Part shown: piece by piece, positions 1 to 64,000 of the stretch | Position numbering within the stretch: position 1 is the first letter of the stretch | Layout: every line of letters begins with the position of its first letter | Origin: a virus | Direction: 5' to 3' (one strand) | DNA length: 64,000 nt | Virus record (IMG/VR): IMGVR_UViG_3300019776_000521 | Span: 9,556 to 73,555 of that record | The notes under the pieces: generated by a model | Databases searched by the model: none | What the model saw: only the letters and a program-made list of their open reading frames with translations | What the model was told of the DNA's origin: nothing | Program-made: the position numbers and the translations under genes

Positions 1-951
1 ACAGTGTCTGGTCGATTGAGTTCTTCGGACCCCAATCTACAGAACATTCCTGCTGGTTCCATGTATGCCAAGCTCATCAAAGAATGCTTTGTTGGTCCTG
101 AAGGCTGGCTCTTTGCAGGTGCTGACTTCAACTCGCTTGAAGACTACATCTCTGCATTGACCACCAAGGATCCCAACAAGCTTGCTGTGTACGAGCGTGG
201 GTTTGATGGCCACTGTCTCCGTGCAGCGTACTACTTTCGTGATCAGTGTCCCGAGATAGATCTCAACGATCCTGTTTCGGTCAACACAATCAAGAAGAAA
301 TACCCTCAGCTACGCCAGGATTCAAAAGGACCAACATTCCTGTTGACTTACGGCGGCACTTATCACGGGATGATGAGCAACCTGGGTTGGCCGGAAAACA
401 AATCCAAGGAGATCGAAAAGGGCTACCACGACCTCTACAAGGTGTCTGACGAGTACGTTCAAAAACGTCTTCATCAAGCAGCCAAAGACGGCTTTGTTGA
501 AGTGGCATTTGGCTTGAGAGTCAGGACTCCCCTGCTTTCTCAAGTTGTGTTTGGCACTCAGGGTATGCCTTACGAGGCTGCAGCTGAAGGACGCACAGCC
601 GGTAACGCAATGGGCCAGTCATACGGCCTGCTGAACAACCGTGCTGCAGTTGATTTCATGTGCAAGGTCTGGAAGTCCAAGTATCGATACGACATCAAGC
701 CTATCGCCTTGATCCATGACGCTATATATCTGCTCATCAAAAATGACGTAGAGGTTGTCGAGTGGGCCAATCGAGAACTCATCAAGTCGATGCAATGGCA
801 AGAGCTTCCAGAGATCCAACATCCCACAGTAAAACTGGGCGCTGCTTTGGACATCTTTTGGCCTAGCTGGGCAAATCCAACGACCATTCCCAACAACGCA
901 GATCAAAAAACCATCTTGGAGTTGTGCTCCAGAAAGGAATCAAGCCTATGA
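1..951 (+). CDS. Family A DNA polymerase, C-terminal part (5' truncated by window)
   Basis: SGRLSSSDPNLQNIP, motif A GADFNSLE, motif B RQDSKGPTFLLTYG, motif C IHDA; frame open from base 1. Confidence 0.95.
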   Translation, partial: TVSGRLSSSDPNLQNIPAGSMYAKLIKECFVGPEGWLFAGADFNSLEDYISALTTKDPNKLAVYERGFDGHCLRAAYYFRDQCPEIDLNDPVSVNTIKKKYPQLRQDSKGPTFLLTYGGTYHGMMSNLGWPENKSKEIEKGYHDLYKVSDEYVQKRLHQAAKDGFVEVAFGLRVRTPLLSQVVFGTQGMPYEAAAEGRTAGNAMGQSYGLLNNRAAVDFMCKVWKSKYRYDIKPIALIHDAIYLLIKNDVEVVEWANRELIKSMQWQELPEIQHPTVKLGAALDIFWPSWANPTTIPNNADQKTILELCSRKESSL

Positions 952-1094
952 CTCGCAGAAGTAACTACACAACGATCGCCAATGATCGTCTCGGCTGGCA
1001 CAACTATTACACAAACCAATTCAACAAGAATCCCAGTGAGCATGCTGAACAGCTGGCTTGCTGGTACTTGATCCTGCATCTGGCTTTTGACTAA
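948..1094 (+). CDS. Small hypothetical protein (48 aa)
   Basis: ATGA overlap with the pol stop; followed by a terminator. Confidence 0.5.
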   Translation: MTRRSNYTTIANDRLGWHNYYTNQFNKNPSEHAEQLACWYLILHLAFD

Positions 1095-1114
1095 GCTACC
1101 CCATTTCCTCCCTT

Positions 1115-1141
1115 AGCCCTCTTATGAGGGCTTTTTTTTTT
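1115..1141 (+). terminator. Rho-independent terminator
   Basis: AGCCCTC-TTAT-GAGGGCT followed by a T run. Confidence 0.8.
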
Positions 1142-1155
1142 ACTGAAAGATTCCC

Positions 1156-1683
1156 ATGCGTTTAACCAACACAATCCGTGATGCATTTATTCGTGCAGCA
1201 ATGAATGACGTTCCCTCTGTCGATTACGTAGAAGAAGTTCGGAAAGTTTTGACTGACGATACGATTGCTGGTTTACCTCAAGCCATCAAGGATATTGCCA
1301 AAGATCCTGTTCTATCTGGCTTCTTGCACAGTACATACGGTGGGTTTAATACCCGCATGTGCAGCGTCAGCTATATCGCTAACCGTCACCAAGAGCATCG
1401 TTTGAGCATGACAGCTCAAAAAACGGTCGATGAGCTGATAGCAAAGCATAAAGCGCAAACCGAGCAACGCAATACATTAAACGGAAAACTGCGTATTGCA
1501 GCCTATGGCTGCAATACCCGTAAAGCTTTGGTAGAGCTTCTACCTGAGTTTGAAAAATACCTGCCTGCTGATGAAGCCAAGGCAATTACCCAGAACCTTC
1601 CTGCAGTAGCCAATGTGCTGTCTGATTTCGTGAAAGCAGGCTGGCCTAAAAACCAACCCAAGATGCCCAAGGTCACACCATGA
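1156..1683 (+). CDS. Hypothetical protein, Nmad5-like
   Basis: MRLTxxIRDxxI start and C-terminal LxELLPExEKYLP pattern resemble the Nmad5 family (from memory); RBS-like GAAAG. Confidence 0.55.
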   Translation: MRLTNTIRDAFIRAAMNDVPSVDYVEEVRKVLTDDTIAGLPQAIKDIAKDPVLSGFLHSTYGGFNTRMCSVSYIANRHQEHRLSMTAQKTVDELIAKHKAQTEQRNTLNGKLRIAAYGCNTRKALVELLPEFEKYLPADEAKAITQNLPAVANVLSDFVKAGWPKNQPKMPKVTP

Positions 1684-2042
1684 GCGACAAATCTTACGTC
1701 GGCATGGGTTACTACGTTTGCCCTGTGTGCTGCACCAGGCACAGTCCTGAAGTGCTCATCAACACGCGAATGAAAGACACCCTCACTTCTGATGAGACGC
1801 TTGCTTGGGCAATGTGTCCTGAGCACAAAAAGCTTCACGACGAAGGCTACGTTGCATTGATCGAATGCACAAACCAACCAAGCTCAATGAACGATGCACA
1901 GCGTACAGGCCAGATTGCGCACGTTCGATCGAGTGTATGGCCTCAAATCTTTGATGCTTCTTTGCCTCCCAAGTTGCTTGCTTTTGTAGAGCCTGCTGTC
2001 ATGACTGCGCTCAAGAAAATGCAAGCCGAAGAAGAGCCATGA
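1680..2042 (+). CDS. Hypothetical protein, putative Zn-binding
   Basis: CPVC...CPEH; ATGA-coupled to both neighbours. Confidence 0.7.
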   Translation: MSDKSYVGMGYYVCPVCCTRHSPEVLINTRMKDTLTSDETLAWAMCPEHKKLHDEGYVALIECTNQPSSMNDAQRTGQIAHVRSSVWPQIFDASLPPKLLAFVEPAVMTALKKMQAEEEP

Positions 2043-2299
2043 TCTTCACGACAAAAGTCAACGGCATACCTTGCAAGTGTCGCGTTGATCATTTTGTTCC
2101 TGGAGTTCCAATGCGTGTGTACGGCACTGACATGGGGGATGCAGATCCTCCTGAACCGCCAGAGTTCACGTACACGCTGCTCGACAGATCTGGGCGCCCT
2201 GCTCCTTGGCTTGAGAAATACGTCACCGTTGAGGTCTATTCCAGGCTGCTGGAAGAGTTTGAAGTTGAAATGAAAAACGACTACTACAACCCATACTGA
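2039..2299 (+). CDS. Hypothetical phage protein
   Basis: ATGA-coupled ORF in the operon. Confidence 0.65.
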   Translation: MIFTTKVNGIPCKCRVDHFVPGVPMRVYGTDMGDADPPEPPEFTYTLLDRSGRPAPWLEKYVTVEVYSRLLEEFEVEMKNDYYNPY

Positions 2300-2300
2300 A

Positions 2301-2525
2301 ATGCTGCCTGACACGTTTCTACGTACAGAAGAAGTTCAAGCCCTGACCAAGCGGACGGTACGTCCAGCGCAGGTCAGGGTATTGAAAGCAATGGGCATTG
2401 AACACAGGGTACGTCCTGATGGCAGCGTTGCTATCCTCAGAGCACACATCTCCAAAGTGTTCGATGGCAATCCTGAAGTCACCCGTCAAACCAAAACAGC
2501 TACACCCAACTGGGATGCTATGTAA
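2301..2525 (+). CDS. DUF4224-like putative excisionase / recombination directionality factor
   Basis: Small basic protein FLxxEEVxxLT...QVRVLKAMGIEHRVRPDG; TAATG overlap with the integrase start. Confidence 0.75.
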   Translation: MLPDTFLRTEEVQALTKRTVRPAQVRVLKAMGIEHRVRPDGSVAILRAHISKVFDGNPEVTRQTKTATPNWDAM

Positions 2526-3616
2526 TGCCTCGCAAACGCAGCAAAGACAACAAGGGTCTACCTGCTCGCTGGAGACACACTCATGGAGGCTACTACTACC
2601 AGGTTCCTCCTGGCTTGGAGCACCTATGGGATGGCAAGAAAACCTTTCGTTTGGGAGCCAAGCTCAATGAAGCCTATCAAGTATGGGCATCACGCCTTGG
2701 CAAGGTAGATCAAGCCAAGACGATCGGACAACTGCTTGATCGCTATGCCCTTGAAGTTATCCCAGCCAAAGCAGCTGCAAGCCAAAACAGCAACCGCAAT
2801 CAGCTGCAGATGCTCAGGCGTGTGTTTGGTGAGCACCCTCTCCTTCCGTTTGTTCCCCAGCTGGTCTACCAGTACGTAGACAAGCGCAGCGTCAAGAAAA
2901 AGGATCCAGACACTGGCAAAGTCACTGGTGGAAGGATTGCAGCCCATCGTGAAATCGAACTGCTGTCGCATGCGTACACCAAAGCAGTCGAATGGGGCTA
3001 CATCGATCGCCATCCATTCAAGAACGAGGTAAGGCTCTCTGGTGAAAAGTCCAGAGACCGCTACATCGAAGATTGGGAAGTCATTGAGATTCTCTCATTG
3101 GCTTCACGTAGGAAGGCTGGAAGCGTTTTAATGATCCAAGCCTACCTTCGCCTCAAGCTCCTCACTGGAATGGCTCAGGGAGACCTTCTGAGGCTTCAGG
3201 AGAGCCATATCAAAGAAGACGGCATCCACAACCAACGGCACAAGACTGCAAACAGCACCGGCAAGAAGACCATTTACGAATGGTCACCCGAGCTTCGTGC
3301 TGCAGTAGTCCTGGCCAAGAGATCACGACCAGTGCACATCTCACCTTTTTTGTTCTGCAACAGAGACGGTGAGAGCTATGTGAACGAAGAAACTGGAGAA
3401 GCTGCTGGTTGGAAATCCATGTGGCAACGATTCACTCAACGAGTGATCAAAGAAACCAAGGTCACTGAGCATTTCACTGAACACGACTTTCGAGCCAAGG
3501 TAGCCAGTGATGCTAAGACTCTGGAACACGCAAGATCTCTATTGGCTCATGCCGATAGCAGAACTACTGACAAGGCTTACAGACGAAAGGCTGAGAGGGT
3601 TTCTCCTCTTCGATAA
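2525..3616 (+). CDS. int: Tyrosine recombinase / phage integrase
   Basis: N-terminal arm-binding-like region; HDFR (HxxR); LLAH...TTDKAY (H and Y). Box I reads TGMAQGD, with Ala at the usual Arg. Confidence 0.9.
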   Translation: MPRKRSKDNKGLPARWRHTHGGYYYQVPPGLEHLWDGKKTFRLGAKLNEAYQVWASRLGKVDQAKTIGQLLDRYALEVIPAKAAASQNSNRNQLQMLRRVFGEHPLLPFVPQLVYQYVDKRSVKKKDPDTGKVTGGRIAAHREIELLSHAYTKAVEWGYIDRHPFKNEVRLSGEKSRDRYIEDWEVIEILSLASRRKAGSVLMIQAYLRLKLLTGMAQGDLLRLQESHIKEDGIHNQRHKTANSTGKKTIYEWSPELRAAVVLAKRSRPVHISPFLFCNRDGESYVNEETGEAAGWKSMWQRFTQRVIKETKVTEHFTEHDFRAKVASDAKTLEHARSLLAHADSRTTDKAYRRKAERVSPLR

Positions 3617-3618
3617 AC

Positions 3619-3987
3619 ATGAAAATCAAACTGAGCGAAACCACACCGCTCCAGATCAACTATCTGGTGGCGAAGTGCCAAGGGGTGAAGTTGCATCCAG
3701 TACCACAAAGCGGAGTGATGGAGATTCATTTCTCAGAGCCGAATGGTTGCGCTACTTACCAACCATCGACCGACTGGGCCCAAGGTGGGCCGATCATCGA
3801 AAGAGAGAAAATTGAACTTAAATACCTTGGCTACGACAATCCCCCGTACTGGGGCGCGTTGAAGTTTTCCCCGAGCAGTTACGAGCGTAAAAAGGCTATT
3901 GGCCCCACACCCCTAATCGCAGCCATGCGCTGCTTCGTGGCCAGTCAGCTGGGCAATGAGATTGAGGTGCCTGATGGACTTATCTAA
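3619..3987 (+). CDS. NinX/DUF2591-like phage protein
   Basis: YQPSTDWAQGGPIIEREKI and GPTPLIAAMRCFVASQLG motifs. Confidence 0.8.
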   Translation: MKIKLSETTPLQINYLVAKCQGVKLHPVPQSGVMEIHFSEPNGCATYQPSTDWAQGGPIIEREKIELKYLGYDNPPYWGALKFSPSSYERKKAIGPTPLIAAMRCFVASQLGNEIEVPDGLI

Positions 3988-4189
3988 CTACGTGGTCTTG
4001 TACCGCATCGAGAAGATCATGACTCCGCTTGATACCCCCTTTGGCTTTCAATGCTGGGCAGACAATGCAGATCATGCCGAAGAACAGTGCATCAATGCCT
4101 ATCCAGACTGCGATGTAGTCTGGGTATGGGAAGGTCCAGAAGGTGTCGGTATGCAACCAGCTTTGGCTGACTACTGGGGGAACACCTGA
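3974..4189 (+). CDS. Hypothetical protein
   Basis: ATG 3974 after GAGGTG; FQCWADNADHAEEQC motif. Confidence 0.6.
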   Translation: MDLSNYVVLYRIEKIMTPLDTPFGFQCWADNADHAEEQCINAYPDCDVVWVWEGPEGVGMQPALADYWGNT

Positions 4190-4276
4190 TGGGCTACTGT
4201 GATCCCAAAGCCATACGCAACGGAAAGGCTTGGGCTGATGTCGTCAACAAGACGCCCATGAACCCACCCCCAAAAC

Positions 4277-4494
4277 CTGTACTATTGCCAAAACCCAGTT
4301 CTTTGAAAATCAAGGACTTACCGACTTAGGATGTGGCCAAAAATAGTACAGCCACCATCATCCAAGTTGCTGATTCCACAAAGGAAATCGAATCCAGGAC
4401 CATCTGGCTACGAACCAACAGTCTGAACCCGCAAAGCCAGTATTCATGCGGATCTCCAGACACTGCTGTAGTATTGAAAGGCTGTTGTACTATA
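4277..4494. other. Putative attP site
   Basis: Arm-type repeats CTGTACTATT 4277-4286, perfect inverted copy 4342-4351, degenerate copies 4466-4475 and 4485-4494; IHF consensus matches 4308-4320 and 4363-4375 (reverse); core TGGCTACGAACCAA 4405-4418. Confidence 0.75.
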
Positions 4495-4501
4495 GATGCA
4501 C

Positions 4502-4578
4502 GCGCCCGTAGCTCAGTTGGATAGAGCGTTCGGCTACGAACCGAAAGGCCGGGAGTTCGAGTCTCTCCGGGCGCGCCA
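4502..4578 (+). tRNA. tRNA-Arg (anticodon ACG)
   Basis: Full cloverleaf: acceptor GCGCCCG/CGGGCGC, D arm GCTC/GAGC, anticodon arm TTCGG-CTACGAA-CCGAA, T loop TTCGAGT, encoded CCA; 77 nt. Confidence 0.97.
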
Positions 4579-4583
4579 CCTCT

Positions 4584-5033
4584 TCACACCGTGTTGAGGC
4601 AAGCCATCTCACCATGCAGCTTTTGTGCTGCCCTGTTGTAGGCCACTGCAGCTTCTTCTGCAGTGTCAAACCTACCCAGGTAGTGAGGCTTCTGGTTGAT
4701 CTTGATCCTGGCCTCAAAACGACCAGCGTTCCTGTAGACCCCTTTGTACTTGATCTCGCCCCTTTGCTGAGGCTGGCGATTACAGGCATTGCCTGATCGA
4801 TCCGTGATTCTCAAGTTGGCTTTCTGGTTGTCCAACTTGTTGTGCTTGCGATGATCAACCACTTGATCCCCCACTGCACCCATCACTAGACGGTGCATGC
4901 GGATCTTTTTGCCTTTGTGGTTTGCTACTGCATAGCCTTTGTCAGATAAGTGCCAAGTAAATTGGCTCACTCTTTCAAAGTCTTCATCGTCAATTAAAGC
5001 AAACCCGCCTTCTACAATTGCAATTTCTTTCAT
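4584..5033 (-). CDS. HNH endonuclease with C-terminal AP2 domain (free-standing homing endonuclease)
   Basis: RMHRLVM...VDH...NKLDNQKANLR; YKGV...YLGRFDTAEEAAVAYNRAAQKLHGE. Confidence 0.92.
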   Translation of the reverse strand: MKEIAIVEGGFALIDDEDFERVSQFTWHLSDKGYAVANHKGKKIRMHRLVMGAVGDQVVDHRKHNKLDNQKANLRITDRSGNACNRQPQQRGEIKYKGVYRNAGRFEARIKINQKPHYLGRFDTAEEAAVAYNRAAQKLHGEMACLNTV

Positions 5034-5077
5034 ATGCCCCTTAATTTACGAACCAGTAGGCATTCTATCAAAACCAT

Positions 5078-5338
5078 ATGAACCAAGTAATCCCAATCCC
5101 ACCCATTGTCAGCACCGTAACCACTGTCCACGCAGTCGATCGCTGGAAAGAAGCCGTTGTCAACGAGCTAATGACTGCTCACATCTACGGAAGCAGCCAC
5201 CAACACGATCCCAAGAAAGCCATCCAAGATGTCATTTCCTGGCATGTGCAAGTAGCTTTGGACCCTCAAGTCTCCAGCGATGCTCAAAAGCTCATCGATC
5301 GTGGTGCAGCAGAAGAGCGTGCAAGGCTTCAGGGATGA
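5078..5338 (+). CDS. Hypothetical protein
   Basis: ORF with coupled downstream ORF. Confidence 0.6.
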   Translation: MNQVIPIPPIVSTVTTVHAVDRWKEAVVNELMTAHIYGSSHQHDPKKAIQDVISWHVQVALDPQVSSDAQKLIDRGAAEERARLQG

Positions 5339-5550
5339 GCCAGAAAGCTCCAGGAGACGCGATCGCGGCCAAGCAGGGCCATCGGTACACCTACAACAAT
5401 CACAGCGTCCTGGCCCTCAATACAGGCCGCATCGTCAGGATCCTGTCTTTTGATCCTGCCAAGCCTTGGTTTGGAAAGATCCAAAAAGTACCTGCTTGCT
5501 TTCTTACACCTGAGCCTATGGCCTACTTCCATGGAGAAATTCCACAATGA
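5335..5550 (+). CDS. Hypothetical protein
   Basis: ATGA overlap at 5335; 3' part of the listed 4939..5550 ORF. Confidence 0.55.
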   Translation: MSQKAPGDAIAAKQGHRYTYNNHSVLALNTGRIVRILSFDPAKPWFGKIQKVPACFLTPEPMAYFHGEIPQ

Positions 5551-5720
5551 CCACAAAAGCTATTTCCCCGTTCAGCCTGGACTACGTGAGCCAGCTGAAG
5601 CCAGAACGCAAACAACCCTTCAAGAGGGTTGTGTTGACTCAGCCACCTGTGAATGCCAGATCGAACATTGCCAGCGTGGATGAAGGCAAAGCTGCTCGGC
5701 TTCGTAAAGCCAACATCTGA
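5547..5720 (+). CDS. Small hypothetical protein (57 aa)
   Basis: ATGA overlap, GGAG RBS, ends abutting the Rz stop. Confidence 0.5.
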   Translation: MTTKAISPFSLDYVSQLKPERKQPFKRVVLTQPPVNARSNIASVDEGKAARLRKANI

Positions 5721-6227
5721 CTACCGGCTCAAAGCTTCCCTGGCTTTGTTGTACTGCCTGTAGCAGGCTGCAAGCTGTAGTCGAATGGTGTCGGCTCGGA
5801 GAGCTTCTTCCACATCCTCCGATCCAATCGTTCCAGGAAGCTGGGTTCCATCACTTCCCTGGGTAGCTCCTCCAGTGCTGGCAGCTGCGGAGGCTTTGGG
5901 CATTGGGGAACTTGTGGCTCCGTTTGCTTCAGCGTTGAGCAACCTCCTAAGAAGAGAATCACGCTGAGCAGTAAGATTCCTGATTGCTTCATTGGTTTCT
6001 TTCCGGGTTACTGCCGACGACAGGCCAAGATCCTGCTCCGTCTTTCTTACCGATTCGATCGCGGCTGCAACAGCTATCGCTGTTGCCGCTCGCTCACTTG
6101 CTATCTCCAATTCCAAGCCAGCGACTTCAAGCTGACTTTTGTGCAGGCGCATTGTCTGCGCTACCAGCAGACCGCCGATCACAACCAGCAATGCGATGCC
6201 GAGGTATTCTTTGATCGCATCAACCAT
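5721..6227 (-). CDS. Rz: i-spanin (Rz-like)
   Basis: N-terminal TM helix then coiled coil; directly downstream of the endolysin. Confidence 0.85.
   Translation of the reverse strand: MVDAIKEYLGIALLVVIGGLLVAQTMRLHKSQLEVAGLELEIASERAATAIAVAAAIESVRKTEQDLGLSSAVTRKETNEAIRNLTAQRDSLLRRLLNAEANGATSSPMPKASAAASTGGATQGSDGTQLPGTIGSEDVEEALRADTIRLQLAACYRQYNKAREALSR
5729..5992 (-). CDS. Rz1: o-spanin lipoprotein (Rz1-like) embedded in Rz
   Basis: Signal peptide with lipobox LGGC, Pro-rich mature part, nested in another frame. Confidence 0.85.
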   Translation of the reverse strand: MKQSGILLLSVILFLGGCSTLKQTEPQVPQCPKPPQLPALEELPREVMEPSFLERLDRRMWKKLSEPTPFDYSLQPATGSTTKPGKL

Positions 6228-6720
6228 TGATTACCTCCATGCAGGAGGCGTGTGATTTGAGCCTGTCTTTCCACAATCCAGAACAACTCCTGTTGCCTGG
6301 TGCAGAGCAATCCTGTCCATTGGACCTGTTCCACATCAGGATTGCGTTGCAGGCTCCTGCATAGTCTTCCGCGTTCAATCGCTTGACCAGAGTCGAATTG
6401 CAGAATGCACTTGAGCCAATGTTGTAGCTCAGGTTCACGTACAGATCGTACTCAGGCTGACTCAAGGGAACCTTGACGCATTGCTTTAAGGCTCCTTCAA
6501 ACTGGTTGGCATCAACCAGTGCACGCTGAATAGCGGGGACTACCTTGAGAGAGTCTCCCTGTTTCACACCTTCGGTCGTACCAAACCCAACGGTCGGTAC
6601 TTTCCATCCATAGGTGGGATCAGGATAAGCTTTCTCACGATAGTCTTCACGCTGAAGGATTCCCAGGAATCCAGCAGCTGAAAGCGCCAGTACGCCAACA
6701 ACCATTCGAGGATGCTTCAT
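6220..6720 (-). CDS. SAR endolysin, GH24 lysozyme
   Basis: Gly/Ala-rich N-terminal anchor, E...D...T triad (QRE...YPD...PT), YNIGSSAFCNSTL motif. Confidence 0.92.
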   Translation of the reverse strand: MKHPRMVVGVLALSAAGFLGILQREDYREKAYPDPTYGWKVPTVGFGTTEGVKQGDSLKVVPAIQRALVDANQFEGALKQCVKVPLSQPEYDLYVNLSYNIGSSAFCNSTLVKRLNAEDYAGACNAILMWNRSNGQDCSAPGNRSCSGLWKDRLKSHASCMEVING

Positions 6721-6950
6721 TCGTACATCCCCATTCGACGGTAGTGCTCAGCCTCTTCTCGCTTGTCCTGCTTGTGCTTGTAGTACCAGTTGATGGCAAA
6801 GCCTCCCAAGCCAAGAGTGATACCGAGAAACACTCCAAACTCGCTGGAAAGCAGCCACCCAAGGACACTGGTGCTTGCGCCTGTGTAGGTAGCTTTGCTG
6901 CCTACTGCTGACATCGTTGCATCGAATGTAGTCTGTTGTTCTGGTGTCAT
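6717..6950 (-). CDS. Holin
   Basis: 77 aa, TM segment, INWYYK plus charged tail; ATGA-coupled to the endolysin. Confidence 0.85.
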   Translation of the reverse strand: MTPEQQTTFDATMSAVGSKATYTGASTSVLGWLLSSEFGVFLGITLGLGGFAINWYYKHKQDKREEAEHYRRMGMYE

Positions 6951-7012
6951 AGATAAACTTTCTTTTTGGTTTTAAAGCAAATACTTGCTAAACATTGTAC
7001 GTTCACGCTTAT

Positions 7013-7765
7013 TCACTGAAAATGACGCGAAGGGGAATCTGTACGAATCAGGCGGATAAATACAGCCCCTACATCCAAGTGCCACCAGTGAGTTCTGAAG
7101 TCGGCTTGCCCTGGATAGTCGTGGTGAGTTTTATGCTGCCATTCGCCCCCTGTGGGAAAAAGAAACTCCAACCAGGGTAGATTCCTAGCACCACCTTGGC
7201 GGCGGTGACTAAGAAGTTGGTGAATAACGCCAAAAGCTTGCGCAGTGCCCATTGGCATAAGGTACGCAAACAAAAACACAGTTGGAGATACGAACAGCAG
7301 AGCGCCAGCGTACACCCCCCACAAAGCAAACCAGTAACGGTGAATAAAGTCTAGCGTTGGGTCTCCAGCTATTTTCTTTACTCGCTCCATAACCATGGGC
7401 ACCCGACGGAACTGCTTAAAAATTAGGTACTTCCAGTTGACTTCGTGTGGATCAAGATCAGTATCGGCGTGGATGTGGTGAGTGGTATGCGCAGAAGCCC
7501 AGACGTAGGGCGAGCCATACAACAAAGTCGTGCTGTAGAACGCTATGAAGTTGTGCCAGAAGCGCGAAGTCTTGAACGCTCCATGGGTGAAGTATCGATG
7601 CAGCCCACCAGACACAATAGCCGTGTTGAAATGGTGAATGAAGAACCACGCTAAAAGCCACCAAGGACTCACCAGGCCCGCTGTTGCGAGGGCCACCCCA
7701 AAGACAACGCCAATCACCCCGATTACGTATCCAAAGCCTATATGCCACCCTGCATGCCTAAACAT
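7013..7765 (-). CDS. Membrane fatty-acid desaturase (delta-9/acyl-CoA type)
   Basis: His boxes HRYFTH, HTTHH, GGEWQHKTHH; DxDPH motif; several TM segments; AGGAGG before ATG 7765. Confidence 0.9.
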   Translation of the reverse strand: MFRHAGWHIGFGYVIGVIGVVFGVALATAGLVSPWWLLAWFFIHHFNTAIVSGGLHRYFTHGAFKTSRFWHNFIAFYSTTLLYGSPYVWASAHTTHHIHADTDLDPHEVNWKYLIFKQFRRVPMVMERVKKIAGDPTLDFIHRYWFALWGVYAGALLFVSPTVFLFAYLMPMGTAQAFGVIHQLLSHRRQGGARNLPWLEFLFPTGGEWQHKTHHDYPGQADFRTHWWHLDVGAVFIRLIRTDSPSRHFQ

Positions 7766-8312
7766 AAGCACCTCCTAACAAAAAGCCATATACAAACCCA
7801 GAAGCAACCATCAAAGAGCCGTCAGCAACAAACGCTGTTCCGGCTGGGTGCGGCCCCAGGTCGCCCGTGCAAGTGATAACTCGCTGTCCTGGCTCAAGTG
7901 TAAAGGTGTCACCGTCTTCGATGCGAAGCACCGAGAGGTCAGGCAGCGCTGCGCGGTTAGCGTGCCAGTTGAAGCACCAGAACTCCAACTCCTCCATCAC
8001 GGTTGTCGTGATGCTTCCGGCTGGCGTGTCTGGCCTGTCGCCAGAAAACATCCCCGGAACACGATCAGGGTAGGCAGTTCCATCCTCATGGATCAGAGTT
8101 GCTCGACCACGAACGTACAGCGTCAGGTTGCAGGACTTTGCACGCGGAATAGGCGCTGCTGCACGAGTAACCAGCTTGCTGCCCACAGGCATGACGTGAC
8201 GATGCACTTTCCAACCAAAAGCCATCATGGGCTGCACAATGATATGGCCCTGTTGAGCCTCTTCATGCGCCCGCCACTGCTGGCGCGTTGGTACGCTAGT
8301 CAGTGTGGTCAT
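7758..8312 (-). CDS. Hypothetical protein, possibly cupin-like
   Basis: Overlaps both neighbours; beta-rich pattern (TLYVRGRA, ELEFWCFN). Fold is a guess. Confidence 0.6.
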   Translation of the reverse strand: MTTLTSVPTRQQWRAHEEAQQGHIIVQPMMAFGWKVHRHVMPVGSKLVTRAAAPIPRAKSCNLTLYVRGRATLIHEDGTAYPDRVPGMFSGDRPDTPAGSITTTVMEELEFWCFNWHANRAALPDLSVLRIEDGDTFTLEPGQRVITCTGDLGPHPAGTAFVADGSLMVASGFVYGFLLGGAYV

Positions 8313-8695
8313 CAGTCGGTCCGTTCGAGGTCATAGACAATAGTGGGCGCAGGTGATTGCGATTGCGGCTCCACATAAGAAAGGGAAACACTCTGCGTTT
8401 GAGCGTCAATCTCTTGTATGGCAATCATGCTGGAATGAAAAACGCTTAGCGCGTCAATAAAGACTTGCCCGCCCTCACGCTCAATTACCCAAGAAACAAG
8501 CTGTTCTTTGGTCACTTGGTCAAACGGGGTAAATCCTTGAATACCCTCGACATCAAAGAGCGTCGTTCCGGCGCCCACGGACGTAAACCCGTTGCGCTCA
8601 AAAATGACTGTCCACTCAACCTTGGCAATAACGTTTTCATTTTCACCAAGTTGTGGAAATACCCGCACAGATGTGATTTTAAAAGTTTGGTTCAT
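8312..8695 (-). CDS. Tail-fibre-associated small protein
   Basis: FTPFDQVTKEQLVSWV motif of small proteins found beside phage fibres; coupled ORF. Confidence 0.65.
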   Translation of the reverse strand: MNQTFKITSVRVFPQLGENENVIAKVEWTVIFERNGFTSVGAGTTLFDVEGIQGFTPFDQVTKEQLVSWVIEREGGQVFIDALSVFHSSMIAIQEIDAQTQSVSLSYVEPQSQSPAPTIVYDLERTD

Positions 8696-9138
8696 GGGTT
8701 TGCTGCTCCGTAAAGCTGAGATAAAGCGATTGCGCCTGACGCTGGCACGCCAGTGTTAATAGTTTCTGTGCCGGAGCTGGTTCGGCGTGTGTAGTAGGTA
8801 ACCCCGCTAGCCAAAGGGCCTCGGTAGTAAGTGTAAGCACCAACTGTTACAGAGGTGGTTGCTTGCGAATTTATACCAGCGGTAACTACTGATCCCCCCC
8901 AAACTAAATAGCTATACGAATAAACACTGGGTTCGCTTTTTCCACCACTCGAATAAACATCGTACCAATATCCCACGGAAGTACTTGCCCACCCGCCACC
9001 AGCCGGCTCAAAAATTGTTGCCGTTCGCGTAGTTGGCACGTAAGCACCACCCCGGTAATACTCGCTCATCGAGATAGGGTTGGCCCCACCCAGCGCCGCC
9101 TGGACGCTTGCAAGGTTGTATGCGGAGACAGTTCCCAT
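8692..9138 (-). CDS. Putative fibre-tip adhesin
   Basis: GGANPISMSEYYRGG...SGAIALSQLYG frame enclosing an aromatic-rich insert; TAATG-coupled to the fibre. Confidence 0.6.
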   Translation of the reverse strand: MGTVSAYNLASVQAALGGANPISMSEYYRGGAYVPTTRTATIFEPAGGGWASTSVGYWYDVYSSGGKSEPSVYSYSYLVWGGSVVTAGINSQATTSVTVGAYTYYRGPLASGVTYYTRRTSSGTETINTGVPASGAIALSQLYGAANP

Positions 9139-11771
9139 TACTTAGCCAGTTGCAGTTTTAGCGCGTTGAGTTCCTCGCGCAGGCTGGTTACTTCTTTAGC
9201 CAAAGCCACGCACGCCGCCAGGGCTGCGTTGCCGTAGGCCACGGACAGCATGCCGTCGCTGCCTTCCATGATGGCTTCGGGCATCACTTCGCGCAGGCTC
9301 TGCGCACTCACGCCGACCTGGGTAGCTCCGCTATCAATGCGTTCGTAGGCTCCATGCTTGACGGCTGCGAAGCGGGTCAGGAAGTCGGCGGGCAGTGGGC
9401 GCCAGTTTGTTTTCAAGCGCTCGTCGGAGTAAGCGGTGACGTTGCCGTTCATCGTCAAGTTGCCGGTCATGTCCATTTGCAATCGATTGACTGCAGCTGA
9501 CCAGCCACCAATACGAAACACGTTGTCTGAGTCCAGACCCATGTTTAAACCATAAGCCCCTGGCCGATGCATTGACCATACTGCTCCACCACTACCTTGT
9601 CCTGTAACTTCTGGTCCAGCTTTTCCTGCATATCCTGTGTTTTGGCCAGAAACACTCAGACCAAAAATAGTTGCAGTTCCTCCAATGGTTCCTGCAGTTA
9701 CCGCATAAGCAACGCTCAGCGCACTGGTCAAATACGTGCGCAAGTAATCATCACTGCCATTGGTACCCCAAACCCGAGATGGGTTTGAGTTGTTGCCTTC
9801 ATTACCGTTGCTGCTGTTGATGTAACCAACTTGAAGGTAGCCGTTACCATCAGTACGGACTACCTTGTTAGCTTCATTGTTTCGAGCGGTGTGAACATTC
9901 AATCCATAAGCTGTACCGGCATTACCAGTAACGCTAATACCCCAAGTACCTGAAGCACTGCCGCCTGTAAGAGTTGGGCTGTAGGAGTTGTAATTGCCAC
10001 TATGCAGCGCAGTGTATTGAGTACCACCCCCATACGTGCCTGAATAAATGTAAAAATCCCCGTTTTGATGAAAAAATTTCCATCCATAACTTTCGTTGTA
10101 GTAGCCAGTAGTGTTGCCATTTGACATCCAATGACCGTTGCCACCTCCTTCAGGCATGTTTTGCATTGCAATGCCTTGATACCCACCTTTAGCACCACGA
10201 ATAGCAATCGGCGTGTAGCTTGAAAGGTCGTTGGCGTGAATGTGTGCACCGTAATGGTTAGGCCAGTAAAGACCATACGATCCGTTTGCTTGCAACCAAG
10301 TATTTACTTGATAATACGAACTTCCTTGCTGTGACAGTACACGACTACCGTTGTCGTAAATACCAACAGCGTACAATTCTTTGCTGCCATATGTACCACT
10401 ACCGATTTTTACTGCACCACCTTCAAAATAGTTAAGTTCAAGTGGATCACTGCCACGACCATTCACGGTGTCAAAATAACCGTTGTTTCCAAAAATACCA
10501 AAGTTGCTATTTGCAGAGTTAACAAAGTTTGGTGCATTAACAGTTCCGCTCAACGTTCCACCGCTCAAAGGCAGTGCATAGGAACTGTAATTTCCTTCGT
10601 GTAAAAGATCTTTCCATGCATTTAAAGTAGCCGAATCTCCGTTACGAGTTCTAAATCGAAGACCATTACCACCTCCGTTATAAGGAGCGTTTAACCACAA
10701 ATCGTAGCCACTTGCAGCAAAGCGAACAATTGGTCCTGTGTATGGTGCATTAAGACCATAAGTAAACCCCGTAGCATTGGAGTCCATTGTGTTTGCATCT
10801 AACGTAAAGCCTTGATACGCCATTAAATTTGAAGGCTTACTGCTAACGCCACTCCACGCTACTGCAGATGCCGTAGCTGCATTACCTGTAACGTTAATAC
10901 CCCAAGTGCCGGAAGCTACACCTCGGATCGAAGTCATTGCGTGACTCAAGGTTGACTTGCGCGACCAGCCATCTCCGTTGGAAGTAATAAACGAACTGAT
11001 CGTCGGATTTTCAGATTCGCCAGTGTTGAAATTAATGTGATTGGCGTAGATGTAGCCGCTTGCATCACGACGAACAATATTGTCGGCGTTAACACCCGTC
11101 GAAGCTGTAATCGTTGCGGAGTTGGCTTGTCCGCTGATCGTAGCTGCATTACCCGTAATGCTGATGCCCCAAGTGCCCGATGCACCTGTACCTGTGAGCG
11201 TTGGAGCATATGAGTTGTAGTTACCTGCGTGAAGAACTGAACTACCTTTGTAGGTAAACGTATTCATTCCAGCAGCAAAAATCACGGTAGACCATAAGTT
11301 GTCTACTACTTCAAACATTCTGTCAGCACTGTTCCCCAACTGGACAGTTGCTGTGCCCGTCAAACGATCTGATGCACGACCAATCCACGCTTCGCCTGTA
11401 TTTAAAGTAGAACTCGAAAACGTACCCATCCTAATGCGGCCTGACATGTCGCCGCCACTCAAAGGCAAGTAGCTTGTCAGAGCCGCACTGGTGATGTACC
11501 CATTCGGATTAGTACTGTTGTAAGGAGTAAACCCAAGTGCCGTTGTTACGTTTGCACTAGAAATCTCACCCCGAATAGTTGCCGAGCTTTTGTTCTCGAC
11601 GTTACCAATACCCAGGTTGGTTCTGGCAGTCCCAGCGTTCACAAGATCGCTCAGGTTGAGCGATGCAACAAGCTTTTGCCCAAGCTCTGTGTTCAGGGCC
11701 GTGAAGTTGCCATCAAGCTCTGCATTGGTAAGAGGAGAGCCTTTTGTATTGCGAAGCGTGAGAGCTGCCAT
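9138..11771 (-). CDS. Long tail fibre with C-terminal intramolecular chaperone (peptidase S74)
   Basis: Gly/Asn/Thr-rich repeats; YSDERLK cleavage motif, GVSAQ, LSVAYG, terminal coiled coil. Confidence 0.9.
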   Translation of the reverse strand: MAALTLRNTKGSPLTNAELDGNFTALNTELGQKLVASLNLSDLVNAGTARTNLGIGNVENKSSATIRGEISSANVTTALGFTPYNSTNPNGYITSAALTSYLPLSGGDMSGRIRMGTFSSSTLNTGEAWIGRASDRLTGTATVQLGNSADRMFEVVDNLWSTVIFAAGMNTFTYKGSSVLHAGNYNSYAPTLTGTGASGTWGISITGNAATISGQANSATITASTGVNADNIVRRDASGYIYANHINFNTGESENPTISSFITSNGDGWSRKSTLSHAMTSIRGVASGTWGINVTGNAATASAVAWSGVSSKPSNLMAYQGFTLDANTMDSNATGFTYGLNAPYTGPIVRFAASGYDLWLNAPYNGGGNGLRFRTRNGDSATLNAWKDLLHEGNYSSYALPLSGGTLSGTVNAPNFVNSANSNFGIFGNNGYFDTVNGRGSDPLELNYFEGGAVKIGSGTYGSKELYAVGIYDNGSRVLSQQGSSYYQVNTWLQANGSYGLYWPNHYGAHIHANDLSSYTPIAIRGAKGGYQGIAMQNMPEGGGNGHWMSNGNTTGYYNESYGWKFFHQNGDFYIYSGTYGGGTQYTALHSGNYNSYSPTLTGGSASGTWGISVTGNAGTAYGLNVHTARNNEANKVVRTDGNGYLQVGYINSSNGNEGNNSNPSRVWGTNGSDDYLRTYLTSALSVAYAVTAGTIGGTATIFGLSVSGQNTGYAGKAGPEVTGQGSGGAVWSMHRPGAYGLNMGLDSDNVFRIGGWSAAVNRLQMDMTGNLTMNGNVTAYSDERLKTNWRPLPADFLTRFAAVKHGAYERIDSGATQVGVSAQSLREVMPEAIMEGSDGMLSVAYGNAALAACVALAKEVTSLREELNALKLQLAK

Positions 11772-11788
11772 ATCATTTCCTTACCTGA

Positions 11789-12247
11789 TTAAACAGCGTT
11801 CAGGGTAACGGTCCAAGTCACCGACATCGTGTCGTCTGCACCTTTGTTGACCACTGGAAACACCGTGCGGCACAGCATGTCACCAGCCGTAAGCGCATTG
11901 AAAATGCCAGCTTCAGTAACTGCACCTGTTGCATCTCCTGGCTCAAACGAAGCCACGTACTGCACCTTCTCGCTGTTGGTGCCGGTGATCGTTGAGCTAT
12001 CCAAAGCTTCCCGAGAACCCAGGGTAGTTACCAGATTGGTTTGTGCTGCCGCAGCAGCTGTCGTACCAGAGCCAAGAGCCATGTGAGACATCACGGCTTT
12101 GGCCGTACCCACCATACGGCTGATGATGAAAGCCAAACCAGCATTCACTACCAGGTTCTTGACCTCACGCTCTTCTTTCACATTGCCAAACTTGTCCGTG
12201 AGGACAATGTTGAGCTGGCCACTGATTTTCAATTGATCTTTGATCAT
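11789..12247 (-). CDS. Putative tail structural protein
   Basis: NLVVNAG...MALGSG...TEAGIFN...VNK pattern seen in tail/baseplate proteins. Confidence 0.7.
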   Translation of the reverse strand: MIKDQLKISGQLNIVLTDKFGNVKEEREVKNLVVNAGLAFIISRMVGTAKAVMSHMALGSGTTAAAAAQTNLVTTLGSREALDSSTITGTNSEKVQYVASFEPGDATGAVTEAGIFNALTAGDMLCRTVFPVVNKGADDTMSVTWTVTLNAV

Positions 12248-12259
12248 AGGATTTCCTTG

Positions 12260-13177
12260 TTAAAAAGTTAGGGAAGCACCGACGTAATCTTCCGAGAAAT
12301 AAGTGAAGTCTGAATATCCCTGACTTCTCAACGACCCACCATCGGATAACTGAGTCGATTCCGCAAGAAACCTATTGAACGTTGTTTGAACCAAAAGTAA
12401 ATCAGACACCGTTCCTAGATCAGTGGTTCCTTTTAAAAACTCCATTGTCTGATCATCAAGAATAGTTGCAGCACCATCGATGTCATCTGTCGTGTTGACT
12501 TGATCGTAGAGTTGCTTGCTTTTTGCAATAAACAGCAACTCAGCAACTGCAGCACTATCACCCAATGGTTTGTCTAAAGTCGTTGCAATTACATCTGTTG
12601 TGCTTGCGCTATCTGACAATGCTTTGAAAAAGTCAATTACATCTGCATCAGAAAAGCTGCCGGAATCAGTAAGATTTTTGATAACGCTTTGCGTTATGAA
12701 ATCAGAAGTTACTGAACTATCACTCAACGGTTTATCAAAACCAAAAACAACAGTGTCTACAGCTGCGTAACTGTCGTTGATAGCCTTAAAAAACTCAATT
12801 ATTTTGGTGTCATTTGCACTGGGTATCTCGCTCAGCCCTTTAGTGAACTCTGCTGCAATGGCATCAGAAAGCGTAGCGTTGTCCACAAGGCTTTTGAAAA
12901 AAGACTTGACCATCACATCCAGTGATGTAGCCGAGTCTTCTTTTATAAGTCGAGTGATCCAGTGACCCAAGGCATACAGCAGCTTCATTCTTGAAGCTTC
13001 TGCAGTGGCAGCAATGCTGGCCACGCTTACAGACGCAGCAATTTTTGCTACTTCTACAGACGCAGCAATTTTTGTCACTCCTACAGACGCAGCTATCCGT
13101 GCCGCTACTACAGACGTAGCCATGTCCAGCCGTGCAGCTGCAAGTGATATTGCGGCTGCTACGGCAGAAAGCTTCAT
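12260..13177 (-). CDS. Putative virion protein with internal repeats
   Basis: 9-aa repeats at the N-terminus, ~19-aa KxLSDS repeats, C-terminal YFSEDYVG. Confidence 0.65.
   Translation of the reverse strand: MKLSAVAAAISLAAARLDMATSVVAARIAASVGVTKIAASVEVAKIAASVSVASIAATAEASRMKLLYALGHWITRLIKEDSATSLDVMVKSFFKSLVDNATLSDAIAAEFTKGLSEIPSANDTKIIEFFKAINDSYAAVDTVVFGFDKPLSDSSVTSDFITQSVIKNLTDSGSFSDADVIDFFKALSDSASTTDVIATTLDKPLGDSAAVAELLFIAKSKQLYDQVNTTDDIDGAATILDDQTMEFLKGTTDLGTVSDLLLVQTTFNRFLAESTQLSDGGSLRSQGYSDFTYFSEDYVGASLTF
13028..13120. repeat. 27-bp tandem repeat x4
   Basis: TACAGACGCAGC at 13028, 13055, 13082; TACAGACGTAGC at 13109. Confidence 0.85.
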
Positions 13178-13509
13178 GCAAGCTCCTCACGGACCTTGAA
13201 CTTGAGAAGAGTAAAAATGGTCTCTCTTAGGCCACTGGAGAGCACCACTTCGATCTCACCTTCGTAGTCCCCTGCTTCCACATCCAGGTTGCCTGCAGCC
13301 CATTCGATGTAGCAGATACCCTGTGTAGCCATCCCAACCAGGATGGTGGCTTGTCTGGAAAACAGGACTACCTCGGTATCAACCGCACGAAAATGCAGCG
13401 TTACAGAGGCATTGGTGAGGTCTATGGGCAGGTTTGTGAGTTCGTTCGTCAGCGTGAGCTTGATCTGAGGCCCAGTGTCGTTACGAACCAGTTTGATTTT
13501 TTCACTCAT
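13174..13509 (-). CDS. BppU N-terminal-like tail/baseplate protein
   Basis: NDTGP...PIDLT...GDYEGEIEV...F.VRE pattern. Confidence 0.7.
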   Translation of the reverse strand: MSEKIKLVRNDTGPQIKLTLTNELTNLPIDLTNASVTLHFRAVDTEVVLFSRQATILVGMATQGICYIEWAAGNLDVEAGDYEGEIEVVLSSGLRETIFTLLKFKVREELA

Positions 13510-13653
13510 GTGCAGGATCTCCGACGTTCTTTGAGATCCTGCTTAAACAGGATCAAAGGGATTTAGGTCGGAAGTTCCTGCAATGATCAGACATCCGTTT
13601 CAGGCCGCTATTACACCACAGAGTCAATTAAGCCAAACACACCAGTCCTGTTT

Positions 13654-14139
13654 TCAGGGCTGGATTGGCCATTGGATATTGAGCGGATCAGGCTGGCTCG
13701 TGACATCACGCAAGGCTTGCCGATATACCTGCCAGGAAGCGTACAGAGCCTCTCCAAGGCGTTGCTTAGCCGACAAGGTATCAGTCCAGTCAGACGTAGC
13801 CAAAAGGCTTCCACGACGCAGCCTGACAAGCTCCCAGGCTCTTTCAATGCCTTCCTGGATACGCTGCGCTTCACCGTAAGGAAGCCAGCCTTCAGGAGGC
13901 TCTTGAAGCAGCCCTGAAATGGTGAACACCGAAAGCTTTTCAGATGTTGGATCATAAAACATTTGCCCACGACGATCGACGTAAAGAGTCCAGTTGTCGC
14001 CTACACGCCGCCACACCATTCCTACAGGACAATCGCCTGTTGGTGCAATGAATTCTTTTGGGCCTTGATTGACAAACTCAGAGGCCAAGTAAGTCGAAAT
14101 CACAAACCCATTTTCATCAGTCTTTGCAAGTGTGTTCAT
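13654..14139 (-). CDS. Tail fibre assembly chaperone
   Basis: RxxLLATSDWT...WQVYRQALRDV...IQWP; ATGA overlap places the start at 14139. Confidence 0.85.
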   Translation of the reverse strand: MNTLAKTDENGFVISTYLASEFVNQGPKEFIAPTGDCPVGMVWRRVGDNWTLYVDRRGQMFYDPTSEKLSVFTISGLLQEPPEGWLPYGEAQRIQEGIERAWELVRLRRGSLLATSDWTDTLSAKQRLGEALYASWQVYRQALRDVTSQPDPLNIQWPIQP

Positions 14140-16268
14140 AGCTTGAATAGGCTCCATGCATAGTTGTCTAACCTGATTGAATTTACTGATACTGCAGTAG
14201 TTACGTTTCGTATTGAAACAGTGCACCACAGCCAGATTCTATTCGTAGGGCTGTTATTACCAGCGCTTCCCACTGTAAAGTGAGTTGACTTTTGCCTGAT
14301 TTCGCAACTGATGTAAGTGGAAAACAATTCAGTTGGAGAACCTCCACCAAACCACGTTACATACGAAGTATCAATTTTAAGCAATGCTCCGTAATACTGG
14401 TTTATGGAAAAATTGGCAAAGTTAGCATCGTCAATACCAGTATCAATCCAAAAGTTATGTCCAGTGTCTTGGCTGTACGCTGTCGTGTAATAAGTATTGT
14501 CACCACTTGTATAACTGGTGGTGGAAGTCGTGTTTAGTACTACACCTAGATAACCACTGCCAGAAGCAGCAGAATCCCGTCTTTGAATTCTGACTCGATC
14601 TGCAGTTACAGTCCCGTCGTTTAAAACACTGAATCTTCCGCCAACAGTTGCAAAACTTTTGGCAGTCATTGCTCCATTCACAATGTCAAAGTTGCTGTTG
14701 TATATGTCACCAGCAGCAGTTACTTGAAGATATTTTCCAGTGTTGAAATTTCCAAGAAGCAACCCACTGGGTCCAAGGTAAAAACCATTACCCGAAGTTG
14801 GCCAAGCGTATCCAGAATAGGAACCACCAAATATTTCGTTGACTTGAAGGTAGTTGGCTTTGATCTTGCCATTCTCAATTACCACTGCACCTGCTTCATC
14901 TCGAAGCTTGGTAAAAGTCAGTGTGTTGATAACAGCCTGATCAATGAACACTTCATTGTTGCTGATGATGAATGGCTTTTTCTTGTTGGCAGCAGTTCGA
15001 CCAACCCAAAAGGTATCAACATCAAACCCAGCTTCAACTGTCGTGCCGTCGTTGTAAATACCAAATCCACCAATCAACCCATTCACAGTCACCTTGGCTG
15101 TGTACAGAGCACCTATCTGCGTGACTTTGCCATCCACCGTGTTGATGTTGGTTTGCAGCGTAGTCTGAGCCGAAGCAATATTGTTGTTTAGCGTTGCCTG
15201 AGAAGTAGTGATAGCACTGCTGATCGCACCATCCGTCCCTGTCTTTGTGTAGTAGTTGGACTGCAAAGCAGCAGTATTTGTGTAATTAGCAAGAGAATTG
15301 TTCAGGGTCGTTGTTGACACCAGCGTAGACGTTGCACTCGAAATTGCCGAGTCGGTAGCCGTCTTTGTGTAATAGTTAGTTTGCAGTGACGCTGTATTTG
15401 TGTAATTACTTAAGGCTGTGTTTAGTGCCGTGGTTGAAACCAGCGTTGAAGTAGCCGAAGAAATTGCGCTATTGGTTCCAGCTTTTGTAAAGTAGTCATT
15501 CAACAGCGTTGCACGAGTAGCAGGAAGACCTGTCGTCGCGTTGTTTACCTGAGCATTCAGCAGTGTGTACAAAGAAGCGTTTGCTTCGTCTCCAGTCACC
15601 CTGGCAGATTGTTCCTGTTGAATCAAAGCCAAGTTGCTTTGGTTTGCTGCTGCCACAGTATTAAGTTGCGTTACAAGTGCGGAGTCGCCGTCCTGGCGAT
15701 CTGTGATCTCTTCATTGAGAAATGTGAGCGCTTGAGTAACGCCGGTTTGTACTTGAGCCAAAGCTGTACTCAATGCAGTGTTGGACGCAATCCTGTCGTC
15801 AACCTCATCTAAAAGGTCTTGATAGTTCAGAGTGATTTTGTCAATTTCTGTCTTCAAAGATTGAGCCAATAATCCTGAATCAATCTTGCTGGTCAACAAC
15901 TCGATCATGTTGTCAATCGTAGGCCGAGCTATAGCCGAAGCTGGGCCAATCAAATCACCTATCGTACCGTTTACCGATACGATTCTGATCCAGTAGTAAT
16001 ACGTCAGCTGCGCGTTGACAGTGCTCTTGTCATAAAAGAAATTGCCACCAACAGTAGCAATCACTATTGCAGAATTGAAGTTGGGGAGAATACCCCGATA
16101 CAAAATCACATGTGATACTGCAAACGGATTGACTGTTGGATACGTCCACGAAACATCAATGCCGCCAAACGCAGGAGTGGCAGTGAGAATGCTGTTGTTA
16201 TCAGGGTCTCCAGGCTGAGGCCAATTCCCCGTACCAGTACCGCACACATTAGTTGAGCATGTTGCCAT
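14136..16268 (-). CDS. Tail tip / host-specificity protein (FN3-like domain, coiled coil, DUF1983-like)
   Basis: YYYWIRIVSVNG; YTAKVTVNGLIGGFG...PFII...VFIDQAVI. Confidence 0.8.
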   Translation of the reverse strand: MATCSTNVCGTGTGNWPQPGDPDNNSILTATPAFGGIDVSWTYPTVNPFAVSHVILYRGILPNFNSAIVIATVGGNFFYDKSTVNAQLTYYYWIRIVSVNGTIGDLIGPASAIARPTIDNMIELLTSKIDSGLLAQSLKTEIDKITLNYQDLLDEVDDRIASNTALSTALAQVQTGVTQALTFLNEEITDRQDGDSALVTQLNTVAAANQSNLALIQQEQSARVTGDEANASLYTLLNAQVNNATTGLPATRATLLNDYFTKAGTNSAISSATSTLVSTTALNTALSNYTNTASLQTNYYTKTATDSAISSATSTLVSTTTLNNSLANYTNTAALQSNYYTKTGTDGAISSAITTSQATLNNNIASAQTTLQTNINTVDGKVTQIGALYTAKVTVNGLIGGFGIYNDGTTVEAGFDVDTFWVGRTAANKKKPFIISNNEVFIDQAVINTLTFTKLRDEAGAVVIENGKIKANYLQVNEIFGGSYSGYAWPTSGNGFYLGPSGLLLGNFNTGKYLQVTAAGDIYNSNFDIVNGAMTAKSFATVGGRFSVLNDGTVTADRVRIQRRDSAASGSGYLGVVLNTTSTTSYTSGDNTYYTTAYSQDTGHNFWIDTGIDDANFANFSINQYYGALLKIDTSYVTWFGGGSPTELFSTYISCEIRQKSTHFTVGSAGNNSPTNRIWLWCTVSIRNVTTAVSVNSIRLDNYAWSLFKL
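15211..15500. repeat. 120-bp (40-aa) degenerate tandem repeats in the tail tip gene
   Basis: Y(Y/F)TK...AISSA recurs at 15241, 15361, 15481. Confidence 0.8.
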
Positions 16269-16336
16269 TTGATACCCTTCAAAGAAGCATTTCTTGCTGC
16301 TTTACAAGATTTCCCCAACCAACCTGAAAGAACCAA

Positions 16337-17080
16337 GTGAAAGCAATCTACGAAAACCATTATCTCACCGATCGTGATGTCGCCAACTATGCTAGGCAAT
16401 CCTTTGCCGGTCTAGCAGAGCACTTCACCGAAGATCAAAACAACAAGCTGATTCAGTTTTTGGCTAGAGGAATGGCTTCTGGAGACTGGGAAACTCTTTT
16501 GAAAAAGATTGGTGCACCCTATGGTTTGACTCAAAAAGAGTTGCATGAAACAGCTGTGTATCTTCGCAAGATTCCTGAGCATTGGGTTCCCTTTGGCCAT
16601 CCACACATTACGCTCAGAATGCAAGCTCCAATCCCAGTCAGAGTGCAATGTTTTAAGCACAAGATAGGACTGGTTGAGTCTGAAGAATCCAGAAGGTATA
16701 TCTCTAGCAGGCCGGAGGTCTACGTGCCTCCGTATTTCCGAGCCAAGGCTGCAAACGTCAAGCAAGGTTCTGGGGACATCCATCCCCACAGTGATCCTTG
16801 GAAAGACGCTTACACACGGCTCACGACGCAATGCGTAGAGACGTACCTGCTGATGGTCGAGTCCGGCGTCTGCCCAGAGCAAGCACGGTTCATCCTGCCC
16901 CAGGGCTGCGAGGTCAACTGGGTCTGGACAGGATCCCTGTACGCATTCGCCAACTTCTACAACCTGCGCTCAGATTCCCATGCTCAAAAAGAGATCCAGG
17001 AGCTGGCTGCAAGCGTCAATGAAATCATCTCCCCGCTATTCCCAGTGTCCTGGGCGGCATTAACGGACGGCAAGTACTAG
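16337..17080 (+). CDS. thyX: FAD-dependent thymidylate synthase
   Basis: HWVPFGH, FKHK...SEESRRY, PEQARFILPQ, LRSDSHAQKEI. Confidence 0.92.
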   Translation: MKAIYENHYLTDRDVANYARQSFAGLAEHFTEDQNNKLIQFLARGMASGDWETLLKKIGAPYGLTQKELHETAVYLRKIPEHWVPFGHPHITLRMQAPIPVRVQCFKHKIGLVESEESRRYISSRPEVYVPPYFRAKAANVKQGSGDIHPHSDPWKDAYTRLTTQCVETYLLMVESGVCPEQARFILPQGCEVNWVWTGSLYAFANFYNLRSDSHAQKEIQELAASVNEIISPLFPVSWAALTDGKY

Positions 17081-17252
17081 GCATAGAAATCACAGTAAAC
17101 TCGGATCCCCGATTTATTGCAGATAAAAGCCCTTCCGGGCTTTTCTATGAAGTAAGTCAGCTGTAAGGTTGACTTGCAGAGCCAAAGCTTCCAGGTTCCC
17201 GTGGGAGGCATTGGCTCTTTTTTTGTCCCCAGGAACCCTTGAAAGAGCCTCT
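17081..17252 (+). promoter_or_regulatory. Structured leader upstream of nrdJ
   Basis: Hairpins at 17125-17144, 17154-17175, and 17178-17218 followed by a T run; an alternative pairing covers the RBS. Confidence 0.55.
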
Positions 17253-19193
17253 ATGCCATTTAAAAATCCCCTGCCTACCCAACTCCAGGAATACATCCAC
17301 AAGAGCCGCTACGCCCGTTGGATCGACTCTAAACAGCGTCGAGAAACCTGGGAAGAAACCGTCCAGCGATACGTGGACTACTTCGCAAACAAGTTCGAGC
17401 ATTACCCAGCTGCTCAGATCTACGAAAGCATTCTCAATCTGAAAACCATGCCTTCGATGCGAGCACTCATGACTGCAGGCCCTGCATTGGAACGCGATCC
17501 AATGGCTGGCTTCAACTGCACCTTTGTGGCAGTTGACGATCAACGGGCCTTTGATGAAATCCTCTACATTCTTATGTGTGGCAGCGGTGTCGGCTTTAGC
17601 GTAGAACGCCAGTTCATAGCCAAGCTGCCGATCGTTGGAGCCAAAGCAGTTCAAGATTCCGAAGGCTTGCTCAGCATTGAAAGCGCTGACTCGCTGACAC
17701 CGATCAATGAAACGATCGTCGTGCGCGACAGCAAAGGTGGCTGGGCTGGAGCCTTCAAAGAACTTATTGCATGGCTCTACAAAGGCTTCATTCCCAAGTG
17801 GGATGTCAGCCTGGTGCGTCCTGCTGGAGCCAAGCTGAAAGTCTTTGGCGGACGAGCCAGTGGCCCACAGCCACTGATTGATCTTTTCGCTTTCACTGTC
17901 GAGACCTTCAAAGCAGCTGCTGGTCGCAAGCTCACCAGCATTGAATGCCATGATCTGGTTTGCAAGGTTGCAGACATTGTGGTTGTGGGTGGTGTGCGTC
18001 GCAGTGCACTGATCTCGCTGAGCAACCTCAGTGACGATCGTATGCGTGGAGCCAAGAACGGCCAATGGTGGGCAGTGGAACCTCAGCGTGCCCTGGCCAA
18101 CAACTCAGCTGCTTACACCGAACGGCCGTCGATGGAACTGTTCATGAAGGAATGGCTCTCGTTGATCGAGTCCAAGTCCGGTGAACGTGGAATCTTCAAT
18201 CGTGAAGCCGCAATCAAGAAGGCAGTCGAAAGCGGACGCCGTGATGCAAGCAAAGTTGTAGGCGTCAATCCTTGCGCCGAAATCACGCTGCGCTCAGCAG
18301 GCGTATGCAACCTATCTGAAGTGGTGATCCGCAAAGACGACACCATTGAAGCCCTGATCGAAAAGGTTCAGGTGGCCACCATCATCGGCACCTATCAATC
18401 GATGCTGACCGACTTCCGCTATGTGCGTGACATCTGGAAACAGAACCAACAGGAAGAACGTCTGCTTGGTGTATCGCTAACCGGCATCATGGATCACCCA
18501 GTTCTCAGCCAAACAAATGACCTGGCTGAATTCTGGTTGAAGTGCATGAAGGCTGCAGCCATCGAAACCAACAAAGAATGGGCCGAAAAACTTGGCATCA
18601 ATCAATCGGTTGCAATCACTACCGTAAAACCAAGTGGCACAGTGTCTCAGCTGGTGGACTCAGCATCAGGAATCCATCCTCGTTACTCGGAGTACTACAT
18701 ACGTACTGTCCGAGCCGACAAGAAAGATCCCTTGGCTCAGCTGATGCGCCAGCAAGGCTTCCCGGTTGAAGACTGTGCAATGAAACCAGGCAGCACTGAC
18801 ATCTTCAGCTTTCCCGTGCAAGGACCAAGCGCTGCGGTATTCCGCAACGATCGGTCTGCACTTGAACAGCTGGAGCACTACCTAATGGTGCAAACCTTCT
18901 GGTCTGAGCACAACGTCTCCATCACGGTCTACGTCAAGGACCATGAATGGATGGGTGTTGGTGATTGGGTCTACCAGAACTTTGACAAGCTGGCCGGTGT
19001 GAGCTTCCTGCCTCACAGCGATCACAGCTACAAGCAAGCGCCTTACCAGGAGTGCAGCAAGGAAGAGTACGAAGCCCTGCTTGCACGCATGCCCAATTTT
19101 GATTGGGAAGAGCTGGCCATTTTTGAGCAAGACGACTCCACCGTCAACACCAAAGAGTTGGCGTGCACTGCTGGCCAGTGTGAATTGATCTAA
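17253..19193 (+). CDS. nrdJ: Class II (adenosylcobalamin-dependent) ribonucleotide reductase
   Basis: PSMRALMTAG, FNC, NPCAEI, TVKPSGT, C-terminal CxxGxC; no small-subunit gene adjacent. Confidence 0.93.
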   Translation: MPFKNPLPTQLQEYIHKSRYARWIDSKQRRETWEETVQRYVDYFANKFEHYPAAQIYESILNLKTMPSMRALMTAGPALERDPMAGFNCTFVAVDDQRAFDEILYILMCGSGVGFSVERQFIAKLPIVGAKAVQDSEGLLSIESADSLTPINETIVVRDSKGGWAGAFKELIAWLYKGFIPKWDVSLVRPAGAKLKVFGGRASGPQPLIDLFAFTVETFKAAAGRKLTSIECHDLVCKVADIVVVGGVRRSALISLSNLSDDRMRGAKNGQWWAVEPQRALANNSAAYTERPSMELFMKEWLSLIESKSGERGIFNREAAIKKAVESGRRDASKVVGVNPCAEITLRSAGVCNLSEVVIRKDDTIEALIEKVQVATIIGTYQSMLTDFRYVRDIWKQNQQEERLLGVSLTGIMDHPVLSQTNDLAEFWLKCMKAAAIETNKEWAEKLGINQSVAITTVKPSGTVSQLVDSASGIHPRYSEYYIRTVRADKKDPLAQLMRQQGFPVEDCAMKPGSTDIFSFPVQGPSAAVFRNDRSALEQLEHYLMVQTFWSEHNVSITVYVKDHEWMGVGDWVYQNFDKLAGVSFLPHSDHSYKQAPYQECSKEEYEALLARMPNFDWEELAIFEQDDSTVNTKELACTAGQCELI

Positions 19194-19245
19194 GCAAATC
19201 GACTCCCCTCAATGAGGGGAGTCCAACCAACCAGGAGAAAGAACC

Positions 19246-19494
19246 ATGGAAGTACCCATGTCGAAAAAGTACCCCCAGTACTACAAGCCAGTAGGCACCT
19301 TGATTGAAGTCGATGTCTACGCAGTTCACAAGCTGTTTGAAATCCAAGATCCCTCTGGTGCCATCCAGCACGCCAGCAAAAAGCTTTTGCTTTCCGGCTC
19401 ACGTAACGGTGGCAAGTCAGCCTTCAAAGACATCGTTGAAGCGCGGGACACGCTTACCCGTTGGATCCAGCTGAACGAACCAACTGTCGTCTAA
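19246..19494 (+). CDS. Hypothetical protein (DUF3310-like)
   Basis: DVY...QHASKKLL..G.R..K...KDI.EA pattern; AGGAG RBS. Confidence 0.65.
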   Translation: MEVPMSKKYPQYYKPVGTLIEVDVYAVHKLFEIQDPSGAIQHASKKLLLSGSRNGGKSAFKDIVEARDTLTRWIQLNEPTVV

Positions 19495-19544
19495 GCACCA
19501 AGCGGGATCCTCCCGCTCTTACGATCAATCAACCAAGGTATCCA

Positions 19545-20531
19545 ATGACCCAACGATTTGCCAATGTGTCGGAAGTGCCTCTTGCACTTGCCGTGTTTCT
19601 CGCATCTGATTTTTACGATCACGATGACGATCCGTTTACCGTCAGTGCGACAACGCTGCTGAAGCCACTGCGGCAAATCATCCTACCTTCCCGCATTCCT
19701 GCTGGAGAAGGCTTGGTGAACCTTGCTGACATGATGAACAACCGAATGGGTAGTGCCATCCATGACGGCATTGAAAAAGCCTGGATGACCAACCATCGCA
19801 AAGCCATGCAATCCATGGGTTTGCCTGCGCGAGTAATCGATCGTGTGGTGATCAATCCGCCCATGGAAGAGCTACTCGGTCCTGACTCCATTCCAGTCTA
19901 CCTGGAGCAACGGCTTACTCGACAACTTGGCAAGTGGAAGATCACTGGCAAGTTCGACTTCATTGGAGAAGGTCGGGTACAGGATTTCAAATCCACCAGC
20001 ACCTTCACCTACAAGAAGCAAACGAGTGCTGACAAGTACACTCAGCAAGGCAGCATCTATCGGTGGCTTGATCCCAAGAAGATCACTCAAGATCAAATGG
20101 ACATCCATTACATCTTCACCGATTGGAAGGGTGCAATGGCCAAGACCGATTCAAGCTACCCGCCCAAACGGTTTCACACTCAGACTTTCGATCTGATGAG
20201 CCTTGCCGAAACCGAAAGCTTCATTCGACGCAAGCTGGCTTTGATCGAACAGCACTGGGATTCTCCTGAAGAAGAAATCCCTCTGTGCGACGACACGGAT
20301 CTGTGGCGCAGTGAACCCCAGTTTAAGTATTACAAGAACCCAGACAAGACTGCTCGCAGCACCAAGAATTTCGACACCATGCAAGACGCCATGCTCCGGC
20401 TTTCAGAAGACGGCAATGTCGGCATTGTGAAAGAAGTTCCTGGTCAAGTCACCGCCTGCAAGTATTGCCCAGCATTCGCTGCATGCACCCAAAAAGACCA
20501 ACTTGTTGCTTTGGGTGATCTCATTCTTTAA
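19545..20531 (+). CDS. PD-(D/E)XK exonuclease, Cas4/RecB-like (N4 gp42-like)
   Basis: GSAIH, GKFD...DFK, Q..IY, C-terminal CKYC...C. Confidence 0.85.
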   Translation: MTQRFANVSEVPLALAVFLASDFYDHDDDPFTVSATTLLKPLRQIILPSRIPAGEGLVNLADMMNNRMGSAIHDGIEKAWMTNHRKAMQSMGLPARVIDRVVINPPMEELLGPDSIPVYLEQRLTRQLGKWKITGKFDFIGEGRVQDFKSTSTFTYKKQTSADKYTQQGSIYRWLDPKKITQDQMDIHYIFTDWKGAMAKTDSSYPPKRFHTQTFDLMSLAETESFIRRKLALIEQHWDSPEEEIPLCDDTDLWRSEPQFKYYKNPDKTARSTKNFDTMQDAMLRLSEDGNVGIVKEVPGQVTACKYCPAFAACTQKDQLVALGDLIL

Positions 20532-20546
20532 CTCAGAAAGCAATCC

Positions 20547-22688
20547 ATGAAAACATTTGAAGAGATGGAGTACCACCCGACTTCAGAAAAGCTTGTCAAC
20601 ATTCTTTGCAGCAAGACCCAAAACAGCAACCCACTGTTTTTCCGAGTGCTGGTTGGCTACTACTTCAGTCTGGTGGCATCCATGATGCGAACCACCATTG
20701 CAACGCATGATCGCGGAGACATCCCCGTGAACATGTACGCATTAAACCTGAGTACCTCTGGTTCAGGCAAAGGCTTCTCGACCAACATCATTGAGAACGA
20801 AGTCATCAACCTGTTCCGATCCAGGTTCCTGGAAGAGACCTTTCCCATCCTGGCCGAGAACAACTTGCCAAAGCTTGCACTCAAGCGATCCAACCGCAAG
20901 AGCACGGATCCAGATGAAGAACTGGTTCGTGTCCAGAAGGAATTCGAGCAGCTTGGCTCACTGGTGTTCAGCTTTGACTCAGGCACCCCTGCTGCAGTCA
21001 AGCAGATGCGCCACAAGCTGCTGATGGCTGACGCAGGCTCCATGAACTTGCAGATCGATGAGATCGGTTCCAACCTGGTTGGCAACATGGATGTGCTCGA
21101 CACATTCATCGAACTCTACGATGTCGGCCTGATCAAATCCAAGCTGATCAAGAACACTTCAGACAATGTGCGTAACGAAGAAATCGTGGGTCGTACTCCG
21201 ACCAACATGATGCTCTTTGGCACGCCATCCAAGCTGCTGAACGGCAGCAAGACCGAGGAAGAACTCTACTCAATGCTGGAGACTGGCTATGCCCGTCGAT
21301 GCTTTTTTGGCTACAGCCGTGCATCCAACAAGATCCACGAACAGACGCCTGAAGAGATCTACGCTCAGCTGACCAACAAAGACGCCAACCTGTACCTCCA
21401 GGATCTCTCCAATCGCCTGGAGAACCTTGCGGACATCATCAACGTCAACAAGCGCCTGGTCATCACCAAGGAAACCAGCCTGCTGCTGATTGAGTACAAG
21501 CTCAAGTGTGAGCGTGAAGCGCACCTGTACCCGGAGCATGAGGAGATCAAGAAAGCAGAGATCTCGCATCGCTACTTCAAAGCCCTGAAGCTTGCCGGTG
21601 CCTATGCCTTCATCGATGATTCGACGGAACTGACCGAAGCACACCTGTACCAAGCCATCAAGCTTGCCGAAGAGTCGGGAGACTCATTCAACCGGCTGCT
21701 AACTCGAGATCGAGCCTACGTGAAGCTGGCCAAATACATCGCAACTTGCAAGCGTGATGTTACTCAAGCCGACCTGGTGGAAGACCTTCCTTTCTATCGT
21801 GGTGCACAGGGCCAGAAATCAGAGATGCTGAGCTTGGCGATCGCCTATGGCTACAAGAACAACATCATCATCAAGAAGTCATTTTCTGACGGCATCGAAT
21901 TCCTTCGGGGTGAGACGCTCAAGAAGACCGACATCAACAAGATGGTGTTGAGCTACAGCACCGACATCACCTCCGATTACCGCAACGAGCATGCACCGTT
22001 TGACCAGCTGCACAAGCTGACTCAAGCATCAGGACTCCACTGGGTAGCCCACCATCTCAATGGTGGCTATCGCAACGAGGAGAACTGCATTGCTGGCTTC
22101 AACCTGGTGGTGATCGACGTAGATGGTGGTGTCAACATCAGCACAGCCAAGTTGCTGTTGAAGAACTACAAGTTCCTCATCTACACAACCAAGCGACACA
22201 CGGCACAGGAAAACAGGTTCCGCATTGTTCTGCCAATCAACTACGAGTTGGCCATGGATGCCAAGGACTACAAAGAGTTCATGGCAAACATCTACGAATG
22301 GCTTCCATTCGATGTGGACAAGGCAACCAATCAGCGTGCACGCAAGTGGCTGTCTCACGACGGCAGCTACGAGTACAACGACGGCGACATTCTCGACGCC
22401 CTGCCCTTCATTCCCAAGACCAGCAAGAATGAAGAACGCAAAGAGCTGATGAACACACAGCAATCCATGGACAACCTGGAGCGCTGGGTGATCAACAACA
22501 TCGGGGATGGCAACCGTAACAACATGCTGCTGCGCTACGCAATGATCCTGCTTGATGGTGGTTTCGACTTTGAAAACATCCGTCAGCGCGTCATGACTTT
22601 GAACAGCAAGATTGCCGACAAGCTTGATGAAGCCGAGGTCATGGCAACTATTATGATCACAGTGGCCAAGACCATTTCCAAACGATAA
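20547..22688 (+). CDS. N4 gp43-like DNA primase/helicase-related protein
   Basis: Walker A-like SGSGKG, DEIG, AEP-like IDVD and YTTKRH...RFRI, PriCT-like GNRNN. Confidence 0.85.
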   Translation: MKTFEEMEYHPTSEKLVNILCSKTQNSNPLFFRVLVGYYFSLVASMMRTTIATHDRGDIPVNMYALNLSTSGSGKGFSTNIIENEVINLFRSRFLEETFPILAENNLPKLALKRSNRKSTDPDEELVRVQKEFEQLGSLVFSFDSGTPAAVKQMRHKLLMADAGSMNLQIDEIGSNLVGNMDVLDTFIELYDVGLIKSKLIKNTSDNVRNEEIVGRTPTNMMLFGTPSKLLNGSKTEEELYSMLETGYARRCFFGYSRASNKIHEQTPEEIYAQLTNKDANLYLQDLSNRLENLADIINVNKRLVITKETSLLLIEYKLKCEREAHLYPEHEEIKKAEISHRYFKALKLAGAYAFIDDSTELTEAHLYQAIKLAEESGDSFNRLLTRDRAYVKLAKYIATCKRDVTQADLVEDLPFYRGAQGQKSEMLSLAIAYGYKNNIIIKKSFSDGIEFLRGETLKKTDINKMVLSYSTDITSDYRNEHAPFDQLHKLTQASGLHWVAHHLNGGYRNEENCIAGFNLVVIDVDGGVNISTAKLLLKNYKFLIYTTKRHTAQENRFRIVLPINYELAMDAKDYKEFMANIYEWLPFDVDKATNQRARKWLSHDGSYEYNDGDILDALPFIPKTSKNEERKELMNTQQSMDNLERWVINNIGDGNRNNMLLRYAMILLDGGFDFENIRQRVMTLNSKIADKLDEAEVMATIMITVAKTISKR

Positions 22689-22702
22689 AGAAAGGAGCCT
22701 AC

Positions 22703-23170
22703 ATGGGCTGCGATATTCACTGGTACTCCGAAACCAAACGCAACGGTCAATGGGAGTGCGATCAAGCAAACACATTCTGCTATGACGAAGAAAACTATCC
22801 AGAAATGGATAGCTTTCCCGGTCGTGATCGAGATTATTGGTTTTTTGGCTTGCTGCAGCCTGGTGTCCGTTCCCATTGGGATTGGTCGTTTTCTGAGCGA
22901 GAAATCATCCCTGATGACTTGTCTAAAGAAGTCAAAACAATTTGGGATCGTTGGGACTCGGATGGCCACAGCCATGGATACGTCACTCGGGAAGAGATCA
23001 AAGCCAAACTCGAAGAACTCAAACCTCTTCGCACTCAGCATCTGATCAATCCGACCGACGAGGCAAATATCGTCAGGCACCACGTTACCAAACTAGAGAA
23101 CTGCTTGACCCATCTGACCTCAGACGTTCTCGATTCCGATCAGCGGATCGTCTTCTGCTTCGACAACTGA
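22703..23170 (+). CDS. Hypothetical phage protein
   Basis: MGCDIH...RDY..F..L...DGHSH...RIVF.FDN pattern; AAGGAG RBS. Confidence 0.75.
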   Translation: MGCDIHWYSETKRNGQWECDQANTFCYDEENYPEMDSFPGRDRDYWFFGLLQPGVRSHWDWSFSEREIIPDDLSKEVKTIWDRWDSDGHSHGYVTREEIKAKLEELKPLRTQHLINPTDEANIVRHHVTKLENCLTHLTSDVLDSDQRIVFCFDN

Positions 23171-23222
23171 TCCACCAATGGGGCGCTTTCCGGCGCTTCT
23201 GCGAAAACAACCAAGGAACTCA

Positions 23223-23948
23223 ATGTCCGAAACCAATGACCATCTGGTCTTGCTCTGTGGCAAGTCTGCTACAGGCAAGTCCGCATCGCTGATGGGTATT
23301 CAAAACCCTGAAGGCGTGCTTTATCTCAACTGTGAATCTGGCAAGCGATTGCCTTTCAAAACCAAGTTCATCCAGAAGACGATCACCGATCCGCTTCAAG
23401 TAAACGAGGGCTTTGACTGGGCTGAAACGCAACCCCATGTGCACACCATTGTGGTGGACAGCCTCACTTACCTGCTCGACATGTACGAGAGCTTGTATGT
23501 GCAGAATGCCGCCAATGGCATGCAAGCCTGGGGCCAGTTTGCCCAGTACTTCAAATCACTGATGCAGCACTACGTTGCCAAGTCAACGAAGCGCATCATC
23601 TTCACGGCTCACACTTCAGACACACTGAATGAATCCGAAATGCTGATGGAAACCAAGGTGCCTGTTAAAGGCTCCTTGAAGAACAACGGCATTGAGTCAT
23701 ACTTCAGTATTGTCATCTCATCGAAGAAGGTGAACCTGAAAGCACTGAAGGATTATGGTTCGGCTTTGCTGACCATTACTCCTGAAGAGGAAGCACTTGG
23801 ATTCAAGTATGTCTTCCAAACCAAGATCACGAAGGAGACGGTGAACGAGCGTCTGCGTGGTCCTCTCGGGTTGTTCGATACAAAGGAAACTTTTATCGAC
23901 AACAACATTCAGCTGGTTCTTGACCGACTGAAAGACTACTACGCCTAA
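23223..23948 (+). CDS. AAA ATPase, Sak4-like (N4 gp44-like)
   Basis: GKSATGKS, IVVDS, IFTAH; sits before SSB. Confidence 0.85.
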   Translation: MSETNDHLVLLCGKSATGKSASLMGIQNPEGVLYLNCESGKRLPFKTKFIQKTITDPLQVNEGFDWAETQPHVHTIVVDSLTYLLDMYESLYVQNAANGMQAWGQFAQYFKSLMQHYVAKSTKRIIFTAHTSDTLNESEMLMETKVPVKGSLKNNGIESYFSIVISSKKVNLKALKDYGSALLTITPEEEALGFKYVFQTKITKETVNERLRGPLGLFDTKETFIDNNIQLVLDRLKDYYA

Positions 23949-23989
23949 AGCGTTGTATAACCACTCCCCCAAACCAAAGGAAATTAAAC

Positions 23990-24730
23990 ATGTCCCTGCT
24001 TGCAAACCTTTCTACCGACGCATCCATCACCGAAGAAAAAGACTCGGTTGGAGCCAATGGCCCCCTGGATTCGGGCCTGTACAACTCGACCGTGGCAATG
24101 GCCTATCTGATCAAATCGGATGGCGGTGCACTCGGCCTGGTTCTCAACCTGAAGACTGATTCGGACAAAGAAATCCGTCAGACTCTCTGGATGACCTCCG
24201 GCACTGCCAAAGGCGGCTTGAACTACTACACCGACAAAGCCGGTGCAAAGCAGTACTTGCCTGGTTTCAACCATGCCAACAGCCTTGCGCTGCTCACCTG
24301 CGGCAAAGAGATCTCTGCTCTGGAAACCGAAACCAAAGTGGTCAAGGTCTACTCCAAGGAAGCCAAAGCCGAGGTGCCCACCAAGGTCGAAGTGCCGATG
24401 GATCTACTTGGCAAGGAAATCCTGGTTGGCCTGATTCGCCAAACCGTGGACAAGACGGCCAAGAACGCAGCCACCGGCATCTACGAGCCGACTGGTGAAA
24501 CCCGTGACGAGAACGAAATCGACAAGCTGTTCCGTGCGAAAGATCGCATGACCACTGCCGAGATTCGTGCTCAAGCCACAGAACCCGCATTCGTCGAAAC
24601 CTGGGCCACCAAATGGGCCGGTAAGACGCGCGATCGTACCAAGGGTACCTCTGGTACTCCTGGTGCACCGAAACCTGCTGGAGCACCAGCAGCTGTTGCC
24701 AAGAAGCCGACGACGAGCCTGTTTGCCTGA
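23990..24730 (+). CDS. ssb: N4-type single-stranded DNA-binding protein (gp45-like)
   Basis: YLPGF, RDENEIDK.F, C-terminal KPTTSLFA; syntenic position. Confidence 0.85.
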   Translation: MSLLANLSTDASITEEKDSVGANGPLDSGLYNSTVAMAYLIKSDGGALGLVLNLKTDSDKEIRQTLWMTSGTAKGGLNYYTDKAGAKQYLPGFNHANSLALLTCGKEISALETETKVVKVYSKEAKAEVPTKVEVPMDLLGKEILVGLIRQTVDKTAKNAATGIYEPTGETRDENEIDKLFRAKDRMTTAEIRAQATEPAFVETWATKWAGKTRDRTKGTSGTPGAPKPAGAPAAVAKKPTTSLFA

Positions 24731-24798
24731 TTCTTGGCAATCCACAAGAGATGGCAATTCAGCCATCTCTTTTTTCTCACCTCAACTAGGAAACTTCT

Positions 24799-24999
24799 AT
24801 GCAACTTGATGGCAATATGCCCCTGACCCTGCAGCTGACCGTGGATAGCGCAAACATTGTGCTGGCCGCTCTCAGCACCCAGCCTTACGATCGTGTGGCA
24901 GCACTGATCGGGATCATCCAGCAGCAAGCTCGGACCCAGATCGAAGCGTCGCAGCCGCAAGTGATGGCGCAAGAGCAGACCTCAATTCTGAAAGAATGA
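24799..24999 (+). CDS. Hypothetical protein
   Basis: LxxQPYxxVAxLIxxIQxQ motif; follows a terminator hairpin. Confidence 0.6.
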   Translation: MQLDGNMPLTLQLTVDSANIVLAALSTQPYDRVAALIGIIQQQARTQIEASQPQVMAQEQTSILKE

Positions 25000-25000
25000 G

Positions 25001-25411
25001 ATGCACAACGTCACTTCTCCCAGAACTGACGACTCCGGCATTGAGCAGGAAATCGTAGCCAAAGGCAAAGTTGCTCCGCGCGTTACACCTGCGGACATCG
25101 AAGCCAACATTGCCAGCGAGCACTACTTTACGGCTCGTGACGGGCGCCGTGGCGCACTGTACGAAGAAACCTATGTTGGGCGCGAACGGCCAGTGGTAGA
25201 CAACTCTGACCTTTTGCCGCTCGGCCTTCTGACTTTCTGCGTACTGGTTCTGCGTAACGGCTTTACCGTCACAGGTGAATCGGCCTGCGCAAGTCCTGAA
25301 AACTTCGATGCAGAAATCGGCCGCAAGATCGCCAGGCAAAACGCTGTGCAAAAGATCTGGCCCCTGATGGGCTATGAACTGCGCAGCAAACTGGCTGGAG
25401 ATGCAGCATGA
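25001..25411 (+). CDS. Phage_gp49_66-family protein (candidate nucleotide-signal sponge)
   Basis: PRVTPADIEA...LTFCVLVLRNGFTVTGESACASPENFDAEIGRKIA...IWPLMGY. Confidence 0.85.
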   Translation: MHNVTSPRTDDSGIEQEIVAKGKVAPRVTPADIEANIASEHYFTARDGRRGALYEETYVGRERPVVDNSDLLPLGLLTFCVLVLRNGFTVTGESACASPENFDAEIGRKIARQNAVQKIWPLMGYELRSKLAGDAA

Positions 25412-25758
25412 CGCGCACAGACATCGCCCGTGTGTGCCATGAGGTAAATCGGGCCTACTGCTCAGCCCTTGGTGATCATAGCCAGCCTAGCTGGGAAGAC
25501 GCACCCGAGTGGCAGAAAAGCAGCGCGCTGCTAGGTGTGAACCTGCATTGCGACAGTAATGTAGGGCCTGAAGCCAGCCACGAAAGCTGGATGAAACAAA
25601 AACTTGCTGAAGGATGGGTCTACGGGCTTGTAAAAGATCCCGTTGCCAAAACGCATCCTTGCATTGTTTTGTTCGATGATCTTCCTCAAGCACAAAAAGC
25701 CAAGGATTTCATCTTTCAAGCCATCGTTCATTCCTTGAGAGAAAGCGCAGTCCAATGA
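25408..25758 (+). CDS. RyR-domain protein
   Basis: HESWMKQKLAEGWVYG..KD...KTHPCIV.FDDLP..QKAKD. Confidence 0.88.
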   Translation: MTRTDIARVCHEVNRAYCSALGDHSQPSWEDAPEWQKSSALLGVNLHCDSNVGPEASHESWMKQKLAEGWVYGLVKDPVAKTHPCIVLFDDLPQAQKAKDFIFQAIVHSLRESAVQ

Positions 25759-26054
25759 CCAAGATTCCCGACAACACCGTGCACATCAAAAACATCGATC
25801 ACTTCATCCAGATCTTGTGCCATTGGCACGAAGGCAAGGTGAAGACTCTTGAGCACATGCTTGGCATTCCGCAAGGCGTGGAGGTCACGTTCAACGATGA
25901 TGGTCCGCAGATCCTGCAAGGTGAACTGCATCGGGGCTTCATCATCGGCTTGTCTCTTGGTTTGATGGAACTGGGCACCCTGCCCTTTGCCGTCGAAATG
26001 GAAGAAGAAGAAGAAGCAAAACCAGCAACCGTCAATGAGCCAGTTCAGCACTAG
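25755..26054 (+). CDS. Hypothetical protein
   Basis: ATGA-coupled ORF. Confidence 0.65.
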   Translation: MTKIPDNTVHIKNIDHFIQILCHWHEGKVKTLEHMLGIPQGVEVTFNDDGPQILQGELHRGFIIGLSLGLMELGTLPFAVEMEEEEEAKPATVNEPVQH

Positions 26055-26661
26055 CACCATTACGGTTGTCGGCCAGGATCCCAGTCTAAGAAACTGGGGT
26101 CTTGCGGTAGGCACCTTCAATCTGGAAAGCCAAAAGCTCACGATCAAGCTGCTGGATCTGACCAACCCTGAATTGTCAAAAGCAAAACAGGTCCGTCAGA
26201 ACAGTATTGACCTTGAGGCGGCGTACCAGCTGTACAAGGGTGCCGTTACCGCAGCAGAGGGCGCTCACGCAGTCTTCGTTGAAGTACCTGTAGGTAGCCA
26301 GTCCGCAAGGGCAATGGCCTCCTACGGGGTCTGTGTGGGCGTCCTGGGGGCATTGAGAGCGAATGGTATTCCCTTCTTCGAGGTGACTCCCGCAGAGGTC
26401 AAGCTTGCCGCAGGCGGTCACAAGAACGCCAGCAAGCAAGACATGATCAAGTGGGCCATGGCTGCACATCCTGAAGCCAACTGGCCCATGTACAAGCACA
26501 ACGGCAAGACCATCGTGAGCGAAGCGAAAGCAGAGCACATGGCGGACGCTGTTGCTGCCATTTACGCAGGACTTTCCTGCAATGCGTTCAAACAAATGTT
26601 GCCGTTCTTTTCGGCACACCTGAAGAAAGAAGCCAATGCAAATTCAGCTCAAACAAACTGA
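26035..26661 (+). CDS. RuvC-like Holliday junction resolvase
   Basis: GQDPSLRNWG, FVEVP, P.EVK, ASKQDMI, HMADA. Confidence 0.85.
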   Translation: MSQFSTSTITVVGQDPSLRNWGLAVGTFNLESQKLTIKLLDLTNPELSKAKQVRQNSIDLEAAYQLYKGAVTAAEGAHAVFVEVPVGSQSARAMASYGVCVGVLGALRANGIPFFEVTPAEVKLAAGGHKNASKQDMIKWAMAAHPEANWPMYKHNGKTIVSEAKAEHMADAVAAIYAGLSCNAFKQMLPFFSAHLKKEANANSAQTN

Positions 26662-26938
26662 AATCGTCACTGCACTGAAGCAGTACATCCACAATCAGGG
26701 CATCAACCTGACTGGGAAAGAAGTCACCATCGCCTTTACCGCTGGTCGCAAGGAAAGCGGTATCAGCGCTGAGTTGACCATTGAAGACTCCAGCATTCCT
26801 GGTTTCTCCGAAGCTGACAGTGTGGTTGCTCCGGTCACCTTGACGGTGGTTCCATCCGACTCCGGCAATGATCGACCTGCAGAGGGTGATTCCGAGCCTG
26901 AACCTGTTGCAAAGACGCCTACCGGCTTGTTCAGCTAA
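26636..26938 (+). CDS. Hypothetical N4-like conserved protein
   Basis: MQIQLKQTEI...FTAGRK; acidic tail ending GLFS. Confidence 0.7.
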   Translation: MQIQLKQTEIVTALKQYIHNQGINLTGKEVTIAFTAGRKESGISAELTIEDSSIPGFSEADSVVAPVTLTVVPSDSGNDRPAEGDSEPEPVAKTPTGLFS

Positions 26939-26950
26939 CAGGTCGCAGGC

Positions 26951-27175
26951 ATGGGCGTACTCAAGGGGATCGGCTATACCCTAGCCGCTATCCTGGTTCT
27001 TGCAGTACTATTGATCGGAGGAGCGCTCATATCTTCATTTGTTCTCGTAGCAGGATTTTTCCTGTTCGTGGCAGCTGTTGTGTCTCTAATCGCACTCTGG
27101 ATCAAGGAATGCTGTGAATCAGTACCAAATCGAACGAAGCAAAGCCAAAGAGCAGGCCCCAAAGAAGGCGCTTGA
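26951..27175 (+). CDS. Small membrane protein
   Basis: Two hydrophobic segments and a basic tail. Confidence 0.65.
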   Translation: MGVLKGIGYTLAAILVLAVLLIGGALISSFVLVAGFFLFVAAVVSLIALWIKECCESVPNRTKQSQRAGPKEGA

Positions 27176-27215
27176 GGCACTCTTCGATGAACCGCCCAAA
27201 CCCAAAGGAGTACCC

Positions 27216-27521
27216 ATGGCTAACAAGATTGATGATCTTCAAAAGCAGATCGACGCCCTGCAAAGGGAAAAAGATGCGCTACTGTCCAAGGAGAGATCCT
27301 TGGCCATTGAGGACATCAATTCCAAAATCAAGACTTTCGGCATCAAAGCCAGGGATCTGGAATTTGGAGAAGGGGCGAAAGCCTCCGCCATTGGCAAGCC
27401 CAAGGTAGCCATGAAGTACCGATCAGGTGCCAACTCCTGGTCCGGTCGTGGACGCAAACCCAAATGGGTTGAAGACCACCTTACGAAGGGTGGAAAACTT
27501 GAGGACATTCTCATCAAGTGA
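27216..27521 (+). CDS. hns: H-NS family nucleoid-associated protein
   Basis: N-terminal coiled coil; KY...SWSGRGRKPKW DNA-binding motif; AAGGAG before ATG 27216. Confidence 0.92.
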   Translation: MANKIDDLQKQIDALQREKDALLSKERSLAIEDINSKIKTFGIKARDLEFGEGAKASAIGKPKVAMKYRSGANSWSGRGRKPKWVEDHLTKGGKLEDILIK

Positions 27522-27528
27522 TGGAAAC

Positions 27529-27860
27529 CAGTGGCTTGCTTGGTTAGAATGCAAGCCCGACTCATCCCCGTAAGGGATGGCCATCAAGCAAGCCACTGAG
27601 CCTGGTAGTCGCGCTCCGGGTCGTTTCAGATGACAACAGCCGCAAGGCTAATTGGCAGTGGCTTACTTGATGGTGATTCGTAGCACAGCCGATCCTGTGT
27701 GTAAGCCCTTGTCGTAACCACATGCCAATGTGGGGGCTACGATTGGCCACCATCACCCAGCAGCGGTAATACACGATTTACCAGTGTGAGCCGAGTCTTT
27801 TAGTAGATAGGCAAGCAACAGCACAAGAAAATTCGTGTGACATCCCGGAGAGAGACGGGA
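27529..27860 (+). ncRNA. Candidate structured non-coding RNA
   Basis: 17/18-bp stem 27581-27598/27656-27673 enclosing three hairpins; further hairpins; possible sigma70 promoter; terminator downstream. Confidence 0.5.
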
Positions 27861-27862
27861 AG

Positions 27863-27895
27863 AAACCCCCCAGGTAACACTGGGGGGTTTTTCTT
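27863..27895. terminator. Probable bidirectional terminator
   Basis: AAACCCCCCAG-GTAACA-CTGGGGGGTTT between convergent units. Confidence 0.85.
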
Positions 27896-30800
27896 TTACT
27901 TCACAATTGCCATCGCAGTGTGCACCGTAGCCAAGTTGTCCAGTGCACCAAAGTACTGGAAAGCTCCAGAGTGCAATGGATTGTTTCCAATGTGCTGCGT
28001 AAACGAACTATCCAGAACGATGGGTCCGAGTTCCATGTAATGATTCAGTGCAATGGCTGACAGTACACGGGCCGGGTTCTCCCTGGCCAGCTTCAGCAGC
28101 ACCCGTTGAATGCGTAGGAAGTACTTGGTAAATGGCGTCAGGCCCATGTCGTCCGTGTACTGCAAACCACGGTGCATCGGGATGTCGTAGTTCACAAAGG
28201 CATCCGACGCTTCCTGAATTGCAGCTTCACGGCTCAACGGGTTCGTGCCCCTGCTCACCAGGTGCTGGTACAGCGTGTACCGAGCCACGAAGTCCGACAG
28301 CTGTGTAATGCGGCTCAGAGTCTGGTACATGTTGGTGTCATGCGTCATGTACACCGCCCTGCCTGCAGCACGAATCTTGGGGTTCAGCCTGCTGGTGAAC
28401 TTCTCCGTCTTTCTCACAAACTCACTCTTGTACGAGTAGATGTTTTCCTCAGCAGCAAGATCTTCCACGATCGTAGGCATCAGCCCTGCTTCAATCAGTT
28501 CCTTGACCGGATTCCTAGCAATCGCGTCTTTCAAGCGAACGATTTCATCCTTAATTTCCTTTTCCTTACCCAGTCCGTAATCGACCTCCAGCATCGTCTG
28601 CAGATCCGCCAAACGCTGGCTATCTCTCTGGTATGCCGTAGCACCTTTCAACGCCACCAGGTGATGCTGCAATACGTCCTTCAACGACACGCCTGACATG
28701 GCAAGCAGCGACAAGTTCGACCAGATGTTCCCAAGCATCACAAAGCCAGTCTTGACCACAATGATGTCTTTGGTCTCGGCTACCAATTCCTGCCATGCAC
28801 GTTCGCCCCTGGTGATCACTACGGCTGCTCTCTTGGCGTAATCCTCTGCGTCAGCTGCAGACAAGCCATGCCGCATGCCTGCGTAGTTTGCAAGCACTGT
28901 CTGCACCACATACACAAACAAGCCTTCCAGCTTGTTTCGTGCATCAGGATCCTTCTGGAACATCGACGCCAAAGTCAGCTTGCGATACCCAAACATGATG
29001 TCCAGTGAATCGCTGCGCACCTTCATGCCGTCCCTACCCCACACTGCCCTGATGTCTTTCTTCGTAGCATCAGGCAGTAAATCCCAGATCGCACGCATCT
29101 CAGGATCAGTGCTCCGATCGCCAACTTCAACGTAAGAATCCTTGCGGGTTGCGTACTCCAGTTCGTACTGTTCACGCAATACAGTGACTGCTTTTTTGTT
29201 CTGTTCCCGACTGGTCTCCTTGTCGTAGATCGAACCAGCAATCACACCGATCAGATTCTCAAACCTGTTGTCCCGCTCAAGCAGGTTGTCCTTGGTGGAC
29301 TCAGCCATCATGTAGCGCCAGTTCACGATCGCACCTGTCTCGTTGTAGACAGGAATCATGTGGTTTTCTCTTTCAGCTGACAGATCCCTACGCGGATCAC
29401 CCATACCTTGCATAGCAGCCAGCTTTTCGTTGGTGATGGTCGCTTGCATGCTTGCATTCTCAAGCCCGTTCAGCGTGTTCACGTTTACGTAGCCGCTGTG
29501 CTTTTTGCTGCCCCTAGACTTCATGCTGGACAAGGAAAACGCACCCGAAAGCCAAGGAGACAAGCCACCGTCCCTGAGCACGTAGATTCGCTTAGTTTCG
29601 GTATCCGGGTCAGCACGATCGTTAGACACCAGTGCGCCTGCCGAGTAGCCCTGGTTCACAAGCTCCTTGCCTTCTGCCTCGGTAGCAATCTTGATCGCTG
29701 TATGCGGGTTTAGGATCTCCGGCGTGTAGCCATGGATCATCAGCGCAGGATTGCCTTTGAACAACCGTTGTAGCGACTCCTCTTCCAGCTGCTTGTGCAG
29801 CTTCAACAGGAACTCAACACCGTTGCCATTGTTATCAGTTCGACTGTTTTCAGTCCTGAAAACTTCTTTGGCTTGGCTCAAGTGGTCACCTGCTGTGTAC
29901 TTCAAGGCGTACAAAGAGATCAATGCTGCAATCACAGGCTCTGCCTGTTTTGCTTCAGCCTCAGAGATCTGCCGCTGGTACTGAGTGTTGGCCATCCTGG
30001 AGATCAAGTGTGCATTGAGCATCAGCACAGGAATTCTGGCTCGTCCAGTTGCTTTGAAGTAACCCAAACCATTGATCTGTTCGATGTACTTGTCTTTGTA
30101 TTTAGAGGTCAGCTGAGACTCAAAGTTTTCAATGGCTTTGTCTACTGCCTTGTAATCCCCAACCAGCTTCTCCAAATCAGCAACGCTGTAGTGATTCAGC
30201 AAGTTGTGCAAACCAGTTCTTAGAAACACAGCAGACACTGCAGCTTTGGCTTCCTTGCTCATTGCTTTGCCATTCTGAAACACGCTCAGCACAAGCTTCG
30301 AGTGCTGCGTGATGATGTTCTTGCGCTCACCTTCATGGCGCTTGGTTTCACGCAGCAGAGCATTGAACTTGTCCAACGGTCCCTTCAGTTCATTGAGCAA
30401 ACTTGCTGCAATGCCTTGCCTGCCTTTGAACTGCTGATCACGAAGAATTTTCAATCCGTCAATCACTTGCTCCACCCGATCATTGGCAATGGTTCGAGCT
30501 ATGCCCCCTGCTGCTTGAACAAACGCATTGCCGTTGTTACGAACAAATGACGAACCAGCAAGGTCACCTGCTTTTTCCCGGATGCCATCTGCCAGCGCTT
30601 TGACGCCTCTTTCAACTGGTTCAAGAATGCTGCGCTCTGTTGCACGCTTCTTGATGAGCACTCGCTTTTTGGCTTCGATGTCCACCAGCTGGCCAACCAA
30701 CGCTTCCAGCTTGGCGTCAGCGTTCTGACCAGCGTAGGTGTGCGTGAACTTCTCATTGAAGAAATTCAAAATGCGCTCAAAGATGCTTTCGAGCTTCTCG

Positions 30801-33800
30801 GTGAACGTCATGTCCTGGGCTGCTTTGCGTGAAGCAACCTTGGTTGCTCTTTTCAACAGCGTATTGAACTTTTCGCTGGCCAGGCCCAGGGCTGCAAATC
30901 GAGCCAGGTAATCCGAGCGATCGCCGTTGTTGCTCTCCAGCTTGAACACAAAGTCGTAGTCTTCCTGGGACGCAAAATCCGATGGCTTGAGCGTATTGCG
31001 CATTTCAAGGTACAGATCAGCCAGCTGCTTGTAGGCAATCTTGGTTTGGGACTCGTTGCCGTTCAACGCTGCCCGCACGGTGGCTTCCACCTGCTGCATG
31101 GCAAAGTCTTCCTGTGCACTACCTGCAAACCCAGACGCCACAATCGATGATGCAAAGGGAGCGTTGCCTGTTTCCATGGCTTTGAGCCATACCGCCAAGG
31201 GATTGCCTGCCTCGGTCTTGCGCATCTGCTCTGCAAACGCACCAAACGGGCCGTGGAGCTTCTCTACGATGCCACCCAGTAGGTTGGCCAGGTGCTCCTG
31301 GAACGAAGGCTCTACGGAGCCATTGGCCAAGGCGTTGTGGATGTCCAGGGTCGTGTACTTGTCGATCTGCTCGACGGTCTCCTGAGCAAGGTTCAGGTCG
31401 GCGTTGCTTGTCTTCTTTGCTTGAGCCGCTTCCGCAAACAATCCCGACACATTTGCAACCAGCACAGCCATGCCGTTGTTGAGATTCTCGTCAGGCTTTT
31501 TGAACAGCAGTTGCGTCAGCGTAGCGATGAACTTCTTCATGCCGGTGATCAGCGAGGTGCTGCCGGTCTTGGACTCCATGGTGATCTTGCTCAGCACATC
31601 ACGCTGCAGGCCCAGGTTGGTCATGCCCCAAGCCACGAACTCTTGAACGTTGGCCAAAGCTGCCGTGTAGTCGTTCAGTCCGTTTTGCTTTGCATACTCT
31701 TGAGCCTTGACCCGCAGAGCTTCAAGCTCAGCCACCAGTGCTGCTGCTTCGCCGGTTGGCTTGTCGATCACCCGTGCAATCGCTGCGTGCACCAGTTCAT
31801 GCAGCAATGTTTCGGCTGTCAAACCAGAGTTCTGAAACTCTGGACTGAGTACGTAGATTTCCTCCTGGCCATTCTTGACGACGTACCACCCACGGGAATT
31901 GGTTGTGGGCTTTTCCAGAACCATGCTTTCCGCTGTCTCGGATGTCACAAACTTGATCTTCAAGTCAGGGCTAACCACCCGACTGACCAAAGCCAGGATC
32001 TTGCGATTGATTGCATTCATCCGTCCAGGTGCACCAAGCAGTGCAATCACTTGGGACGCCGAGGCATTCGGATTGGCTTTGAAAAACCTGACCAGATCGC
32101 CATCACTTTCAATCTTTGGCGTACCGATTGGTCCAAACAGACTATCGGCAGTAGCAACAGGCTTCTCGGTTGCAGGAGCAGGCTTTTCGGAAACACTCAT
32201 GCCCAGGGCTTCAGAGATGATCACAAGAGCTTCTTGTTCCTTGGCAGAAAGCCCCTCTTTCAACGCAGACTGCATTGCTGCAGCATCACTACGATCGGCT
32301 TCGGTGACTTCGTAATTGCCACCTTCGAGTGCGTACTGATCAACCGAACCCATCTGGCTCAATGCTTCAAGACGCACACTGTCTGCGCTGAAAGCCGTGC
32401 TTGTTGCGTTTTGCAGCATGTCGCTCAGCACCGTGTCAGGGCTCATCTCGTTCTCACCTGCAAACTTGTTCAACGCTTGCGTGAGATTCTCGACAACCTG
32501 AACAGGAAGATCCTTCTGAGCCAACAGCTCAGACAAGCCAACAACCGTGCGAGACAACATGTTCGCCATCTCCGTTGCCGGAGAGTAGTTCAGCAGTGCA
32601 CTCCAAGTAGCTTGATTCAGGTTCTGTGCTGTCTGACTAAATCCGCCCAAACCAGATCCATGAGCATCATGGATGTTTAGCACTTCATTGCCATCTGCAG
32701 CGTTGTGTGAGATTGCAGAGTCCAGCGAATGCGTGGACATCACGACCATTGCTACGCCAGGATTGCTTTCGATCGTTTCAAACGCAGTAGCTTCGACCGA
32801 TGATTGCTCAACGTAGCCGCCTTTCTTCTTGCTCCAAACCTTGGTTCCTTTGATTGCAGAACCAAACTTGACATTGCTTTTGAACGTGCTGCGAGTGCTG
32901 AGCTTGCGGCTTGATTTCGATGCAAACAGGCCAGCACGCAAGGAACCACTTTCCTTGGACATGAGCGTGTGCATCACAGGAGCAAGCTTGCTCACTCGTT
33001 TCTTGAGTTCTTCCTGCTGCTTGAGTGTCAGATCGTGAATCGGACGGTTCTTGCTATCTACTGCAATTTCACCAGACGCCACCAACTCAGCCAGGTACGC
33101 ATCACGCAAGCCCATGTACGCTGCGTTGTACAGCTCGAATGAGAACTGAGCACTCTTGTTCAGTGCATCGCGTTTGCTGATGAAATTGCCAAAGTCAGCG
33201 GACATTGTTTCCGACACTGCTTTGCCCAGCGTGTTCTTGAAGCTGTTCTTTAATGCCTTGATCTGATCTGAATCAAACTCGTAAGCAAGCAGCTTTTCCA
33301 CAGACATCAATGAAAGCTTGGCGCCATCACCACCCCTCAGCAATACATTGATGTTGTTGATAGTGGCTCGAATATCTGCTTTGCCTGCAGCCACATCTTC
33401 CATGCTGGAGTAGATGGATTCAATAAAGCCATCGGCCATGCTGTCTACAGCCGAACCAACAGAGGAGCCAAAGATCATCGCCGTCAAAGGCGTCTTGATG
33501 ATGTTTCGACGCTTCTTGAGAATCTCAGGTGTCTCAAGAGTCAGATTCCCGGTAAACGCATACACAGCGTTCAAAGTTGCACCAATCTTGCTGTCTTTCA
33601 GCAGCATCTTCTGCACGGCATTCGTCATGTGCAATGCAGTGATCTCGTATAAATCTTTGGCACCAGGCTTACCACGCCAAACGTTGTAGTTGGTGTTGGG
33701 ATTGCTTTTCTCGAAGAACCCACCACGATTGAGCAAGCCAAACAAATCCTTCACAGACTTTGCTGCACCAAGCAGGATATGGCTCAGCATGGGGCCATTG

Positions 33801-36800
33801 GTTACCCCGTCTACCTCGCCCATCATCTGAACGGAAAAGCTGTTCTTGCCATCAAGCTGCGCTTGTGCTTCCGTAGCCAAAGCCATCAGTGCATCCAGCG
33901 AATGAAAATTCATTCCGCCTTTCTTGACTCCAGCAAGCAGGACTTTTCCTTCTTCTGAAGTGATGCCACCTTCAAACACTGTCTTGCGCAACACTGCTAC
34001 AGCGGCTTTGATCTCCGGCTGATTGACGTAGGATTCATAAGCAGCCAACGAAGTCTTGTTGGCTTGCTTGTCTGTCTTGACTCCCAGACCTTCAAGAACC
34101 CTGAGCCGAAAGTTGTCCATCTGATCGGCATTGCCCATATCGACCATCGTGGTCCATGCGTTGCGAAATAGCATGAAGCGATGGATCTTGCTGGTCTGCG
34201 GATTGATGACGTTGGTGGCAATACCAACTCGTTGCTGCTTCCACACCGAATGCTCAAAATACATTGGAGCTTCGATGTCAGCCATGCTTTTGACAAACTC
34301 CATGAACCTATCCAGTTCACGAAGCAGCCCATCGTTCTTTGCCTGCAAACCTGGCTTGTTGACTGCATGAGTTTTGGTGTCGGAAATCTCAACGACACCT
34401 GCAATGCCTTGAAGCACATCGTCACCAAGCTGCGTGATCAGCTGCCACATGTCTTGCCGCACATAGTTGGCTTCTGCATTCTTGGCAGCAACAATCTTTG
34501 CAAGCTTCTCCGGTACGTTCTGGTTGGTGTTGCGTGTCTTTTTCTGCACAAACGGAACTGGCTCAAGGCTGGGTTCCTTCAAACCAGACTCTACTGAAAA
34601 CAGCTTGTCGAGCACTCCTTGCGAACCAATGGATGCCTTGACGATCCGCTCTGCATCAGCAGGCAAAGTGCTCTGCGCATTCCTGGCAAGTTTGACGAAA
34701 TGAAATTCTGCGTTCGTGTTCGTGCTTTCCTTGTTCGTCAACGCAGCCATGGTCTCACCTGAGACTGTTGACCTTTCAAGCAGTCCTAGATCCATCATCA
34801 ACTTCCATGCATGTGCACCCAGGGAAGCTTCCAGGTCAGGCATCAGATTGACTGGGGCATCCTTCGACACTTTGAAACCAAGCGCCTGTACAACTGCTTG
34901 GCCAAGCGAGTTGCGCACCAGGTTTTCCCTTACGCCTACGTTGCCGAGCACCATGCGTTCAGCTTGCGAGACGCTGACAGTTTCATCCCGATCGAGAATC
35001 GCGTTGATGTCTTCGTCAGTGTTGTACAGATTCTTGGATGCAGCTTCTGCAACCCAGCTGAACACTGCATAGCTGATTGCAGTCTTCACATTCTGATCAA
35101 CATCTAGCTTTCCATCGTTCTCTTGGATCAGGTACTGCATCATGTCTTCGTACCGGAACTCTTTGGTACGAGCACTCAGATTCTTTTGAATCAACCCTTG
35201 CCATTGCTGGTTCAGTTCTTGAAACAGCTGCAGCACTTCTTGCTGCTTGCCGCTGAGAGACTTGATGCCAAGGAAATCCAGAACATTCTGAGCACCCTGG
35301 CTCAGGAAGTTTTTCACCTTCACTAAAGGCCGCTCAGTCAGATCGCCTTCACGACTGGCTTGCTGAGTGAAGAAGTCTGCAATGAGGTTACGAAGAGGAA
35401 ACGATGTCCCCTCCGTGGACTTTTCCTGAAGCGTCGTAACAGCACCAGGCTGCGTAGACAGTGCACTTGCGACCTCTTCAGAAACTGGAACAACCTCTGA
35501 AGGGGTCGTGCTAGTCTGCTCAGTAGACTGCAGTTGACCTTGATTTGTCTCAGGAGACGCAACAGTTGTCCTAGTAGAGCCGGAGGCTCCTACAGACGCA
35601 GCAGGCTCACCCGAAACACTTTCTACGGTTTGTCCAGCGGCGGATTCAGTTGCTGCGGTTGCTGGTACTGAGGGGTTGACGGCTCCTCCTTCAACTCCTC
35701 CGGTCGGCTGACTCGTACCTGCTTCAGTCGAGGGCGCAGTTTCTGTGCGATTCGGACTGGCTTGTAATCCTTCGAGTGTTTGCGATACGTTCGAGACATT
35801 ACTGACTCCATTGGAAATAGGTTGGGCAAACTTCAGCCCGTAGGCTGCTCGAAGCTCTGTTGCCGCCTTGGTCAGTGCATCCGATTCAATCTGAATGTTA
35901 TCAACAATTTTGGTGCTGTTCCTGACAATATCCAGGCCACCATTTTGCTGACGTTCTTTTTGACTGGGCCATTTCCCAGTTTCAATCGACCAGCTTCCAT
36001 TGCCATCACTAACAATGCGCCGCTCCTGCCCGTCTTTCTCAAACAGGGCTTTTGCTTCAGCAGCCACTTGTGCTTTCTGCTGATGGTCGCTGACAAAGTT
36101 GTCCAGCAGCTGCAACTGCGCAGTAGCGGCTTTTGAGTTGTTTGCTGCCAGTGCAGTCGTGACATTGGCTCGGTATTGCTGAATACCGATGTTCCCTTTG
36201 CCGCCATAGAAAACCTCCTTCGAGACCTTATCCATGGTCTTGAGTTGGTTCTCTGCTTGCCGTGCTTGCGTGAATGCCCGCAGGTAGCCCCGCTGCGGGT
36301 CCGTCAGGCCGTTTGTCGTGTCATTGGCAAGCGACGCAGCCAGGTTGGTATCCAGGCGCTCTGGCGTGGCCATAGACAGGTTGATGATGCTGTCCGCTGC
36401 AGCCTGTGAAGCTACCGGATCAGCAGCAGTGATCTTTGCAGCCTCAGCTTCTACATCCAGCTCCTTGGATTGGTTTTCCTGATTGAAGTTATTCAGCACC
36501 TCCTGAGCTGATGCAATCTGCTCATCAAGCCGAGAGATCTGCTTTTGCAACCTTGGACCAGCGTCTGTCTCCTTGGCCAGGGTTGCAAGTTCAGCTTCCA
36601 GAGCATCGACGGTAGGCTGATCTCCAGCTTCTCTGGCTTGAACCAGTTGAGCCATGTAGCCAGCCACAGCTTCAGGCGAGATAGAAGCGTAGTTTTCTTC
36701 TGCTTTTTGTTTCTGCTCAAGCAGATCAGACACGATGCCCGATGCCTGCTCAAACTTTGCTTGTTTCAGTTCGGGCGTAGCGGTCGGCAATTGGCTGTGG

Positions 36801-38092
36801 CCATACAAAGCCGATACAGCCTGATCTGGGGCGTAGGACGGGCTTTTGGGATCCAGGAAGGTAGTGACATCACCTGAGACAATCGCAGCTTGTAGGGCTT
36901 CTGCTTTCGTTGCGTCGGCTACTTTCTTTTCAAATTTAAGCAGAGACATTTCGGATGCAGACTTCAAAGTCTGAATACCACCACCCATGATTCCGCCCAT
37001 GAAGGCACCCTGACCAGCAGCAGCACCAACGCCATCAAAAAGCTCTTGTGCTGGCTTAATCTCCTTGACTGCAGAATTTCCAAAATAGCGTCCGCTACCC
37101 TCTTCTATTCCTTCCTGCCCAGCTTCTCCAACAAATGCTTTGGGTACAGCAACAAAACCACCTGCTTTCTTGCCAATCAGAGCTTTCTCAATTGCAGTAC
37201 CACCAGGAAGTGCAGAAGAAAACAACGAAACTGCTCCTGCTTTAAGCGTAGCTTCTCCGGCCAACTGCGATGCAATAGCTTGCTTGGCTTGTTGAGGACC
37301 AAGGCTTTCAGCCAAAGCTACATACTCAGGGTTTTGATCCCAAACAGCATCAGGCAACGACATCATTCGCTGCATCGTGTCTGAACCAACATCGACACCT
37401 TGCAACACAGCGCCCGTACCAACAGCAGCAGCTGTGCCACTCTTTTCCACAGCAATCTGTCCGGCTTTGGTTGCTGCAACTTTAGGCAGTGTTTTGGCTG
37501 TAGCAGCAGCAGCTAGTTCAGCACCACGACCTACTTTGCTCATCACTCCCAGTTGCGCTGCTTGTTGAGCCAAAAACTCAGGAATGCTTCCTGGGTCTTT
37601 TGCAGCTTCCCAGAATGCAGCACCAAACTCTGCAGCAACTTGCCCAGCTACACCTGTTACGCCATCACCTAAAGCTTCCCGTGCTGCTTTGCCCGCTTTG
37701 CCAGCAACCACTGCTTTTTCTTGATTTTTGGCTTGAGCAAAAGCTGATTTCAGTTTTTCTCGTTCATCAGACATTTTGCTGATGTCTTGTGTTTCAGGCC
37801 CGTACCAATCACCAGTGGTAGCTTTGTCGTAAACCATCGCTGGCAACTTGGCCAGTCCATCGATACCTTGAACAGCTGACAAAGCCAAGTCTTTTGTGTA
37901 GTCCCCCCACGACCTACCTTCATCAATGGCTTGATCTCTGGCTACTTGCGCAGTGTTTTGCGCCAACGCTTGCCGGTAAGTTTCCAAGCCAGCAAGCTTC
38001 TCTTGACGAGCTTGAAGAATTTGATCAATCTTTTCAGGATTCGGCGCACCATACTTTTGAAGCAAATACTGATCAACATTGAAGGTGGCCAT
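27896..38092 (-). CDS. Virion-encapsidated RNA polymerase (N4 gp50-like), 3398 aa
   Basis: Size; EVDGVTNG (motif A), RNIIKTPLTAMIFG (B), IHDA (C); HELVH zincin-like motif; no Cys seen downstream of MATFNV, while the listed 5' extension has several. Confidence 0.95.
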   Translation of the reverse strand: MATFNVDQYLLQKYGAPNPEKIDQILQARQEKLAGLETYRQALAQNTAQVARDQAIDEGRSWGDYTKDLALSAVQGIDGLAKLPAMVYDKATTGDWYGPETQDISKMSDEREKLKSAFAQAKNQEKAVVAGKAGKAAREALGDGVTGVAGQVAAEFGAAFWEAAKDPGSIPEFLAQQAAQLGVMSKVGRGAELAAAATAKTLPKVAATKAGQIAVEKSGTAAAVGTGAVLQGVDVGSDTMQRMMSLPDAVWDQNPEYVALAESLGPQQAKQAIASQLAGEATLKAGAVSLFSSALPGGTAIEKALIGKKAGGFVAVPKAFVGEAGQEGIEEGSGRYFGNSAVKEIKPAQELFDGVGAAAGQGAFMGGIMGGGIQTLKSASEMSLLKFEKKVADATKAEALQAAIVSGDVTTFLDPKSPSYAPDQAVSALYGHSQLPTATPELKQAKFEQASGIVSDLLEQKQKAEENYASISPEAVAGYMAQLVQAREAGDQPTVDALEAELATLAKETDAGPRLQKQISRLDEQIASAQEVLNNFNQENQSKELDVEAEAAKITAADPVASQAAADSIINLSMATPERLDTNLAASLANDTTNGLTDPQRGYLRAFTQARQAENQLKTMDKVSKEVFYGGKGNIGIQQYRANVTTALAANNSKAATAQLQLLDNFVSDHQQKAQVAAEAKALFEKDGQERRIVSDGNGSWSIETGKWPSQKERQQNGGLDIVRNSTKIVDNIQIESDALTKAATELRAAYGLKFAQPISNGVSNVSNVSQTLEGLQASPNRTETAPSTEAGTSQPTGGVEGGAVNPSVPATAATESAAGQTVESVSGEPAASVGASGSTRTTVASPETNQGQLQSTEQTSTTPSEVVPVSEEVASALSTQPGAVTTLQEKSTEGTSFPLRNLIADFFTQQASREGDLTERPLVKVKNFLSQGAQNVLDFLGIKSLSGKQQEVLQLFQELNQQWQGLIQKNLSARTKEFRYEDMMQYLIQENDGKLDVDQNVKTAISYAVFSWVAEAASKNLYNTDEDINAILDRDETVSVSQAERMVLGNVGVRENLVRNSLGQAVVQALGFKVSKDAPVNLMPDLEASLGAHAWKLMMDLGLLERSTVSGETMAALTNKESTNTNAEFHFVKLARNAQSTLPADAERIVKASIGSQGVLDKLFSVESGLKEPSLEPVPFVQKKTRNTNQNVPEKLAKIVAAKNAEANYVRQDMWQLITQLGDDVLQGIAGVVEISDTKTHAVNKPGLQAKNDGLLRELDRFMEFVKSMADIEAPMYFEHSVWKQQRVGIATNVINPQTSKIHRFMLFRNAWTTMVDMGNADQMDNFRLRVLEGLGVKTDKQANKTSLAAYESYVNQPEIKAAVAVLRKTVFEGGITSEEGKVLLAGVKKGGMNFHSLDALMALATEAQAQLDGKNSFSVQMMGEVDGVTNGPMLSHILLGAAKSVKDLFGLLNRGGFFEKSNPNTNYNVWRGKPGAKDLYEITALHMTNAVQKMLLKDSKIGATLNAVYAFTGNLTLETPEILKKRRNIIKTPLTAMIFGSSVGSAVDSMADGFIESIYSSMEDVAAGKADIRATINNINVLLRGGDGAKLSLMSVEKLLAYEFDSDQIKALKNSFKNTLGKAVSETMSADFGNFISKRDALNKSAQFSFELYNAAYMGLRDAYLAELVASGEIAVDSKNRPIHDLTLKQQEELKKRVSKLAPVMHTLMSKESGSLRAGLFASKSSRKLSTRSTFKSNVKFGSAIKGTKVWSKKKGGYVEQSSVEATAFETIESNPGVAMVVMSTHSLDSAISHNAADGNEVLNIHDAHGSGLGGFSQTAQNLNQATWSALLNYSPATEMANMLSRTVVGLSELLAQKDLPVQVVENLTQALNKFAGENEMSPDTVLSDMLQNATSTAFSADSVRLEALSQMGSVDQYALEGGNYEVTEADRSDAAAMQSALKEGLSAKEQEALVIISEALGMSVSEKPAPATEKPVATADSLFGPIGTPKIESDGDLVRFFKANPNASASQVIALLGAPGRMNAINRKILALVSRVVSPDLKIKFVTSETAESMVLEKPTTNSRGWYVVKNGQEEIYVLSPEFQNSGLTAETLLHELVHAAIARVIDKPTGEAAALVAELEALRVKAQEYAKQNGLNDYTAALANVQEFVAWGMTNLGLQRDVLSKITMESKTGSTSLITGMKKFIATLTQLLFKKPDENLNNGMAVLVANVSGLFAEAAQAKKTSNADLNLAQETVEQIDKYTTLDIHNALANGSVEPSFQEHLANLLGGIVEKLHGPFGAFAEQMRKTEAGNPLAVWLKAMETGNAPFASSIVASGFAGSAQEDFAMQQVEATVRAALNGNESQTKIAYKQLADLYLEMRNTLKPSDFASQEDYDFVFKLESNNGDRSDYLARFAALGLASEKFNTLLKRATKVASRKAAQDMTFTEKLESIFERILNFFNEKFTHTYAGQNADAKLEALVGQLVDIEAKKRVLIKKRATERSILEPVERGVKALADGIREKAGDLAGSSFVRNNGNAFVQAAGGIARTIANDRVEQVIDGLKILRDQQFKGRQGIAASLLNELKGPLDKFNALLRETKRHEGERKNIITQHSKLVLSVFQNGKAMSKEAKAAVSAVFLRTGLHNLLNHYSVADLEKLVGDYKAVDKAIENFESQLTSKYKDKYIEQINGLGYFKATGRARIPVLMLNAHLISRMANTQYQRQISEAEAKQAEPVIAALISLYALKYTAGDHLSQAKEVFRTENSRTDNNGNGVEFLLKLHKQLEEESLQRLFKGNPALMIHGYTPEILNPHTAIKIATEAEGKELVNQGYSAGALVSNDRADPDTETKRIYVLRDGGLSPWLSGAFSLSSMKSRGSKKHSGYVNVNTLNGLENASMQATITNEKLAAMQGMGDPRRDLSAERENHMIPVYNETGAIVNWRYMMAESTKDNLLERDNRFENLIGVIAGSIYDKETSREQNKKAVTVLREQYELEYATRKDSYVEVGDRSTDPEMRAIWDLLPDATKKDIRAVWGRDGMKVRSDSLDIMFGYRKLTLASMFQKDPDARNKLEGLFVYVVQTVLANYAGMRHGLSAADAEDYAKRAAVVITRGERAWQELVAETKDIIVVKTGFVMLGNIWSNLSLLAMSGVSLKDVLQHHLVALKGATAYQRDSQRLADLQTMLEVDYGLGKEKEIKDEIVRLKDAIARNPVKELIEAGLMPTIVEDLAAEENIYSYKSEFVRKTEKFTSRLNPKIRAAGRAVYMTHDTNMYQTLSRITQLSDFVARYTLYQHLVSRGTNPLSREAAIQEASDAFVNYDIPMHRGLQYTDDMGLTPFTKYFLRIQRVLLKLARENPARVLSAIALNHYMELGPIVLDSSFTQHIGNNPLHSGAFQYFGALDNLATVHTAMAIVK

Positions 38093-38129
38093 ATAGTCTT
38101 TCGGTCTGAAGGAAGTGGTAGCTATTCTA

Positions 38130-38157
38130 AAGAAAAAGCCGGGAGTTACCCGGCTTT
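38130..38157 (-). terminator. Terminator-like hairpin upstream of vRNAP
   Basis: Minus strand AAAGCCGGG-TAACT-CCCGGCTTT followed by TTCTTT. Confidence 0.7.
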
Positions 38158-38159
38158 GA

Positions 38160-40124
38160 TTATTGCCTTGCTCTAAACACTGGTGGATAAACAGGATTGG
38201 GGTCTTTCCACAAGCCACGCTTTTCTTTACGTGCAGTGTTTTCTGCAATGTTGAGATCAACGTTCCTGAGAGTTTGCTGCGCAAACGCTTTGTACACCCA
38301 AGCTGCACCTTGCTCTACCATGGCATGGTCAAGACCTTTGCCTTCAATCTCAACCTGACAAATAGATCTACCGGCGTACTTGCCATCAGGACGAACAATT
38401 CTGATGTTCACTTCTTTGTTGAGAATCAGCTCTTCCAGACGTTTCTTCGATTCCTCTCCAAACGGCTGACCATTTTTGTTGTACTGCTTCTTTGCAGTCT
38501 CCGGTGCGTCGATCGTATCTATCCTGCAGTTGATTCCGTTTTCAGAAGAAAACGTGTCTCCATCAGCAACGTAGCTAACTACTGCTTTTACCCCGGTGCC
38601 TTTTGGAATAGCACCAGGAGCAGCTTTTACTGCGCTGACTGGTTGCTTCCATTTGACATCTTTGGGTAGCTCTATCGGATCAGTTTTAGCTACCGGAGAA
38701 CCATTGACAGGATTGAGAGCAAAGCCAGTCGAATCAGCTACGGCTGGCTTTGATTTTGACGAAGTAGAAAAACCGCTGTTGAAGCTAACAGCAGCTGGAG
38801 CCTCAGTTACCTCTTTTTTTTTTTCCGGTGCGCTTGTTTCAGCTTTTGCACTGGAGATAGCTCCGTACCTCTGAAATTCTTCGATCAGCGGATCAACGGC
38901 CAGAGTCTGAGGAACATCAATCAGACCACCTCGTCCAACAATCCTCTGTGTTGGTCCACTAACCTTTGGTTTAGGCAGCAGACTTTCAATCTTCTTATCA
39001 AAGCTGTCAGCGTAACCTTTGCTACCAAACCAGTTGGTATCAACTGAAGAAAGCAAAGCCGATTTCACAACACTAAGCGGAACAGGTACGTTGACTGTAA
39101 TCGGCTTTCCATCTTCACCAATGGTAGTCCGAGTGATACCATTTTTGGCAAGATTGGAAATTCTTTCCATCAGGTATGCACGACCGTTGCTGTCGTCTTT
39201 GCCACCAATTCCGTTAGTCTTTGCAATGGTAGCAAGCTCTACAAGACTGTCTGGAGTCAGCAGCCCACCTTTGTACACGTTGTCTTGTAACGCAAGATCT
39301 AGCTTCTTGACGTTTTGAGCAGCAGCACGTTCACGCTCTGCTCGGTCAGCAGTCAATCTTGAAGCGTTTGTTGAAGCTTCTGAAGCACTGATGCGGGCTT
39401 GTATTTCTTTTCGAACCAAGTCGGCATTGTTAACTGTGTTTTGAAGACTTTGGTTATCAAGACCAGCTTTGGTAACAGCAAGAGGTCGCAGCAAAGCACG
39501 TTGTGATTCTTCTGTGCCTCGACGAGTTTCTTCTGCTACTCGGCGCTTCTCTTCTTCAGTATCAAAACCAAACCTTGTTGAAGCACGATCTCGTTCTGTC
39601 AGAGTCTGCTGCCGCGTATCGATCGTCTTTGCCAGGTTCACGGCTTCCCGCAGATCAGGTCGAGCAGCCAGCATCTCGCCTGCACGCTTTGGATCCTGCA
39701 AAGCCATGAGGTTGATCGCACGAACGTCTGCTTCCTGAGCAGCATCCAGCATCGTGTTCTTGTACGTGATGCCTTGAACGTCACGCTGCTGGAGCGTATT
39801 AACGCGCCCATCACGAAGAGCATTCACTGCAGCCCGATCAATCACAGCGCCATTTGCAGCAACAGCTTGATCCAGTGCACCAGACCTGTTCAAAACGTTG
39901 AACTGGTCCACGTTTTCAGCTTGATAAATCTTGCTCAACGCATCTTGCGTAGCAGCTTGATCTTGTCGTTTCCACAAAGCCTGATCGAAAGTATCGCTTT
40001 CTTTGAGAGTGCTTTTCAGGCTGTCAAACGCTCCAGCAAAAGCCTGTTGCGCATAAGCAAGCGGACGACTGGCATCTGCCAGGGAAGGTCCGGTAACGGT
40101 ACGCCAAGTGATGGGGGTAGCCAT
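38160..40124 (-). CDS. N4 gp51-position putative ejection protein with C-terminal thermonuclease (SNase) domain
   Basis: Synteny and MATPITWR start; DGDT, RIDTIDAPE, QPFG, GKYAGR, MVEQGAAWVY, ARKEKRGLW. Confidence 0.88.
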   Translation of the reverse strand: MATPITWRTVTGPSLADASRPLAYAQQAFAGAFDSLKSTLKESDTFDQALWKRQDQAATQDALSKIYQAENVDQFNVLNRSGALDQAVAANGAVIDRAAVNALRDGRVNTLQQRDVQGITYKNTMLDAAQEADVRAINLMALQDPKRAGEMLAARPDLREAVNLAKTIDTRQQTLTERDRASTRFGFDTEEEKRRVAEETRRGTEESQRALLRPLAVTKAGLDNQSLQNTVNNADLVRKEIQARISASEASTNASRLTADRAERERAAAQNVKKLDLALQDNVYKGGLLTPDSLVELATIAKTNGIGGKDDSNGRAYLMERISNLAKNGITRTTIGEDGKPITVNVPVPLSVVKSALLSSVDTNWFGSKGYADSFDKKIESLLPKPKVSGPTQRIVGRGGLIDVPQTLAVDPLIEEFQRYGAISSAKAETSAPEKKKEVTEAPAAVSFNSGFSTSSKSKPAVADSTGFALNPVNGSPVAKTDPIELPKDVKWKQPVSAVKAAPGAIPKGTGVKAVVSYVADGDTFSSENGINCRIDTIDAPETAKKQYNKNGQPFGEESKKRLEELILNKEVNIRIVRPDGKYAGRSICQVEIEGKGLDHAMVEQGAAWVYKAFAQQTLRNVDLNIAENTARKEKRGLWKDPNPVYPPVFRARQ

Positions 40125-40750
40125 TATTTCACTCCGTTGCGCTGCATGTAAGAGCCAACAGACTCATACGCACCAGGATTGGATGCCACACGCGCTTTTT
40201 GCCGATCTTCCAGAGAAGAATTTGTGGTGGTCTTTTGAGCTTCAAAGTTGCGTTCAAACTGCGACTTGCTGTTTTCAAAAACGTCTTTAGCCAGGTTGTA
40301 CTGCTGCATGCCCATGTACAAGCTTCCAAGACCTTGAGCTGCACCAAGTGCCAAACCACCCCAGCCCTGCTGATCGCGTGAGCCAAGAAACCCGCTGTCT
40401 CGAAGGTAGCCGGTAATGCCTCCTCCACCGCTCCCAGCTGAAGAAAAGTCTCCCCATGCGCCAGGAATGCTGTTTGCACCAAAGATGCTGGTTCCATCCA
40501 ATGCTTGCTTGGATAGCGGGCTGACCATGTTGACCGGATCGTTGGGCATCATGGCTGGCTGATTGGTGTAGCCACCCCAGTCTCCCCACGCACCAGGAAC
40601 AGAATTGGCACCAAACGAATTGGTGCCATCCATGGTGTTTTTCTTGAACGTCTGCTGAGGAGTGAGCAATCGTGGATCGACTCGGGGAGGCAAGTAGTCC
40701 ATTCCATAACTTCCAGAACCCATAGGCTGGTAATCGTATTTGCTAGGCAT
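40124..40750 (-). CDS. N4 gp52-like virion/ejection protein
   Basis: Gly-rich hydrophobic segment then NFEAQK..TN..LEDRQ.AR; synteny. Confidence 0.75.
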   Translation of the reverse strand: MPSKYDYQPMGSGSYGMDYLPPRVDPRLLTPQQTFKKNTMDGTNSFGANSVPGAWGDWGGYTNQPAMMPNDPVNMVSPLSKQALDGTSIFGANSIPGAWGDFSSAGSGGGGITGYLRDSGFLGSRDQQGWGGLALGAAQGLGSLYMGMQQYNLAKDVFENSKSQFERNFEAQKTTTNSSLEDRQKARVASNPGAYESVGSYMQRNGVK

Positions 40751-42959
40751 AAGAGGAATCTCCTAACGTGTCTTTCAATTTGGGAAGGGTGAGTGCGACA
40801 TCCACGTAGTAGGAGATTGCAGTGATACCCAATGTTCCGATGTTACCGGAATGTACTGTTCGATTATAAAAGGCTTGCGGCTCTTCCCCAAATATGACAA
40901 TGGGAGCCAACAGATTATTGCTTTCAAGCAAGTCTTTGGCTTCATCAAGAAGCTTGGTTTGCTCTTGGGCATAGTTGAAAAAGTCAGCTTGTTCAGTCAT
41001 CAAGCCTTCCATTTTGGCTTGCATGATTGCTTGCTGAAGACCTGTAGAAAGCTGAAGCATTGCTTCGGCCCAGGGCGCTCCTTGTACACCGCCTGCTGTA
41101 ATGAGTTCATAACCGCCGTAAAGCAAGGCTATGAGCGCAACAACAGTGGCAAGCTCTGTACCAAACGCTTTGACAAACAACTTGAAGCCGACTGCCAACA
41201 GCTGGCCGACAACCAAGTTCACGACAATCGTGGCTATAAGACCTGCTGATCCAGTCAAGCCAAGTGCTGTTGCAATAAATGATCCACCGTCAGCACCATA
41301 GGTATAAACCGTAATGATGATGGCAACGATAACCAGCAATAATTGAAACAAACCAGTCTGATACCACTTTACTTCTGTAACTACCCTGCTGTTGAAAACA
41401 AAATGCAATGACCTTGCATACAGAGTTTCTCTGTCTGGAATTGGGTAAGTACTAGAAATACTCTTGTCGATCGGAATCAGCAAAATGTTGTCTGTTTCAT
41501 CTGCGGTAGTCGTGTACTCCCCGTATACGTAGTACGTCATCTTCAGGTTTGAAACTTGGATCTCTTCAAACAATCCAACAGCAATTTGCTTGCGATACGT
41601 GTGTGTGCCTGAAGGGATGCTTGTATAGGTTATGGCTCCAGTCTCAGAGTTCACAAACTCTGTCTGAACGTTAACTGATGAAAACAAACTGGTGTGCGTA
41701 CCAATAACACCAATGGAACCTGCAACAATTTTCTTGTAGATGCCTTCGTTAGACAAAGCCATCTTGAATTGTGAATCTTTGATGATCGACGCATTTCGTG
41801 ATACAGACCCATCACCAAATTTCGATTGAAGAGCGCTCAATGCTGGATAAGCCGTACCACCCATTGCGTAATGCATGGCGTCAAAATAGTCAAAAAGATA
41901 CCTGCACTCAATTTGGTTTGTAGATACTGCTGGTACACCCAGCATAAGCATGGCTTGCTCTACATCTGCAATATCCGGGTTATCGTCAATGGCTTCTGCC
42001 ATCAAATCAAAATCAATTCCCAAATACTTGACCATCTTTTTTGTGGTCAAGTACGCCTGAGTTGTTTTGTTTGAGATGACGGATTGCTTGTTGTACCGGA
42101 AGTACGCAAACGGAAAATAAGAGCCATTGACTGCAGGGCCATCGACAAACACATTGTCAAGGCTTGGGTAAGTACCAAGCTTGTTCTTGTACATCCAGTA
42201 TTTGGTCTGCCCTGAGAACGAATACTTTGCGTGAAAGTAATCTGCTGTGAAATCATATTCCTGCACAGACAGGACAAACGATTCTTCGCTCAATGGAGCG
42301 TTGGCTGAAGCCTTCCACACGTAAGTCACCTTGAGGTGCAAATCAGTGGCTGTAGGGCTTTTGTAGATCGGAGATGGTGGAGCAAGGGATACCACACCCC
42401 CAAGGCTTGCAAGACGCTCTGGCGTGTATCCAGAGGCTGCAGCGGTACCCCATTGATCCAGTGCACCAAGCTCAAATGAATCCGCCTGGTTTGCAGGGAC
42501 AACCACCACCATGTCTTTCAAATAGACAGGAGCGCCTTTCTGAGCAGAAAGTACGCTCATCTGATTTGTGGCTTGGCTGTAGCCATACTGGGAAACCAGC
42601 TTTGTCCAGCCAATATGCAGTGCATTTGGCGGACCATAGTGCGAGTACTCCATGAACACTTGTTGGCCTTCAAGCGTTTCAATGACTGCTTCGACCTGTA
42701 GGCGTCCCTGGGTAGAAGAGTACACATCTCCCGATGGCAAGCCGTAGACGTAGTGATCTTCGGCGTATCGGTACATGCGTTCAGCCCTTACGCCAACGCT
42801 TGCAGCCAACTCTTCCATTACAAAATCGGTCAGATCACCTTCATTGAAAAATGACTTGATGACCCCAGTCTTGATCGACTGAGGCATTGCGTCGTCTTTG
42901 ATAACTCGGGAGACAACCGTACCGACTGTAGTTCTGTAGCTGCTGCTGAACAGTCCCAT
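40743..42959 (-). CDS. N4 gp53-like virion protein
   Basis: MGLFSS start, VKWYQTG followed by hydrophobic helices; synteny. Confidence 0.8.
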   Translation of the reverse strand: MGLFSSSYRTTVGTVVSRVIKDDAMPQSIKTGVIKSFFNEGDLTDFVMEELAASVGVRAERMYRYAEDHYVYGLPSGDVYSSTQGRLQVEAVIETLEGQQVFMEYSHYGPPNALHIGWTKLVSQYGYSQATNQMSVLSAQKGAPVYLKDMVVVVPANQADSFELGALDQWGTAAASGYTPERLASLGGVVSLAPPSPIYKSPTATDLHLKVTYVWKASANAPLSEESFVLSVQEYDFTADYFHAKYSFSGQTKYWMYKNKLGTYPSLDNVFVDGPAVNGSYFPFAYFRYNKQSVISNKTTQAYLTTKKMVKYLGIDFDLMAEAIDDNPDIADVEQAMLMLGVPAVSTNQIECRYLFDYFDAMHYAMGGTAYPALSALQSKFGDGSVSRNASIIKDSQFKMALSNEGIYKKIVAGSIGVIGTHTSLFSSVNVQTEFVNSETGAITYTSIPSGTHTYRKQIAVGLFEEIQVSNLKMTYYVYGEYTTTADETDNILLIPIDKSISSTYPIPDRETLYARSLHFVFNSRVVTEVKWYQTGLFQLLLVIVAIIITVYTYGADGGSFIATALGLTGSAGLIATIVVNLVVGQLLAVGFKLFVKAFGTELATVVALIALLYGGYELITAGGVQGAPWAEAMLQLSTGLQQAIMQAKMEGLMTEQADFFNYAQEQTKLLDEAKDLLESNNLLAPIVIFGEEPQAFYNRTVHSGNIGTLGITAISYYVDVALTLPKLKDTLGDSSYA

Positions 42960-42977
42960 CTGATTTCCGATTCAGAA

Positions 42978-43009
42978 TAAAAAAATGGGGAGCGCAATGC
43001 TCCCCATTT
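42978..43009 (-). terminator. Rho-independent terminator
   Basis: AAATGGGGAGC/GCTCCCCATTT stem with a T run on the minus strand. Confidence 0.8.
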
Positions 43010-43023
43010 CAGAGATCAAATGC

Positions 43024-44193
43024 TTACGCATTCACACCCGTCAACAGCTTGTCCACTGCCCGACCTACGAACGTATCTGCCAGCTTGTTGGTCGAATCGG
43101 CCACAGTACCTTCGTCAGTAGTGCGACGAACGTTCCAGGTATCGACCATAAGCTTGGCGGCTTTCTGTTCGGCATCTCTGGTAAAACCAGAAGTCTGAGC
43201 CTGGTAAAGCAGCTTCTGACGACCCACAACGCTGTTGTCGTCCACACCCAGTGCAGTGACTTGAGCGCGTTCCGTAGCGACTTTCTGGCTGAGCAGAGAA
43301 GTCTCTTGAGCCGCCTTGAGCACATTGCCCATGGTGAGATCAAACTCTGCAGTGAGCTTGCATTGCTGAGCAGTAAGCACTGTGCCTTCGATGATGGCAT
43401 TGGCTTTCTGCTGTGTGATGAGTAGCGTTTGGGCTTCAATTTGAAGACTTTGAGTAACCAGGTTTGTCGTTTGCTGGATTGCCTGAGCCTTGTTGGCATC
43501 GATGAGCAAGCCTTGCTTTGGAATGTTGCTGGCTTCAGCAAGCAAGTTGGCAGTCTGCTGCGTCACTTGATTCTTCTGAGCAACCAGCACATCGCCTTGC
43601 TTGGGAACGTTCAACGTCTCTGCAGTAATCTGCGCAGCCTGTGCGTCAACACGCAGCTTGTCTGCAGCAAGATTGAGTTTCTGCTGAAGCTGCACTTCTT
43701 TTTGAGCATCAAGCAAGGTGCCTTGCTTGGGAATGTTGAGAAGCTCAGCAGCAACATTTGCAGTTTGAGCTTCAAGCTGAGTCTTTTGAGCAGTAACAAC
43801 CAGGGTTTCCTGAGCCAGCTTAATTCGCTGAGCAGTGGCTGTCAGTAGCTCGTCAACCAGGTTGGCTTTTTGTTGATTGATCAACAGCGTTTGAGCTTCG
43901 ATTTGTAGCTTTTCAGAAGCAGCTTTGTCGATCTGAGACTGAGCCAGCAGAATCTGTTTTTGCAGCAGCTGAGCTTCCAGATCGGTTTTTTCCTTGGTGA
44001 GCAGGAATTGCAGAGCCGTCTGCATCACCTGCGTCAAGGAGCCTAGATAGACCGTTGAATACTCTGCACCCTTGATTCGGTTCTTGTTGAACTCCGCTTC
44101 AAGGTGAGCCTTGTTGGCTCGCATCAGAACGTCAAAAACACCCGTTCCATCAAGGGTGGCTTGAGTCAGGTCTGCTACTGCAATTGTGGTCAT
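43024..44193 (-). CDS. N4 gp54-like structural protein
   Basis: GTGVFDVLM...HL..EF...RI.G.EY; Gln-rich coiled-coil repeats. Confidence 0.8.
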
Positions 44194-44217
44194 AGGGCTA
44201 TCCAGGCTTGGTGTTGC

Positions 44218-44790
44218 TTAGTCGATCGATTTGGCCATAGCTTGTCGCTGAGCCAGTTCCTGAAGCTCTTCAGGAGAAAGGTTTGGCAAGACTTCAATAG
44301 CAAATTCCTTGATCAGCTTGCCCTTGCGAGAAGAGTTCCCGCGAGCATCACGCACTGTGGTGAAGATCTGGCATTGACGCTGAACCAACTGGTTGTAGAT
44401 CACACGGGGAACATGCCAACCTTCTTCAGCATTGAAGGGCACGAACTTGGTGAACGAACCAATGAGGGAATTCCCGGCAGTGATGATCTCGCCTTCCCAT
44501 TCGGACTTGGCTGGATTCATGCAGGTCACGCGGATTCGCACAAGCTCGTTGGATTCACGCTTCTTGCGTGCACGGCGTTGCGATTCCGTTTCTTCAGCCA
44601 CTGCTACCACTTCAACAGCAGCAGGCTTGTCTTGTTTGTCGCTGGCAGTCGTGGCTGCGTTGACTTTCTCACGCAGCTTCTCCAGGCCAATCGAAGGGTG
44701 ATAGCTCAGACCCAGCAGATCAGCACGGGCCTTCAAAGAGGTCAACTCGTCTTGAGTGACCAAAGCATCATCGTTATCAATATCAGACAT
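44218..44790 (-). CDS. N4 gp55-like protein
   Basis: LKARADLLG...IGLEKLREK; RIRVTCMNP.K..W.GEI. Confidence 0.8.
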   Translation of the reverse strand: MSDIDNDDALVTQDELTSLKARADLLGLSYHPSIGLEKLREKVNAATTASDKQDKPAAVEVVAVAEETESQRRARKKRESNELVRIRVTCMNPAKSEWEGEIITAGNSLIGSFTKFVPFNAEEGWHVPRVIYNQLVQRQCQIFTTVRDARGNSSRKGKLIKEFAIEVLPNLSPEELQELAQRQAMAKSID

Positions 44791-44853
44791 TGCGGTTCCT
44801 TTGGATTACAAAAACAGAGGGGTGACCAGAATCAGCCACCCCTCCTTGCTTGC

Positions 44854-46248
44854 TTACATGCGAGCGACGGTCTTGATCAGGGCAAGACGTTCAGGGCGCA
44901 GAGCCATGAAGCCGTAGTACCACTTGATCGACATGAAGCCGGTCTCACCGTAAGGATCATTGCGATCAGCCGTAGCCTCGCCAGGAGCCTTGTGGGTAAT
45001 CTTGAACTTCACGGTCTTGCCATCGGTCTGGAAGCCGATCGTGGTGAACGACTCGTCGCCAACCACCAGAATCGGGAACACATCGTAGTGAACCCCGTTG
45101 TCGTAGTTGAGCGAATCGGTGACCAGTGCACCAGCACCGGACCACTTCATCATCTCGGGAACCACGACGATTCGGAACTGATCGACAGAGCCAACTTCAC
45201 CAGTGACGGTCGTCCCACCAGCTGCATACTTCTCCACGCCGATGAAAGCGGGGTTGTTATGCAGATCCTTCATGGCCTTGAAGGTCGGCAGCAGTTCCGT
45301 GCCGATGTAGGCAATGCGTGCAGCAGGCAGCGTCTTGGTGTCCACCAGGCGGGTACCCGTGATGACGGTGGTCATCTTGGGCGTGCGGTTGTTGTCGAGG
45401 TCAATCGACAGCCGCAGCAGATCGCCGTAGGTCACCAGGTCATTCGAGCCGATCTCGCTGTTCTGGGTGGCATCACCAGCGTACTTGATCACCCCAGCGG
45501 AGTTGATCAGGTCGATCTGCAGAGCGTCTTCGGTCATCTCGTTGGCGCCCATCACCATCTCGCGGTTGATGTGCATCATCAGTTCCGCGTCGGTGTCGAA
45601 GTCCAGAGACTCCTGGGTGTACTCATCGAAGAAGCCGAACTTCTCGATGGTGCCTTCGATTTCCTTGCGCTTGAAGCCAACCTTGTTGACCCGACCGCCC
45701 GTTTCCGAAAGAGCAGGCAGCTTGCCGCTGATGGTGCCGATGTCCTTGCTCGAACCGTACAGGTTGCCGGAACCTTGGGTACGGACAGAGTAAGGAACAG
45801 CGGCCAACACAGCAGCCGTCAGAGCCTGGGTCGAAGGAATCAGTTCCTTCTTGCTGGCGGTAACCGTCCAAGGGCTGGAAGCACCGCTCTTCACAGCGAC
45901 ACCGGCCTGAATGGCGTTGATGGCAGCAGCAGCAGCGGTTGCAGCAGCTTCCACCGTGTAGGTCTGAACCAGGCCAGCCAGGGTCACCGTGTAGGAAGTG
46001 GACGAAATTGCAACGCCAGCGGCATCAATGCCCTGATCGTTCAGGTTGGCGTCATCCAGCAGCGGCAGGTAGTGGTACCGCTTGATCTTCTTGCCCATGT
46101 TCTTGGGCATGGAGGTCACATCAGCCAGCTGGCTGAAGTACTGCTCTTTTTGAGCTTCGATCAGAGCTTTTTTCTGATAGAACTCGTTGACGATTTGGCT
46201 ACCAGCGCTCGAAGGCGTGGTCGGGGGGGCGTTGTACTTGATAGTCAT
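44854..46248 (-). CDS. Major capsid protein (N4 gp56-like)
   Basis: MPKNMGK.IK...Y.PLLDD.N.NDQGIDA, GNLYGSSKD, DPYGETGF.SIKWYYG. Confidence 0.95.
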   Translation of the reverse strand: MTIKYNAPPTTPSSAGSQIVNEFYQKKALIEAQKEQYFSQLADVTSMPKNMGKKIKRYHYLPLLDDANLNDQGIDAAGVAISSTSYTVTLAGLVQTYTVEAAATAAAAAINAIQAGVAVKSGASSPWTVTASKKELIPSTQALTAAVLAAVPYSVRTQGSGNLYGSSKDIGTISGKLPALSETGGRVNKVGFKRKEIEGTIEKFGFFDEYTQESLDFDTDAELMMHINREMVMGANEMTEDALQIDLINSAGVIKYAGDATQNSEIGSNDLVTYGDLLRLSIDLDNNRTPKMTTVITGTRLVDTKTLPAARIAYIGTELLPTFKAMKDLHNNPAFIGVEKYAAGGTTVTGEVGSVDQFRIVVVPEMMKWSGAGALVTDSLNYDNGVHYDVFPILVVGDESFTTIGFQTDGKTVKFKITHKAPGEATADRNDPYGETGFMSIKWYYGFMALRPERLALIKTVARM

Positions 46249-46263
46249 AGGAATCCTTCGTGG

Positions 46264-47439
46264 TTACAGAAATTGTTTGTTGACCAACTTGCTGAATTCT
46301 TCGTCCGACAGTGACAAAGGATTGAAGTCCTTGTTTGTCGAGCTTGGAGCAGCAGGCTTAGTGGAGCTTGCAGCTCGCCTTTTGTCTTTCAGTTTGTCTT
46401 CATCTTCCTTCTTCGGTTTCGGAGTCACCACCACTGGCTTGGCTGCTGGTTGCCCTTGAGCTTGGGAGCTACCCTTGCTCAAGTGGTTAAACGCACCCTT
46501 GGCGTGTAGTGAATCACCGACTTGCCGGTAGGCTTCGATGTCGGACAATCCATTCAAGCGACCAAACACGCGCTCGCTTTCAACCTCTTTGCTGATGATG
46601 TCGTAAATGCCACTTTCAACATGGCCATTGATGACTTTCAGCAGTTGAGGCGATCCAGCGATCACCTGTTTGCTTGCACCGTCCCACTTAGTGCTAACAA
46701 TTTCGAGAGTCCGGTTGTACGAAGGCGTGCCCTGAAGTTCATCAAGCACCGTATCCAGTTCAATCTCACGATCGTCAACAGTGTAAGCAGTCTGTTTGTA
46801 TCCGCTTGCTTTCTCAGCGTCAAAATCCATAGGATCAATGCCGCTGTCTTTGACCAGCTTGTTGATTGCTGCTGGATTTTTCTTTTCCAGGTCAATCAGA
46901 AAGCCGATCTTATCTTCGCTCAAAAGACCGTTGTTTTCCAACAGCTTCATGAGTTTCAGATTCGGTTTGAGAGCCGCCATCTTCTTGTTGTAGTTGGCTC
47001 CCATCTGCATCAGGGCAATTGCATCGTCAACACTGTTGACGTTGATCTCACGCCCGTTTGCTTTGAATGGAGCCAGAAGACGCTTGTACTCTGCCTCAAA
47101 ATCAATGGTTTCTTCCTTCGGCTTTTCAGGATCTTCATCCTTCTTCTCGCCTTCAGGCTTTTCAGACTCAGGAGCTTTTTCCTCCGAGTCTTTTTTCTCA
47201 GTTTCACCGGCTTCGTCCACTTCCTCCTCTGCCACCTTGTCGGTGGCATCGTCGTCAGCGTCCGTCGCCTTGGATTCGGTATCTGCAGCTTCAGCCACGG
47301 GGGCTTCGTCAGCAGGCGGTTCGTCTTTTGCAGCCACTTCTTCCTTGGGCTGCTCAGCAACACCAGGCCCCTGGCTGTTCATGATCTCTTCGTCGGACAT
47401 GCCCAGGTAAGAGGGCTGTTCATTGGTCGGATCAGCCAT
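46264..47439 (-). CDS. N4 gp57-like protein (scaffold; often annotated tape measure)
   Basis: Acidic N-terminus, PFKANG, LMQMGANY.KKM, C-terminal LSDEEF. Confidence 0.85.
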   Translation of the reverse strand: MADPTNEQPSYLGMSDEEIMNSQGPGVAEQPKEEVAAKDEPPADEAPVAEAADTESKATDADDDATDKVAEEEVDEAGETEKKDSEEKAPESEKPEGEKKDEDPEKPKEETIDFEAEYKRLLAPFKANGREINVNSVDDAIALMQMGANYNKKMAALKPNLKLMKLLENNGLLSEDKIGFLIDLEKKNPAAINKLVKDSGIDPMDFDAEKASGYKQTAYTVDDREIELDTVLDELQGTPSYNRTLEIVSTKWDGASKQVIAGSPQLLKVINGHVESGIYDIISKEVESERVFGRLNGLSDIEAYRQVGDSLHAKGAFNHLSKGSSQAQGQPAAKPVVVTPKPKKEDEDKLKDKRRAASSTKPAAPSSTNKDFNPLSLSDEEFSKLVNKQFL

Positions 47440-47779
47440 TGCTCACCTCCTCGGCCAGCAGCTCGTCACGGGTTTCTTCATCGGAAGCGATTGCCTTGCG
47501 AGCAATTGCTGCTTTGTGGGCCACCGTGTGAAAGTATTGACTCACGGCTCCAATGGCATCGATCTGAGCGACGATCGCCTTTTGCATGTCGGCGCTTTGA
47601 AAGCTTTGATCGGCTTTCAGATGAACCAGACGAATGGCTTCTTGCTCGAAGTAGCCTTCCATCACAACACGCTTGAAATCACGATTGGTTTTGAGACGCT
47701 CAAGCGCCTCACCCAGATCGGAAATCTTCCGTGCGTGTTTGATGTTCTCTTCAATCGCTTGGATTGTTTCGTTACTCAT
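47432..47779 (-). CDS. N4 gp58-like protein
   Basis: LERL..N.DFK.V..EGYF..EA.RLV; between portal and gp57. Confidence 0.8.
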   Translation of the reverse strand: MSNETIQAIEENIKHARKISDLGEALERLKTNRDFKRVVMEGYFEQEAIRLVHLKADQSFQSADMQKAIVAQIDAIGAVSQYFHTVAHKAAIARKAIASDEETRDELLAEEVSNG

Positions 47780-47852
47780 TGATCTACCAGTGCTTTCTAA
47801 AGTTAATAGAGGTTAGGGCAGTTAATTACCCATACCCCGTACTATATATCTT

Positions 47853-50018
47853 TTATTTGTCTTTTTTCAGCATGTATTGCTTCAGAAGATCACGATCTTG
47901 GTCTTCTTTATCGAATTGACGGTCCAAAAGCTTCAACTGAGCCTGACTTCGGGCCTGTTCTCCATGGAGTTCTTTAGCCCGCTCTTGTTTCACACCAGAC
48001 TCCTGCTCAACAAAGTCCAGGTTCTTCAAATCAGTATCCGATTTGATCTGACCTTGCTTGGCTTGCTCAGTTCCAGACTTGGCTGAGTGGAGTTGCGCAG
48101 TAGATTGGTAGCTCATGGCCTGTGCATTCTCTTTGGCAATCTGTGCCTTGAGCAATTCGATCTCCAACTGCGCTTTTTCCTGAACCAAAGGATCCGGCTG
48201 AGGCTGGAACGTCATGATTCTGTGGGCCAAGTCAGGCATTTTCCGTAGTTTGGCGATGTCGGAGAGAATCATCTTCATCATTTCAGGATCGGAATTGGGT
48301 CCGACCGTCTGAAGCAGGAAACCCAGCTGCTCTGCCTTGTTGGTATCTTCTTCGGCTGTGGAAATCGACAACCGCAGATCAAAATTACCAGGCAGATCGT
48401 CCTTGCGAACGGTGACAAACTCCTCGTTGGTGACCCGAACCACCTCTGTATCGGAGAGAAACTCGGCATTCATGCTGATGATCTTCCGACCCACCTTGAT
48501 GATGCCGTTGGATAGCCGTCGCAGGATGGCAAGCTCGCGCTTGGAAGCCGCATCCAAGGCCCCACGAACGCCTGCAGCGACATCCCCAAGGCTTTGCCCT
48601 GAGACGCCCTGGGAGTACGCCTTGACGCCTGTGAGGGACTCCGCTTCCATGTTCTGCATGCTCAGCATGAACTGTGCAGATTCAGGAATTTGAGGGAAAA
48701 CGTGCATGTGCACACCTTGCCGGGGATCCACATTGGCGTTGAATTCGTAATCCTGGCCTTTGTCGAACTTGCGTCGATTAGTGGTATCCAGCATGTCCTT
48801 GCGGATACCCGTCTGACCATTGGCCGATTTGCCCATGATGTCGATCATTCCACGGGTAACTGCTCCGATGACCTTCTGGTTGTCTTCCAGGAGTGCTCCA
48901 TCAGGCTCGCCGTAGATACTCTTGCGAACGGGTAGATACTGAGCCGAGACAAAAGGAATCTTCTTGTCAGGGTAGGGATTCTCTTCCATTCGGATCAGGG
49001 TATCTCCTACCCAGGCAGCAACAAATGGCTTGACGATTCCCGTGCCGTCAATATCCCAGTAACCCCAATACTCATAAACCACGAATTTCTTTCGTGGCTT
49101 GTCACTGAAATTGAAGTTCTTCGAACCATCGGACGATGAATGGTCCGGTTGATTCAGGATCGAGTTTCCAGTGAGATTGATCTTGTCGAGATTCTTGTAC
49201 TTGCCGTCCTTTTCCAGCTGAGAAAGAGACGACTCAAAGCTGTAAATGACAAAGTTGGCTTTCTCAATGTCGCCCATGCAGGTCGGATCAATGATCACGT
49301 TGCGGTAATCACAGACTTCCAGGGTGGGCTTGTTGCTCACCGTTCGGGTGCGCTTTTCTTCCTTTTGCCCAATGACCACGGGTTCAATAGGCTGGCCCTG
49401 CTCCATCGTCAGATCGTGAGCCTGCTTCAGTTCTTCCGGTACGTCGGTGGCGTATTGGCTGGGAGACTCCTGCATCATCTTGTGAAGATGCTCATGCATC
49501 GGAGCAAACTCAGGGTTCACCCTGAACTCGACTTCAGGAAAAGTACCTGTGTATTCCTCTTCGATAAACTCCCAGCCGACTCGGACAATTACCGTGCCTT
49601 CGTCCACTGCAGCACGGACGTATTCATCCACAAACTGTGTCTTGTCAACGGCGACATTGAACTGGTGATTCAACAGCAGCTGGTTTTGTTCAGCTGCTTG
49701 TCGATCTTCCCAAGTGATTGGTTTGACGTTGAATACATCGTCGGTACTGAGGAAGGGTTCACTCAGTGATGCATAGCGCCATTCGGCCTGTTTCCGAATC
49801 AGCTTCGGTACAATGCTCGAATTGCCCTTTGGCGTTTCAATCTTGGCTTTGCCGGTGACATTCAGGTTATCTAGCCAGATACCTATCTTGGCTTCCTGAG
49901 CATCATGAATCGACCGAGCATCCAGCAAATCCTGCTTTAGGTCTGCAATTGTCGGCGCTTTAGCCCATTTGGTCAGCGGCTTGGGGTCGTTGTTTGTCTG
50001 TTCGGTCTTTTCATTCAT
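47853..50018 (-). CDS. Portal protein (N4 gp59-like)
   Basis: PKLIRKQAEWRY..LSEPFL, YEYWG, EENPYPD. Confidence 0.93.
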   Translation of the reverse strand: MNEKTEQTNNDPKPLTKWAKAPTIADLKQDLLDARSIHDAQEAKIGIWLDNLNVTGKAKIETPKGNSSIVPKLIRKQAEWRYASLSEPFLSTDDVFNVKPITWEDRQAAEQNQLLLNHQFNVAVDKTQFVDEYVRAAVDEGTVIVRVGWEFIEEEYTGTFPEVEFRVNPEFAPMHEHLHKMMQESPSQYATDVPEELKQAHDLTMEQGQPIEPVVIGQKEEKRTRTVSNKPTLEVCDYRNVIIDPTCMGDIEKANFVIYSFESSLSQLEKDGKYKNLDKINLTGNSILNQPDHSSSDGSKNFNFSDKPRKKFVVYEYWGYWDIDGTGIVKPFVAAWVGDTLIRMEENPYPDKKIPFVSAQYLPVRKSIYGEPDGALLEDNQKVIGAVTRGMIDIMGKSANGQTGIRKDMLDTTNRRKFDKGQDYEFNANVDPRQGVHMHVFPQIPESAQFMLSMQNMEAESLTGVKAYSQGVSGQSLGDVAAGVRGALDAASKRELAILRRLSNGIIKVGRKIISMNAEFLSDTEVVRVTNEEFVTVRKDDLPGNFDLRLSISTAEEDTNKAEQLGFLLQTVGPNSDPEMMKMILSDIAKLRKMPDLAHRIMTFQPQPDPLVQEKAQLEIELLKAQIAKENAQAMSYQSTAQLHSAKSGTEQAKQGQIKSDTDLKNLDFVEQESGVKQERAKELHGEQARSQAQLKLLDRQFDKEDQDRDLLKQYMLKKDK

Positions 50019-50075
50019 AGGTTCTTTCTTCTGCGGATAGTTACAATCATTCCATTAACTCACAGAAATAGCAGC

Positions 50076-50495
50076 ATGCATATTCAAGCACTTCACAAGG
50101 CATTCATTATGCCAACAAAGGGTACCGATCAAGCCGGAGCCTTTGACATCTACATGCCCGAAGCAGGTGTCGCCTCTGGTGCACACACCATGTATGGGCT
50201 TGGATTCGCAGCTGCCGTTCCCAATTCTCACGTTGCTCTTTTGCTGCCACGATCCAGCACTGGAGCAAAACATGGGCTGGAACTGAACAACTCTTGTGGA
50301 GTAATTGACTCCGATTATCGTGGAGAATGGAAGGCCGTTCTACGAACCAAGTCGGGCTTACCGTTTTCCTGGGCTGCAGGTGAACGTTTGCTCCAGTTCA
50401 TAGTGGTTCCTCTTGCCCAGGTAACCCTGCAACAAGTCGAGATGCTAGACGATACCAGTCGTGGGACTGGAGGGTTTGGCTCTTCAGGCAAATAA
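50076..50495 (+). CDS. dut: Trimeric dUTPase
   Basis: AGAFD, PRSS, GVIDSDYRGE, GERLLQ, RGTGGFGSSG. Confidence 0.95.
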   Translation: MHIQALHKAFIMPTKGTDQAGAFDIYMPEAGVASGAHTMYGLGFAAAVPNSHVALLLPRSSTGAKHGLELNNSCGVIDSDYRGEWKAVLRTKSGLPFSWAAGERLLQFIVVPLAQVTLQQVEMLDDTSRGTGGFGSSGK

Positions 50496-50576
50496 GAAAG
50501 TAGGTTTGAATAAGGCAAGCCAGCCTTTATCCCTCTTCTGCATCTCAACAGTGTCTTTTGTTTACAAGGATCCTTT

Positions 50577-53360
50577 ATGACAACGAAAAACGTTTCAATC
50601 ACCCCGGTCTGGTCTCAGATCGCAGACAAAACCGATGGTGAACTCCTCGTCACCTGGAAAGCGGCTGTATCGGTAGAGATTGCTCTTACCGAACTTGATG
50701 CAGTCCCAACCAAGGAAGGGCACATCTTTGCCCGTGAAACTCCTGTTACCCGCACTTTGCTGGGTGCAGGTTATGTGTGGGCCAAGATCATCCCTGGCAA
50801 CTCTCCCAAGAAAGTTGTTCTCACGGTCAGCAACAGCCCCTACATCAGCAGCGGGGGTGGTGGAGGTGGTTCCGGTACCGATCGGGAACTGGTTGTCTCA
50901 ACTTACCTTTGCAAGACCGCTTTCACCGGAGCCAGTGTGGGTGACACCATCACGGCTACCCAGATCATCGACGTTACGAGTACCCCAACCAACGTCTCAA
51001 CCATCTGGCGCAATCAAACCACTGCAGCCAATTTGGCTTCTACTCCGTCTGCAGTCAACCTGGAACTTGTTGGCTCTGCAGCGCTGACCAATGCGCAACT
51101 TCGAGCCGCTGCTGTATCCACTGCCCCCAACGTCAGCCGTGGTAGTGGAGTCGTAGATGCCAACACGCAGCGAGTAACCCTGGCTTCTGATGGGCCTGGA
51201 GTTCAAAACCTAACGGACATCAATGCCAAGACGCCCGCTTTGGTTGGTGGTGCAGTTCCTGTTACCGGGGCGCTGACCGACACCCAACTGCGTAATAGCC
51301 CGGTGCCTGTATCTCCGCAAAACATCACCACCAAGTTCCGGGATGCTTTTGAGGTCTACTCTCCTGGCCAGAACTGGAATGAAGTCAAAGGCAGTGGCGA
51401 CCTGATCTACGTGGATGGCAATGCAGCAGCATCAAGCTATCTGGTTGTCAGCAAGGATCCATTGACCGCAGGTACGGAATCGACTGTTACGTCGATCCTT
51501 TCCTTTGATATGCCAATCGAACTTGCAACTGGCGTATCGATGTCTCAGCGTACTCTGGGTCAAGAGTTTGCAATCGAGATCATCGACACCCAAGCTGCTT
51601 TGGCTGCGGCTGCTGACATCGCCATTTCCAGCATCACGCAAGCCACCACTGTTCTGACCATAGACACGGTTACCTCTCATGGTTTGAGCGTTGGTCGAGC
51701 ATTCGGTATCAATGGTTGTAGCAACTTGCTGGCCAACTACCCTGCTCTGGTGGTTGCATCGGTACCCAGTCCTACCCAGTTCACGGCTACGGCAGGCCCT
51801 GGCGGTACTATCCCATCCCAAACCATCACGAACCCAGCTGGAGCCAAAGGCTCTGTCTATTTGCGTGAACGCTTGGGTCGTGCTCAGAACGGTATCAGCC
51901 AGATCTTTGAAAGCGCTACCGTCACTACTGCTTCGTTGTACATTCGATCGGAAGCAGGTGACGCTCTGCCGTCCGGCACGATTGCAGGTGCTCACGGCGT
52001 CACTGTTGGTACGACTGCACCAGTGCAGCTGGTGAACTCGGCATACCAGTACGCATTCATTCCGACTTCTGAGTTCCGCATTTACGCTCAAGCCGATCGG
52101 GTTCAATGGGCAGACTCTGCAATCGATGCCGTTACTCAAACGACCTCGCGCTTGCTTCGTACCCAGGTATGCCCTGATCCAAGCGTTGGCTACAAAGTGC
52201 GCGTTCGAGCTGTCAACGCCAAAGCATTGACGGTACCAAATGCTCAAATCGTAACTGCGGTAAAAACCGGCACTACAACTGCAACGATCACTACTGATGT
52301 TGCGCACAATCTGACGGCCAATGATCCAGTAGCCATCTACGGTATTCGGGATCAAGCAGCTACCAGCTTCCCCAACTTGCTGACTGCCACGGTAGTAGCT
52401 TCGGTAGTGAACGCAACCACGTTCACGATTGCGATTGGTACTGCCGGTACTGCTACCTCCTACGGAGGTTACGTTGCCAAGATCAACGGTGGCAACTTGC
52501 CGTCGTCGCTTGGCCACAGCGCAGTCATTGCACAGTCGGCAACCCTGTCCACTTTGGCTGATGGCACTCGGCAACTGGTTCTGGTCGGCAACACCAACTG
52601 GGCCAGCTTGAGCATCGGTGATCTGGTCAACACGCTGGGTGTGCGCAACGCAACCAACGGTGCCACCCTGGGTGTGGATGGAGCCTGGAAGGTTGCCAAT
52701 GCGGCTACCACTACGCTGACTCTCGTACTGCCTTTCACTGGCAGCATGTCCCTCCCGGTTGATTTTGTTTCGACCAACTGTGGTGGTGGCGTGATCAAGC
52801 GTACCGACATGCGCCTGAGCTTTGTGCGTGTGTTTGACTTCGAGCGGCAGCGAGTGGAACTGCTGGCTCGACCTGTGGGTGACATGGCAGCTGCAGTTCC
52901 AGTGGTGATGCAAGGTGGTAGCTTGTCCACCATTGCTACCGTCACTGGTGTAACTACGGTGACGACCGTAACTACAGTTGGTACGGTGACTGCAATCACC
53001 ACTCTGGGTACTCCAGCTGCACCTGCCACACCATTCTTTGTCAACTCGACGGCATCGACCAACGGTGCATTGATCTTGACTGGAACTTCCGGGGTGAATG
53101 CTTTCTACGCCAGCAACACGGGTGCAGCTGCTGCTTACGTGAAGCTGTACAACAAAGCCACTGCACCTACGGTTGGAACCGACATTCCAGAAATGGTTGT
53201 GACGATTCCGCCGAACGGACAAGTTGAACTCACACCTGGGTTCAATGGCTATCGTTTCGCTCTTGGTCTTGGCATTGCAATCACAGCTGGTGTTGCGGAT
53301 ACCGACACTGCTGCTGTTGCTGCTGGTCAAGTCAAAGTCAAACTCTCTCGCGTTGCTTAA
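50577..53360 (+). CDS. Large Thr/Ala/Val-rich beta protein, putative virion fibre or decoration
   Basis: 927 aa, poly-Gly linker, repeated TxxxxHGL/HNL modules. Confidence 0.7.
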   Translation: MTTKNVSITPVWSQIADKTDGELLVTWKAAVSVEIALTELDAVPTKEGHIFARETPVTRTLLGAGYVWAKIIPGNSPKKVVLTVSNSPYISSGGGGGGSGTDRELVVSTYLCKTAFTGASVGDTITATQIIDVTSTPTNVSTIWRNQTTAANLASTPSAVNLELVGSAALTNAQLRAAAVSTAPNVSRGSGVVDANTQRVTLASDGPGVQNLTDINAKTPALVGGAVPVTGALTDTQLRNSPVPVSPQNITTKFRDAFEVYSPGQNWNEVKGSGDLIYVDGNAAASSYLVVSKDPLTAGTESTVTSILSFDMPIELATGVSMSQRTLGQEFAIEIIDTQAALAAAADIAISSITQATTVLTIDTVTSHGLSVGRAFGINGCSNLLANYPALVVASVPSPTQFTATAGPGGTIPSQTITNPAGAKGSVYLRERLGRAQNGISQIFESATVTTASLYIRSEAGDALPSGTIAGAHGVTVGTTAPVQLVNSAYQYAFIPTSEFRIYAQADRVQWADSAIDAVTQTTSRLLRTQVCPDPSVGYKVRVRAVNAKALTVPNAQIVTAVKTGTTTATITTDVAHNLTANDPVAIYGIRDQAATSFPNLLTATVVASVVNATTFTIAIGTAGTATSYGGYVAKINGGNLPSSLGHSAVIAQSATLSTLADGTRQLVLVGNTNWASLSIGDLVNTLGVRNATNGATLGVDGAWKVANAATTTLTLVLPFTGSMSLPVDFVSTNCGGGVIKRTDMRLSFVRVFDFERQRVELLARPVGDMAAAVPVVMQGGSLSTIATVTGVTTVTTVTTVGTVTAITTLGTPAAPATPFFVNSTASTNGALILTGTSGVNAFYASNTGAAAAYVKLYNKATAPTVGTDIPEMVVTIPPNGQVELTPGFNGYRFALGLGIAITAGVADTDTAAVAAGQVKVKLSRVA

Positions 53361-53369
53361 AGGAACCAT

Positions 53370-53534
53370 ATGGGAATTACAGAACTCATCACCATTCTCA
53401 ACAACCGTCTGAACTATCTTGCAATCCAACGCAACGAAGCGTTCTCCAGGGGCGACCTTTCGATGCTTTCGATGTTCGACGCAGACATTCAAACTACCAC
53501 GGCTACCCTGAGTCAGCTGCAATCCTTGGGGTAA
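53370..53534 (+). CDS. Small hypothetical protein (54 aa)
   Basis: AAGGA RBS; between the large gene and a terminator. Confidence 0.6.
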   Translation: MGITELITILNNRLNYLAIQRNEAFSRGDLSMLSMFDADIQTTTATLSQLQSLG

Positions 53535-53554
53535 GCTGATCAAACCCCAATGAG

Positions 53555-53583
53555 AAAGGCCCCATCAAGGGGCCTTTTTCTTT
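53555..53583. terminator. Probable bidirectional terminator
   Basis: AAAGGCCCC-ATCAA-GGGGCCTTT between convergent genes. Confidence 0.85.
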
Positions 53584-53598
53584 GGTGCAATGAAGTGT

Positions 53599-54351
53599 TT
53601 AAACCCAGCCGTTGCTCTCCAGCCTGGTGTTCTGGCTTCCCTGATCCACACGGAGGTTGAAGGTTTCCAGATCCTTGCAGGCTGCTTCGTACTTAGCAGC
53701 GTAGTTGTTTCCTGCATTGAACTCGTTCGTCATGCCTGTGGGCGTGTGCACACGGCTGGCCACGAACAAAAGCAGCGGAGCCAAGTGGCTGTACGGAAGA
53801 TCGACTTCAACTGCTTCAGGATCCAGATCACCTTCGTCAGTTACCAGGATCTTGTGGTTGGCCCGGTAGACCACTTCCAGGGTCGAAGTCTTCAGTTCAT
53901 CCGGCAGATCCATTGAACCATTCACAATGGCTGAAGGCACACGCAAAACAAAAGCACTGGGAGTAAACAGAGAGTAGGTGTCCGAATCGTCATTCAAGCC
54001 AAGCTCAAAGCCGTCAGCCGTGTACACCCGTTCGATCTTGTGGATGTCGTCAATGAACGGTGCAGCAGTGGAGTCCGCGATGTAGCGCACCGGCTCCTTG
54101 GATTTCGTGCTGCTCACAGCGTAGCTGCTGTTGATCGGGTAGGTAGTACGGTTGGCCTGAAGCGTCAGGATCAGCCGGCCCTCCTTCAACGGAAAGCGCT
54201 TGTGCAGTTCGGTCAAGCCAAGTCGCACATGCGACAGCACACGATCGTAGTTCGCAGCAGAAATCACCCCAGCCTCACCACCCCCAATGCTCAGCTGCGA
54301 AAGCTCGCCATATGTCAGCTGGTCAAACACTTCTTTCAGTTTCATAGGCAT
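53599..54351 (-). CDS. N4 gp67-like head-tail adaptor
   Basis: L.YGELS.L...GLT.LHKRF.L; directly downstream of terminase. Confidence 0.8.
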   Translation of the reverse strand: MPMKLKEVFDQLTYGELSQLSIGGGEAGVISAANYDRVLSHVRLGLTELHKRFPLKEGRLILTLQANRTTYPINSSYAVSSTKSKEPVRYIADSTAAPFIDDIHKIERVYTADGFELGLNDDSDTYSLFTPSAFVLRVPSAIVNGSMDLPDELKTSTLEVVYRANHKILVTDEGDLDPEAVEVDLPYSHLAPLLLFVASRVHTPTGMTNEFNAGNNYAAKYEAACKDLETFNLRVDQGSQNTRLESNGWV

Positions 54352-54354
54352 TCC

Positions 54355-55968
54355 TTAAACAATGTACGACGCTCTGCGATCCACGGGTTCACTGTCGATG
54401 TCGAGATCCCACATTCCTCCACCTTTGGTGGATTCGGTCATGGGAGCTTCCTCAGATGGTTTCCAGGGAGTCAGCGACGACAGCATCGAGATCGTGTCAA
54501 GGAAGTCATCGTGTTTGCTTCTGAAGCCAGAAACAGAAACCAGACTCAGTTCATTCATGGCTTCTTGCATTGTAATCTCCCCTTTGCGTTCTATCGGAAA
54601 GAATACCTTGCGTGCTTTGAACAGAGGAACCACGGTATTAAACCGTACCATCTTGTTTGTGTTAGGACGGATTCCTGGACGGGATTCATTTCCTTCAGTT
54701 GCAAGAGGGAAGTAAATGTTCCGTTCAAGCATTTGCCCTTGGATCCAGGAGATGAATCCACCCTGCTGACCAGTAACTTCAATGCCCACGGACTGGGGCT
54801 TGTAGAGTTGGGCAAGTCTGAATAGTTCATTGACATTGGCATCCATCAGTTGGCGTTTGCACAGCCCATCAACCCAGAGCCAATCTCCAACGTTGTTGTA
54901 CGCCCATACGCTGATTACAGAGAAGTCAGCCTTGTCCTTGAGAGACGTAGCAAAGTCGGTCGTGATGTAGAAGTTGAATCGACCCTTGTTCCTCAGCACA
55001 GCATCCAGCTTGTACCAGCCAATATCCCCGTCCTGAATCATTCGATCTTCATCGGACATGATTCGCAGCATCAGCTCTTGGTTGAACGTATCCACCCTGC
55101 CCTGCTTCACAGCAGAGTCGTACTGCTCTTTCACGTACTCATAGGTGAACCGATCTGGCCATGAGCCACGGAACTCTTCTTTGGTACACGGGAACTGCTC
55201 GCACACTGGGAACACGTTGACGCTCCAAGCGCCTGACTCGACTGCCTTGTACAACGGATCCTTGGCGTTGAACGGCGTGCCCGACCAGATGATCATGTTC
55301 TTGGTCGGATGCAGTGCGTAGTTCACCGCCTTGTACACGGTGTCCTCTACGGCCGAAATGACGGTAACCGATCGGGCATCCTCATCGCTGATCAAGTCGT
55401 CAAGCACTGCCAGCTGGGGCCGCTTGCCCATCTCTTTGGCTCCCCGCACACCCGTCTTGGCTCCATAGCCCTTGACGATGAACACCTTGCCATCGACGTT
55501 TTTGAACTCCCACCGGATGTCGGTAAAGCGGATCTCCGGCACGTACTGCTTCAGGAAGTCGGAGTTGTCCCAGCGGAACTCCAGGTTCTTCCGCATGTTC
55601 TTCACGCCGTTCTCGATCGAGTCGGACACATACAGGGCCAGGTCCAGCTTTCCAAAGCCAGGAATCTCGCCATACGTGGCGATGTACAGGAACAGGTACT
55701 CACCCATCACCGTGGTCTTTGCGATGCCCCTATGGCACAAATTGACCACCCTGCGGCCCCCTTCCGTCAGGGTATCCAGCATCCGGTAGTGAACCAGCGG
55801 CGTCATGTGCTCCTCGCCCTGGGTGCCATTGACCAGCTTGATGAAGGTCACGAACTCCAGAGCGAAGTCACTCGGGACGTAATTCGGATCGACGTTGTAG
55901 TTCGTCGCGTTGAGGTACTCCTCAACCTTCCACGGAGCAAGCGCCTGGGCTACTGGGTCAAGCGTCAT
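54355..55968 (-). CDS. terL: Terminase large subunit
   Basis: CHRGIAKTT, LDDL, GTPF, TTDFA, HDDFLD; likely start MTLDP. Confidence 0.95.
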   Translation of the reverse strand: MTLDPVAQALAPWKVEEYLNATNYNVDPNYVPSDFALEFVTFIKLVNGTQGEEHMTPLVHYRMLDTLTEGGRRVVNLCHRGIAKTTVMGEYLFLYIATYGEIPGFGKLDLALYVSDSIENGVKNMRKNLEFRWDNSDFLKQYVPEIRFTDIRWEFKNVDGKVFIVKGYGAKTGVRGAKEMGKRPQLAVLDDLISDEDARSVTVISAVEDTVYKAVNYALHPTKNMIIWSGTPFNAKDPLYKAVESGAWSVNVFPVCEQFPCTKEEFRGSWPDRFTYEYVKEQYDSAVKQGRVDTFNQELMLRIMSDEDRMIQDGDIGWYKLDAVLRNKGRFNFYITTDFATSLKDKADFSVISVWAYNNVGDWLWVDGLCKRQLMDANVNELFRLAQLYKPQSVGIEVTGQQGGFISWIQGQMLERNIYFPLATEGNESRPGIRPNTNKMVRFNTVVPLFKARKVFFPIERKGEITMQEAMNELSLVSVSGFRSKHDDFLDTISMLSSLTPWKPSEEAPMTESTKGGGMWDLDIDSEPVDRRASYIV

Positions 55969-56164
55969 TGAACCGCCTGTTGTGCTGCACCCGTTCTTCA
56001 TGCTCCCGGCCCGTATTGAACAGAACCATGAAGCACAAGATCGCCAGGGTGCCCCCAATCAAAAGCCCAGCCACCGGGTGAAGCCAATAGATCAACCCAC
56101 CCCAGATACCCCCGAACACCATAGACACGGCAAGGCACATGAGCAGGAACACCACCCCGCTCAC
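55958..56164 (-). CDS. Small membrane protein
   Basis: Two TM segments; overlaps both neighbours. Confidence 0.6.
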   Translation of the reverse strand: MSGVVFLLMCLAVSMVFGGIWGGLIYWLHPVAGLLIGGTLAILCFMVLFNTGREHEERVQHNRRFNDA

Positions 56165-56856
56165 TGAACAACCTCGCTGGCGTTCACATCGATCACAAGC
56201 TTGGTATGAGCAACCTCCTGGGCATTCATCTGCCCAGCTTCCATGCTCAGCCTCTGCTGCCGAGCCAACTCCATCGTAGCCTGCCGCAGTGCAGCAATGG
56301 AACTGTCCTCCTTAACCCCGATCTCCAACTCCACCTTCTGGGTCTCGGGCATCTTCAGGTGCGTCAGCAGGCTATTGGCCGCATCACAGCGCACCTTGTC
56401 GCTATGGCTGTTCACCATCAGTTCAGCCTGCACATTCAAAGCCTTCTGGTACAAATCCTGGTTCAGCACATAGCTTGGAATCAGGGTCTGCTCAAAGATC
56501 AGGTTGACCAGCTTGCTCTTGTTGTACGCCGTGACATAGCTGGCAATGTCCTTGGCCTGGACCCCCTGCTGTACAAACCGCGTGTACTTGTCAGGAAAGG
56601 TCTTCATATAAGCCTCAATGTTGGTGCACCCCATCAACTTGTGGCTCACGTACTTCACAGCGTAGATATAGCTGTCCACCTTGAACCTTCCATCAGCCAT
56701 CACCTTGGTGTAGCTGAGAAGGTTCTCCCTATAAGACTCATACAACTCTGGCTCAGAGAGAGTGGTATTGATCTGATCAATCAATTCCTGATTGATGGAT
56801 CTCTTTACCTTGTCAGGCAAGGCATGCTTGAACTGTTCTACTGTAAGCGCAGTCAT
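56161..56856 (-). CDS. N4 gp69-like protein (putative terminase small subunit)
   Basis: AVKYVSHKLMG, YNKSKLVN.I.EQ, KVR.DAANSLLTHL. Confidence 0.82.
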   Translation of the reverse strand: MTALTVEQFKHALPDKVKRSINQELIDQINTTLSEPELYESYRENLLSYTKVMADGRFKVDSYIYAVKYVSHKLMGCTNIEAYMKTFPDKYTRFVQQGVQAKDIASYVTAYNKSKLVNLIFEQTLIPSYVLNQDLYQKALNVQAELMVNSHSDKVRCDAANSLLTHLKMPETQKVELEIGVKEDSSIAALRQATMELARQQRLSMEAGQMNAQEVAHTKLVIDVNASEVVQ

Positions 56857-57220
56857 CTTCTATCTTTCTACGAGTTACCCTATAGGGTGCATATAGTAAC
56901 TCAAATAGAAAACCCCTTATAAAGCCCTTATACATAAAACCATATAAAGACCCTATAGAACATTCAATAGGGCATAGGGTGGCAACGGAGGGAGGGGGGA
57001 GAGAAGCAACAGGAGTTGCATTCTATCCAGGAACCAAGCCCTTTAACTTCGGTCGGGTATTGGGGAATGGCTGCTTAAAATTTAAGCACTCGGGTTTTGG
57101 GAATTTTTGATAGCGGGGTATGGGAGTCGGACTTACAGCCCGCAGCCAAAACACCAAACTACCCCCCCCCCCACTACCGATTTCTTGATTACCTACCCCA
57201 CCCTACCCCATTCAACATCC
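56857..57220. other. Non-coding region, probable genome-end/terminal-repeat junction
   Basis: Between the last late gene and first early promoter; strand switch; C11 tract 57162-57172. Confidence 0.55.
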
Positions 57221-57240
57221 GGCCTCCGGCCATGCGGTGG
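57221..57240 (+). promoter_or_regulatory. vRNAP-type hairpin promoter 1
   Basis: GGCC-TCC-GGCC ATG CGG TGG. Confidence 0.8.
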
Positions 57241-57287
57241 GTAACTAACGTGGTTACTCATTCTCTCAATCCTATAGGAGTTATCTC

Positions 57288-57500
57288 ATGTTCAACATGT
57301 TCAAGCAAATGTTCACCGCCATCACCATCTTCTTCGTATCCCTGGAGAAAGTGGCCAAAGCAAGCGAACACCTGTCCACCTGGGCAGAGGAAACCGCAGG
57401 TGCATTTGCAGACGAAGCACGCATTCAACGTCAGCAGAAGCTCAACGCCATGCTGAAAGAAAGCAAGGTCACTGAGAAGCAACTCGCAGTAGCCAAGTAA
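57288..57500 (+). CDS. Early hypothetical protein
   Basis: AGGAG RBS; followed by a cUUCGg hairpin. Confidence 0.75.
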   Translation: MFNMFKQMFTAITIFFVSLEKVAKASEHLSTWAEETAGAFADEARIQRQQKLNAMLKESKVTEKQLAVAK

Positions 57501-57565
57501 TCGTCTTACCCTCATTCCTTCGGGAGTGGGGGTATTGACTACCTTCACATCCATCGGAGTATTCC

Positions 57566-57742
57566 ATGTTCAAAGTTCTCTTCACTATCCTCTGCACTCT
57601 GGTCTCTCTCAACTACGTGCAACTCGGCAATGCCTACATCGAAGAAGGTTATGGACTACATCCCATGATCTCGTTCCCTGTGGCTATCGCTCTCATCATT
57701 GTTCCCTTCATCCTGCACCATCTGCAACGCAAAGCAATCTAG
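57566..57742 (+). CDS. Early small membrane protein (58 aa)
   Basis: GGAG RBS, two hydrophobic segments, terminator after the stop. Confidence 0.6.
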   Translation: MFKVLFTILCTLVSLNYVQLGNAYIEEGYGLHPMISFPVAIALIIVPFILHHLQRKAI

Positions 57743-57983
57743 CTATTCGCATCCCTCTGGGATGCTTAGCTTTTTTACACATCACACATTTACACAATGC
57801 AGATAGTCAGTATCGATAGGAAGATCTCACTCTCTCCTATTTACTGATGAACTGAGAGTCATCTCAGCAGGGTAGTAATGATTAGGTGGAGGAAAGTATT
57901 GAATCAATACGTCTACCCTCCTCATTACCCCTATTCCATCTCCCTAATTCATTCCGATACTCACCCGATACATCAATCCTTTG

Positions 57984-58005
57984 ATGCACTCCGTGCATGT
58001 TGTGG
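57984..58005 (+). promoter_or_regulatory. vRNAP-type hairpin promoter 2
   Basis: ATGCAC-TCC-GTGCAT G TTG TGG. Confidence 0.8.
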
Positions 58006-58217
58006 ATCTCCATCCCTATCTCCACACTTCTATCAAAGGATCTTAGTGAAACCCTCTCCCTACCAGATGTCCAACATCTACCAGGCATGGGAACAAGGGC
58101 TTCCACCATCGGTGGTTGCCCGAGTCCTGCGTCTGTCCCTTCATACCGTCATTGCTGAATACGTTCGGCTTGATGGTCCAACTGGTGTCGTCATTCATTC
58201 CTAACCAGGAGTCATTC

Positions 58218-58424
58218 ATGGCCTCTATTCATCCACCTGTACGCATTGAGTACTACCTCGAAGAGCATGTCTCTTCAGTACTCGAAACTACTCCCTTACA
58301 CGTAACTTACAAAGCATATGACCGTCCTTCAGCACTTGTTGCTACTGCTGTGCTACTCGCTCGCGGGTATCAAGCACAGTTCCATCTATCGCGCAATCAT
58401 TGGCAAATTGACGCCCACTCTTAA
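58218..58424 (+). CDS. Early hypothetical protein
   Basis: AGGAG before ATG 58218. Confidence 0.6.
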   Translation: MASIHPPVRIEYYLEEHVSSVLETTPLHVTYKAYDRPSALVATAVLLARGYQAQFHLSRNHWQIDAHS

Positions 58425-58616
58425 GAGCAACTCTTGAAGAAACGTATTTTTACTTTCCTTGTCGATATTGGCTGTTTCGCCATCTTTTGTGGCATCGGTG
58501 TGATCCTTGCATGGCGTGGTTGAAACGCTGTTGCCAAGGTTTCACTATTTGCTCACGGCACTTTGCATGCGTGCACTTGCGCTGTATACGACCTTTCCCT
58601 TTGCTTCGTCCGTTCT

Positions 58617-58638
58617 ATGGCCTCCGGCCATGGGATGG
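58617..58638 (+). promoter_or_regulatory. vRNAP-type hairpin promoter 3
   Basis: ATGGCC-TCC-GGCCAT G GGA TGG. Confidence 0.8.
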
Positions 58639-58673
58639 CAAATCCTGCCTATCTCACTTACTGGAGTCATCTC

Positions 58674-58943
58674 ATGGCCTTTCAATCGAACGCACAACCT
58701 GCAAACAATCCGTCCAACGAAACCTGGAAAGCTCAGGGCTTCCTGAACTTCTACCTGCCCGCCAAGAACGGTGCACGCAAGAAGCTCGGTGCCATTCCCC
58801 TGAAAGAGTCGCGCACCAGCGACAAGGCTCTGCTGGCCTGGCTGAACGAGGATCCTTCCCGTGTGGCTACGATCCTCAGCAAACTGGAAATCGAATTCCA
58901 GTCGGCTCTGCCTGCTGATACCTCGGGCTTCGCACTGGAGTAA
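58674..58943 (+). CDS. Drc/gp2-like ssDNA-binding cofactor of RNAP II
   Basis: KAQGFLNFYLP..NG..KKLGAIPL resembles LUZ7 Drc (from memory); early position ahead of RNAP1. Confidence 0.65.
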   Translation: MAFQSNAQPANNPSNETWKAQGFLNFYLPAKNGARKKLGAIPLKESRTSDKALLAWLNEDPSRVATILSKLEIEFQSALPADTSGFALE

Positions 58944-59043
58944 TCCTGTGCACCCTAACCACTGTCCCTTCGGGGATGGTGGTTTGTTTTTTACACATGT
59001 GGTGCATGCAGCAAACCACAGTAGAGACAGACATCCCCATGTG

Positions 59044-59064
59044 TGCCCTCCGGGCATGCGCTGG
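59044..59064 (+). promoter_or_regulatory. vRNAP-type hairpin promoter 4
   Basis: TGCCC-TCC-GGGCA TG CGC TGG. Confidence 0.8.
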
Positions 59065-59122
59065 CGCTTTTATGCGCAAGCTAAACAAACCCGTTCACAT
59101 CATCACTTACTAGGAGAAATCA

Positions 59123-59440
59123 ATGTCTACTCTCGTCAAACTGCAAGCCATGCTCATGCAACCAGTAGTCGAATACCGTCCGGGTTTGACTTTCAAACCG
59201 ATTACGCCATTGGTTAGATGTGCTGATGGTACGTCGCTGTCAGTGCAAGCCAGTGAAAGCCATTACAGCTGTCCCAGAGAGAACTACGGTCCTTATACCG
59301 AAGTTGAAGTCTGGTGCATCAGGAGCATCAACAAAGTTGAAGTACTCGAATTTGAGTACGACGACGATGAACCCTCTGCTTACGTCAACATCAATTCTGT
59401 TGTTGCGTACATAGACCGTCATGGTGGTCTTGCTCCATAA
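59123..59440 (+). CDS. Hypothetical phage protein
   Basis: CADG.SLSVQASE.HYS.PR...Y.EVEV...I.RHGG motif; AGGAG RBS. Confidence 0.75.
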   Translation: MSTLVKLQAMLMQPVVEYRPGLTFKPITPLVRCADGTSLSVQASESHYSCPRENYGPYTEVEVWCIRSINKVEVLEFEYDDDEPSAYVNINSVVAYIDRHGGLAP

Positions 59441-59457
59441 CCTTTTAGGGGACATCA

Positions 59458-60363
59458 ATGGAATCCATTCGACAGATCGTTCTCCAAGAGATGAACGAGC
59501 AGCGGTACAACCGCAAGCACATTGATACCAAGATCCGTGAAGCTATTCAAGCTCACCCGGACATGAAAGAAAAGCTCAAGCAAGGCGTAGAGCTAGTCAA
59601 GAAATACATGGCTGGCAAGTACTACGAGTCGAAGATGAAGCGGCTGGAACAGCTGCAAAACCTCGACATCGAACTGCTGGTCATGGACATCTTCATTGGC
59701 ATTGCGTATTCGCAAAAGCCTGAGCTGTTCACAGCTGTATCTGCCCAGTTGGCTGCTCGACTGAAGTTCAGCGATCGCACTGAAGCCATCACTACTGTTG
59801 CTGAAATCATGGCCTTGCTCTGTACCACAGACGCATTCGACATCATGAAAGCCGACAAGTCTGCAAGCCTGATGGTGGTGTCCCGCATACCACTGTCAGG
59901 CGGCTTGATTGCCTTTATCGACAACAGCCAGTACCTGCCACCCATGGTGTGTGAGCCGCTTGAGTTGACCCACAACTACAGCAGCGGATACCTGACCCAC
60001 AACGATTCGTTGATCCTGGGCACAAGTAATCATCACGATGGGGACATCTGTCTGGATGTTCTCAACATCATGAACAAGGTCGCTTTGAGGCTTGATACAG
60101 ACTTCCTGTGCACTGTCGAAGAAGAACCTACGTTCGACTTGGACAACCAAGAAAAGACCGATCAGTGGAACGCATTCAAACGGCAAAGCTACGAGTTCTA
60201 CAAGCTCATGGTGGACCAGGGTAACAAGTTCTATCTCACCCACAAGGTAGATAAACGTGGGCGCATCTATTCGATGGGCTACCACATCCATACCCAAGGT
60301 ACATCATTCAAGAAAGCACAACTCGAGTTTGCCAAAGAAGAACTTGTTACAGGTGTTCCATGA
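59458..60363 (+). CDS. RNA polymerase II subunit 1 (N4 gp15-like)
   Basis: YLPPMV..P, HKVDKRGRIY (DxxGR), QGT.FKKA. Confidence 0.9.
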   Translation: MESIRQIVLQEMNEQRYNRKHIDTKIREAIQAHPDMKEKLKQGVELVKKYMAGKYYESKMKRLEQLQNLDIELLVMDIFIGIAYSQKPELFTAVSAQLAARLKFSDRTEAITTVAEIMALLCTTDAFDIMKADKSASLMVVSRIPLSGGLIAFIDNSQYLPPMVCEPLELTHNYSSGYLTHNDSLILGTSNHHDGDICLDVLNIMNKVALRLDTDFLCTVEEEPTFDLDNQEKTDQWNAFKRQSYEFYKLMVDQGNKFYLTHKVDKRGRIYSMGYHIHTQGTSFKKAQLEFAKEELVTGVP

Positions 60364-60593
60364 TCAAAGCCAGGCTCTATTACAAGGGCCAGCTTTTTCA
60401 TGAATTCAACGACTATGAACCATTGGCAATACGCCAAAGGTTCGGCCTAAATGTCTACCAGTCCGGCTTTTTGTTGTTGAATGAATACAAGTACATCATC
60501 AAAGAATCAAGGTGGTTTAGATGTGATTTCACACCACTCTTGATCAATGATGTTCCCAAAGAACTTCAACTACTTGAACTACTCATCTCATAA
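60360..60593 (+). CDS. Hypothetical protein between the RNAP subunits
   Basis: ATGA overlap; D.PKE pattern. Confidence 0.65.
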   Translation: MIKARLYYKGQLFHEFNDYEPLAIRQRFGLNVYQSGFLLLNEYKYIIKESRWFRCDFTPLLINDVPKELQLLELLIS

Positions 60594-60602
60594 GGAGCCA
60601 TC

Positions 60603-61661
60603 ATGGCATTGAAACATTTCACTGGTTGGCAATGGCTTCTCATTGATGCCGCCAACCAATTCGGTCTCGACAAGCTGAACTTCGAGGAGCGCATTCACTG
60701 GACTGAGATCAACCTCAATCATCTGGAAGCTCAGGATCTCTATGAGCAGGCTGAAACCAAGCCCCTGTACCTCAAGGCAGTGCAGGCCATTCGCAAGGCC
60801 CAGCAAGGCTTGCCTACCGGCCACATGGTCGGTGTGGATGGCTGCTGCTCAGGCATCCAAGTCATGTCCGTGCTCACTGGCTGCGAAGCTGGTGCTACGG
60901 CTACTGGTCTGGTGAATCCTGACAAACGTGCAGATGCTTACTCGGCATGCACGGAAGTCATGAACACAATCCTGGGTGGTGGCCTGGTCGTATCACGATC
61001 AGAAGCCAAAGATGCCCTAATGACGACCATGTACGGCAGCAAAGCCATGCCCAAGAAGATCTTCGGTGAAGAGACGCCTGAGCTAAATGCGTTCTATCAG
61101 GCTGCTCATACCATCGCTCCTGGCGCATGGGAGCTGCTGCAGGATCTTCTGGCCAGCTGGCAACCCTACGCTCTGCATCACTCCTGGAAGATGCCTGATG
61201 GCTTCGATGCTCGCATCAAGGTCATGAAGAAAGTCGATGCACGCATTGAGGTTGACGAACTGGACCATGCCACCTTCACCTACGAGTTCTTCGAGAACGT
61301 GGGTAGCAAGACTGGCTTGGCCAATGCAGCCAACATCACCCACAGCGTGGATGCCTACATCCTTCGCTGTATGCACAGGCGCTGCAACTACGATCGTAAG
61401 ATCGCAGAACGCGCAGCCATCATGATCGAGATCGAGATGCTGCAAAGGGTGCTGGGAGCCACCAGAACCGTCTCCAGGCCCTCCGGTCAGGCTGGCTACT
61501 GCGTGGACCAGTACGAGCGCAGCACGGTCCCTGATGTGGTCATCATGCCCTTCCTCTCCGAGGAGAACCTTCAGCAGCTGTCCAGGCAGCATCTGGAAGC
61601 CCTGGCAGGAATCATCAATGGCATGCTTCAGTACCAGCCCTTTGAACTGGTGACCATCCAT
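60603..61661 (+). CDS. RNA polymerase II subunit 2 (N4 gp16-like), exon 1
   Basis: GLDK..FEERI.W, DGCCSGIQ, R...K..LMT..YGS, ANITHSVD; ends at TIH. Confidence 0.93.
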
Positions 61662-62485
61662 TAACCTCATGGTGGATGTAAAACGCATTTAATTGCTGGA
61701 ACCCTAAGTCCGAAAGGATATGGCAATCAGCAGCGAAGAATACCTAAATCCTATATCACCATGTATTGCAATACATGCAGAGAAAGGGGTTTTATGAACC
61801 AAGAAACGCAAGACTTCTTACATTTCAAAAACCACTAATTGGTATCCGTAGATTTTGCTACTGGACTCATAGTCGCCAAAGGCGGTCGATGGGGAAACCA
61901 CATCTATCACGATGTGGGTAGCAAGAATCCTGACGGATATATTCGTCTATGGTGTAACGGAAAACTACGGATGAAGCATCGTCTAATTTTCTTTCTGGCC
62001 CATGGCTTATTGCCTAAACCAAAAGAGGAAATTGATCACATCGATAAAAACAGGTCGAACAATTCTGTTAACAACCTGTGTATTGCCTCCAAAAGAGTCA
62101 ACAACATGGGAAGCAACAACAGAAAAATCGGTCGCTTTACCGTAGAAGAAGTACATACCGTGTGTCGTTTGCTACAAACAACCGACTTATCGGATGAAAA
62201 TATTGCAGAGCAAACAGGAATGTCCAGAGCAACCGTCAGAGACATTAAATGTCGGCGTTCTAGGCAAGCCATTGCTTTAGCGTATTCTTGGCCACATCGT
62301 GGGTATTAACGTTCAGAGACCATCGAAAGGCATCGCAAGATGAACCAAGTAGAGTACGCCCCAAGCGGGGTGGAAACAGTGCGGCTCGAAAGAGCATGAT
62401 ATGGTCCGATCCCGCAGGAAACTGTGAGGCAGAGAAGGTTTATCAACTTCTCGGAATAGCAATAGCGAAGCTATTTGAACATTTG
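61662..62485 (+). mobile_element. Group I self-splicing intron (824 nt)
   Basis: P1 CAUCCAU/GUGGAUG with U.G at the splice site; P AATTGCTGGAA 61691, Q AATCAGCAG 61725, R GTTCAGAGACCA 62311, S ATGATATGGTCC 62396; terminal G 62485. Confidence 0.92.
61794..62309 (+). pseudogene. Intron-encoded HNH homing endonuclease with in-frame TAA at codon 15
   Basis: DGYIR..., HRLIF, EIDHID.NRSNNSVNNL, C-terminal HTH; RBS and ATG 61794 in frame, TAA at 61836-61838. Confidence 0.7.
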
Positions 62486-62677
62486 GATGAGTTTCGCGCT
62501 CATGCGAACAACGTTAACTGGGTGCGTTACCAGTATAAAGAGATCCTGGCTGACCTGGCTGATAGCTACCTGCTTGATGACCTGTTGAGCCAGATCCATG
62601 GCACACCAGGCATCTTCAGCAAGCTCTCCAGCACGCTTGGCAGCAAGATCAGGGAAAGCAACTACGCGCTCTGCTGA
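62486..62677 (+). CDS. RNA polymerase II subunit 2, exon 2
   Basis: Starts DEF, restoring TIHDEF; ends IRESNYALC; spliced product 416 aa. Confidence 0.9.
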   Translation, partial: DEFRAHANNVNWVRYQYKEILADLADSYLLDDLLSQIHGTPGIFSKLSSTLGSKIRESNYALC

Positions 62678-62723
62678 TCGATGTAGAAGCATTGCGCCAT
62701 CCTGGCGCTTGGTGAATTGGACC

Positions 62724-62763
62724 AGTGGACTTATCCGAAAGGGTAAGTCCACTTTTTTTTTTT
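62724..62763 (+). terminator. Rho-independent terminator
   Basis: AGTGGACTTATCC-GAAA-GGGTAAGTCCACT followed by a T run. Confidence 0.9.
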
Positions 62764-63050
62764 ATCTCACCACATTGCCAAATGACACCAATGAACGACG
62801 AAATCAGATTTCAGATGTTCCTAGCCAAGTTGTTTGGCAGGAAAGGTAAGTTTGTAGATTCAGGGTTTGAAGTGACAGTCTACGTATGGCGTGGCATTGC
62901 TTACGTCATCGATGTCGTAGAGCTTCCCAAGAAGATGTAGAGAAGTTCTTCAATACTTCTCTCAAAGTCTCGACCGATATACTAATTGGTCCAAATTTTT
63001 TATTTTGACTATGTAGAGCCTATAGGCTAACTACACAAAGAAAGCATCAA

Positions 63051-63266
63051 ATGAGTACACAACAAGAAGCCTTGCGACTGGCTGAAGTTTTGATGCACTT
63101 GCCTGCGGCAGACGCAAAAGGCCACGCATATCAAAGCAAAGCCGCCGCCGAACTGCGCCGGTTGCACCACAACAACCTAGTTCTGACAGACGCACTTTGG
63201 AAAGCCTGCGGAGACGACGAAGAAGTGGTCAACGCAACTATCGAGTCACAAGGAGAACTGAAATGA
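63051..63266 (+). CDS. Hypothetical protein
   Basis: EALRLA...AAAELRRLH motif common in small phage proteins. Confidence 0.7.
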   Translation: MSTQQEALRLAEVLMHLPAADAKGHAYQSKAAAELRRLHHNNLVLTDALWKACGDDEEVVNATIESQGELK

Positions 63267-63394
63267 CTGACGAAGACAAAGACCGCGAAGCGTGGTCAGA
63301 GTTCACCACCAACCTAATTCAAGCCGCTGCGCTTGTGGCGGTGTGTGCTGTAGGTGGGCTTGTGGCGGGCTTGATTGTGGGGGTGATGAAATGA
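63263..63394 (+). CDS. Small membrane protein
   Basis: AGGAG RBS, ATGA overlaps, one TM segment. Confidence 0.55.
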   Translation: MTDEDKDREAWSEFTTNLIQAAALVAVCAVGGLVAGLIVGVMK

Positions 63395-63705
63395 CTGACC
63401 TAAAGATTTCCAAAGCCCTCGCGCTGGCGATTGGCTACAAGCCCAGAGACGTAGGGTGGCACTCCGATATGCGGGAAATTGTTGTGCGCCGTGAAAATAG
63501 TTCTGACAAATACAACTGGCGCGTCTTCGACTACCGCGACTGGAACGTGATCGGACCGATTGCGGAGCGGTATGACGTGTTTCCTTACAAACTCATCATT
63601 GGAGAAAAGAGCGGGTATTGGAATGCTATTTCTCGGGGCAAAGACACGATTGCAGACACCCCACAGAAAGCCATTGCACTGGCAGTGATTGGGGCAAAGA
63701 AATGA
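63391..63705 (+). CDS. NinX/DUF2591-like protein
   Basis: FDY.DW.VIGPI.ERY...DTP.KAIA; ATGA-coupled. Confidence 0.6.
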   Translation: MTDLKISKALALAIGYKPRDVGWHSDMREIVVRRENSSDKYNWRVFDYRDWNVIGPIAERYDVFPYKLIIGEKSGYWNAISRGKDTIADTPQKAIALAVIGAKK

Positions 63706-64000
63706 GCCGCCTGTTATTTGCCGCCGCGAGAGGGGCGAGGATTCAGGCCTATCCCCACCTCGGTGGTGGATTCCAGTGGGCTGAAATTACTCGTATTCCT
63801 TTGCCTACCCCTGAGTATTACCGCATCCACCCCAAGGACGCTCACTTGGCCTATGGCCCCATCAGCACGGCGCTGAGGGAAGCCGCAACACAAGAGATTG
63901 ATTACCTTCAAGACGCAACAGACGTATACGGTGGTGCTGTGATTAAGGACTACGAAAACTATGGTGAACTCGGCTACTGCTGGGATCGGGCGCGCAACTC
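63702..64000 (+). CDS. Hypothetical protein (3' truncated by window)
   Basis: ATGA overlap; frame open to the window end. Confidence 0.55.
   Translation, partial: MSRLLFAAARGARIQAYPHLGGGFQWAEITRIPLPTPEYYRIHPKDAHLAYGPISTALREAATQEIDYLQDATDVYGGAVIKDYENYGELGYCWDRARN

Follow-up and report, generated by a model that had tools for sequence, protein, structure and literature searches.

Candidate tRNA-dependent lysogeny in an N4-like phage with a short attP core matching the anticodon arm of host tRNA-Arg(ACG)

Why should a phage genome with a single tRNA gene carry, just upstream of that gene, an isolated anticodon stem-loop matching the same kind of tRNA in its host? The question is raised by the 73,555-bp IMG/VR record IMGVR_UViG_3300019776_000521, of which bases 9556-73555 were analysed (64,000 nucleotides, here called the window; coordinates are those of the window). 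The record is classed as linear, and its completeness is 100% according to CheckV. Gene content, judged by PHROG profiles, makes the phage N4-like (Schitoviridae-like). It encodes a virion RNA polymerase of 3470 aa that matches phrog_2206 end to end (2078 bits, residues 77-3463), both subunits of RNAPII (phrog_2166 and phrog_2051), a portal (phrog_1216), TerL (phrog_38) and structural proteins, and genes for a DNA polymerase, a Dda-like helicase and an ATPase are also recognised. Deposited phages offer no close DNA match to the window between 3000 and 7000.

N4-like phages are mostly lytic. The present phage is not alone in having an integrase: integrase genes and integrated N4-like proviral regions have been reported (Zheng et al., mSystems 2023, PMC10654107), and it resembles those viruses in combining an integrase with a virion RNA polymerase, RNAPII, portal and TerL. 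The account of N4-like integrases given in that paper is one from which an experimental test of lysogeny is absent, and attP sites and tRNA compensation, the subjects of the present analysis, are not described in it.

The lysogeny module lies between the DNA polymerase gene on one side and the lysis and tail genes on the other. It runs from an excisionase-like gene through int, three small genes and a 172-nt intergenic stretch to the tRNA-Arg(ACG) gene and a converging HNH gene. The excisionase-like gene (2301-2525, + strand, 74 aa) matches the PHROG excisionase family phrog_1266 (E 2.5e-9) and Pfam DUF4224 (42 bits), and its stop overlaps the start of int (2525-3616, + strand), which encodes a lambda-type tyrosine integrase of 363 aa (PHROG integrase phrog_1, E 2.6e-27); the two lie about 800 bp upstream of the attP core. 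Overlapping stops and starts are seen in the sequence among the small genes (3619-4329, + strand). The first of them, at 3619-3987, belongs to Pfam Phage_P22_NinX (70 bits); those at 3956-4189 and 4189-4329 have no family match in PHROG or Pfam, and the leftmost arm site and IHF site of the attP fall within the last. No serine recombinase is present in the genome, and a PHROG scan of 40 of the 87 ORFs recognised no repressor.

The integrase departs from the textbook active site. Its score against Pfam PF00589 is 20.9-22.4 bits, under the cut-off of 27.1, and the profile of its family aligns with residues 1-237 of lambda Int (E 3.6e-5), arm-binding domain included. Beginning at residue 1, this alignment spans the arm-binding and core-binding domains up to R212 and K235. 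(A PDB search with the single integrase sequence returned spurious ribosomal-protein matches only.) K240, H320, R323, H342 and Y352 are conserved, and the position of lambda R212 is taken by Ala, with Gln next to it (TGMAQGD). All six aligned family members that lack the canonical first Arg have R238, two residues before the catalytic Lys, and the other six have Pro or Thr there. Since three of these six Arg-less, R238-bearing integrases are located in prophages at tRNA-Arg, the catalytic Arg has likely been relocated in them. The unusual active-site residues are shared by sibling phages with a canonical attP.

The proposed common core of the attP is a 14-bp sequence, TGGCTACGAACCAA, at 4405-4418 (+ strand), that agrees at every base with the host tRNA-Arg(ACG) in the anticodon stem-loop: the loop CTACGAA with 3-4 bp on either side. 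The initial annotation had described an isolated arm with no tRNA 3' half behind it, and so it proves, with CAGTCTGAACCC directly 3' of the core and no truncated tRNA at E <= 1. The notion of a degraded tRNA around the 14-mer was rejected because Rfam gives no match there at E <= 1. Nowhere else in the genome, the tRNA gene apart, is host tRNA-Arg(ACG) matched as well as at the 14-mer (blastn-short, 73.5 kb, E 0.015), a value that is modest alone; the decisive support comes from relatives of the phage.

Four arm-type repeats and two IHF-consensus sites had also been claimed around the 14-mer, and motif counts and positions confirm them. The P arm holds, from left to right, the arm-type site TGTACTATTG (4278-4287, + strand), at -129 from the core, the IHF-consensus site AATCAAGGACTTA (4308-4320, + strand), an exact match to WATCAANNNNTTR at -99, a second, inverted arm-type site (4342-4351, - strand) at -64, and a second IHF-consensus site with one mismatch (4363-4375, - strand) at -44. 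To the right of the core, a 48-nt spacer (4419-4466, + strand) stands where sibling attPs have the tRNA 3' half and a terminator. Beyond it the P' arm carries a direct pair (4467-4495, + strand), TGTAGTATTG at 4467-4476 and TGTACTATAG at 4486-4495, 19 bp apart and at +60 and +79. All three exact copies of TGTACTAT in the 64-kb window lie within 216 bp, 0.58 being expected over the window, and TGTASTATWG has three matches in the window against 0.08 expected, a count reached in none of 100 shuffles. The IHF consensus, with five exact matches in the window against 2.4 expected, is weak alone; the positions of its sites are conserved in relatives. The attP is lambda-like in class: its Int has an arm-binding domain at the N-terminus, and the core is flanked by four arm sites and two IHF-consensus sites.

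The spacer holds no detectable tRNA and no terminator-like or promoter-like site on the + strand. A promoter scan picked out one weak promoter-like site to the left of the core (4303-4332), and such sites were dismissed, their total of three against 1.4 expected being not above chance.

Related integrases were found at 43 loci in bacterial genomes and 27 in viral contigs. In all five of the closest viral relatives (L046-L050, with integrases 73-80% identical and two of them from 70-kb contigs), GGCTACGAACC lies on the + strand 400-1000 bp after int, as it does in the window. Nine related attPs were compared with that of the window, making ten; L046, L048-L050, L053, L058, L063, L068 and L069 represent the canonical kind. 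The window core is located exactly where the nine have theirs, identity with the tRNA begins at the same place, and the left flank is homologous as well (GGACCAtCTGG in the window, GGACCAgCTGG in L046).

The left-arm layout is likewise common to the nine, with single sites missed by the scan in two to three of them. An arm site at -126 to -130 was found in seven (it was not picked up in L050 and L068), and an inverted one at -63 or -64 in five by script, L058 and L068 showing a motif of their own at this second position when inspected by eye. The IHF-consensus site at -97 to -100 is present in all ten attPs (7 exact, 3 with one mismatch), and its minus-strand counterpart at -43 or -44 in seven of the ten. 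Sequences of the arm sites vary between phages and are uniform within one attP (TGTACTAT, TGTGCCAT, TGTATCAT, TGTCCCAT and TGCGTAAT); such concerted change points to Int binding under selection, the arm sites presumably co-evolving with the cognate integrase.

On the right, an IHF-like site at +49 or +59 occurs in 7 of 10 attPs and is missing in the window, as it is in L053 and L063. The 19-bp arm pair is at +104/+123 in L046, L048, L053 and L069 and at +82/+101 in L063; relative to L046, the pair is shifted toward the core by 44 bp in the window, or about four helical turns, and by 22 bp in L063. A P' side with no IHF-like site and a spacing different from most relatives are points against the reading of the locus that we favour below.

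The window differs from the family only to the right of the core. In L046, L048, L049 and L050 the core leads into the full tRNA 3' half down to CCA, a hairpin with a T-run and then the arm repeats; the more distant L053, L058, L063, L068 and L069 have the same arrangement on the other strand, and the contig of L047 ends after 23 matching bases. A complete tRNA-Arg(ACG) 3' half follows the anticodon loop in eight of the nine related attPs, L047 being the ninth, and is lacking in the window, where identity with the tRNA ends at CCAA and gives way to 48 unrelated bases, tRNA positions 44-76 and the terminator being absent. From the core to the next shared gene (5335) the window is about 480 bp longer than L046, an excess equal to the tRNA-HNH block once the lost 44 bp are subtracted.

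Diverged relatives on contigs of further metagenome runs have the core next to a non-tRNA flank, together with the HNH gene and the tRNA region. Record 18 of run X5 is contiguous over 4393-5064, and records of X1 and X2 together with record 26 of X6 cover the core and right flank with four differences each. As the same architecture recurs in these runs, the arrangement of core, tRNA and HNH gene is, to judge from them, no assembly accident. Among the matches listed, the left loose ends of the contigs resemble diverged P arms, which marks them as free forms of the attP.

The bacterial loci indicate which gene is targeted. They are mostly labelled Burkholderiales, some labels lying outside that order, and the names include Gallionellaceae, Methyloversatilis, Massilia, Pandoraea, Paraburkholderia, Undibacterium and Collimonas. 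ARAGORN was run on 42 of the 43 (L034, 768 bp long, was left out) and typically found an intact tRNA on the opposite strand within 76-241 bp after int. In seven loci the tRNA next to int, 76-241 bp away, is an intact Arg(ACG); others are Arg(TCT), Ser(GGA) and Lys(CTT). The overlap of attB with a host tRNA gene is assigned by homology, through aligned cores and through related integrases in prophages of betaproteobacterial genomes that lie at tRNA-Arg(ACG). The arm had been taken for that of the Burkholderiales tRNA-Arg(ACG), and CTTGGCTACGAACCAAG does occur in six of the nine tRNA-Arg(ACG) genes at loci of related integrases, with CCTGG...CCAGG in the other three. The host of the phage is probably a freshwater member of the Burkholderiales.

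The tRNA-Arg(ACG) gene of the phage (4502-4578, + strand) is complete, with an encoded CCA and the anticodon stem TTCGG/CCGAA (ARAGORN; Rfam tRNA 68 bits, gathering score 29). It begins 83 nt after the 14-mer in the same orientation, just as first described, and is the only tRNA that ARAGORN finds in the genome. It contains the same 11 bases as the core region, GGCTACGAACC, with its anticodon loop at 4533-4539, and is 84% identical to the host-type tRNA of L006. Among the Arg codons of the phage, 61% are CGT, CGC or CGA. To our knowledge, tRNA-Arg(ACG), with inosine at position 34, is the sole reader of CGU, CGC and CGA in bacteria.

Possible sources of this gene were sought. Five viral contigs hold tRNAs 91-92% identical to it, with a common upstream flank and no related integrase; these have the appearance of host tRNAs that border other elements. 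A search of 401 sampled genomes from the phylum of G003, a bacterial genome with a related prophage, gave no match at E <= 1e-25, which is uninformative on origin. The neighbouring HNH endonuclease gene (4584-5033, - strand; PHROG phrog_99, E 5.2e-38) has no relatives in the viral contigs and forms, with the tRNA, a joint insertion relative to the siblings.

The consequences of integration were followed by recombining attPs in silico at the shared core with a host locus, L088, in which tRNA-Ser(GCT) is followed by tRNA-Arg(ACG), and by running ARAGORN on the products. Junctions made with L046 and L049 have tRNA-Arg(ACG) rebuilt at its original place. For the window, no tRNA was found at the attL junction or at attR, and the simulated attL has the phage tRNA oriented like the host gene, 126 bp downstream from where the host tRNA starts. 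The search between core and phage tRNA found no terminator-like or promoter-like site on that strand, so read-through from the host tRNA promoter into the phage tRNA appears plausible. Two further proposals of the initial annotation gain support from these results: that integration breaks the host tRNA-Arg(ACG), from junctions with no tRNA and siblings that keep the 3' half, and that the phage copy lands just downstream of the host tRNA promoter, from the 126-bp distance to the host tRNA start, the shared orientation and the lack of an intervening terminator.

Our preferred reading, to which we give a probability of about 70%, is tRNA-dependent lysogeny, in which a short-core attP breaks the host tRNA-Arg(ACG) gene and the phage tRNA replaces it. 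The locus would be the attP of a temperate N4-like phage, and the anticodon loop of the host gene would be the place where its lambda-type integrase recombines. This attP lineage would have kept the 14-bp core only, having lost the tRNA 3' half that the siblings carry. With the core kept and the 3' half gone, integration would split the host tRNA gene and leave no working copy at either junction. The phage tRNA, lying outside the P' arm, would end up 126 bp downstream of the former host tRNA start, be expressed by read-through from the host tRNA promoter, and take over the decoding of CGU, CGC and CGA. We infer an active integrase, a host with one copy of the gene, a host promoter that drives the phage tRNA and lysogens that need it, the dependence being a matter of deduction because no lysogen or attL was found in the searched contigs and bacterial loci.

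That search took several forms. Window-type attP or attL sequences were sought in viral contigs, from which the phage's own record may be excluded, with an exact 20-mer across the core and flank and with a gapped pattern of core, 35-65 nt and arm pair; each gave 0 matches. An 18-mer hit six loci in metagenome contigs, all in unrelated contexts with no tRNA and no homologues of int, xis, HNH or the small genes. The 43 bacterial loci include no integrase more than 70% identical over the matched part, or more than 67% for full-length matches, and none with the core on the + strand next to int. Among the loose ends listed for contigs of four metagenome runs, none has a host tRNA 5' half at the core.

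A stronger form of tRNA-dependent lysogeny, which we regard as doubtful, would make integration a gene swap, with the host's only tRNA-Arg(ACG) replaced in place by the phage allele under the host promoter. The incoming allele would have the stem CGG/CCG, not TGG/CCA, by the loop and no core-type sites for this integrase family. Were this so, deletion of the attL end of the prophage would not be open to a lysogen, and competing elements would find no attB left at a very busy site; the benefit to the phage would be twofold, a hold on its host and exclusive use of the site.

The absence of lysogens from the searched sequences bears also on the rival that survives best, according to which the attP is decaying in a lineage drifting toward lytic growth. 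The 3' half would have been lost with disuse, and the tRNA would be an ordinary one that arrived with the HNH gene and serves translation or counters anticodon nucleases. This is unlikely in our judgement, though several points speak for it: the mostly lytic habit of N4-like phages and the missing lysogeny test in the integrase account cited above, an integrase that has no canonical first Arg and falls under the Pfam cut-off, no repressor recognised in 40 of 87 ORFs, no prophage of the sibling group in 43 bacterial loci, and a tRNA and HNH gene that form one insertion relative to L046. Decay does not sit well, however, with a core, four arm sites and both left IHF sites that are intact at the exact positions of the family, or with int and xis frames that are open. 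The unusual active-site residues are the same in siblings with a canonical attP, and the whole architecture recurs in diverged relatives from other runs. Moreover, the genome's only tRNA has the anticodon of the targeted gene and stands 83 bp from the core.

Whether lysogens would need the phage tRNA depends on how many copies of the gene the host has. Five genomes hosting related prophages (G001-G005) served as proxies for the host of the phage. Exactly one full tRNA-Arg(ACG) gene is found in G001, G002, G003 (a complete chromosome of 4.38 Mb) and G005, and three in G004. A host like G004 would suit a different account, in which integration breaks one of several copies and the phage tRNA is dispensable, hitch-hiking by the attP. 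We hold this to be quite unlikely, with a single copy in four of the five proxies. It also leaves unexplained why the phage lacking the 3' half has a cognate tRNA, whereas two near-complete siblings with a 3' half have no tRNA-Arg: one (G406, 96% complete) has tRNA-Asn and tRNA-Tyr, and the other (G408, 95% complete) has no tRNA.

The point of strand exchange can be bracketed from both sides. Tyrosine integrases that target tRNA genes have reportedly been classified by their crossover (Williams, in NAR, 2002), and the anticodon-loop class is said to restore the gene with a duplicated 3' part. The attPs of L046, L048-L050, L053, L058, L063, L068 and L069 and the prophages of L004-L007 are of this canonical kind and share with the window the integrase family, the target, the crossover region and the layout of arm and IHF sites; the window differs in lacking tRNA positions 44-76 and the terminator. 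In L004 the tRNA-Arg(ACG) is 6 kb from int, in an island with the full tRNA at one end and a 47-bp repeat of the tRNA 3' half at the other, and on the complete chromosome of G003 a 49-bp repeat lies 51.8 kb from the tRNA. Remnant 3'-half copies in these bacterial genomes begin at tRNA positions 29-33, which puts the crossover at or after the anticodon loop. In the window the right limit of identity is tRNA position 43 or 44; together with the left limit of 29-33 from the canonical relatives, this confines strand exchange to the anticodon stem-loop, and the crossover of the integrase family is narrowed to it.

As the same 11 bases, GGCTACGAACC, recur in the phage tRNA, the crossover might instead be placed in its anticodon loop (4533-4539), giving two complete hybrid tRNAs and reducing the 14-mer to a relic, but this is very improbable, since the conserved distances of -129, -99, -64 and -44 fit the 14-mer and the tRNA loop is 126 bp further right, the 14-mer and the sibling cores have homologous left flanks, what lies to the right of the tRNA is the oppositely oriented coding sequence for HNH, and TGTACTAT and TGTASTATWG are matched nowhere in the window but at the four sites of 4278-4495.

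Lysogeny that depends on a phage tRNA has been known as a phenomenon since 2024, when Guerrero-Bustamante and Hatfull (mBio, PMC10865867) described it in the actinobacteriophages Fionnbharth, LeBron, Cain, Gaia and others. According to their account, a lambda-like integrase uses an attB within a tRNA gene and a core that, at 8-17 bp, does not restore this gene, and the phage tRNA is cognate without being copied from the host; no such tRNA occurs in close relatives, whose cores are 33-52 bp long. The targets that it lists are Lys, Ile2 and Leu tRNAs. Demonstrated cases have, on the same account, so far been limited to actinobacteriophages, and its authors ask how common the phenomenon is outside them.

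The likeness to those phages is close. Here too, a tyrosine integrase with arm-type sites goes with a short core (14 bp), a phage tRNA with the anticodon of the target that is no copy of the host gene, a tRNA that is not rebuilt at attL or attR, and relatives with long cores, about 47 bp here, that have no cognate tRNA. The differences from the phages of PMC10865867 are that the present one is N4-like, that its host is probably of the Burkholderiales and not of the Actinobacteria, that the target is tRNA-Arg(ACG), and that the case is made from sequence alone. The tRNA of Fionnbharth is described there as lying elsewhere in the genome with its own promoter. In the window, by contrast, the tRNA comes immediately after the P' arm and is oriented like the broken gene, and expression from the host promoter is possible for that reason. 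This placement is the only variation that we claim.

The S. meliloti prophages reported in PMC11476347 are a second comparison, being likewise proteobacterial and, as that report presents them, inferred from DNA rather than demonstrated. They differ in being integrated, with junctions at hand; here there is a free attP only, with sibling attPs as controls. The tRNA, the host class and the phage type are all different too. A search of the main texts in one paper library turned up nothing tying tRNA-dependent lysogeny to N4-like or Burkholderiales phages. The phage thus probably fits a known phenomenon in what would be a new, N4-like setting. As a candidate in an N4-like podovirus, involving the main arginine tRNA, it is well controlled, with siblings that rebuild the tRNA as natural controls, and it suggests what an N4-like genome may need a tRNA gene for. 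The paired attP types are also well suited to the question of whether a captured host promoter can express a phage tRNA.

The genome is that of a full N4-like phage, with genes for both the virion RNA polymerase (27896-38308, minus strand) and RNAPII (59458-61664, plus strand). The excisionase and integrase genes of its attP module lie on the plus strand at 2301-3616, with the DNA polymerase gene on one side and the lysis genes on the other, and the same excisionase-integrase-attP module is common to two sibling phages on 70-kb contigs (loci L046 and L049). The RNAPII large-subunit match (phrog_2051) spans 60603-62677 in two pieces, the first (60603-61664) covering profile positions 2-338 and the second (62288-62677) positions 339-401, with an open reading frame for an HNH endonuclease (61839-62309) separating them. 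This split may reflect insertion of a homing endonuclease or an intron.

The integrase itself (2525-3616) departs from the canonical active site. In alignment A1, the position of lambda Int R212 is occupied by Ala, within the motif TGMAQGD (Ala and Gln at residues 216-217), and the Arg is likewise missing from the integrases of both siblings and of three loci in bacterial genomes (L005, L007, and L026). All six of these sequences carry an Arg two residues ahead of the catalytic Lys (QRHKT; residue 238 of the window integrase), a position held by Pro or Thr in the remaining six aligned integrases, which keep the canonical Arg. On the strength of this alignment, the Arg before the catalytic Lys may be a relocated active-site Arg.

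Among the related attPs of viral contigs (the L046-L069 regions), the arm-type sites vary (TGTACTAT, TGTGCCAT, TGTATCAT, TGTCCCAT, and TGCGTAAT), and are uniform in sequence within any one attP. The two right-hand arm-type sites, which form the P' pair, sit at offsets that differ between related attPs by 22 and 44 bp, or about two and four helical turns.

On the host side, tRNA-Arg(ACG) appears to be used very heavily for integration. One 7.1-Mb bacterial genome hosting a related prophage (G002; contigs C5, C9, and C22) has a single full tRNA-Arg(ACG) gene, whose 3' half recurs as six separate copies that begin at tRNA positions 31-33. Five viral contigs (L073-L077) carry a tRNA-Arg(ACG) with the TTCGG/CCGAA stem that is 91-92% identical to the phage tRNA; the upstream flank is common to all five, and they diverge past the tRNA 3' end. 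These tRNAs have the look of host genes that flank other integrated elements.

A metagenome contig (L083, about 1255-1285) has the same CTACGAA loop in a perfect 7-bp stem, CTGTTGG-CTACGAA-CCAACAG, with neither a tRNA nor a related integrase across its 2.3 kb; the stem-loop may be a chance occurrence or a further isolated anticodon-arm site. The record of the L046 sibling phage (G406) also has tRNA-Asn(GTT) and tRNA-Tyr(GTA) genes side by side (locus L102, 276-440). This pair lies far from the attP of that record, and the two tRNAs are unrelated to the integration target.

Follow-up and report, generated by a model that had tools for sequence, protein, structure and literature searches.

A nuclease domain at the end of a gene for a predicted DNA-ejection protein raises the question of whether a phage can deliver a pre-made enzyme together with its genome, and if so, in what dose and to which compartment. 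The established role of ejection proteins in short-tailed phages is to build a conduit, and to our knowledge the transglycosylase of T7 gp16 is the one classic enzymatic passenger on them. The gene considered here lies in a 64,000-nucleotide stretch of viral DNA (the window), whose source record is a metagenome-assembled N4-like phage contig. It is a single ORF (P0001; 38160..40124, minus strand), open for 654 aa, which is predicted to encode a gp51-like ejection protein, a linker and a staphylococcal nuclease (SNase) domain. The explanation that we favor, with a probability of about 0.6 for the whole, is that a gp51-type tunnel protein is joined to an SNase of the exported type at a recoding junction, that two products are made from it, and that the nuclease acts in the periplasm.

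Gene position and genome context

The ORF sits within a complete N4-like late block. On one side lies the gene at the gp52 position, that of the outer-membrane ejection protein (40124..40750, minus strand; phrog_2646 by PHROG match), and on the other the virion RNA polymerase (vRNAP) gene (27896..38092, minus strand; phrog_2206), which bears out the position between a gp52-like gene and vRNAP that had been claimed from the sequence alone. The likely vRNAP start is the ATG at 38092; the listed GTG start at 38308 would overlap the SNase coding part. A terminator-like hairpin of nine pairs, six of them G-C, followed by a T run (38135..38157, minus strand), stands directly after the ORF stop and ahead of the vRNAP start. 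The possibility that the SNase of the window is a separate gene with a start of its own was rejected, since the frame contains neither a stop nor a Met from residue 320 to 601.

A megablast search of positions 36000-44000 against deposited phages returned no match. With the whole protein, tblastn against 50,697 deposited phage records gave three SNase-only matches, none of them under an N4-like phage name, and the gp51 part gave no tblastn match at E 1e-5 among deposited phages. Since no deposited phage record has both parts, the linker and SNase module appears to be dispensable for the N4 life style. A scan of viral contigs with the single protein found no relative, and an alignment-based scan did find relatives; for the locus scan, alignment A2 proved too diverse and was replaced by A3.

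The N-terminal part resembles tunnel ejection proteins

Residues 1 to about 448 (38781..40124, minus strand) were assigned to the periplasmic-tunnel ejection proteins of the N4 gp51 and DEV gp72 type from a profile match, homologues and the AF2 model. Profile A1, built from 61 sequences, matched gp72 of DEV (8vxq_R/9bgo) with an E-value of 3.8e-13 over profile positions 1-292, while the same residues gave no PHROG or Pfam family match. All 60 homologues of 396-533 aa span the gp51 part only and end in K/R-rich tails, and the gp51 part of the window protein ends in what appears to be a relic of the family's basic tail, ...TSAPEKKK. Its nearest relative, P0002 (448 aa, 77% identity), ends in ...PEKKKKK and has no SNase. 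In the AF2 model, the gp51 part is almost all-helical, with long helices over residues 15-430 at high pLDDT. When the whole model was searched with Foldseek, the top 50 matches consisted entirely of SNase-type folds (SNase and Tudor-SN/SND1), with no likeness to 8VXQ among them.

Beyond the profile similarity, the window protein shares with N4 gp51 and DEV gp72 (PDB 8VXQ, 9BGO; Schitoviridae) the gene position between a gp52/gp73-type gene and vRNAP, the conserved N-terminus MA.PITW.N and, in the predicted model, a long helical build. According to the parts of PMC11445570 and PMC13434306 used here, gp72 and N4 gp51 surround the portal in virions and form a periplasmic tunnel after ejection, with the C-terminal end pointing to the inner membrane and vRNAP. 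This agrees with the virion and ejected status of N4 gp51 that the sequence-only reading had given. N4 gp51 (644 aa) differs in that it is reported to have hydrophobic helices and no enzymatic domain; in the structural paper on N4, its ejection proteins are said to appear without a peptidoglycan hydrolase. The window protein, in contrast, has no hydrophobic segment, and its gp51 part has a basic tail that is followed by the linker and the nuclease.

The linker leads into an intact SNase domain of exported type

Residues 449-511 (38592..38780, minus strand) form a linker of low pLDDT. It is rich in Pro, Ala, Ser and Lys, as had been noted before, with each of the four contributing eight of the 63 residues, and keeps a conserved stretch, ...LNP..G...P.E.PKDV.W..P.T.V.A, ahead of the SNase core. 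The SNase domain itself comprises residues 512-654 (38163..38591, minus strand) and was recognized by Pfam, phmmer, AF2 and Foldseek. The match of Pfam SNase (PF00565) covers residues 534-641 and scores 71.6 bits (E 8.6e-20), where the gathering cut-off is 21, and phmmer against staphylococcal nuclease chains aligned residues 520-643 (E 3e-7). The AF2 model has pLDDT >90 over 512-654, and Foldseek matched it to SNase entries with target TM-scores of 0.67-0.77 and E-values of about 1e-7 to 1e-6, in accordance with the fold of an OB-barrel plus helices. The sequence-only reading had placed an SNase domain at about 38163-38590 and had called for HMM and AlphaFold confirmation; both are given by these results, and all of the catalytic residues are present.

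In SNase, the Ca2+ ligands are D21, D40 and T41, the last of these through its main chain, and the catalytic residues are R35, E43 and R87. The phmmer alignment pairs D521 and D523 with D19 and D21, R534 with R35, D539 with D40, A540 with T41, E542 with E43 and R586 with R87, such that D521, D523, R534, D539, E542 and R586 are intact. Across relatives, the D/D/R/E/R set is unchanged in all 37 module sequences (alignment A2), and the Ca2+ ligands together with the catalytic residues vary little or not at all in these 37/37 and in 13/13 metagenome rows of the N4 type, the only changes being conservative ones (D/E/N) at the position equivalent to D40. Judged by its residues, the domain is catalytically intact and of the Ca2+-dependent type. 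It shares its fold and the equivalents of D21, D40, R35, E43 and R87 with staphylococcal nuclease A (PF00565) and bacterial homologues. It differs from staphylococcal nuclease A in that it has no signal peptide and is tethered to a predicted virion protein, in a conserved Cys pair at the positions of F34 and A90, and in the Ala at the position of T41.

C533 and C589 are the sole cysteines of the 654-aa protein. Exactly two cysteines, both at the conserved SNase positions, are found in 37 of 39 fused proteins (the other two have none), and the two SNase cysteines also co-occur across 80 metagenome loci. From this conservation, we infer a C533-C589 disulfide. A membrane-like hydrophobic segment was found in 0/39 fused proteins. 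The 80 metagenome loci were fetched with the SNase profile; only 13 of them (L065-L077) are of the phage linker and SNase type, the others being ordinary signal-peptide SNases that served as outgroup only, and the gp51 profile matched six of the 80. Standalone SNase relatives bear signal peptides, and by this comparison, the phage SNase clade descends from signal-peptide-bearing exported nucleases.

The fusion is not confined to the window. Among the representative clusters of the best 150 of 7,366 hits, 31 are fusions of gp51 and SNase by phmmer, 7 more are fusions with divergent N-termini that were recognized by the N-terminal motif, 54 contain the N part only and the remainder the C part only. 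The SNase stands at or near the C-terminus in all 45 scanned proteins or ORFs of at least 600 aa (of 49). The wall-lytic domains that had been named for the gp51 position do exist in some relatives: in L008, the junction and the SNase are separated by a Glucosaminidase domain, and L009 and P0092 have SLT domains. The SNase module is also carried by P0194, a 2297-aa phrog_30152 'virion structural protein'. Since the gp51-SNase fusion recurs, it is a reasonable inference from these sequences that the nuclease rides on an ejected protein.

The junction adopts three layouts in relatives

Comparison of the junction between the two parts revealed three layouts of the linker and SNase module. In the first, the module lies in the -1 frame and is preceded by a slippery heptamer that is itself in frame, most such loci having a strong hairpin as well; in the second, an A9 run joins the module to gp51 without a change of frame; and in the third, the fusion has no run. 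All ten loci with the SNase in the -1 frame (L003, L004, L006, L013, L021, L053, L065, L066, L068 and L072) have an in-frame X_XXY_YYZ heptamer or an A10 run, which stands 2-4 codons ahead of the gp51 stop, and four different heptamers occur among them. Such a heptamer was found in only one of 36 SNase-less gp51 loci, a count from which six truncated loci (L017, L019, L027, L039, L046 and L049) were left out. Hairpins with an MFE of -24.9 to -42.5 kcal/mol lie 3-7 nt downstream in eight of the nine -1-split loci that were folded, with z <= -2.26 in six of the nine; L006 was left out of the folding, as it has the very same junction as L004. Thus, the -1 frameshift cassette of heptamer, spacer, stem-loop and open -1 frame is found in relatives, while the window itself is in frame. 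At nine of the ten split loci, the TGA stop shares bases with a GTG (GTGA), and coupled re-initiation may yield a separate SNase protein there.

An A9 run stands at the homologous junction of the in-frame fusions L008, L009, L059, L070 and L077, so that A9 in-frame fusions come from at least four independent contigs other than the window (L008, L009/L010, L059/L077 and L070). A stop comes within 1-4 codons in each of the other two frames of L008, L009, L059 and the window, as is the case at 1.4-6.5% of positions in the same ORFs. A +1 split at the L077 junction was considered and rejected, as the frame break falls inside the gp51 body. Separately, L024/L060 has the module in the +1 frame without a recognizable signal, on a truncated contig. 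Resolution is poor in the tree of 21 SNase modules, where five of 18 inner branches are well supported. Rows fused across A9 or A11 do not group as a single clade in it, and the partner of the split L053 (A10) is the fused L008 (A9), with support of 83/86. Taken together, the heptamer, A9 and no-run layouts point to a conserved recoding junction that would yield a short gp51 and a gp51-SNase.

An A11 run joins the two parts in the window

The gp51 part and its extension are joined exactly by an A11 homopolymer (T11 on the plus strand; 38814..38824, minus strand), a feature that was absent from the sequence-only reading and is new here. We propose it as a slippage site from the sequence and from the homologous runs, which comprise A10 in L053, A9 in L008, L009, L059 and L070, and the heptamers (A7 or A6G) found at the split loci. 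Reading of the frames places stops in both non-zero frames 2 and 3 codons past the run, a TAA at 38807-38809 (product end ...KKKR) and a TGA at 38803-38805 (...KKKRGN), both on the minus strand; stops as close in both other frames follow only 24 of the 634 in-frame positions of the ORF. The window therefore has the layout of poly-A slippage, a run of at least nine A with near stops in the non-zero frames. A hairpin with a T-rich tail 18 nt downstream (38771..38796, minus strand) is weak (-17.7 kcal/mol for a 70-nt fold, z -1.35), and for this reason the window by itself suggests slippage rather than proving it. As the join is a candidate recoding site, the phage of the window probably makes both plain gp51 and gp51-SNase.

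There are precedents for such recoding. The A11 run is shared with Citrobacter rodentium tssM1, whose run gives 20-25% transcriptional frameshifting according to the part of PMC4256274 used here. Thermus thermophilus dnaX likewise combines a long A run with nearby stops in the two non-zero frames and encodes its long product in one ORF in the zero frame, with slippage at the run, and A_AAA_AAG is the -1 shift site of E. coli dnaX (both from parts of PMC5009743). The relatives, not the window, share with E. coli dnaX an A_AAA_AAG or A_AAA_AAA and a downstream hairpin. Unlike in dnaX and tssM1, the products here are a predicted virion ejection protein with or without an enzyme domain, known from sequence alone, and the phage family shows all three layouts at one homologous site. 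A further parallel is found in the Ig-like C-terminal extensions of phage capsid and tail proteins, such as that of the T3 capsid protein, which likewise equip only some copies of a virion protein with an optional domain; certain phages encode this domain in frame and others reach it by a programmed -1 or +1 shift, as described in part of PMC5009743. In contrast to these, the module added here is an enzyme on an internal, ejected protein, not an adhesion-type domain on the surface.

The length of the A11 run comes from a metagenome-assembled contig, and an 11-base homopolymer may be miscalled. A single A accounts for the difference in frame between L053, with A10 and the -1 product ...KKKEVTTDLP, and the window, with A11 and ...KKKEVTEAP; the encoded frame of the window gene depends on the homopolymer length. 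A somewhat unlikely alternative is therefore a miscall or a population variant, in which the true run is A10 or A12 and the zero frame encodes plain gp51, ending in ...KKKR or ...KKKRGN. The SNase would then be a minor product of -1 frameshifting or slippage, as in L053, and the 654-aa in-frame fusion an assembly artefact, although a gp51-SNase transframe protein would still be made. The assembled source, the SNase-less ending of P0002, the short form in the zero frame of the A10 run of L053 and the stop codons immediately after the A11 run all speak for this alternative. The A9 in-frame fusions in at least four other independent contigs and the 31 plus 7 fused representative clusters speak against it, since they indicate that the in-frame state is common and viable.

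A nuclease predicted to be delivered to the periplasm with the tunnel

In the explanation that we favor, the zero frame would give gp51-SNase, and slippage of the RNA polymerase and/or the ribosome on A11 would give plain gp51, ending in ...KKKR or ...KKKRGN. The fusion would be packaged round the portal together with gp51, be expelled unfolded through the tail and refold in the periplasm at the inner-membrane end of the tunnel, where Ca2+ and oxidizing conditions, acting on the conserved Cys pair, would switch the SNase on. We propose that the SNase is inert where it is made because the cytoplasm is reducing and low in Ca2+, and that passage through the lumen of the tunnel protects the phage genome. 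The exported-nuclease ancestry, the two conserved cysteines and the occasional pairing with peptidoglycan hydrolases suggest that the SNase acts in the periplasm after ejection. Its likeliest job would be the breakdown of nucleic acid that lies open in the periplasm or where the phage enters, for example the DNA of competing or superinfecting elements; this proposed role, with competitor DNA as a putative target, is the least secure step of the explanation.

A more specific version, which we put forward only tentatively, is that the A-rich junction sets the share of the roughly 12 tunnel subunits that bear the enzyme, and that these destroy competing DNA at entry. The homologous site would end the tunnel-protein gene across a large uncultured N4-like branch, with the dose set by a heptamer plus hairpin, by an A9-A11 run or by a hard fusion, and the nuclease would be inert during synthesis and packaging and be activated by its disulfide and by Ca2+ in the periplasm. 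If true, this would amount to superinfection exclusion, or to an anti-plasmid or anti-transformation action, exerted by the virion before any phage gene is expressed.

The ejected nuclease might instead work in the cytoplasm of the newly infected cell, on host DNA or RNA or on defence nucleic acid, as a first strike in takeover. We regard this as unlikely. The C-terminal end of gp51/gp72 lies at the inner membrane and touches vRNAP, which enters the cytoplasm (parts of PMC11445570 and PMC13434306), and the linker is long and flexible, both of which would suit a cytoplasmic target. Set against this are the predicted descent of the clade from signal-peptide exported nucleases, the Cys pair kept in otherwise Cys-free proteins, the count of 0/39 fused proteins with a membrane-spanning segment to carry the domain across, and the co-occurrence of the module with peptidoglycan hydrolases, which are periplasmic enzymes. 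In addition, SNase chemistry requires far more Ca2+ than the free cytoplasmic levels provide.

It is less likely still that the nuclease is made late and acts outside the cell after lysis, thinning released DNA or biofilm eDNA and thereby aiding the spread of progeny, with the attachment to gene 51 only setting the expression level. Exported-type SNases commonly target extracellular DNA, as far as the sources used here describe them, and a low fixed dose from frameshift coupling or a separate product of GTGA re-initiation in the split loci would fit such a role. The repeated in-frame fusion to structural or ejected proteins (38 gp51 fusions and P0194) is, however, hard to explain by dosage alone, and the module of the window has neither a signal peptide nor a start of its own within the Met-free stretch of residues 320-601. 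Finally, it is very improbable that the domain is an OB-fold without catalysis whose role is to bind vRNAP or the end of the phage DNA that leads the way, given the near-invariant Ca2+ ligands and catalytic residues (37/37 and 13/13), even though SNase-like folds do serve as binding modules in Tudor-SN, which is among the top Foldseek matches.

Relation to known enzyme cargo

As an enzyme passenger on an ejection protein that would be periplasmic at entry, the predicted periplasmic SNase has a parallel in the N-terminal lytic transglycosylase of T7 gp16 (as described in part of PMC8954989), and the Glucosaminidase or SLT domains of some gp51 relatives add to this likeness. The cargo here differs from that of gp16 in being a nuclease, at the C-terminus of a tunnel protein (the analogue of gp15), and attached through a recoding site. 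In the literature searched, we found no mention of an N4-like phage with a staphylococcal nuclease or of a recoded gp51-SNase, and the words 'nuclease' and 'frameshift' have 0 occurrences in the main text, as distinct from the supplements, of PMC11445570, PMC13434306, PMC8954989 and PMC10654107. If the reading of a nuclease on a tunnel protein is true, it would mean a new class of effector that is made in advance and enters together with the genome. The three expression layouts at one homologous site in many lineages offer a natural series for the interconversion of frameshift cassette, slippage run and hard fusion, and the same series would be useful for the question of how cargo dose per virion is set. 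At the level of annotation, gene callers report the gene of many metagenomic phages as two, a 'gp51' and an orphan SNase ORF ('MT...'), and these entries need correcting.

A gp51-family protein ending in a nuclease domain

The source IMG/VR record (73,555 bases, of which the window covers 64 kb) is rated complete by CheckV and, given its origin, represents a metagenome-assembled genome. PHROG matches identify the minus-strand late block as N4-like (Schitoviridae), with the order portal, gp58-, gp57-, major head, gp55-, gp54- and gp53-like genes, a phrog_2646 gene at the gp52 position, the target ORF and the virion RNA polymerase (vRNAP). The closest deposited phages by portal protein (Salmonella FSL SP-076/058, Shigella B2 and Klebsiella Pylas) share only ~59% identity, and the phage thus belongs to a distant uncultured lineage. 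Its genome carries a lone tRNA-Arg (ACG) gene (window 4502-4578, plus strand). From the likely ATG at 38092, the vRNAP has 3,398 aa; the longest ORF (27896-38308, minus strand), with a GTG start at 38308, would share 149 nt with the SNase coding part, and the PHROG match begins at its residue 77. A terminator-like hairpin with a T run (38135-38157, minus strand) lies between the gp51-SNase stop and the vRNAP ATG, and might leave vRNAP less strongly expressed than gp51.

The target ORF (38160-40124, minus strand) codes for 654 aa. Residues 534-641 match Pfam SNase (E 8.6e-20), and residues 520-643 align to staphylococcal nuclease in a phmmer search of PDB chains, which pairs D521/D523, R534, D539, A540, E542 and R586 with D19/D21, R35, D40, T41, E43 and R87; we take the functional roles of the latter from the SNase literature. 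The AlphaFold2 model (92-row alignment, mean pLDDT 82) shows helices over residues 15-430 and disorder over 435-501; its SNase domain, where pLDDT exceeds 90, is matched by Foldseek to SNase structures with a target TM of 0.67-0.77. Score, fold and catalytic residues all place the C-terminal part in the SNase family. S, K, P and A abound in the linker (residues 449-511). The sequence-only reading, which described an intact SNase domain with its catalytic set behind a Pro/Ala/Ser/Lys-rich linker, in a gene between a gp52-like gene and vRNAP, and proposed HMM and AlphaFold checks, is borne out on each of these points.

The N-terminal part has no match in Pfam or PHROG. All 60 homologues of 396-533 aa span only residues 1 to ~440, with MA.PITW.N at the start and a basic K/R tail at the end. 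A 61-sequence profile matches 8VXQ chain R (also 9BGO), named gp72 (E 3.8e-13), which is gp72 of Pseudomonas phage DEV (PMC11445570). As described there, gp72 encircles the portal of the virion in twelve copies, and a nonameric tunnel arises after ejection; the gp72 N-terminus contacts the outer-membrane protein gp73 and the C-terminal region binds vRNAP. N4 gp51 (644 aa) is likewise described as the periplasmic tunnel (PMC13434306). By position and profile the N-terminal part falls within the gp51/gp72 family, and the observation of an SNase-bearing putative ejection protein is upheld. The words "nuclease" and "frameshift" are absent from the main texts of both papers.

A probable recoding site at the gp51/SNase junction

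In the window, the relic of the basic tail (...TSAPEKKK) is coded by CCG GAA AAA AAA AAA and the frame continues GAG GTA ACT, so that the junction codons make an A11 run (38814-38824, minus strand). With one A fewer the protein would read ...KKKR and then TAA, with one A more ...KKKRGN and then TGA; both non-zero frames therefore stop 2-3 codons past the run. Stops this close in both other frames occur at only 24 of the 634 in-frame positions of the ORF. A hairpin with a T-rich tail (38771-38796, minus strand) lies within the coding sequence 18 nt past the run; it could stimulate frameshifting, mark a pause site or be there by chance.

Relatives with DNA were collected by scanning viral contigs with N-terminal motifs only, which carries no bias toward SNase and gave 51 loci, 9 with the linker+SNase module beside gp51; SNase-profile scans added further loci. 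One and the same junction exists in three interconvertible layouts. Layout (a) (L003, L004, L006, L013, L021, L053, L065, L066, L068, L072) has the module in the -1 frame; 2-4 codons ahead of the gp51 stop, all ten loci hold an in-frame slippery site (A_AAA_AAA, A_AAA_AAG, C_CCA_AAG, C_CCA_AAA or an A10 run). Such a heptamer occurs in the last 10 codons of only 1 of 36 complete gp51 genes without SNase, six truncated loci being left out. Folding of nine of the ten loci gave a hairpin of -24.9 to -42.5 kcal/mol in eight, beginning 3-7 nt past the heptamer (fold z at or below -2.26 in six loci, -1.26 in L068 and -1.0 in L053). Layout (b) is an in-frame fusion across an A9 run (L008, L009/L010, L059, L070, L077); in the three loci checked (L008, L009, L059) both other frames stop within 1-4 codons of the run, a pairing found at 1.4-6.5% of positions in these ORFs. 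Layout (c) is an in-frame fusion without a run (L055, L073/L074, L075 and the partial contigs L067 and L069). The -1 product of L053 (...KKKEVTTDLP) matches the in-frame product of the window (...KKKEVTEAP), the frames differing by one A.

Other arrangements were also seen. At L024:5296-5669 (same contig as L060) the module lies in the gp51 +1 frame, 68 nt past the gp51 stop, with no recognisable shift site on this truncated contig. The L059-like A9-fused gene of L077 has a frame break within the gp51 body (L077:2490-2620), which probably reflects misassembly or a defective copy. Two SNase-less N4-like loci (L041:5381-5722 and L050:5318-5674) have a small ORF between gp51 and vRNAP; it encodes hydrophobic helices and, as judged by eye, a SHOCT-like tail.

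Layout (a) combines the three elements typical of a -1 ribosomal frameshift cassette, and A_AAA_AAG is the shift site of E. coli dnaX (PMC5009743). Layout (b) and the window follow the pattern of Thermus dnaX, in which the long product is encoded in one ORF and slippage on an A run, with near stops in both non-zero frames, gives the short product (PMC5009743). In Citrobacter tssM1, an A11 run that precedes a stop causes transcriptional frameshifting at 20-25%, and the products of both lengths are required (PMC4256274). From these parallels we infer that the phage makes two products from one gene: unslipped messages would give gp51-SNase and slipped messages plain gp51. Alternatively, layout (a) could yield a separate SNase product by re-initiation at an overlapping GTGA, which is found in 9 of the 10 loci, and the A11 of the window could be a miscalled A10. 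Under either alternative the gp51-SNase chain is still expected to be made, only at a lower dose.

The linker and SNase as an apparent mobile module

An exhaustive HMMER search returned 7,366 proteins at E ≤ 0.001, in a ranking that favours SNase holders because the query includes SNase. Among the best 150, phmmer found 54 with the gp51 part only, 31 with both parts and 65 with the SNase part only; seven of the 65 (663-957 aa) open with the gp51 N-terminal motif and are therefore also fusions. Many SNase-only proteins of 190-260 aa open with "MT.P", which is the gene caller's reading of the GTG overlapping the layout (a) TGA stop. Among 49 sequences submitted to Pfam, all 45 of at least 600 aa carry SNase at their C-terminus or close to it. 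Two fusions carry peptidoglycan hydrolase domains, Glucosaminidase PF01832 between the A9 junction and SNase (L008:4001-6421) and SLT PF01464 in the gp51 part before the A9 junction (L009:4001-6931), whereas such a hydrolase is apparently absent from the N4 ejection proteins (PMC13434306). The relative P0092 also has an SLT domain in its gp51 part. The same module forms the end of P0194 (2,297 aa), a "virion structural protein" of phrog_30152, and comes after an endolysin-like domain in P0122 (400 aa). It thus has the look of a mobile cargo that virion and envelope-acting proteins carry, also outside the N4-like phages.

Proposed site of nuclease action

We give a probability of about 60% to a model in which a gp51/gp72-type tunnel protein carries, across a recoding junction, an exported-type SNase that acts in the periplasm. 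Standalone metagenome relatives of the SNase module have N-terminal signal peptides, in whose place the phage module has the linker and gp51. C533, adjoining R534, and C589, three residues past R586, are the sole cysteines of the protein and are invariant in 37/37 module sequences. Of the 39 fused proteins (626-1005 aa), 37 have cysteines at these two positions and nowhere else, and two have none; among 80 metagenome loci, 24 have both, six the second only and none the first only. A C533-C589 disulfide, likely formed only outside the cytoplasm, would fit this pattern. None of the 39 fused proteins has a membrane-like hydrophobic stretch. Together with the hydrolase, endolysin and virion-protein company of the module, these features suggest an enzyme that outside the cytoplasm is folded, oxidised and Ca2+-loaded, and that likely acts in the periplasm, where the tunnel meets the inner membrane. 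We infer the disulfide as well as the nuclease target. The nuclease would stay inactive at its site of synthesis and the phage DNA would travel within the tunnel lumen, which would answer how that DNA is protected, a question raised by the sequence-only reading. The proposal that the virion delivers a nuclease is partly supported, through the gp51/gp72-family N-terminal part, and sharpened by a recoding junction that had been missed.

A nuclease borne on a tunnel protein via a three-layout recoding site was not found in the literature searched (supplements excluded). In function the nearest parallel is the T7 gp16 transglycosylase, an enzyme that rides on an ejection protein (PMC8954989), and Ig-like domains are known as optional C-terminal additions to virion proteins by frameshifting (PMC5009743).

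Follow-up and report, generated by a model that had tools for sequence, protein, structure and literature searches.

We found that, in an N4-like podovirus, the RNAPII large-subunit gene (RNAP2, the homologue of N4 gp16) is interrupted, between the histidine and the catalytic aspartate of its polymerase motif C, by an 824-nt insert (positions 61662–62485, plus strand, as for all features below). The window that we analyzed is a 64,000-nt stretch comprising positions 9,556 to 73,555 of the IMG/VR virus record IMGVR_UViG_3300019776_000521. The absence of the insert from relatives, a sub-threshold Rfam match and helix covariation confirmed, at the level of sequence, that it is a group I intron, composed of a ribozyme of about 308 nt and an ORF region of 516 nt. 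We consider it highly probable that this is a mobile intron of subgroup IA, which is spliced from the message and which homes when its HNH endonuclease is intact.

The host gene was identified from both sides of the insert. The RNAPII small subunit (301 aa; N4 gp15, RNAP1-like) is encoded at 59458–60363 and matches PHROG 2166, “N4-like RNA polymerase” (E = 5.9e-103). Exon 1 of the large-subunit gene (60603–61661; 353 codons, ending in ELVTIH) matches Pfam RNA_pol (54 bits, E = 1.6e-14), positions 2–338 of the PHROG 2051 profile (E = 1.7e-117) and residues 1–351 of LUZ7 RNAP2 (48% identity), and exon 2 (62486–62677; 63 codons and a stop, DEFRAHANN...NYALC) takes up the same profile at positions 339–401 (E = 5.9e-17) and LUZ7 RNAP2 at residues 352–413 (44% identity). 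The exon ends thus abut on the profile, between positions 338 and 339, and removing the insert yields full-length homology to LUZ7 RNAP2 and PHROG 2051 that includes the His-Asp of motif C. Both exons are undamaged and in frame, and an intrinsic-terminator-like hairpin of 13 pairs with a T10 run lies 3' of the gene (62724–62763).

The insert separates His353 (CAT, ending at 61661) from the motif-C Asp (GAT, starting at 62486). Exon 1 closes with ACC ATC CAT (61653–61661) and exon 2, preceded by G62485, opens with GAT GAG TTT (62486–62494), in agreement with the TIH and DEF exon ends proposed by the first-pass annotation. H351|D352 of the intact LUZ7 homologue aligns exactly to the exon joint, and the corresponding T[IV]H-D[ED]F is uninterrupted in 12/12 intronless IMG/VR relatives. 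In one of these intronless relatives (L005), RNAP2 matches the solved N4 RNAP2 structure 6dt7_B over residues 4–413 (E = 2.8e-57), where the His-Asp interrupted in the window aligns with the HD of the structure; the same pair also falls opposite T7 residues 811–812, in an aligned stretch that is not significant alone. Directly after exon 1, the intron opens with an in-frame TAA (61662–61664), beyond which an unspliced message would not be translated, as had been noted at first pass. In the other intron copies the early in-frame stop occurs within five codons, at once in L021, L022 and L023 and as the TAA of J1/3 in L025, L017, L027 and L026.

Seven distinct metagenome contigs, L021, L022, L023, L025, L017 (=L024), L026 and L027, carry this intron at an identical position, and these copies, aligned with that of the window, formed the eight-copy set on which we analyzed covariation. 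The features found are those of a group I intron: a P1 with a U.G pair, a core of P4–P6 and P3–P7–P8 with a bulged nucleotide in P7, a terminal G and a P10, with every proposed helix fully paired in the window copy. P1 (61655–61678), recovered by both RNAalifold and the single-sequence fold, pairs exon CAUCCAU (61655–61661) with the internal guide GUGGAUG (61672–61678) and brings together U61661.G61672 at the splice site; this U.G is kept in 8/8 copies, and the outermost P1 pair is C-G in five copies, A-U in two and a mismatch in one. The P10 guide strand CUCAU (61666–61670) pairs with AUGAG (62487–62491) in exon 2, and the guide tracks the exon, because copies in which exon 2 begins GAU UGY have, as judged by eye, CAAU (CAAC in L025) instead of YUCAU. 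P3, formed by CGCAUU (61684–61689) and AGUGCG (62378–62383), is paired at 6/6 positions in 8/8 copies in five sequence versions. P4 (61694–61698 with 61728–61732), likewise found by both methods, encloses P5 (61703–61723). P4 is invariant and is thus uninformative on pairing, either way, and P5, which ends in a GAAA loop (61712–61715), shows compensatory changes in RNAalifold (CG:4 GC:3; UA:4 CG:2 AU:1) and includes CCUAAG..UAUGG, which we take to resemble the 11-nt GAAA-tetraloop receptor. P6 (GCG, 61733–61735, with CGU, 62310–62312) carries the ORF inside its loop and is 100% paired in the eight copies, two of its three pairs being altered on both sides (CG/CG, CC/GG, GG/CC).

In the 3' half, P7 (62316–62407) pairs 62316 and 62318–62323 with 62401–62407, leaving A62317 bulged, and encloses P7.1, P7.2, the 3' strand of P3 and P8; its GACCAU (62318–62323) and AUGGUC (62401–62406) strands include a fourth pair that is U-A in six copies and C-G in two. 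P7.1 (62329–62346, GCAA loop) was recognized by covariation, with 97.9% of its cells paired and both-side changes in 3/6 pairs. P7.2 (62357–62372), taken from the single-sequence fold, pairs in the window copy, L021, L022 and L023, the four distant copies being out of register there in the MAFFT alignment, and P8 (62384–62395, GCUC GAAA GAGC) is a perfect stem in 8/8 copies, in five different sequences. P9 (62411–62429, GAAA loop), P9.1 (62432–62452) and P9.2 (62454–62476, pairing 62454–62460 with 62470–62476) complete the fold, and the RNAalifold table lists compensatory changes for P9 and P9.2. The terminal G (omega-G, 62485) immediately precedes GAT in all nine copies compared at the 3' end. 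Departures from pairing among the other copies include an A.C mismatch in P7 of L022 and L023 and, in L021, single mismatches in P10 and at one end of P1. Extra P7.1 and P7.2 helices between P7 and the 3' strand of P3 mark subgroup IA in the scheme of Michel and Westhof. Judged by these two helices, by the ORF in the P6 loop and by the intron having no apparent P2, the intron is of the IA type.

Slid and shuffled controls support this fold. In the eight-copy alignment 93.8% of 292 cells pair, against 25.6–39.9% when the 3' partners are slid by 1–3 columns; 10 pairs are altered on both sides, against 0–3 in the slid controls; and the covariation score was matched by 0/500 shuffles. Compensatory changes preserve the pairing of P1, P3, P6, P7, P7.1, P8 and P10 across copies, and the core was found independently by RNAalifold on each half and by single-sequence folds (z = -2.9 and -2.1). 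Because MAFFT had placed P3', P7.2, P8 and P9 out of register in four distant copies, we re-derived P3 and P8 for each sequence by position rules. The P1 with its U.G, the P10, the P7 and the terminal G named by the first-pass annotation all lie in the window where it had put them, now backed by covariation and by the intronless homologues. The group I model, which it had suggested as a check (RF00028), matched with 23.5 bits (E = 0.0016, 1.2-kb search), below the gathering threshold of 50 bits, at which Rfam reports in the window only a tRNA and no group I match. The 516-nt ORF in P6 splits the RF00028 model, and in the low-scoring Infernal match the R element was misplaced to a position upstream of the ORF. 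We found no second copy of the intron core within the window.

The ORF in the P6 loop (61794–62309) is a gene for an HNH homing endonuclease, with an HNH_3 domain (PF13392; 49.1 bits against a Pfam cut-off of 24.8) and a C-terminal HTH-like part, and 13 PHROG HNH/endonuclease families match it as well; a search of solved structures gave no significant relative of the protein. Upstream of its start (61760–61789) lie a hairpin, CAUGUAU..AUACAUG (61760–61777), whose CATGTAT is invariant in the eight-copy alignment, and a Shine-Dalgarno-like AAGGGG (61784–61789). In the window the endonuclease frame is broken at codon 15 by a TAA (61836–61838), and the ORF tool lists the open frame as 61839–62309. 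In 7/7 relatives this codon is Gln and the frame is intact, position 61836 is C in contigs of 4/4 public runs compared, and the endonuclease dN/dS between the window and L021 is 0.054. The premature stop appears to be recent. Since it lies in the endonuclease gene, the intron of the window has probably become a passenger whose splicing the phage still needs to make RNAPII.

Outside this virus the intron is patchily distributed. It is missing from 12/12 nearest IMG/VR relatives and from LUZ7, and the nearest relatives of RNAP2 (about 75% nucleotide identity) have no intron. Between the window and L021, nucleotide identity is 87.3% in the intron against 67.4% in exon 1 and 61.1% in exon 2, and this better conservation of the intron than of its exons indicates mobility. 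Vibrio phage D456 carries a further same-site copy, and 26 other Vibrio phage records match the HNH query at the same coordinates (27 with D456). The D456 annotation lists a truncated polymerase, an HNH gene and a hypothetical protein, which is how the first-pass annotation had expected gene callers to misread the locus. L037, an IMG/VR contig, has the same-site intron with a different HNH ORF and represents a lineage in which the endonuclease gene was exchanged. In two public runs, contigs span the 3' junction, those of one run also the 5' junction, and continue into exon 2 of other lineages. When the intron DNA was compared with a phage collection, only core matches were obtained, covering at most 14% of the intron. 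The junction pattern also occurs in L036, in a capsid-like gene. An unusually long RNAP2, in PJNP053, was considered as an intein and rejected, the extra part being a GFP domain. Together with the endonuclease gene, this patchiness and the higher conservation of the intron than of its exons point to a selfish mobile element.

We propose that the whole gene is transcribed as a single pre-mRNA, on which ribosomes would halt at the TAA right behind the 5' splice site. The RNA would then fold, an external guanosine would attack after U61661 at the U.G pair of P1, and the freed exon 1 would attack after G62485, with exon 2 aligned by P10. Ligation would create a 416-codon frame (..VTIH-DEF..) in which motif C regains its catalytic Asp, and, by analogy with N4 biology, the spliced mRNA would be required for active RNAPII. 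The same-site copies and the conservation of the intron above that of the exons suggest that an intact HNH enzyme would cleave the intronless allele of a co-infecting relative site-specifically, and that mending of the cut, templated by the intron-bearing copy, would pass the intron on. In contigs from four public runs, none of them on record as RNA, the 61661/62486 joint was not found; one 151-nt contig, differing by one letter, spans the 3' splice site unspliced and may be DNA. A joint from 61404 to 62543 in run X1 is not a splice junction and probably reflects conserved parts of a relative.

All intron-bearing copies have GAT as the motif-C Asp codon, whereas most intronless alleles have GAC. 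On a speculative reading, which we regard as rather unlikely, N4-like phages use the intact endonuclease against co-infecting rivals: cleavage of the rival's RNAPII gene at the catalytic codons would block its middle transcription, much as gp210 of PhiPA3 acts on PhiKZ, GAC would be an immunity variant of the target site, and the window copy would have just lost this weapon.

The first-pass annotation had gone beyond the intron itself to suggest that the early-to-middle transition depends on GTP- and Mg-dependent self-splicing, as a physiological checkpoint. Middle transcription in N4 is carried out by RNAPII, as Willis and colleagues are said to have described in 2002, so that the intron sits in the very enzyme concerned. 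T4 intron splicing is reportedly tied to translation and to the growth state of the host (attributed to Sandegren and Sjoberg, 2007), and an early in-frame stop lies ahead of the core in all copies. A regulated switch of this kind, whether sensitive to GTP, Mg or translation state, is nevertheless improbable. Phage introns generally carry an early stop codon, and the lack of the intron in most relatives, including the 12 nearest and LUZ7, implies that the switch can do without it. Nothing in the sequence backs the checkpoint, and the distribution, the HNH gene and the conservation pattern suit a selfish element instead.

It is very unlikely that the gene works in pieces without splicing, a free-standing HNH gene having split RNAP2 into parts that are translated separately and then assemble. 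The last three intron bases could serve as a start in the frame of exon 2, since they read TTG in the window, as in the majority of copies, and ATG in L027, and the D456 record has a CDS starting at that TTG; moreover, N4-type RNAPII is already a two-piece enzyme, and a split ribonucleotide reductase was reportedly described by Friedrich and colleagues in 2007. Against this, the window has no Shine-Dalgarno-like sequence before the TTG, L026 has AGG at that place, and the break would separate adjacent residues of a catalytic motif. Furthermore, many compensatory changes have maintained a group I fold in the non-coding flanks (about 300 nt), and this would go unexplained unless RNA structure is under selection. 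Equally implausible is a genuine intron that no longer splices in this phage, leaving an RNAP2 pseudogene or a defective genome: the splice joint is absent from the public-run contigs, none recorded as RNA, and the nonsense codon in the endonuclease gene indicates that some decay has begun, but all helices of the window copy are fully paired, both exons are undamaged and in frame, the virus record is rated 100% complete, and RNAPII belongs to the core genes listed for N4-like phages (PMC5418858, Table 4).

A spliced, mobile group I intron thus remains our preferred reading. This kind of selfish element is well known, and the finding leaves unchanged what is understood of how group I introns work; the insertion site appears not to have been described before, and literature searches, supplementary files aside, found no paper on an intron at the RNAP2 His-Asp site. 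The finding corrects the annotation of no fewer than 27 deposited genomes of Vibrio phages, and of several metagenome contigs, in which three genes are listed for one intron-containing RNAP2. The genes invaded by group I introns now include one for a phage RNA polymerase of the single-subunit type, interrupted at its catalytic Asp. The ten sequenced same-site copies (the eight aligned, D456 and L037), with their rich covariation, offer material for studies of the homing cycle and of possible interference between phages, in a group that has cultured members.

Among known systems, the T4 td intron with I-TevI is a phage group IA intron whose endonuclease ORF is looped out of P6. The td and window introns share a group I core with P7.1 and P7.2 and a peripheral ORF next to P6; in both, a stop codon in frame closely follows the 5' splice site, and the insertion falls in a conserved catalytic region of an enzyme essential to the phage. 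Unlike td, the window intron sits in a T7-like RNA polymerase subunit gene rather than one of nucleotide metabolism, its endonuclease is of the HNH_3 rather than the GIY-YIG type, and it has no apparent P2. Introns of FelixO1-like Salmonella and Escherichia phages resemble it in the P3–P6 core (intron positions 9–77, about 84% identical), and in BPS15Q2 a second matching piece, overlying the annotated endonuclease, ends at intron position 695; in contrast, their host gene is a DNA polymerase, and only 8–14% of the window intron aligns. Phage ZC08 has an insertion in RNAP2, that is, in the same N4-like host gene family, which the passage devoted to it describes as a homing-endonuclease insertion, giving neither an intron nor a site (PMC5418858).

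Two further systems also involve phage RNA polymerase genes. According to the sections that deal with gp210, this HNH homing endonuclease of the nucleus-forming jumbo phage PhiPA3 is encoded in a putative group I intron of a virion RNA polymerase gene, and it nicks the intronless allele of the rival PhiKZ, conferring a competitive advantage (PMC11620839). As described there, that intron, like ours, carries an HNH gene and lies next to conserved aspartates in a gene for a phage RNA polymerase; the PhiPA3 enzyme, from the Chimalliviridae, is multisubunit (beta'-like), whereas that of the window is the heterodimeric, single-subunit-type RNAPII of an N4-like podovirus, and the window endonuclease gene is interrupted. 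The N4-like Pseudomonas phage Pa_WF01 (OQ848593) has an annotated group I intron in RNAP2 itself, which scores 82.5 bits on RF00028; unlike the window intron, it lies near codon 80 rather than at motif C, and no Pfam family matches its 222-aa ORF. The general statement of the first-pass annotation that phage group I introns sit mostly in DNA-metabolism genes is therefore somewhat dated, since RNA polymerase genes were already known to host them in PhiPA3 and in Pa_WF01.

RNAP2, the gene for the large subunit of the phage RNA polymerase RNAPII, is split in the window between a conserved His and Asp by an 824-nt insert (61662–62485), which is very probably a group I intron that would be removed by splicing. 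The source IMG/VR virus record is 73,555 bp long and rated 100% complete, and the window agrees with N4-like podoviruses in gene order and best matches. Three plus-strand frames were found here: an RNAP1-like (small subunit) gene of 301 aa at 59458–60363 (PHROG 2166, E = 5.9e-103), a 77-aa ORF, and a 353-codon frame at 60603–61661 that matches Pfam RNA_pol and positions 2–338 of PHROG 2051. This last frame, exon 1, ends in ELVTIH directly followed by TAA (61662–61664), and positions 339–401 of PHROG 2051 are encoded 824 nt downstream on the same strand, from 62486, by the 63 codons of exon 2 (DEFRAHANN...NYALC). Aligned with the 414-aa RNAP2 of phage LUZ7, the last codon of exon 1 corresponds to H351 and the first codon of exon 2 to D352. 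All 12 IMG/VR relatives (65–76% protein identity) read through this point as an uninterrupted T[IV]H-D[ED]F and stop 63 codons further on. The RNAP2 of one intronless relative (L005) aligned over its full length with the solved N4 structure 6dt7_B (E = 2.8e-57), where the motif is HDCF, and the motif mapped to residues 811–812 of T7 RNA polymerase through a stretch that is non-significant by itself. D812 of T7 RNA polymerase is a catalytic, metal-binding residue.

An Rfam search at the gathering threshold gave no match at the insert; in E-value mode RF00028 matched 61618–62428 with 23.5 bits (E = 0.0016), its P3–P6 and P7'–P9 segments fitting well and the internal ORF being skipped. Reading the sequence directly, we assigned P1 (61655–61661 with 61672–61678, placing U61661·G61672 at the splice site), P10 (61666–61670 with 62487–62491), P3 (61684–61689 with 62378–62383), P4 (61694–61698 with 61728–61732), P5 with a GAAA loop at its tip, P6 (61733–61735 with 62310–62312), P7 (62316 and 62318–62323 with 62401–62407, A62317 bulged), P7.1, P7.2, P8 and P9 (both with GAAA loops), P9.1, P9.2 and the terminal G62485; no P2 was apparent in this reading. 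Single-sequence folds of the two halves (z = −2.1 and −2.9) recovered P1, P4, P5, P7, P7.1, P7.2, P8, P9, P9.1 and P9.2. We assign the intron to subgroup IA because it has both P7.1 and P7.2, which we take to be the mark of that subgroup. Contigs of four public sequencing runs lacked the 61661/62486 joint and none of the runs is recorded as RNA, which leaves them neutral on splicing, as is a near-identical 151-nt contig that spans the 3' splice site unspliced.

Searching with the intron's HNH protein, we found the same arrangement (exon 1 ending in His, an HNH ORF, exon 2 starting with Asp) in seven metagenome contigs, L021, L022, L023, L025, L026, L027 and L017 (=L024), with exon 2 of L026 known only from the 8 nt before its contig stops. 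Their exon 1 proteins were 27–64% identical to that of the window (tblastn). Vibrio phage D456, one of a group of cultured phages, has the same arrangement, with junctions read in the sequence, and 26 more Vibrio phage records gave identical HNH matches at the same coordinates. The D456 record (OZ195695) annotates 730–2837 as a 346-aa 'RNA polymerase' ending TIH*, an 'HNH endonuclease' and a 'hypothetical protein' whose TTG start lies one codon ahead of the Asp. A junction pattern search of IMG/VR added a 693-nt intron at the same site in a 72,982-bp contig (L037, minus strand, ~6438–7130), in which the 3' half of the ribozyme is the same as in the window and the HNH ORF is different and shorter; judged from its sequence, this looks like an endonuclease-gene swap.

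In an eight-copy MAFFT alignment covering P1, P10, P4, P5, P6, P7 and P7.1, 93.8% of 292 cells were paired, compared with 25.6–39.9% when partners were slid by 1–3 columns, and 10 pairs showed changes on both sides (0–3 after sliding); none of 500 shuffles matched the observed covariation score. The test took the two-pair proximal P5 one column off, giving 31% pairing there, and in the RNAalifold register this helix shows a C-G to G-C exchange. P6 occurs as CG/CG, CC/GG and GG/CC. Because MAFFT set them out of register in the four distant copies, P3 and P8 were taken per sequence by position rules: P3 paired at 6/6 positions and P8 formed a perfect stem in all eight copies, each in five sequence versions. 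By eye, the P10 guide tracks the exon, with YUCAU facing exon 2 GAU GAR (GUCAU in L021, one mismatch) and CAAU facing GAU UGY (CAAC in L025, one mismatch). Among the other helices, L022 and L023 each have an A·C mismatch in P7, and in L021 the outermost P1 position is an A·G mismatch. The first-pass annotation had placed a group I intron at this His|Asp site, and both the exact junction against LUZ7 and 12/12 relatives and the covarying core bear it out.

The intron is more similar between the window and L021 (87.3% nucleotide identity) than exon 1 (67.4%) or exon 2 (61.1%), and the window's nearest RNAP2 relatives (70–75%) are intronless. A 1008-nt contig from run X2 spans both splice sites at ~91% identity and continues into the exon 2 of a different lineage (KAHPNNINW), and a contig from run X6 likewise spans the 3' splice site, its exon 2 reading KAHANNMNW. 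Together with the L037 intron, these comparisons fit a horizontal spread by homing, accompanied by turnover of the endonuclease gene. At the junction, Asp (62486–62488) is encoded by GAT, whose U is paired in P10, in 9/9 intron-bearing copies (L037 outside the count), and by GAC in 8 of 11 intronless alleles that were compared (of 13 loci, L010 and L016 being omitted as near-duplicates of L009); co-conversion, a splicing requirement or target-site immunity would each explain this pattern. The P4-P5-P4' core (61691–61738) was the sole match of many freshwater and wastewater contigs, at high depth and with both flanks diverged. One of these contigs, in which a short P6 hairpin leads directly to the R element, appears to be an ORF-less relative. 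Introns in the DNA-polymerase genes of FelixO1-like phages match this core at ~84% identity.

The ORF in the P6 loop carries an HNH_3 domain (49.1 bits, cut-off 24.8) and a C-terminal part with weak HTH matches. Its frame opens at 61794 behind AAGGGG and is interrupted by TAA at codon 15 (61836–61838), the listed ORF restarting at TTG 61839. Codon 15 is Gln in 7/7 relatives, the preceding 14 residues are conserved, and base 61836 is C in related-copy contigs of 4/4 public runs. Compared with L021, dN/dS is 0.054 at dS 0.93, so purifying selection acted on the frame until nearly the present; the TAA is either very recent, an assembly error, or tolerated by reinitiation at the adjacent TTG. A tRNA gene lies at 4502–4575 (Rfam, 68 bits); its anticodon, read from the anticodon loop, is ACG (Arg), and it is therefore no suppressor able to read this TAA. 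Within 61760–61789, a near-perfect palindrome, CATGTATTGCAATACATG, stands just 5' of the Shine-Dalgarno-like AAGGGG and may serve translational or transcriptional control of the endonuclease gene; CATGTAT is invariant in eight aligned copies, and the AAGGGG region pairs with 61746–61752 in the MFE fold.

Splicing of T4 introns reportedly depends on translation and growth state. The suggestion that splicing acts here as a physiological checkpoint found no support: the 12 closest relatives all do without the intron, which has the characteristics of a selfish element.

At 1722–2740, Pseudomonas phage Pa_WF01 (OQ848593) has an annotated Intron_gpI near codon 80 of RNAP2, away from the His|Asp site; this group I intron (RF00028, 82.5 bits) differs from that of the window, and the 222-aa ORF behind it has no Pfam family. 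Pseudomonas phage PJNP053 (OR941788) 1108–3069 was considered as an intein or intron and rejected: its 653-aa RNAP2 CDS contains Pfam GFP at residues 203–390 (E = 8.7e-9) and looks like an engineered reporter fusion. In a 67,833-bp IMG/VR contig that also came out of the junction pattern search (L036, ~6253–6281), a junction-like ATCCAT-TAA..GGTGGATATAAAAC ends a capsid-like frame (AGVIH*) and adjoins a LAGLIDADG-like ORF; simple patterns found no R/S elements there. A further intron whose P1 resembles that of the window may lie at this place.

A literature search returned no published description of an intron at the RNAP2 His|Asp site. As far as excerpts of the published accounts describe them, the N4-like Vibrio phage pVa5 has an intron in its thymidylate-synthase gene (PMC5746245), and Pseudomonas phage ZC08 has a homing-endonuclease insertion in RNAP2, at a site not stated in that text (PMC5418858). 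The PhiPA3 gp210 intron is described as lying next to conserved aspartates in the gene for a multisubunit virion RNA polymerase; the HNH enzyme it encodes nicks the allele of the rival phage PhiKZ, giving a competitive advantage (PMC11620839). Conserved catalytic sites are likewise described as established seats of introns and inteins (PMC2814812).
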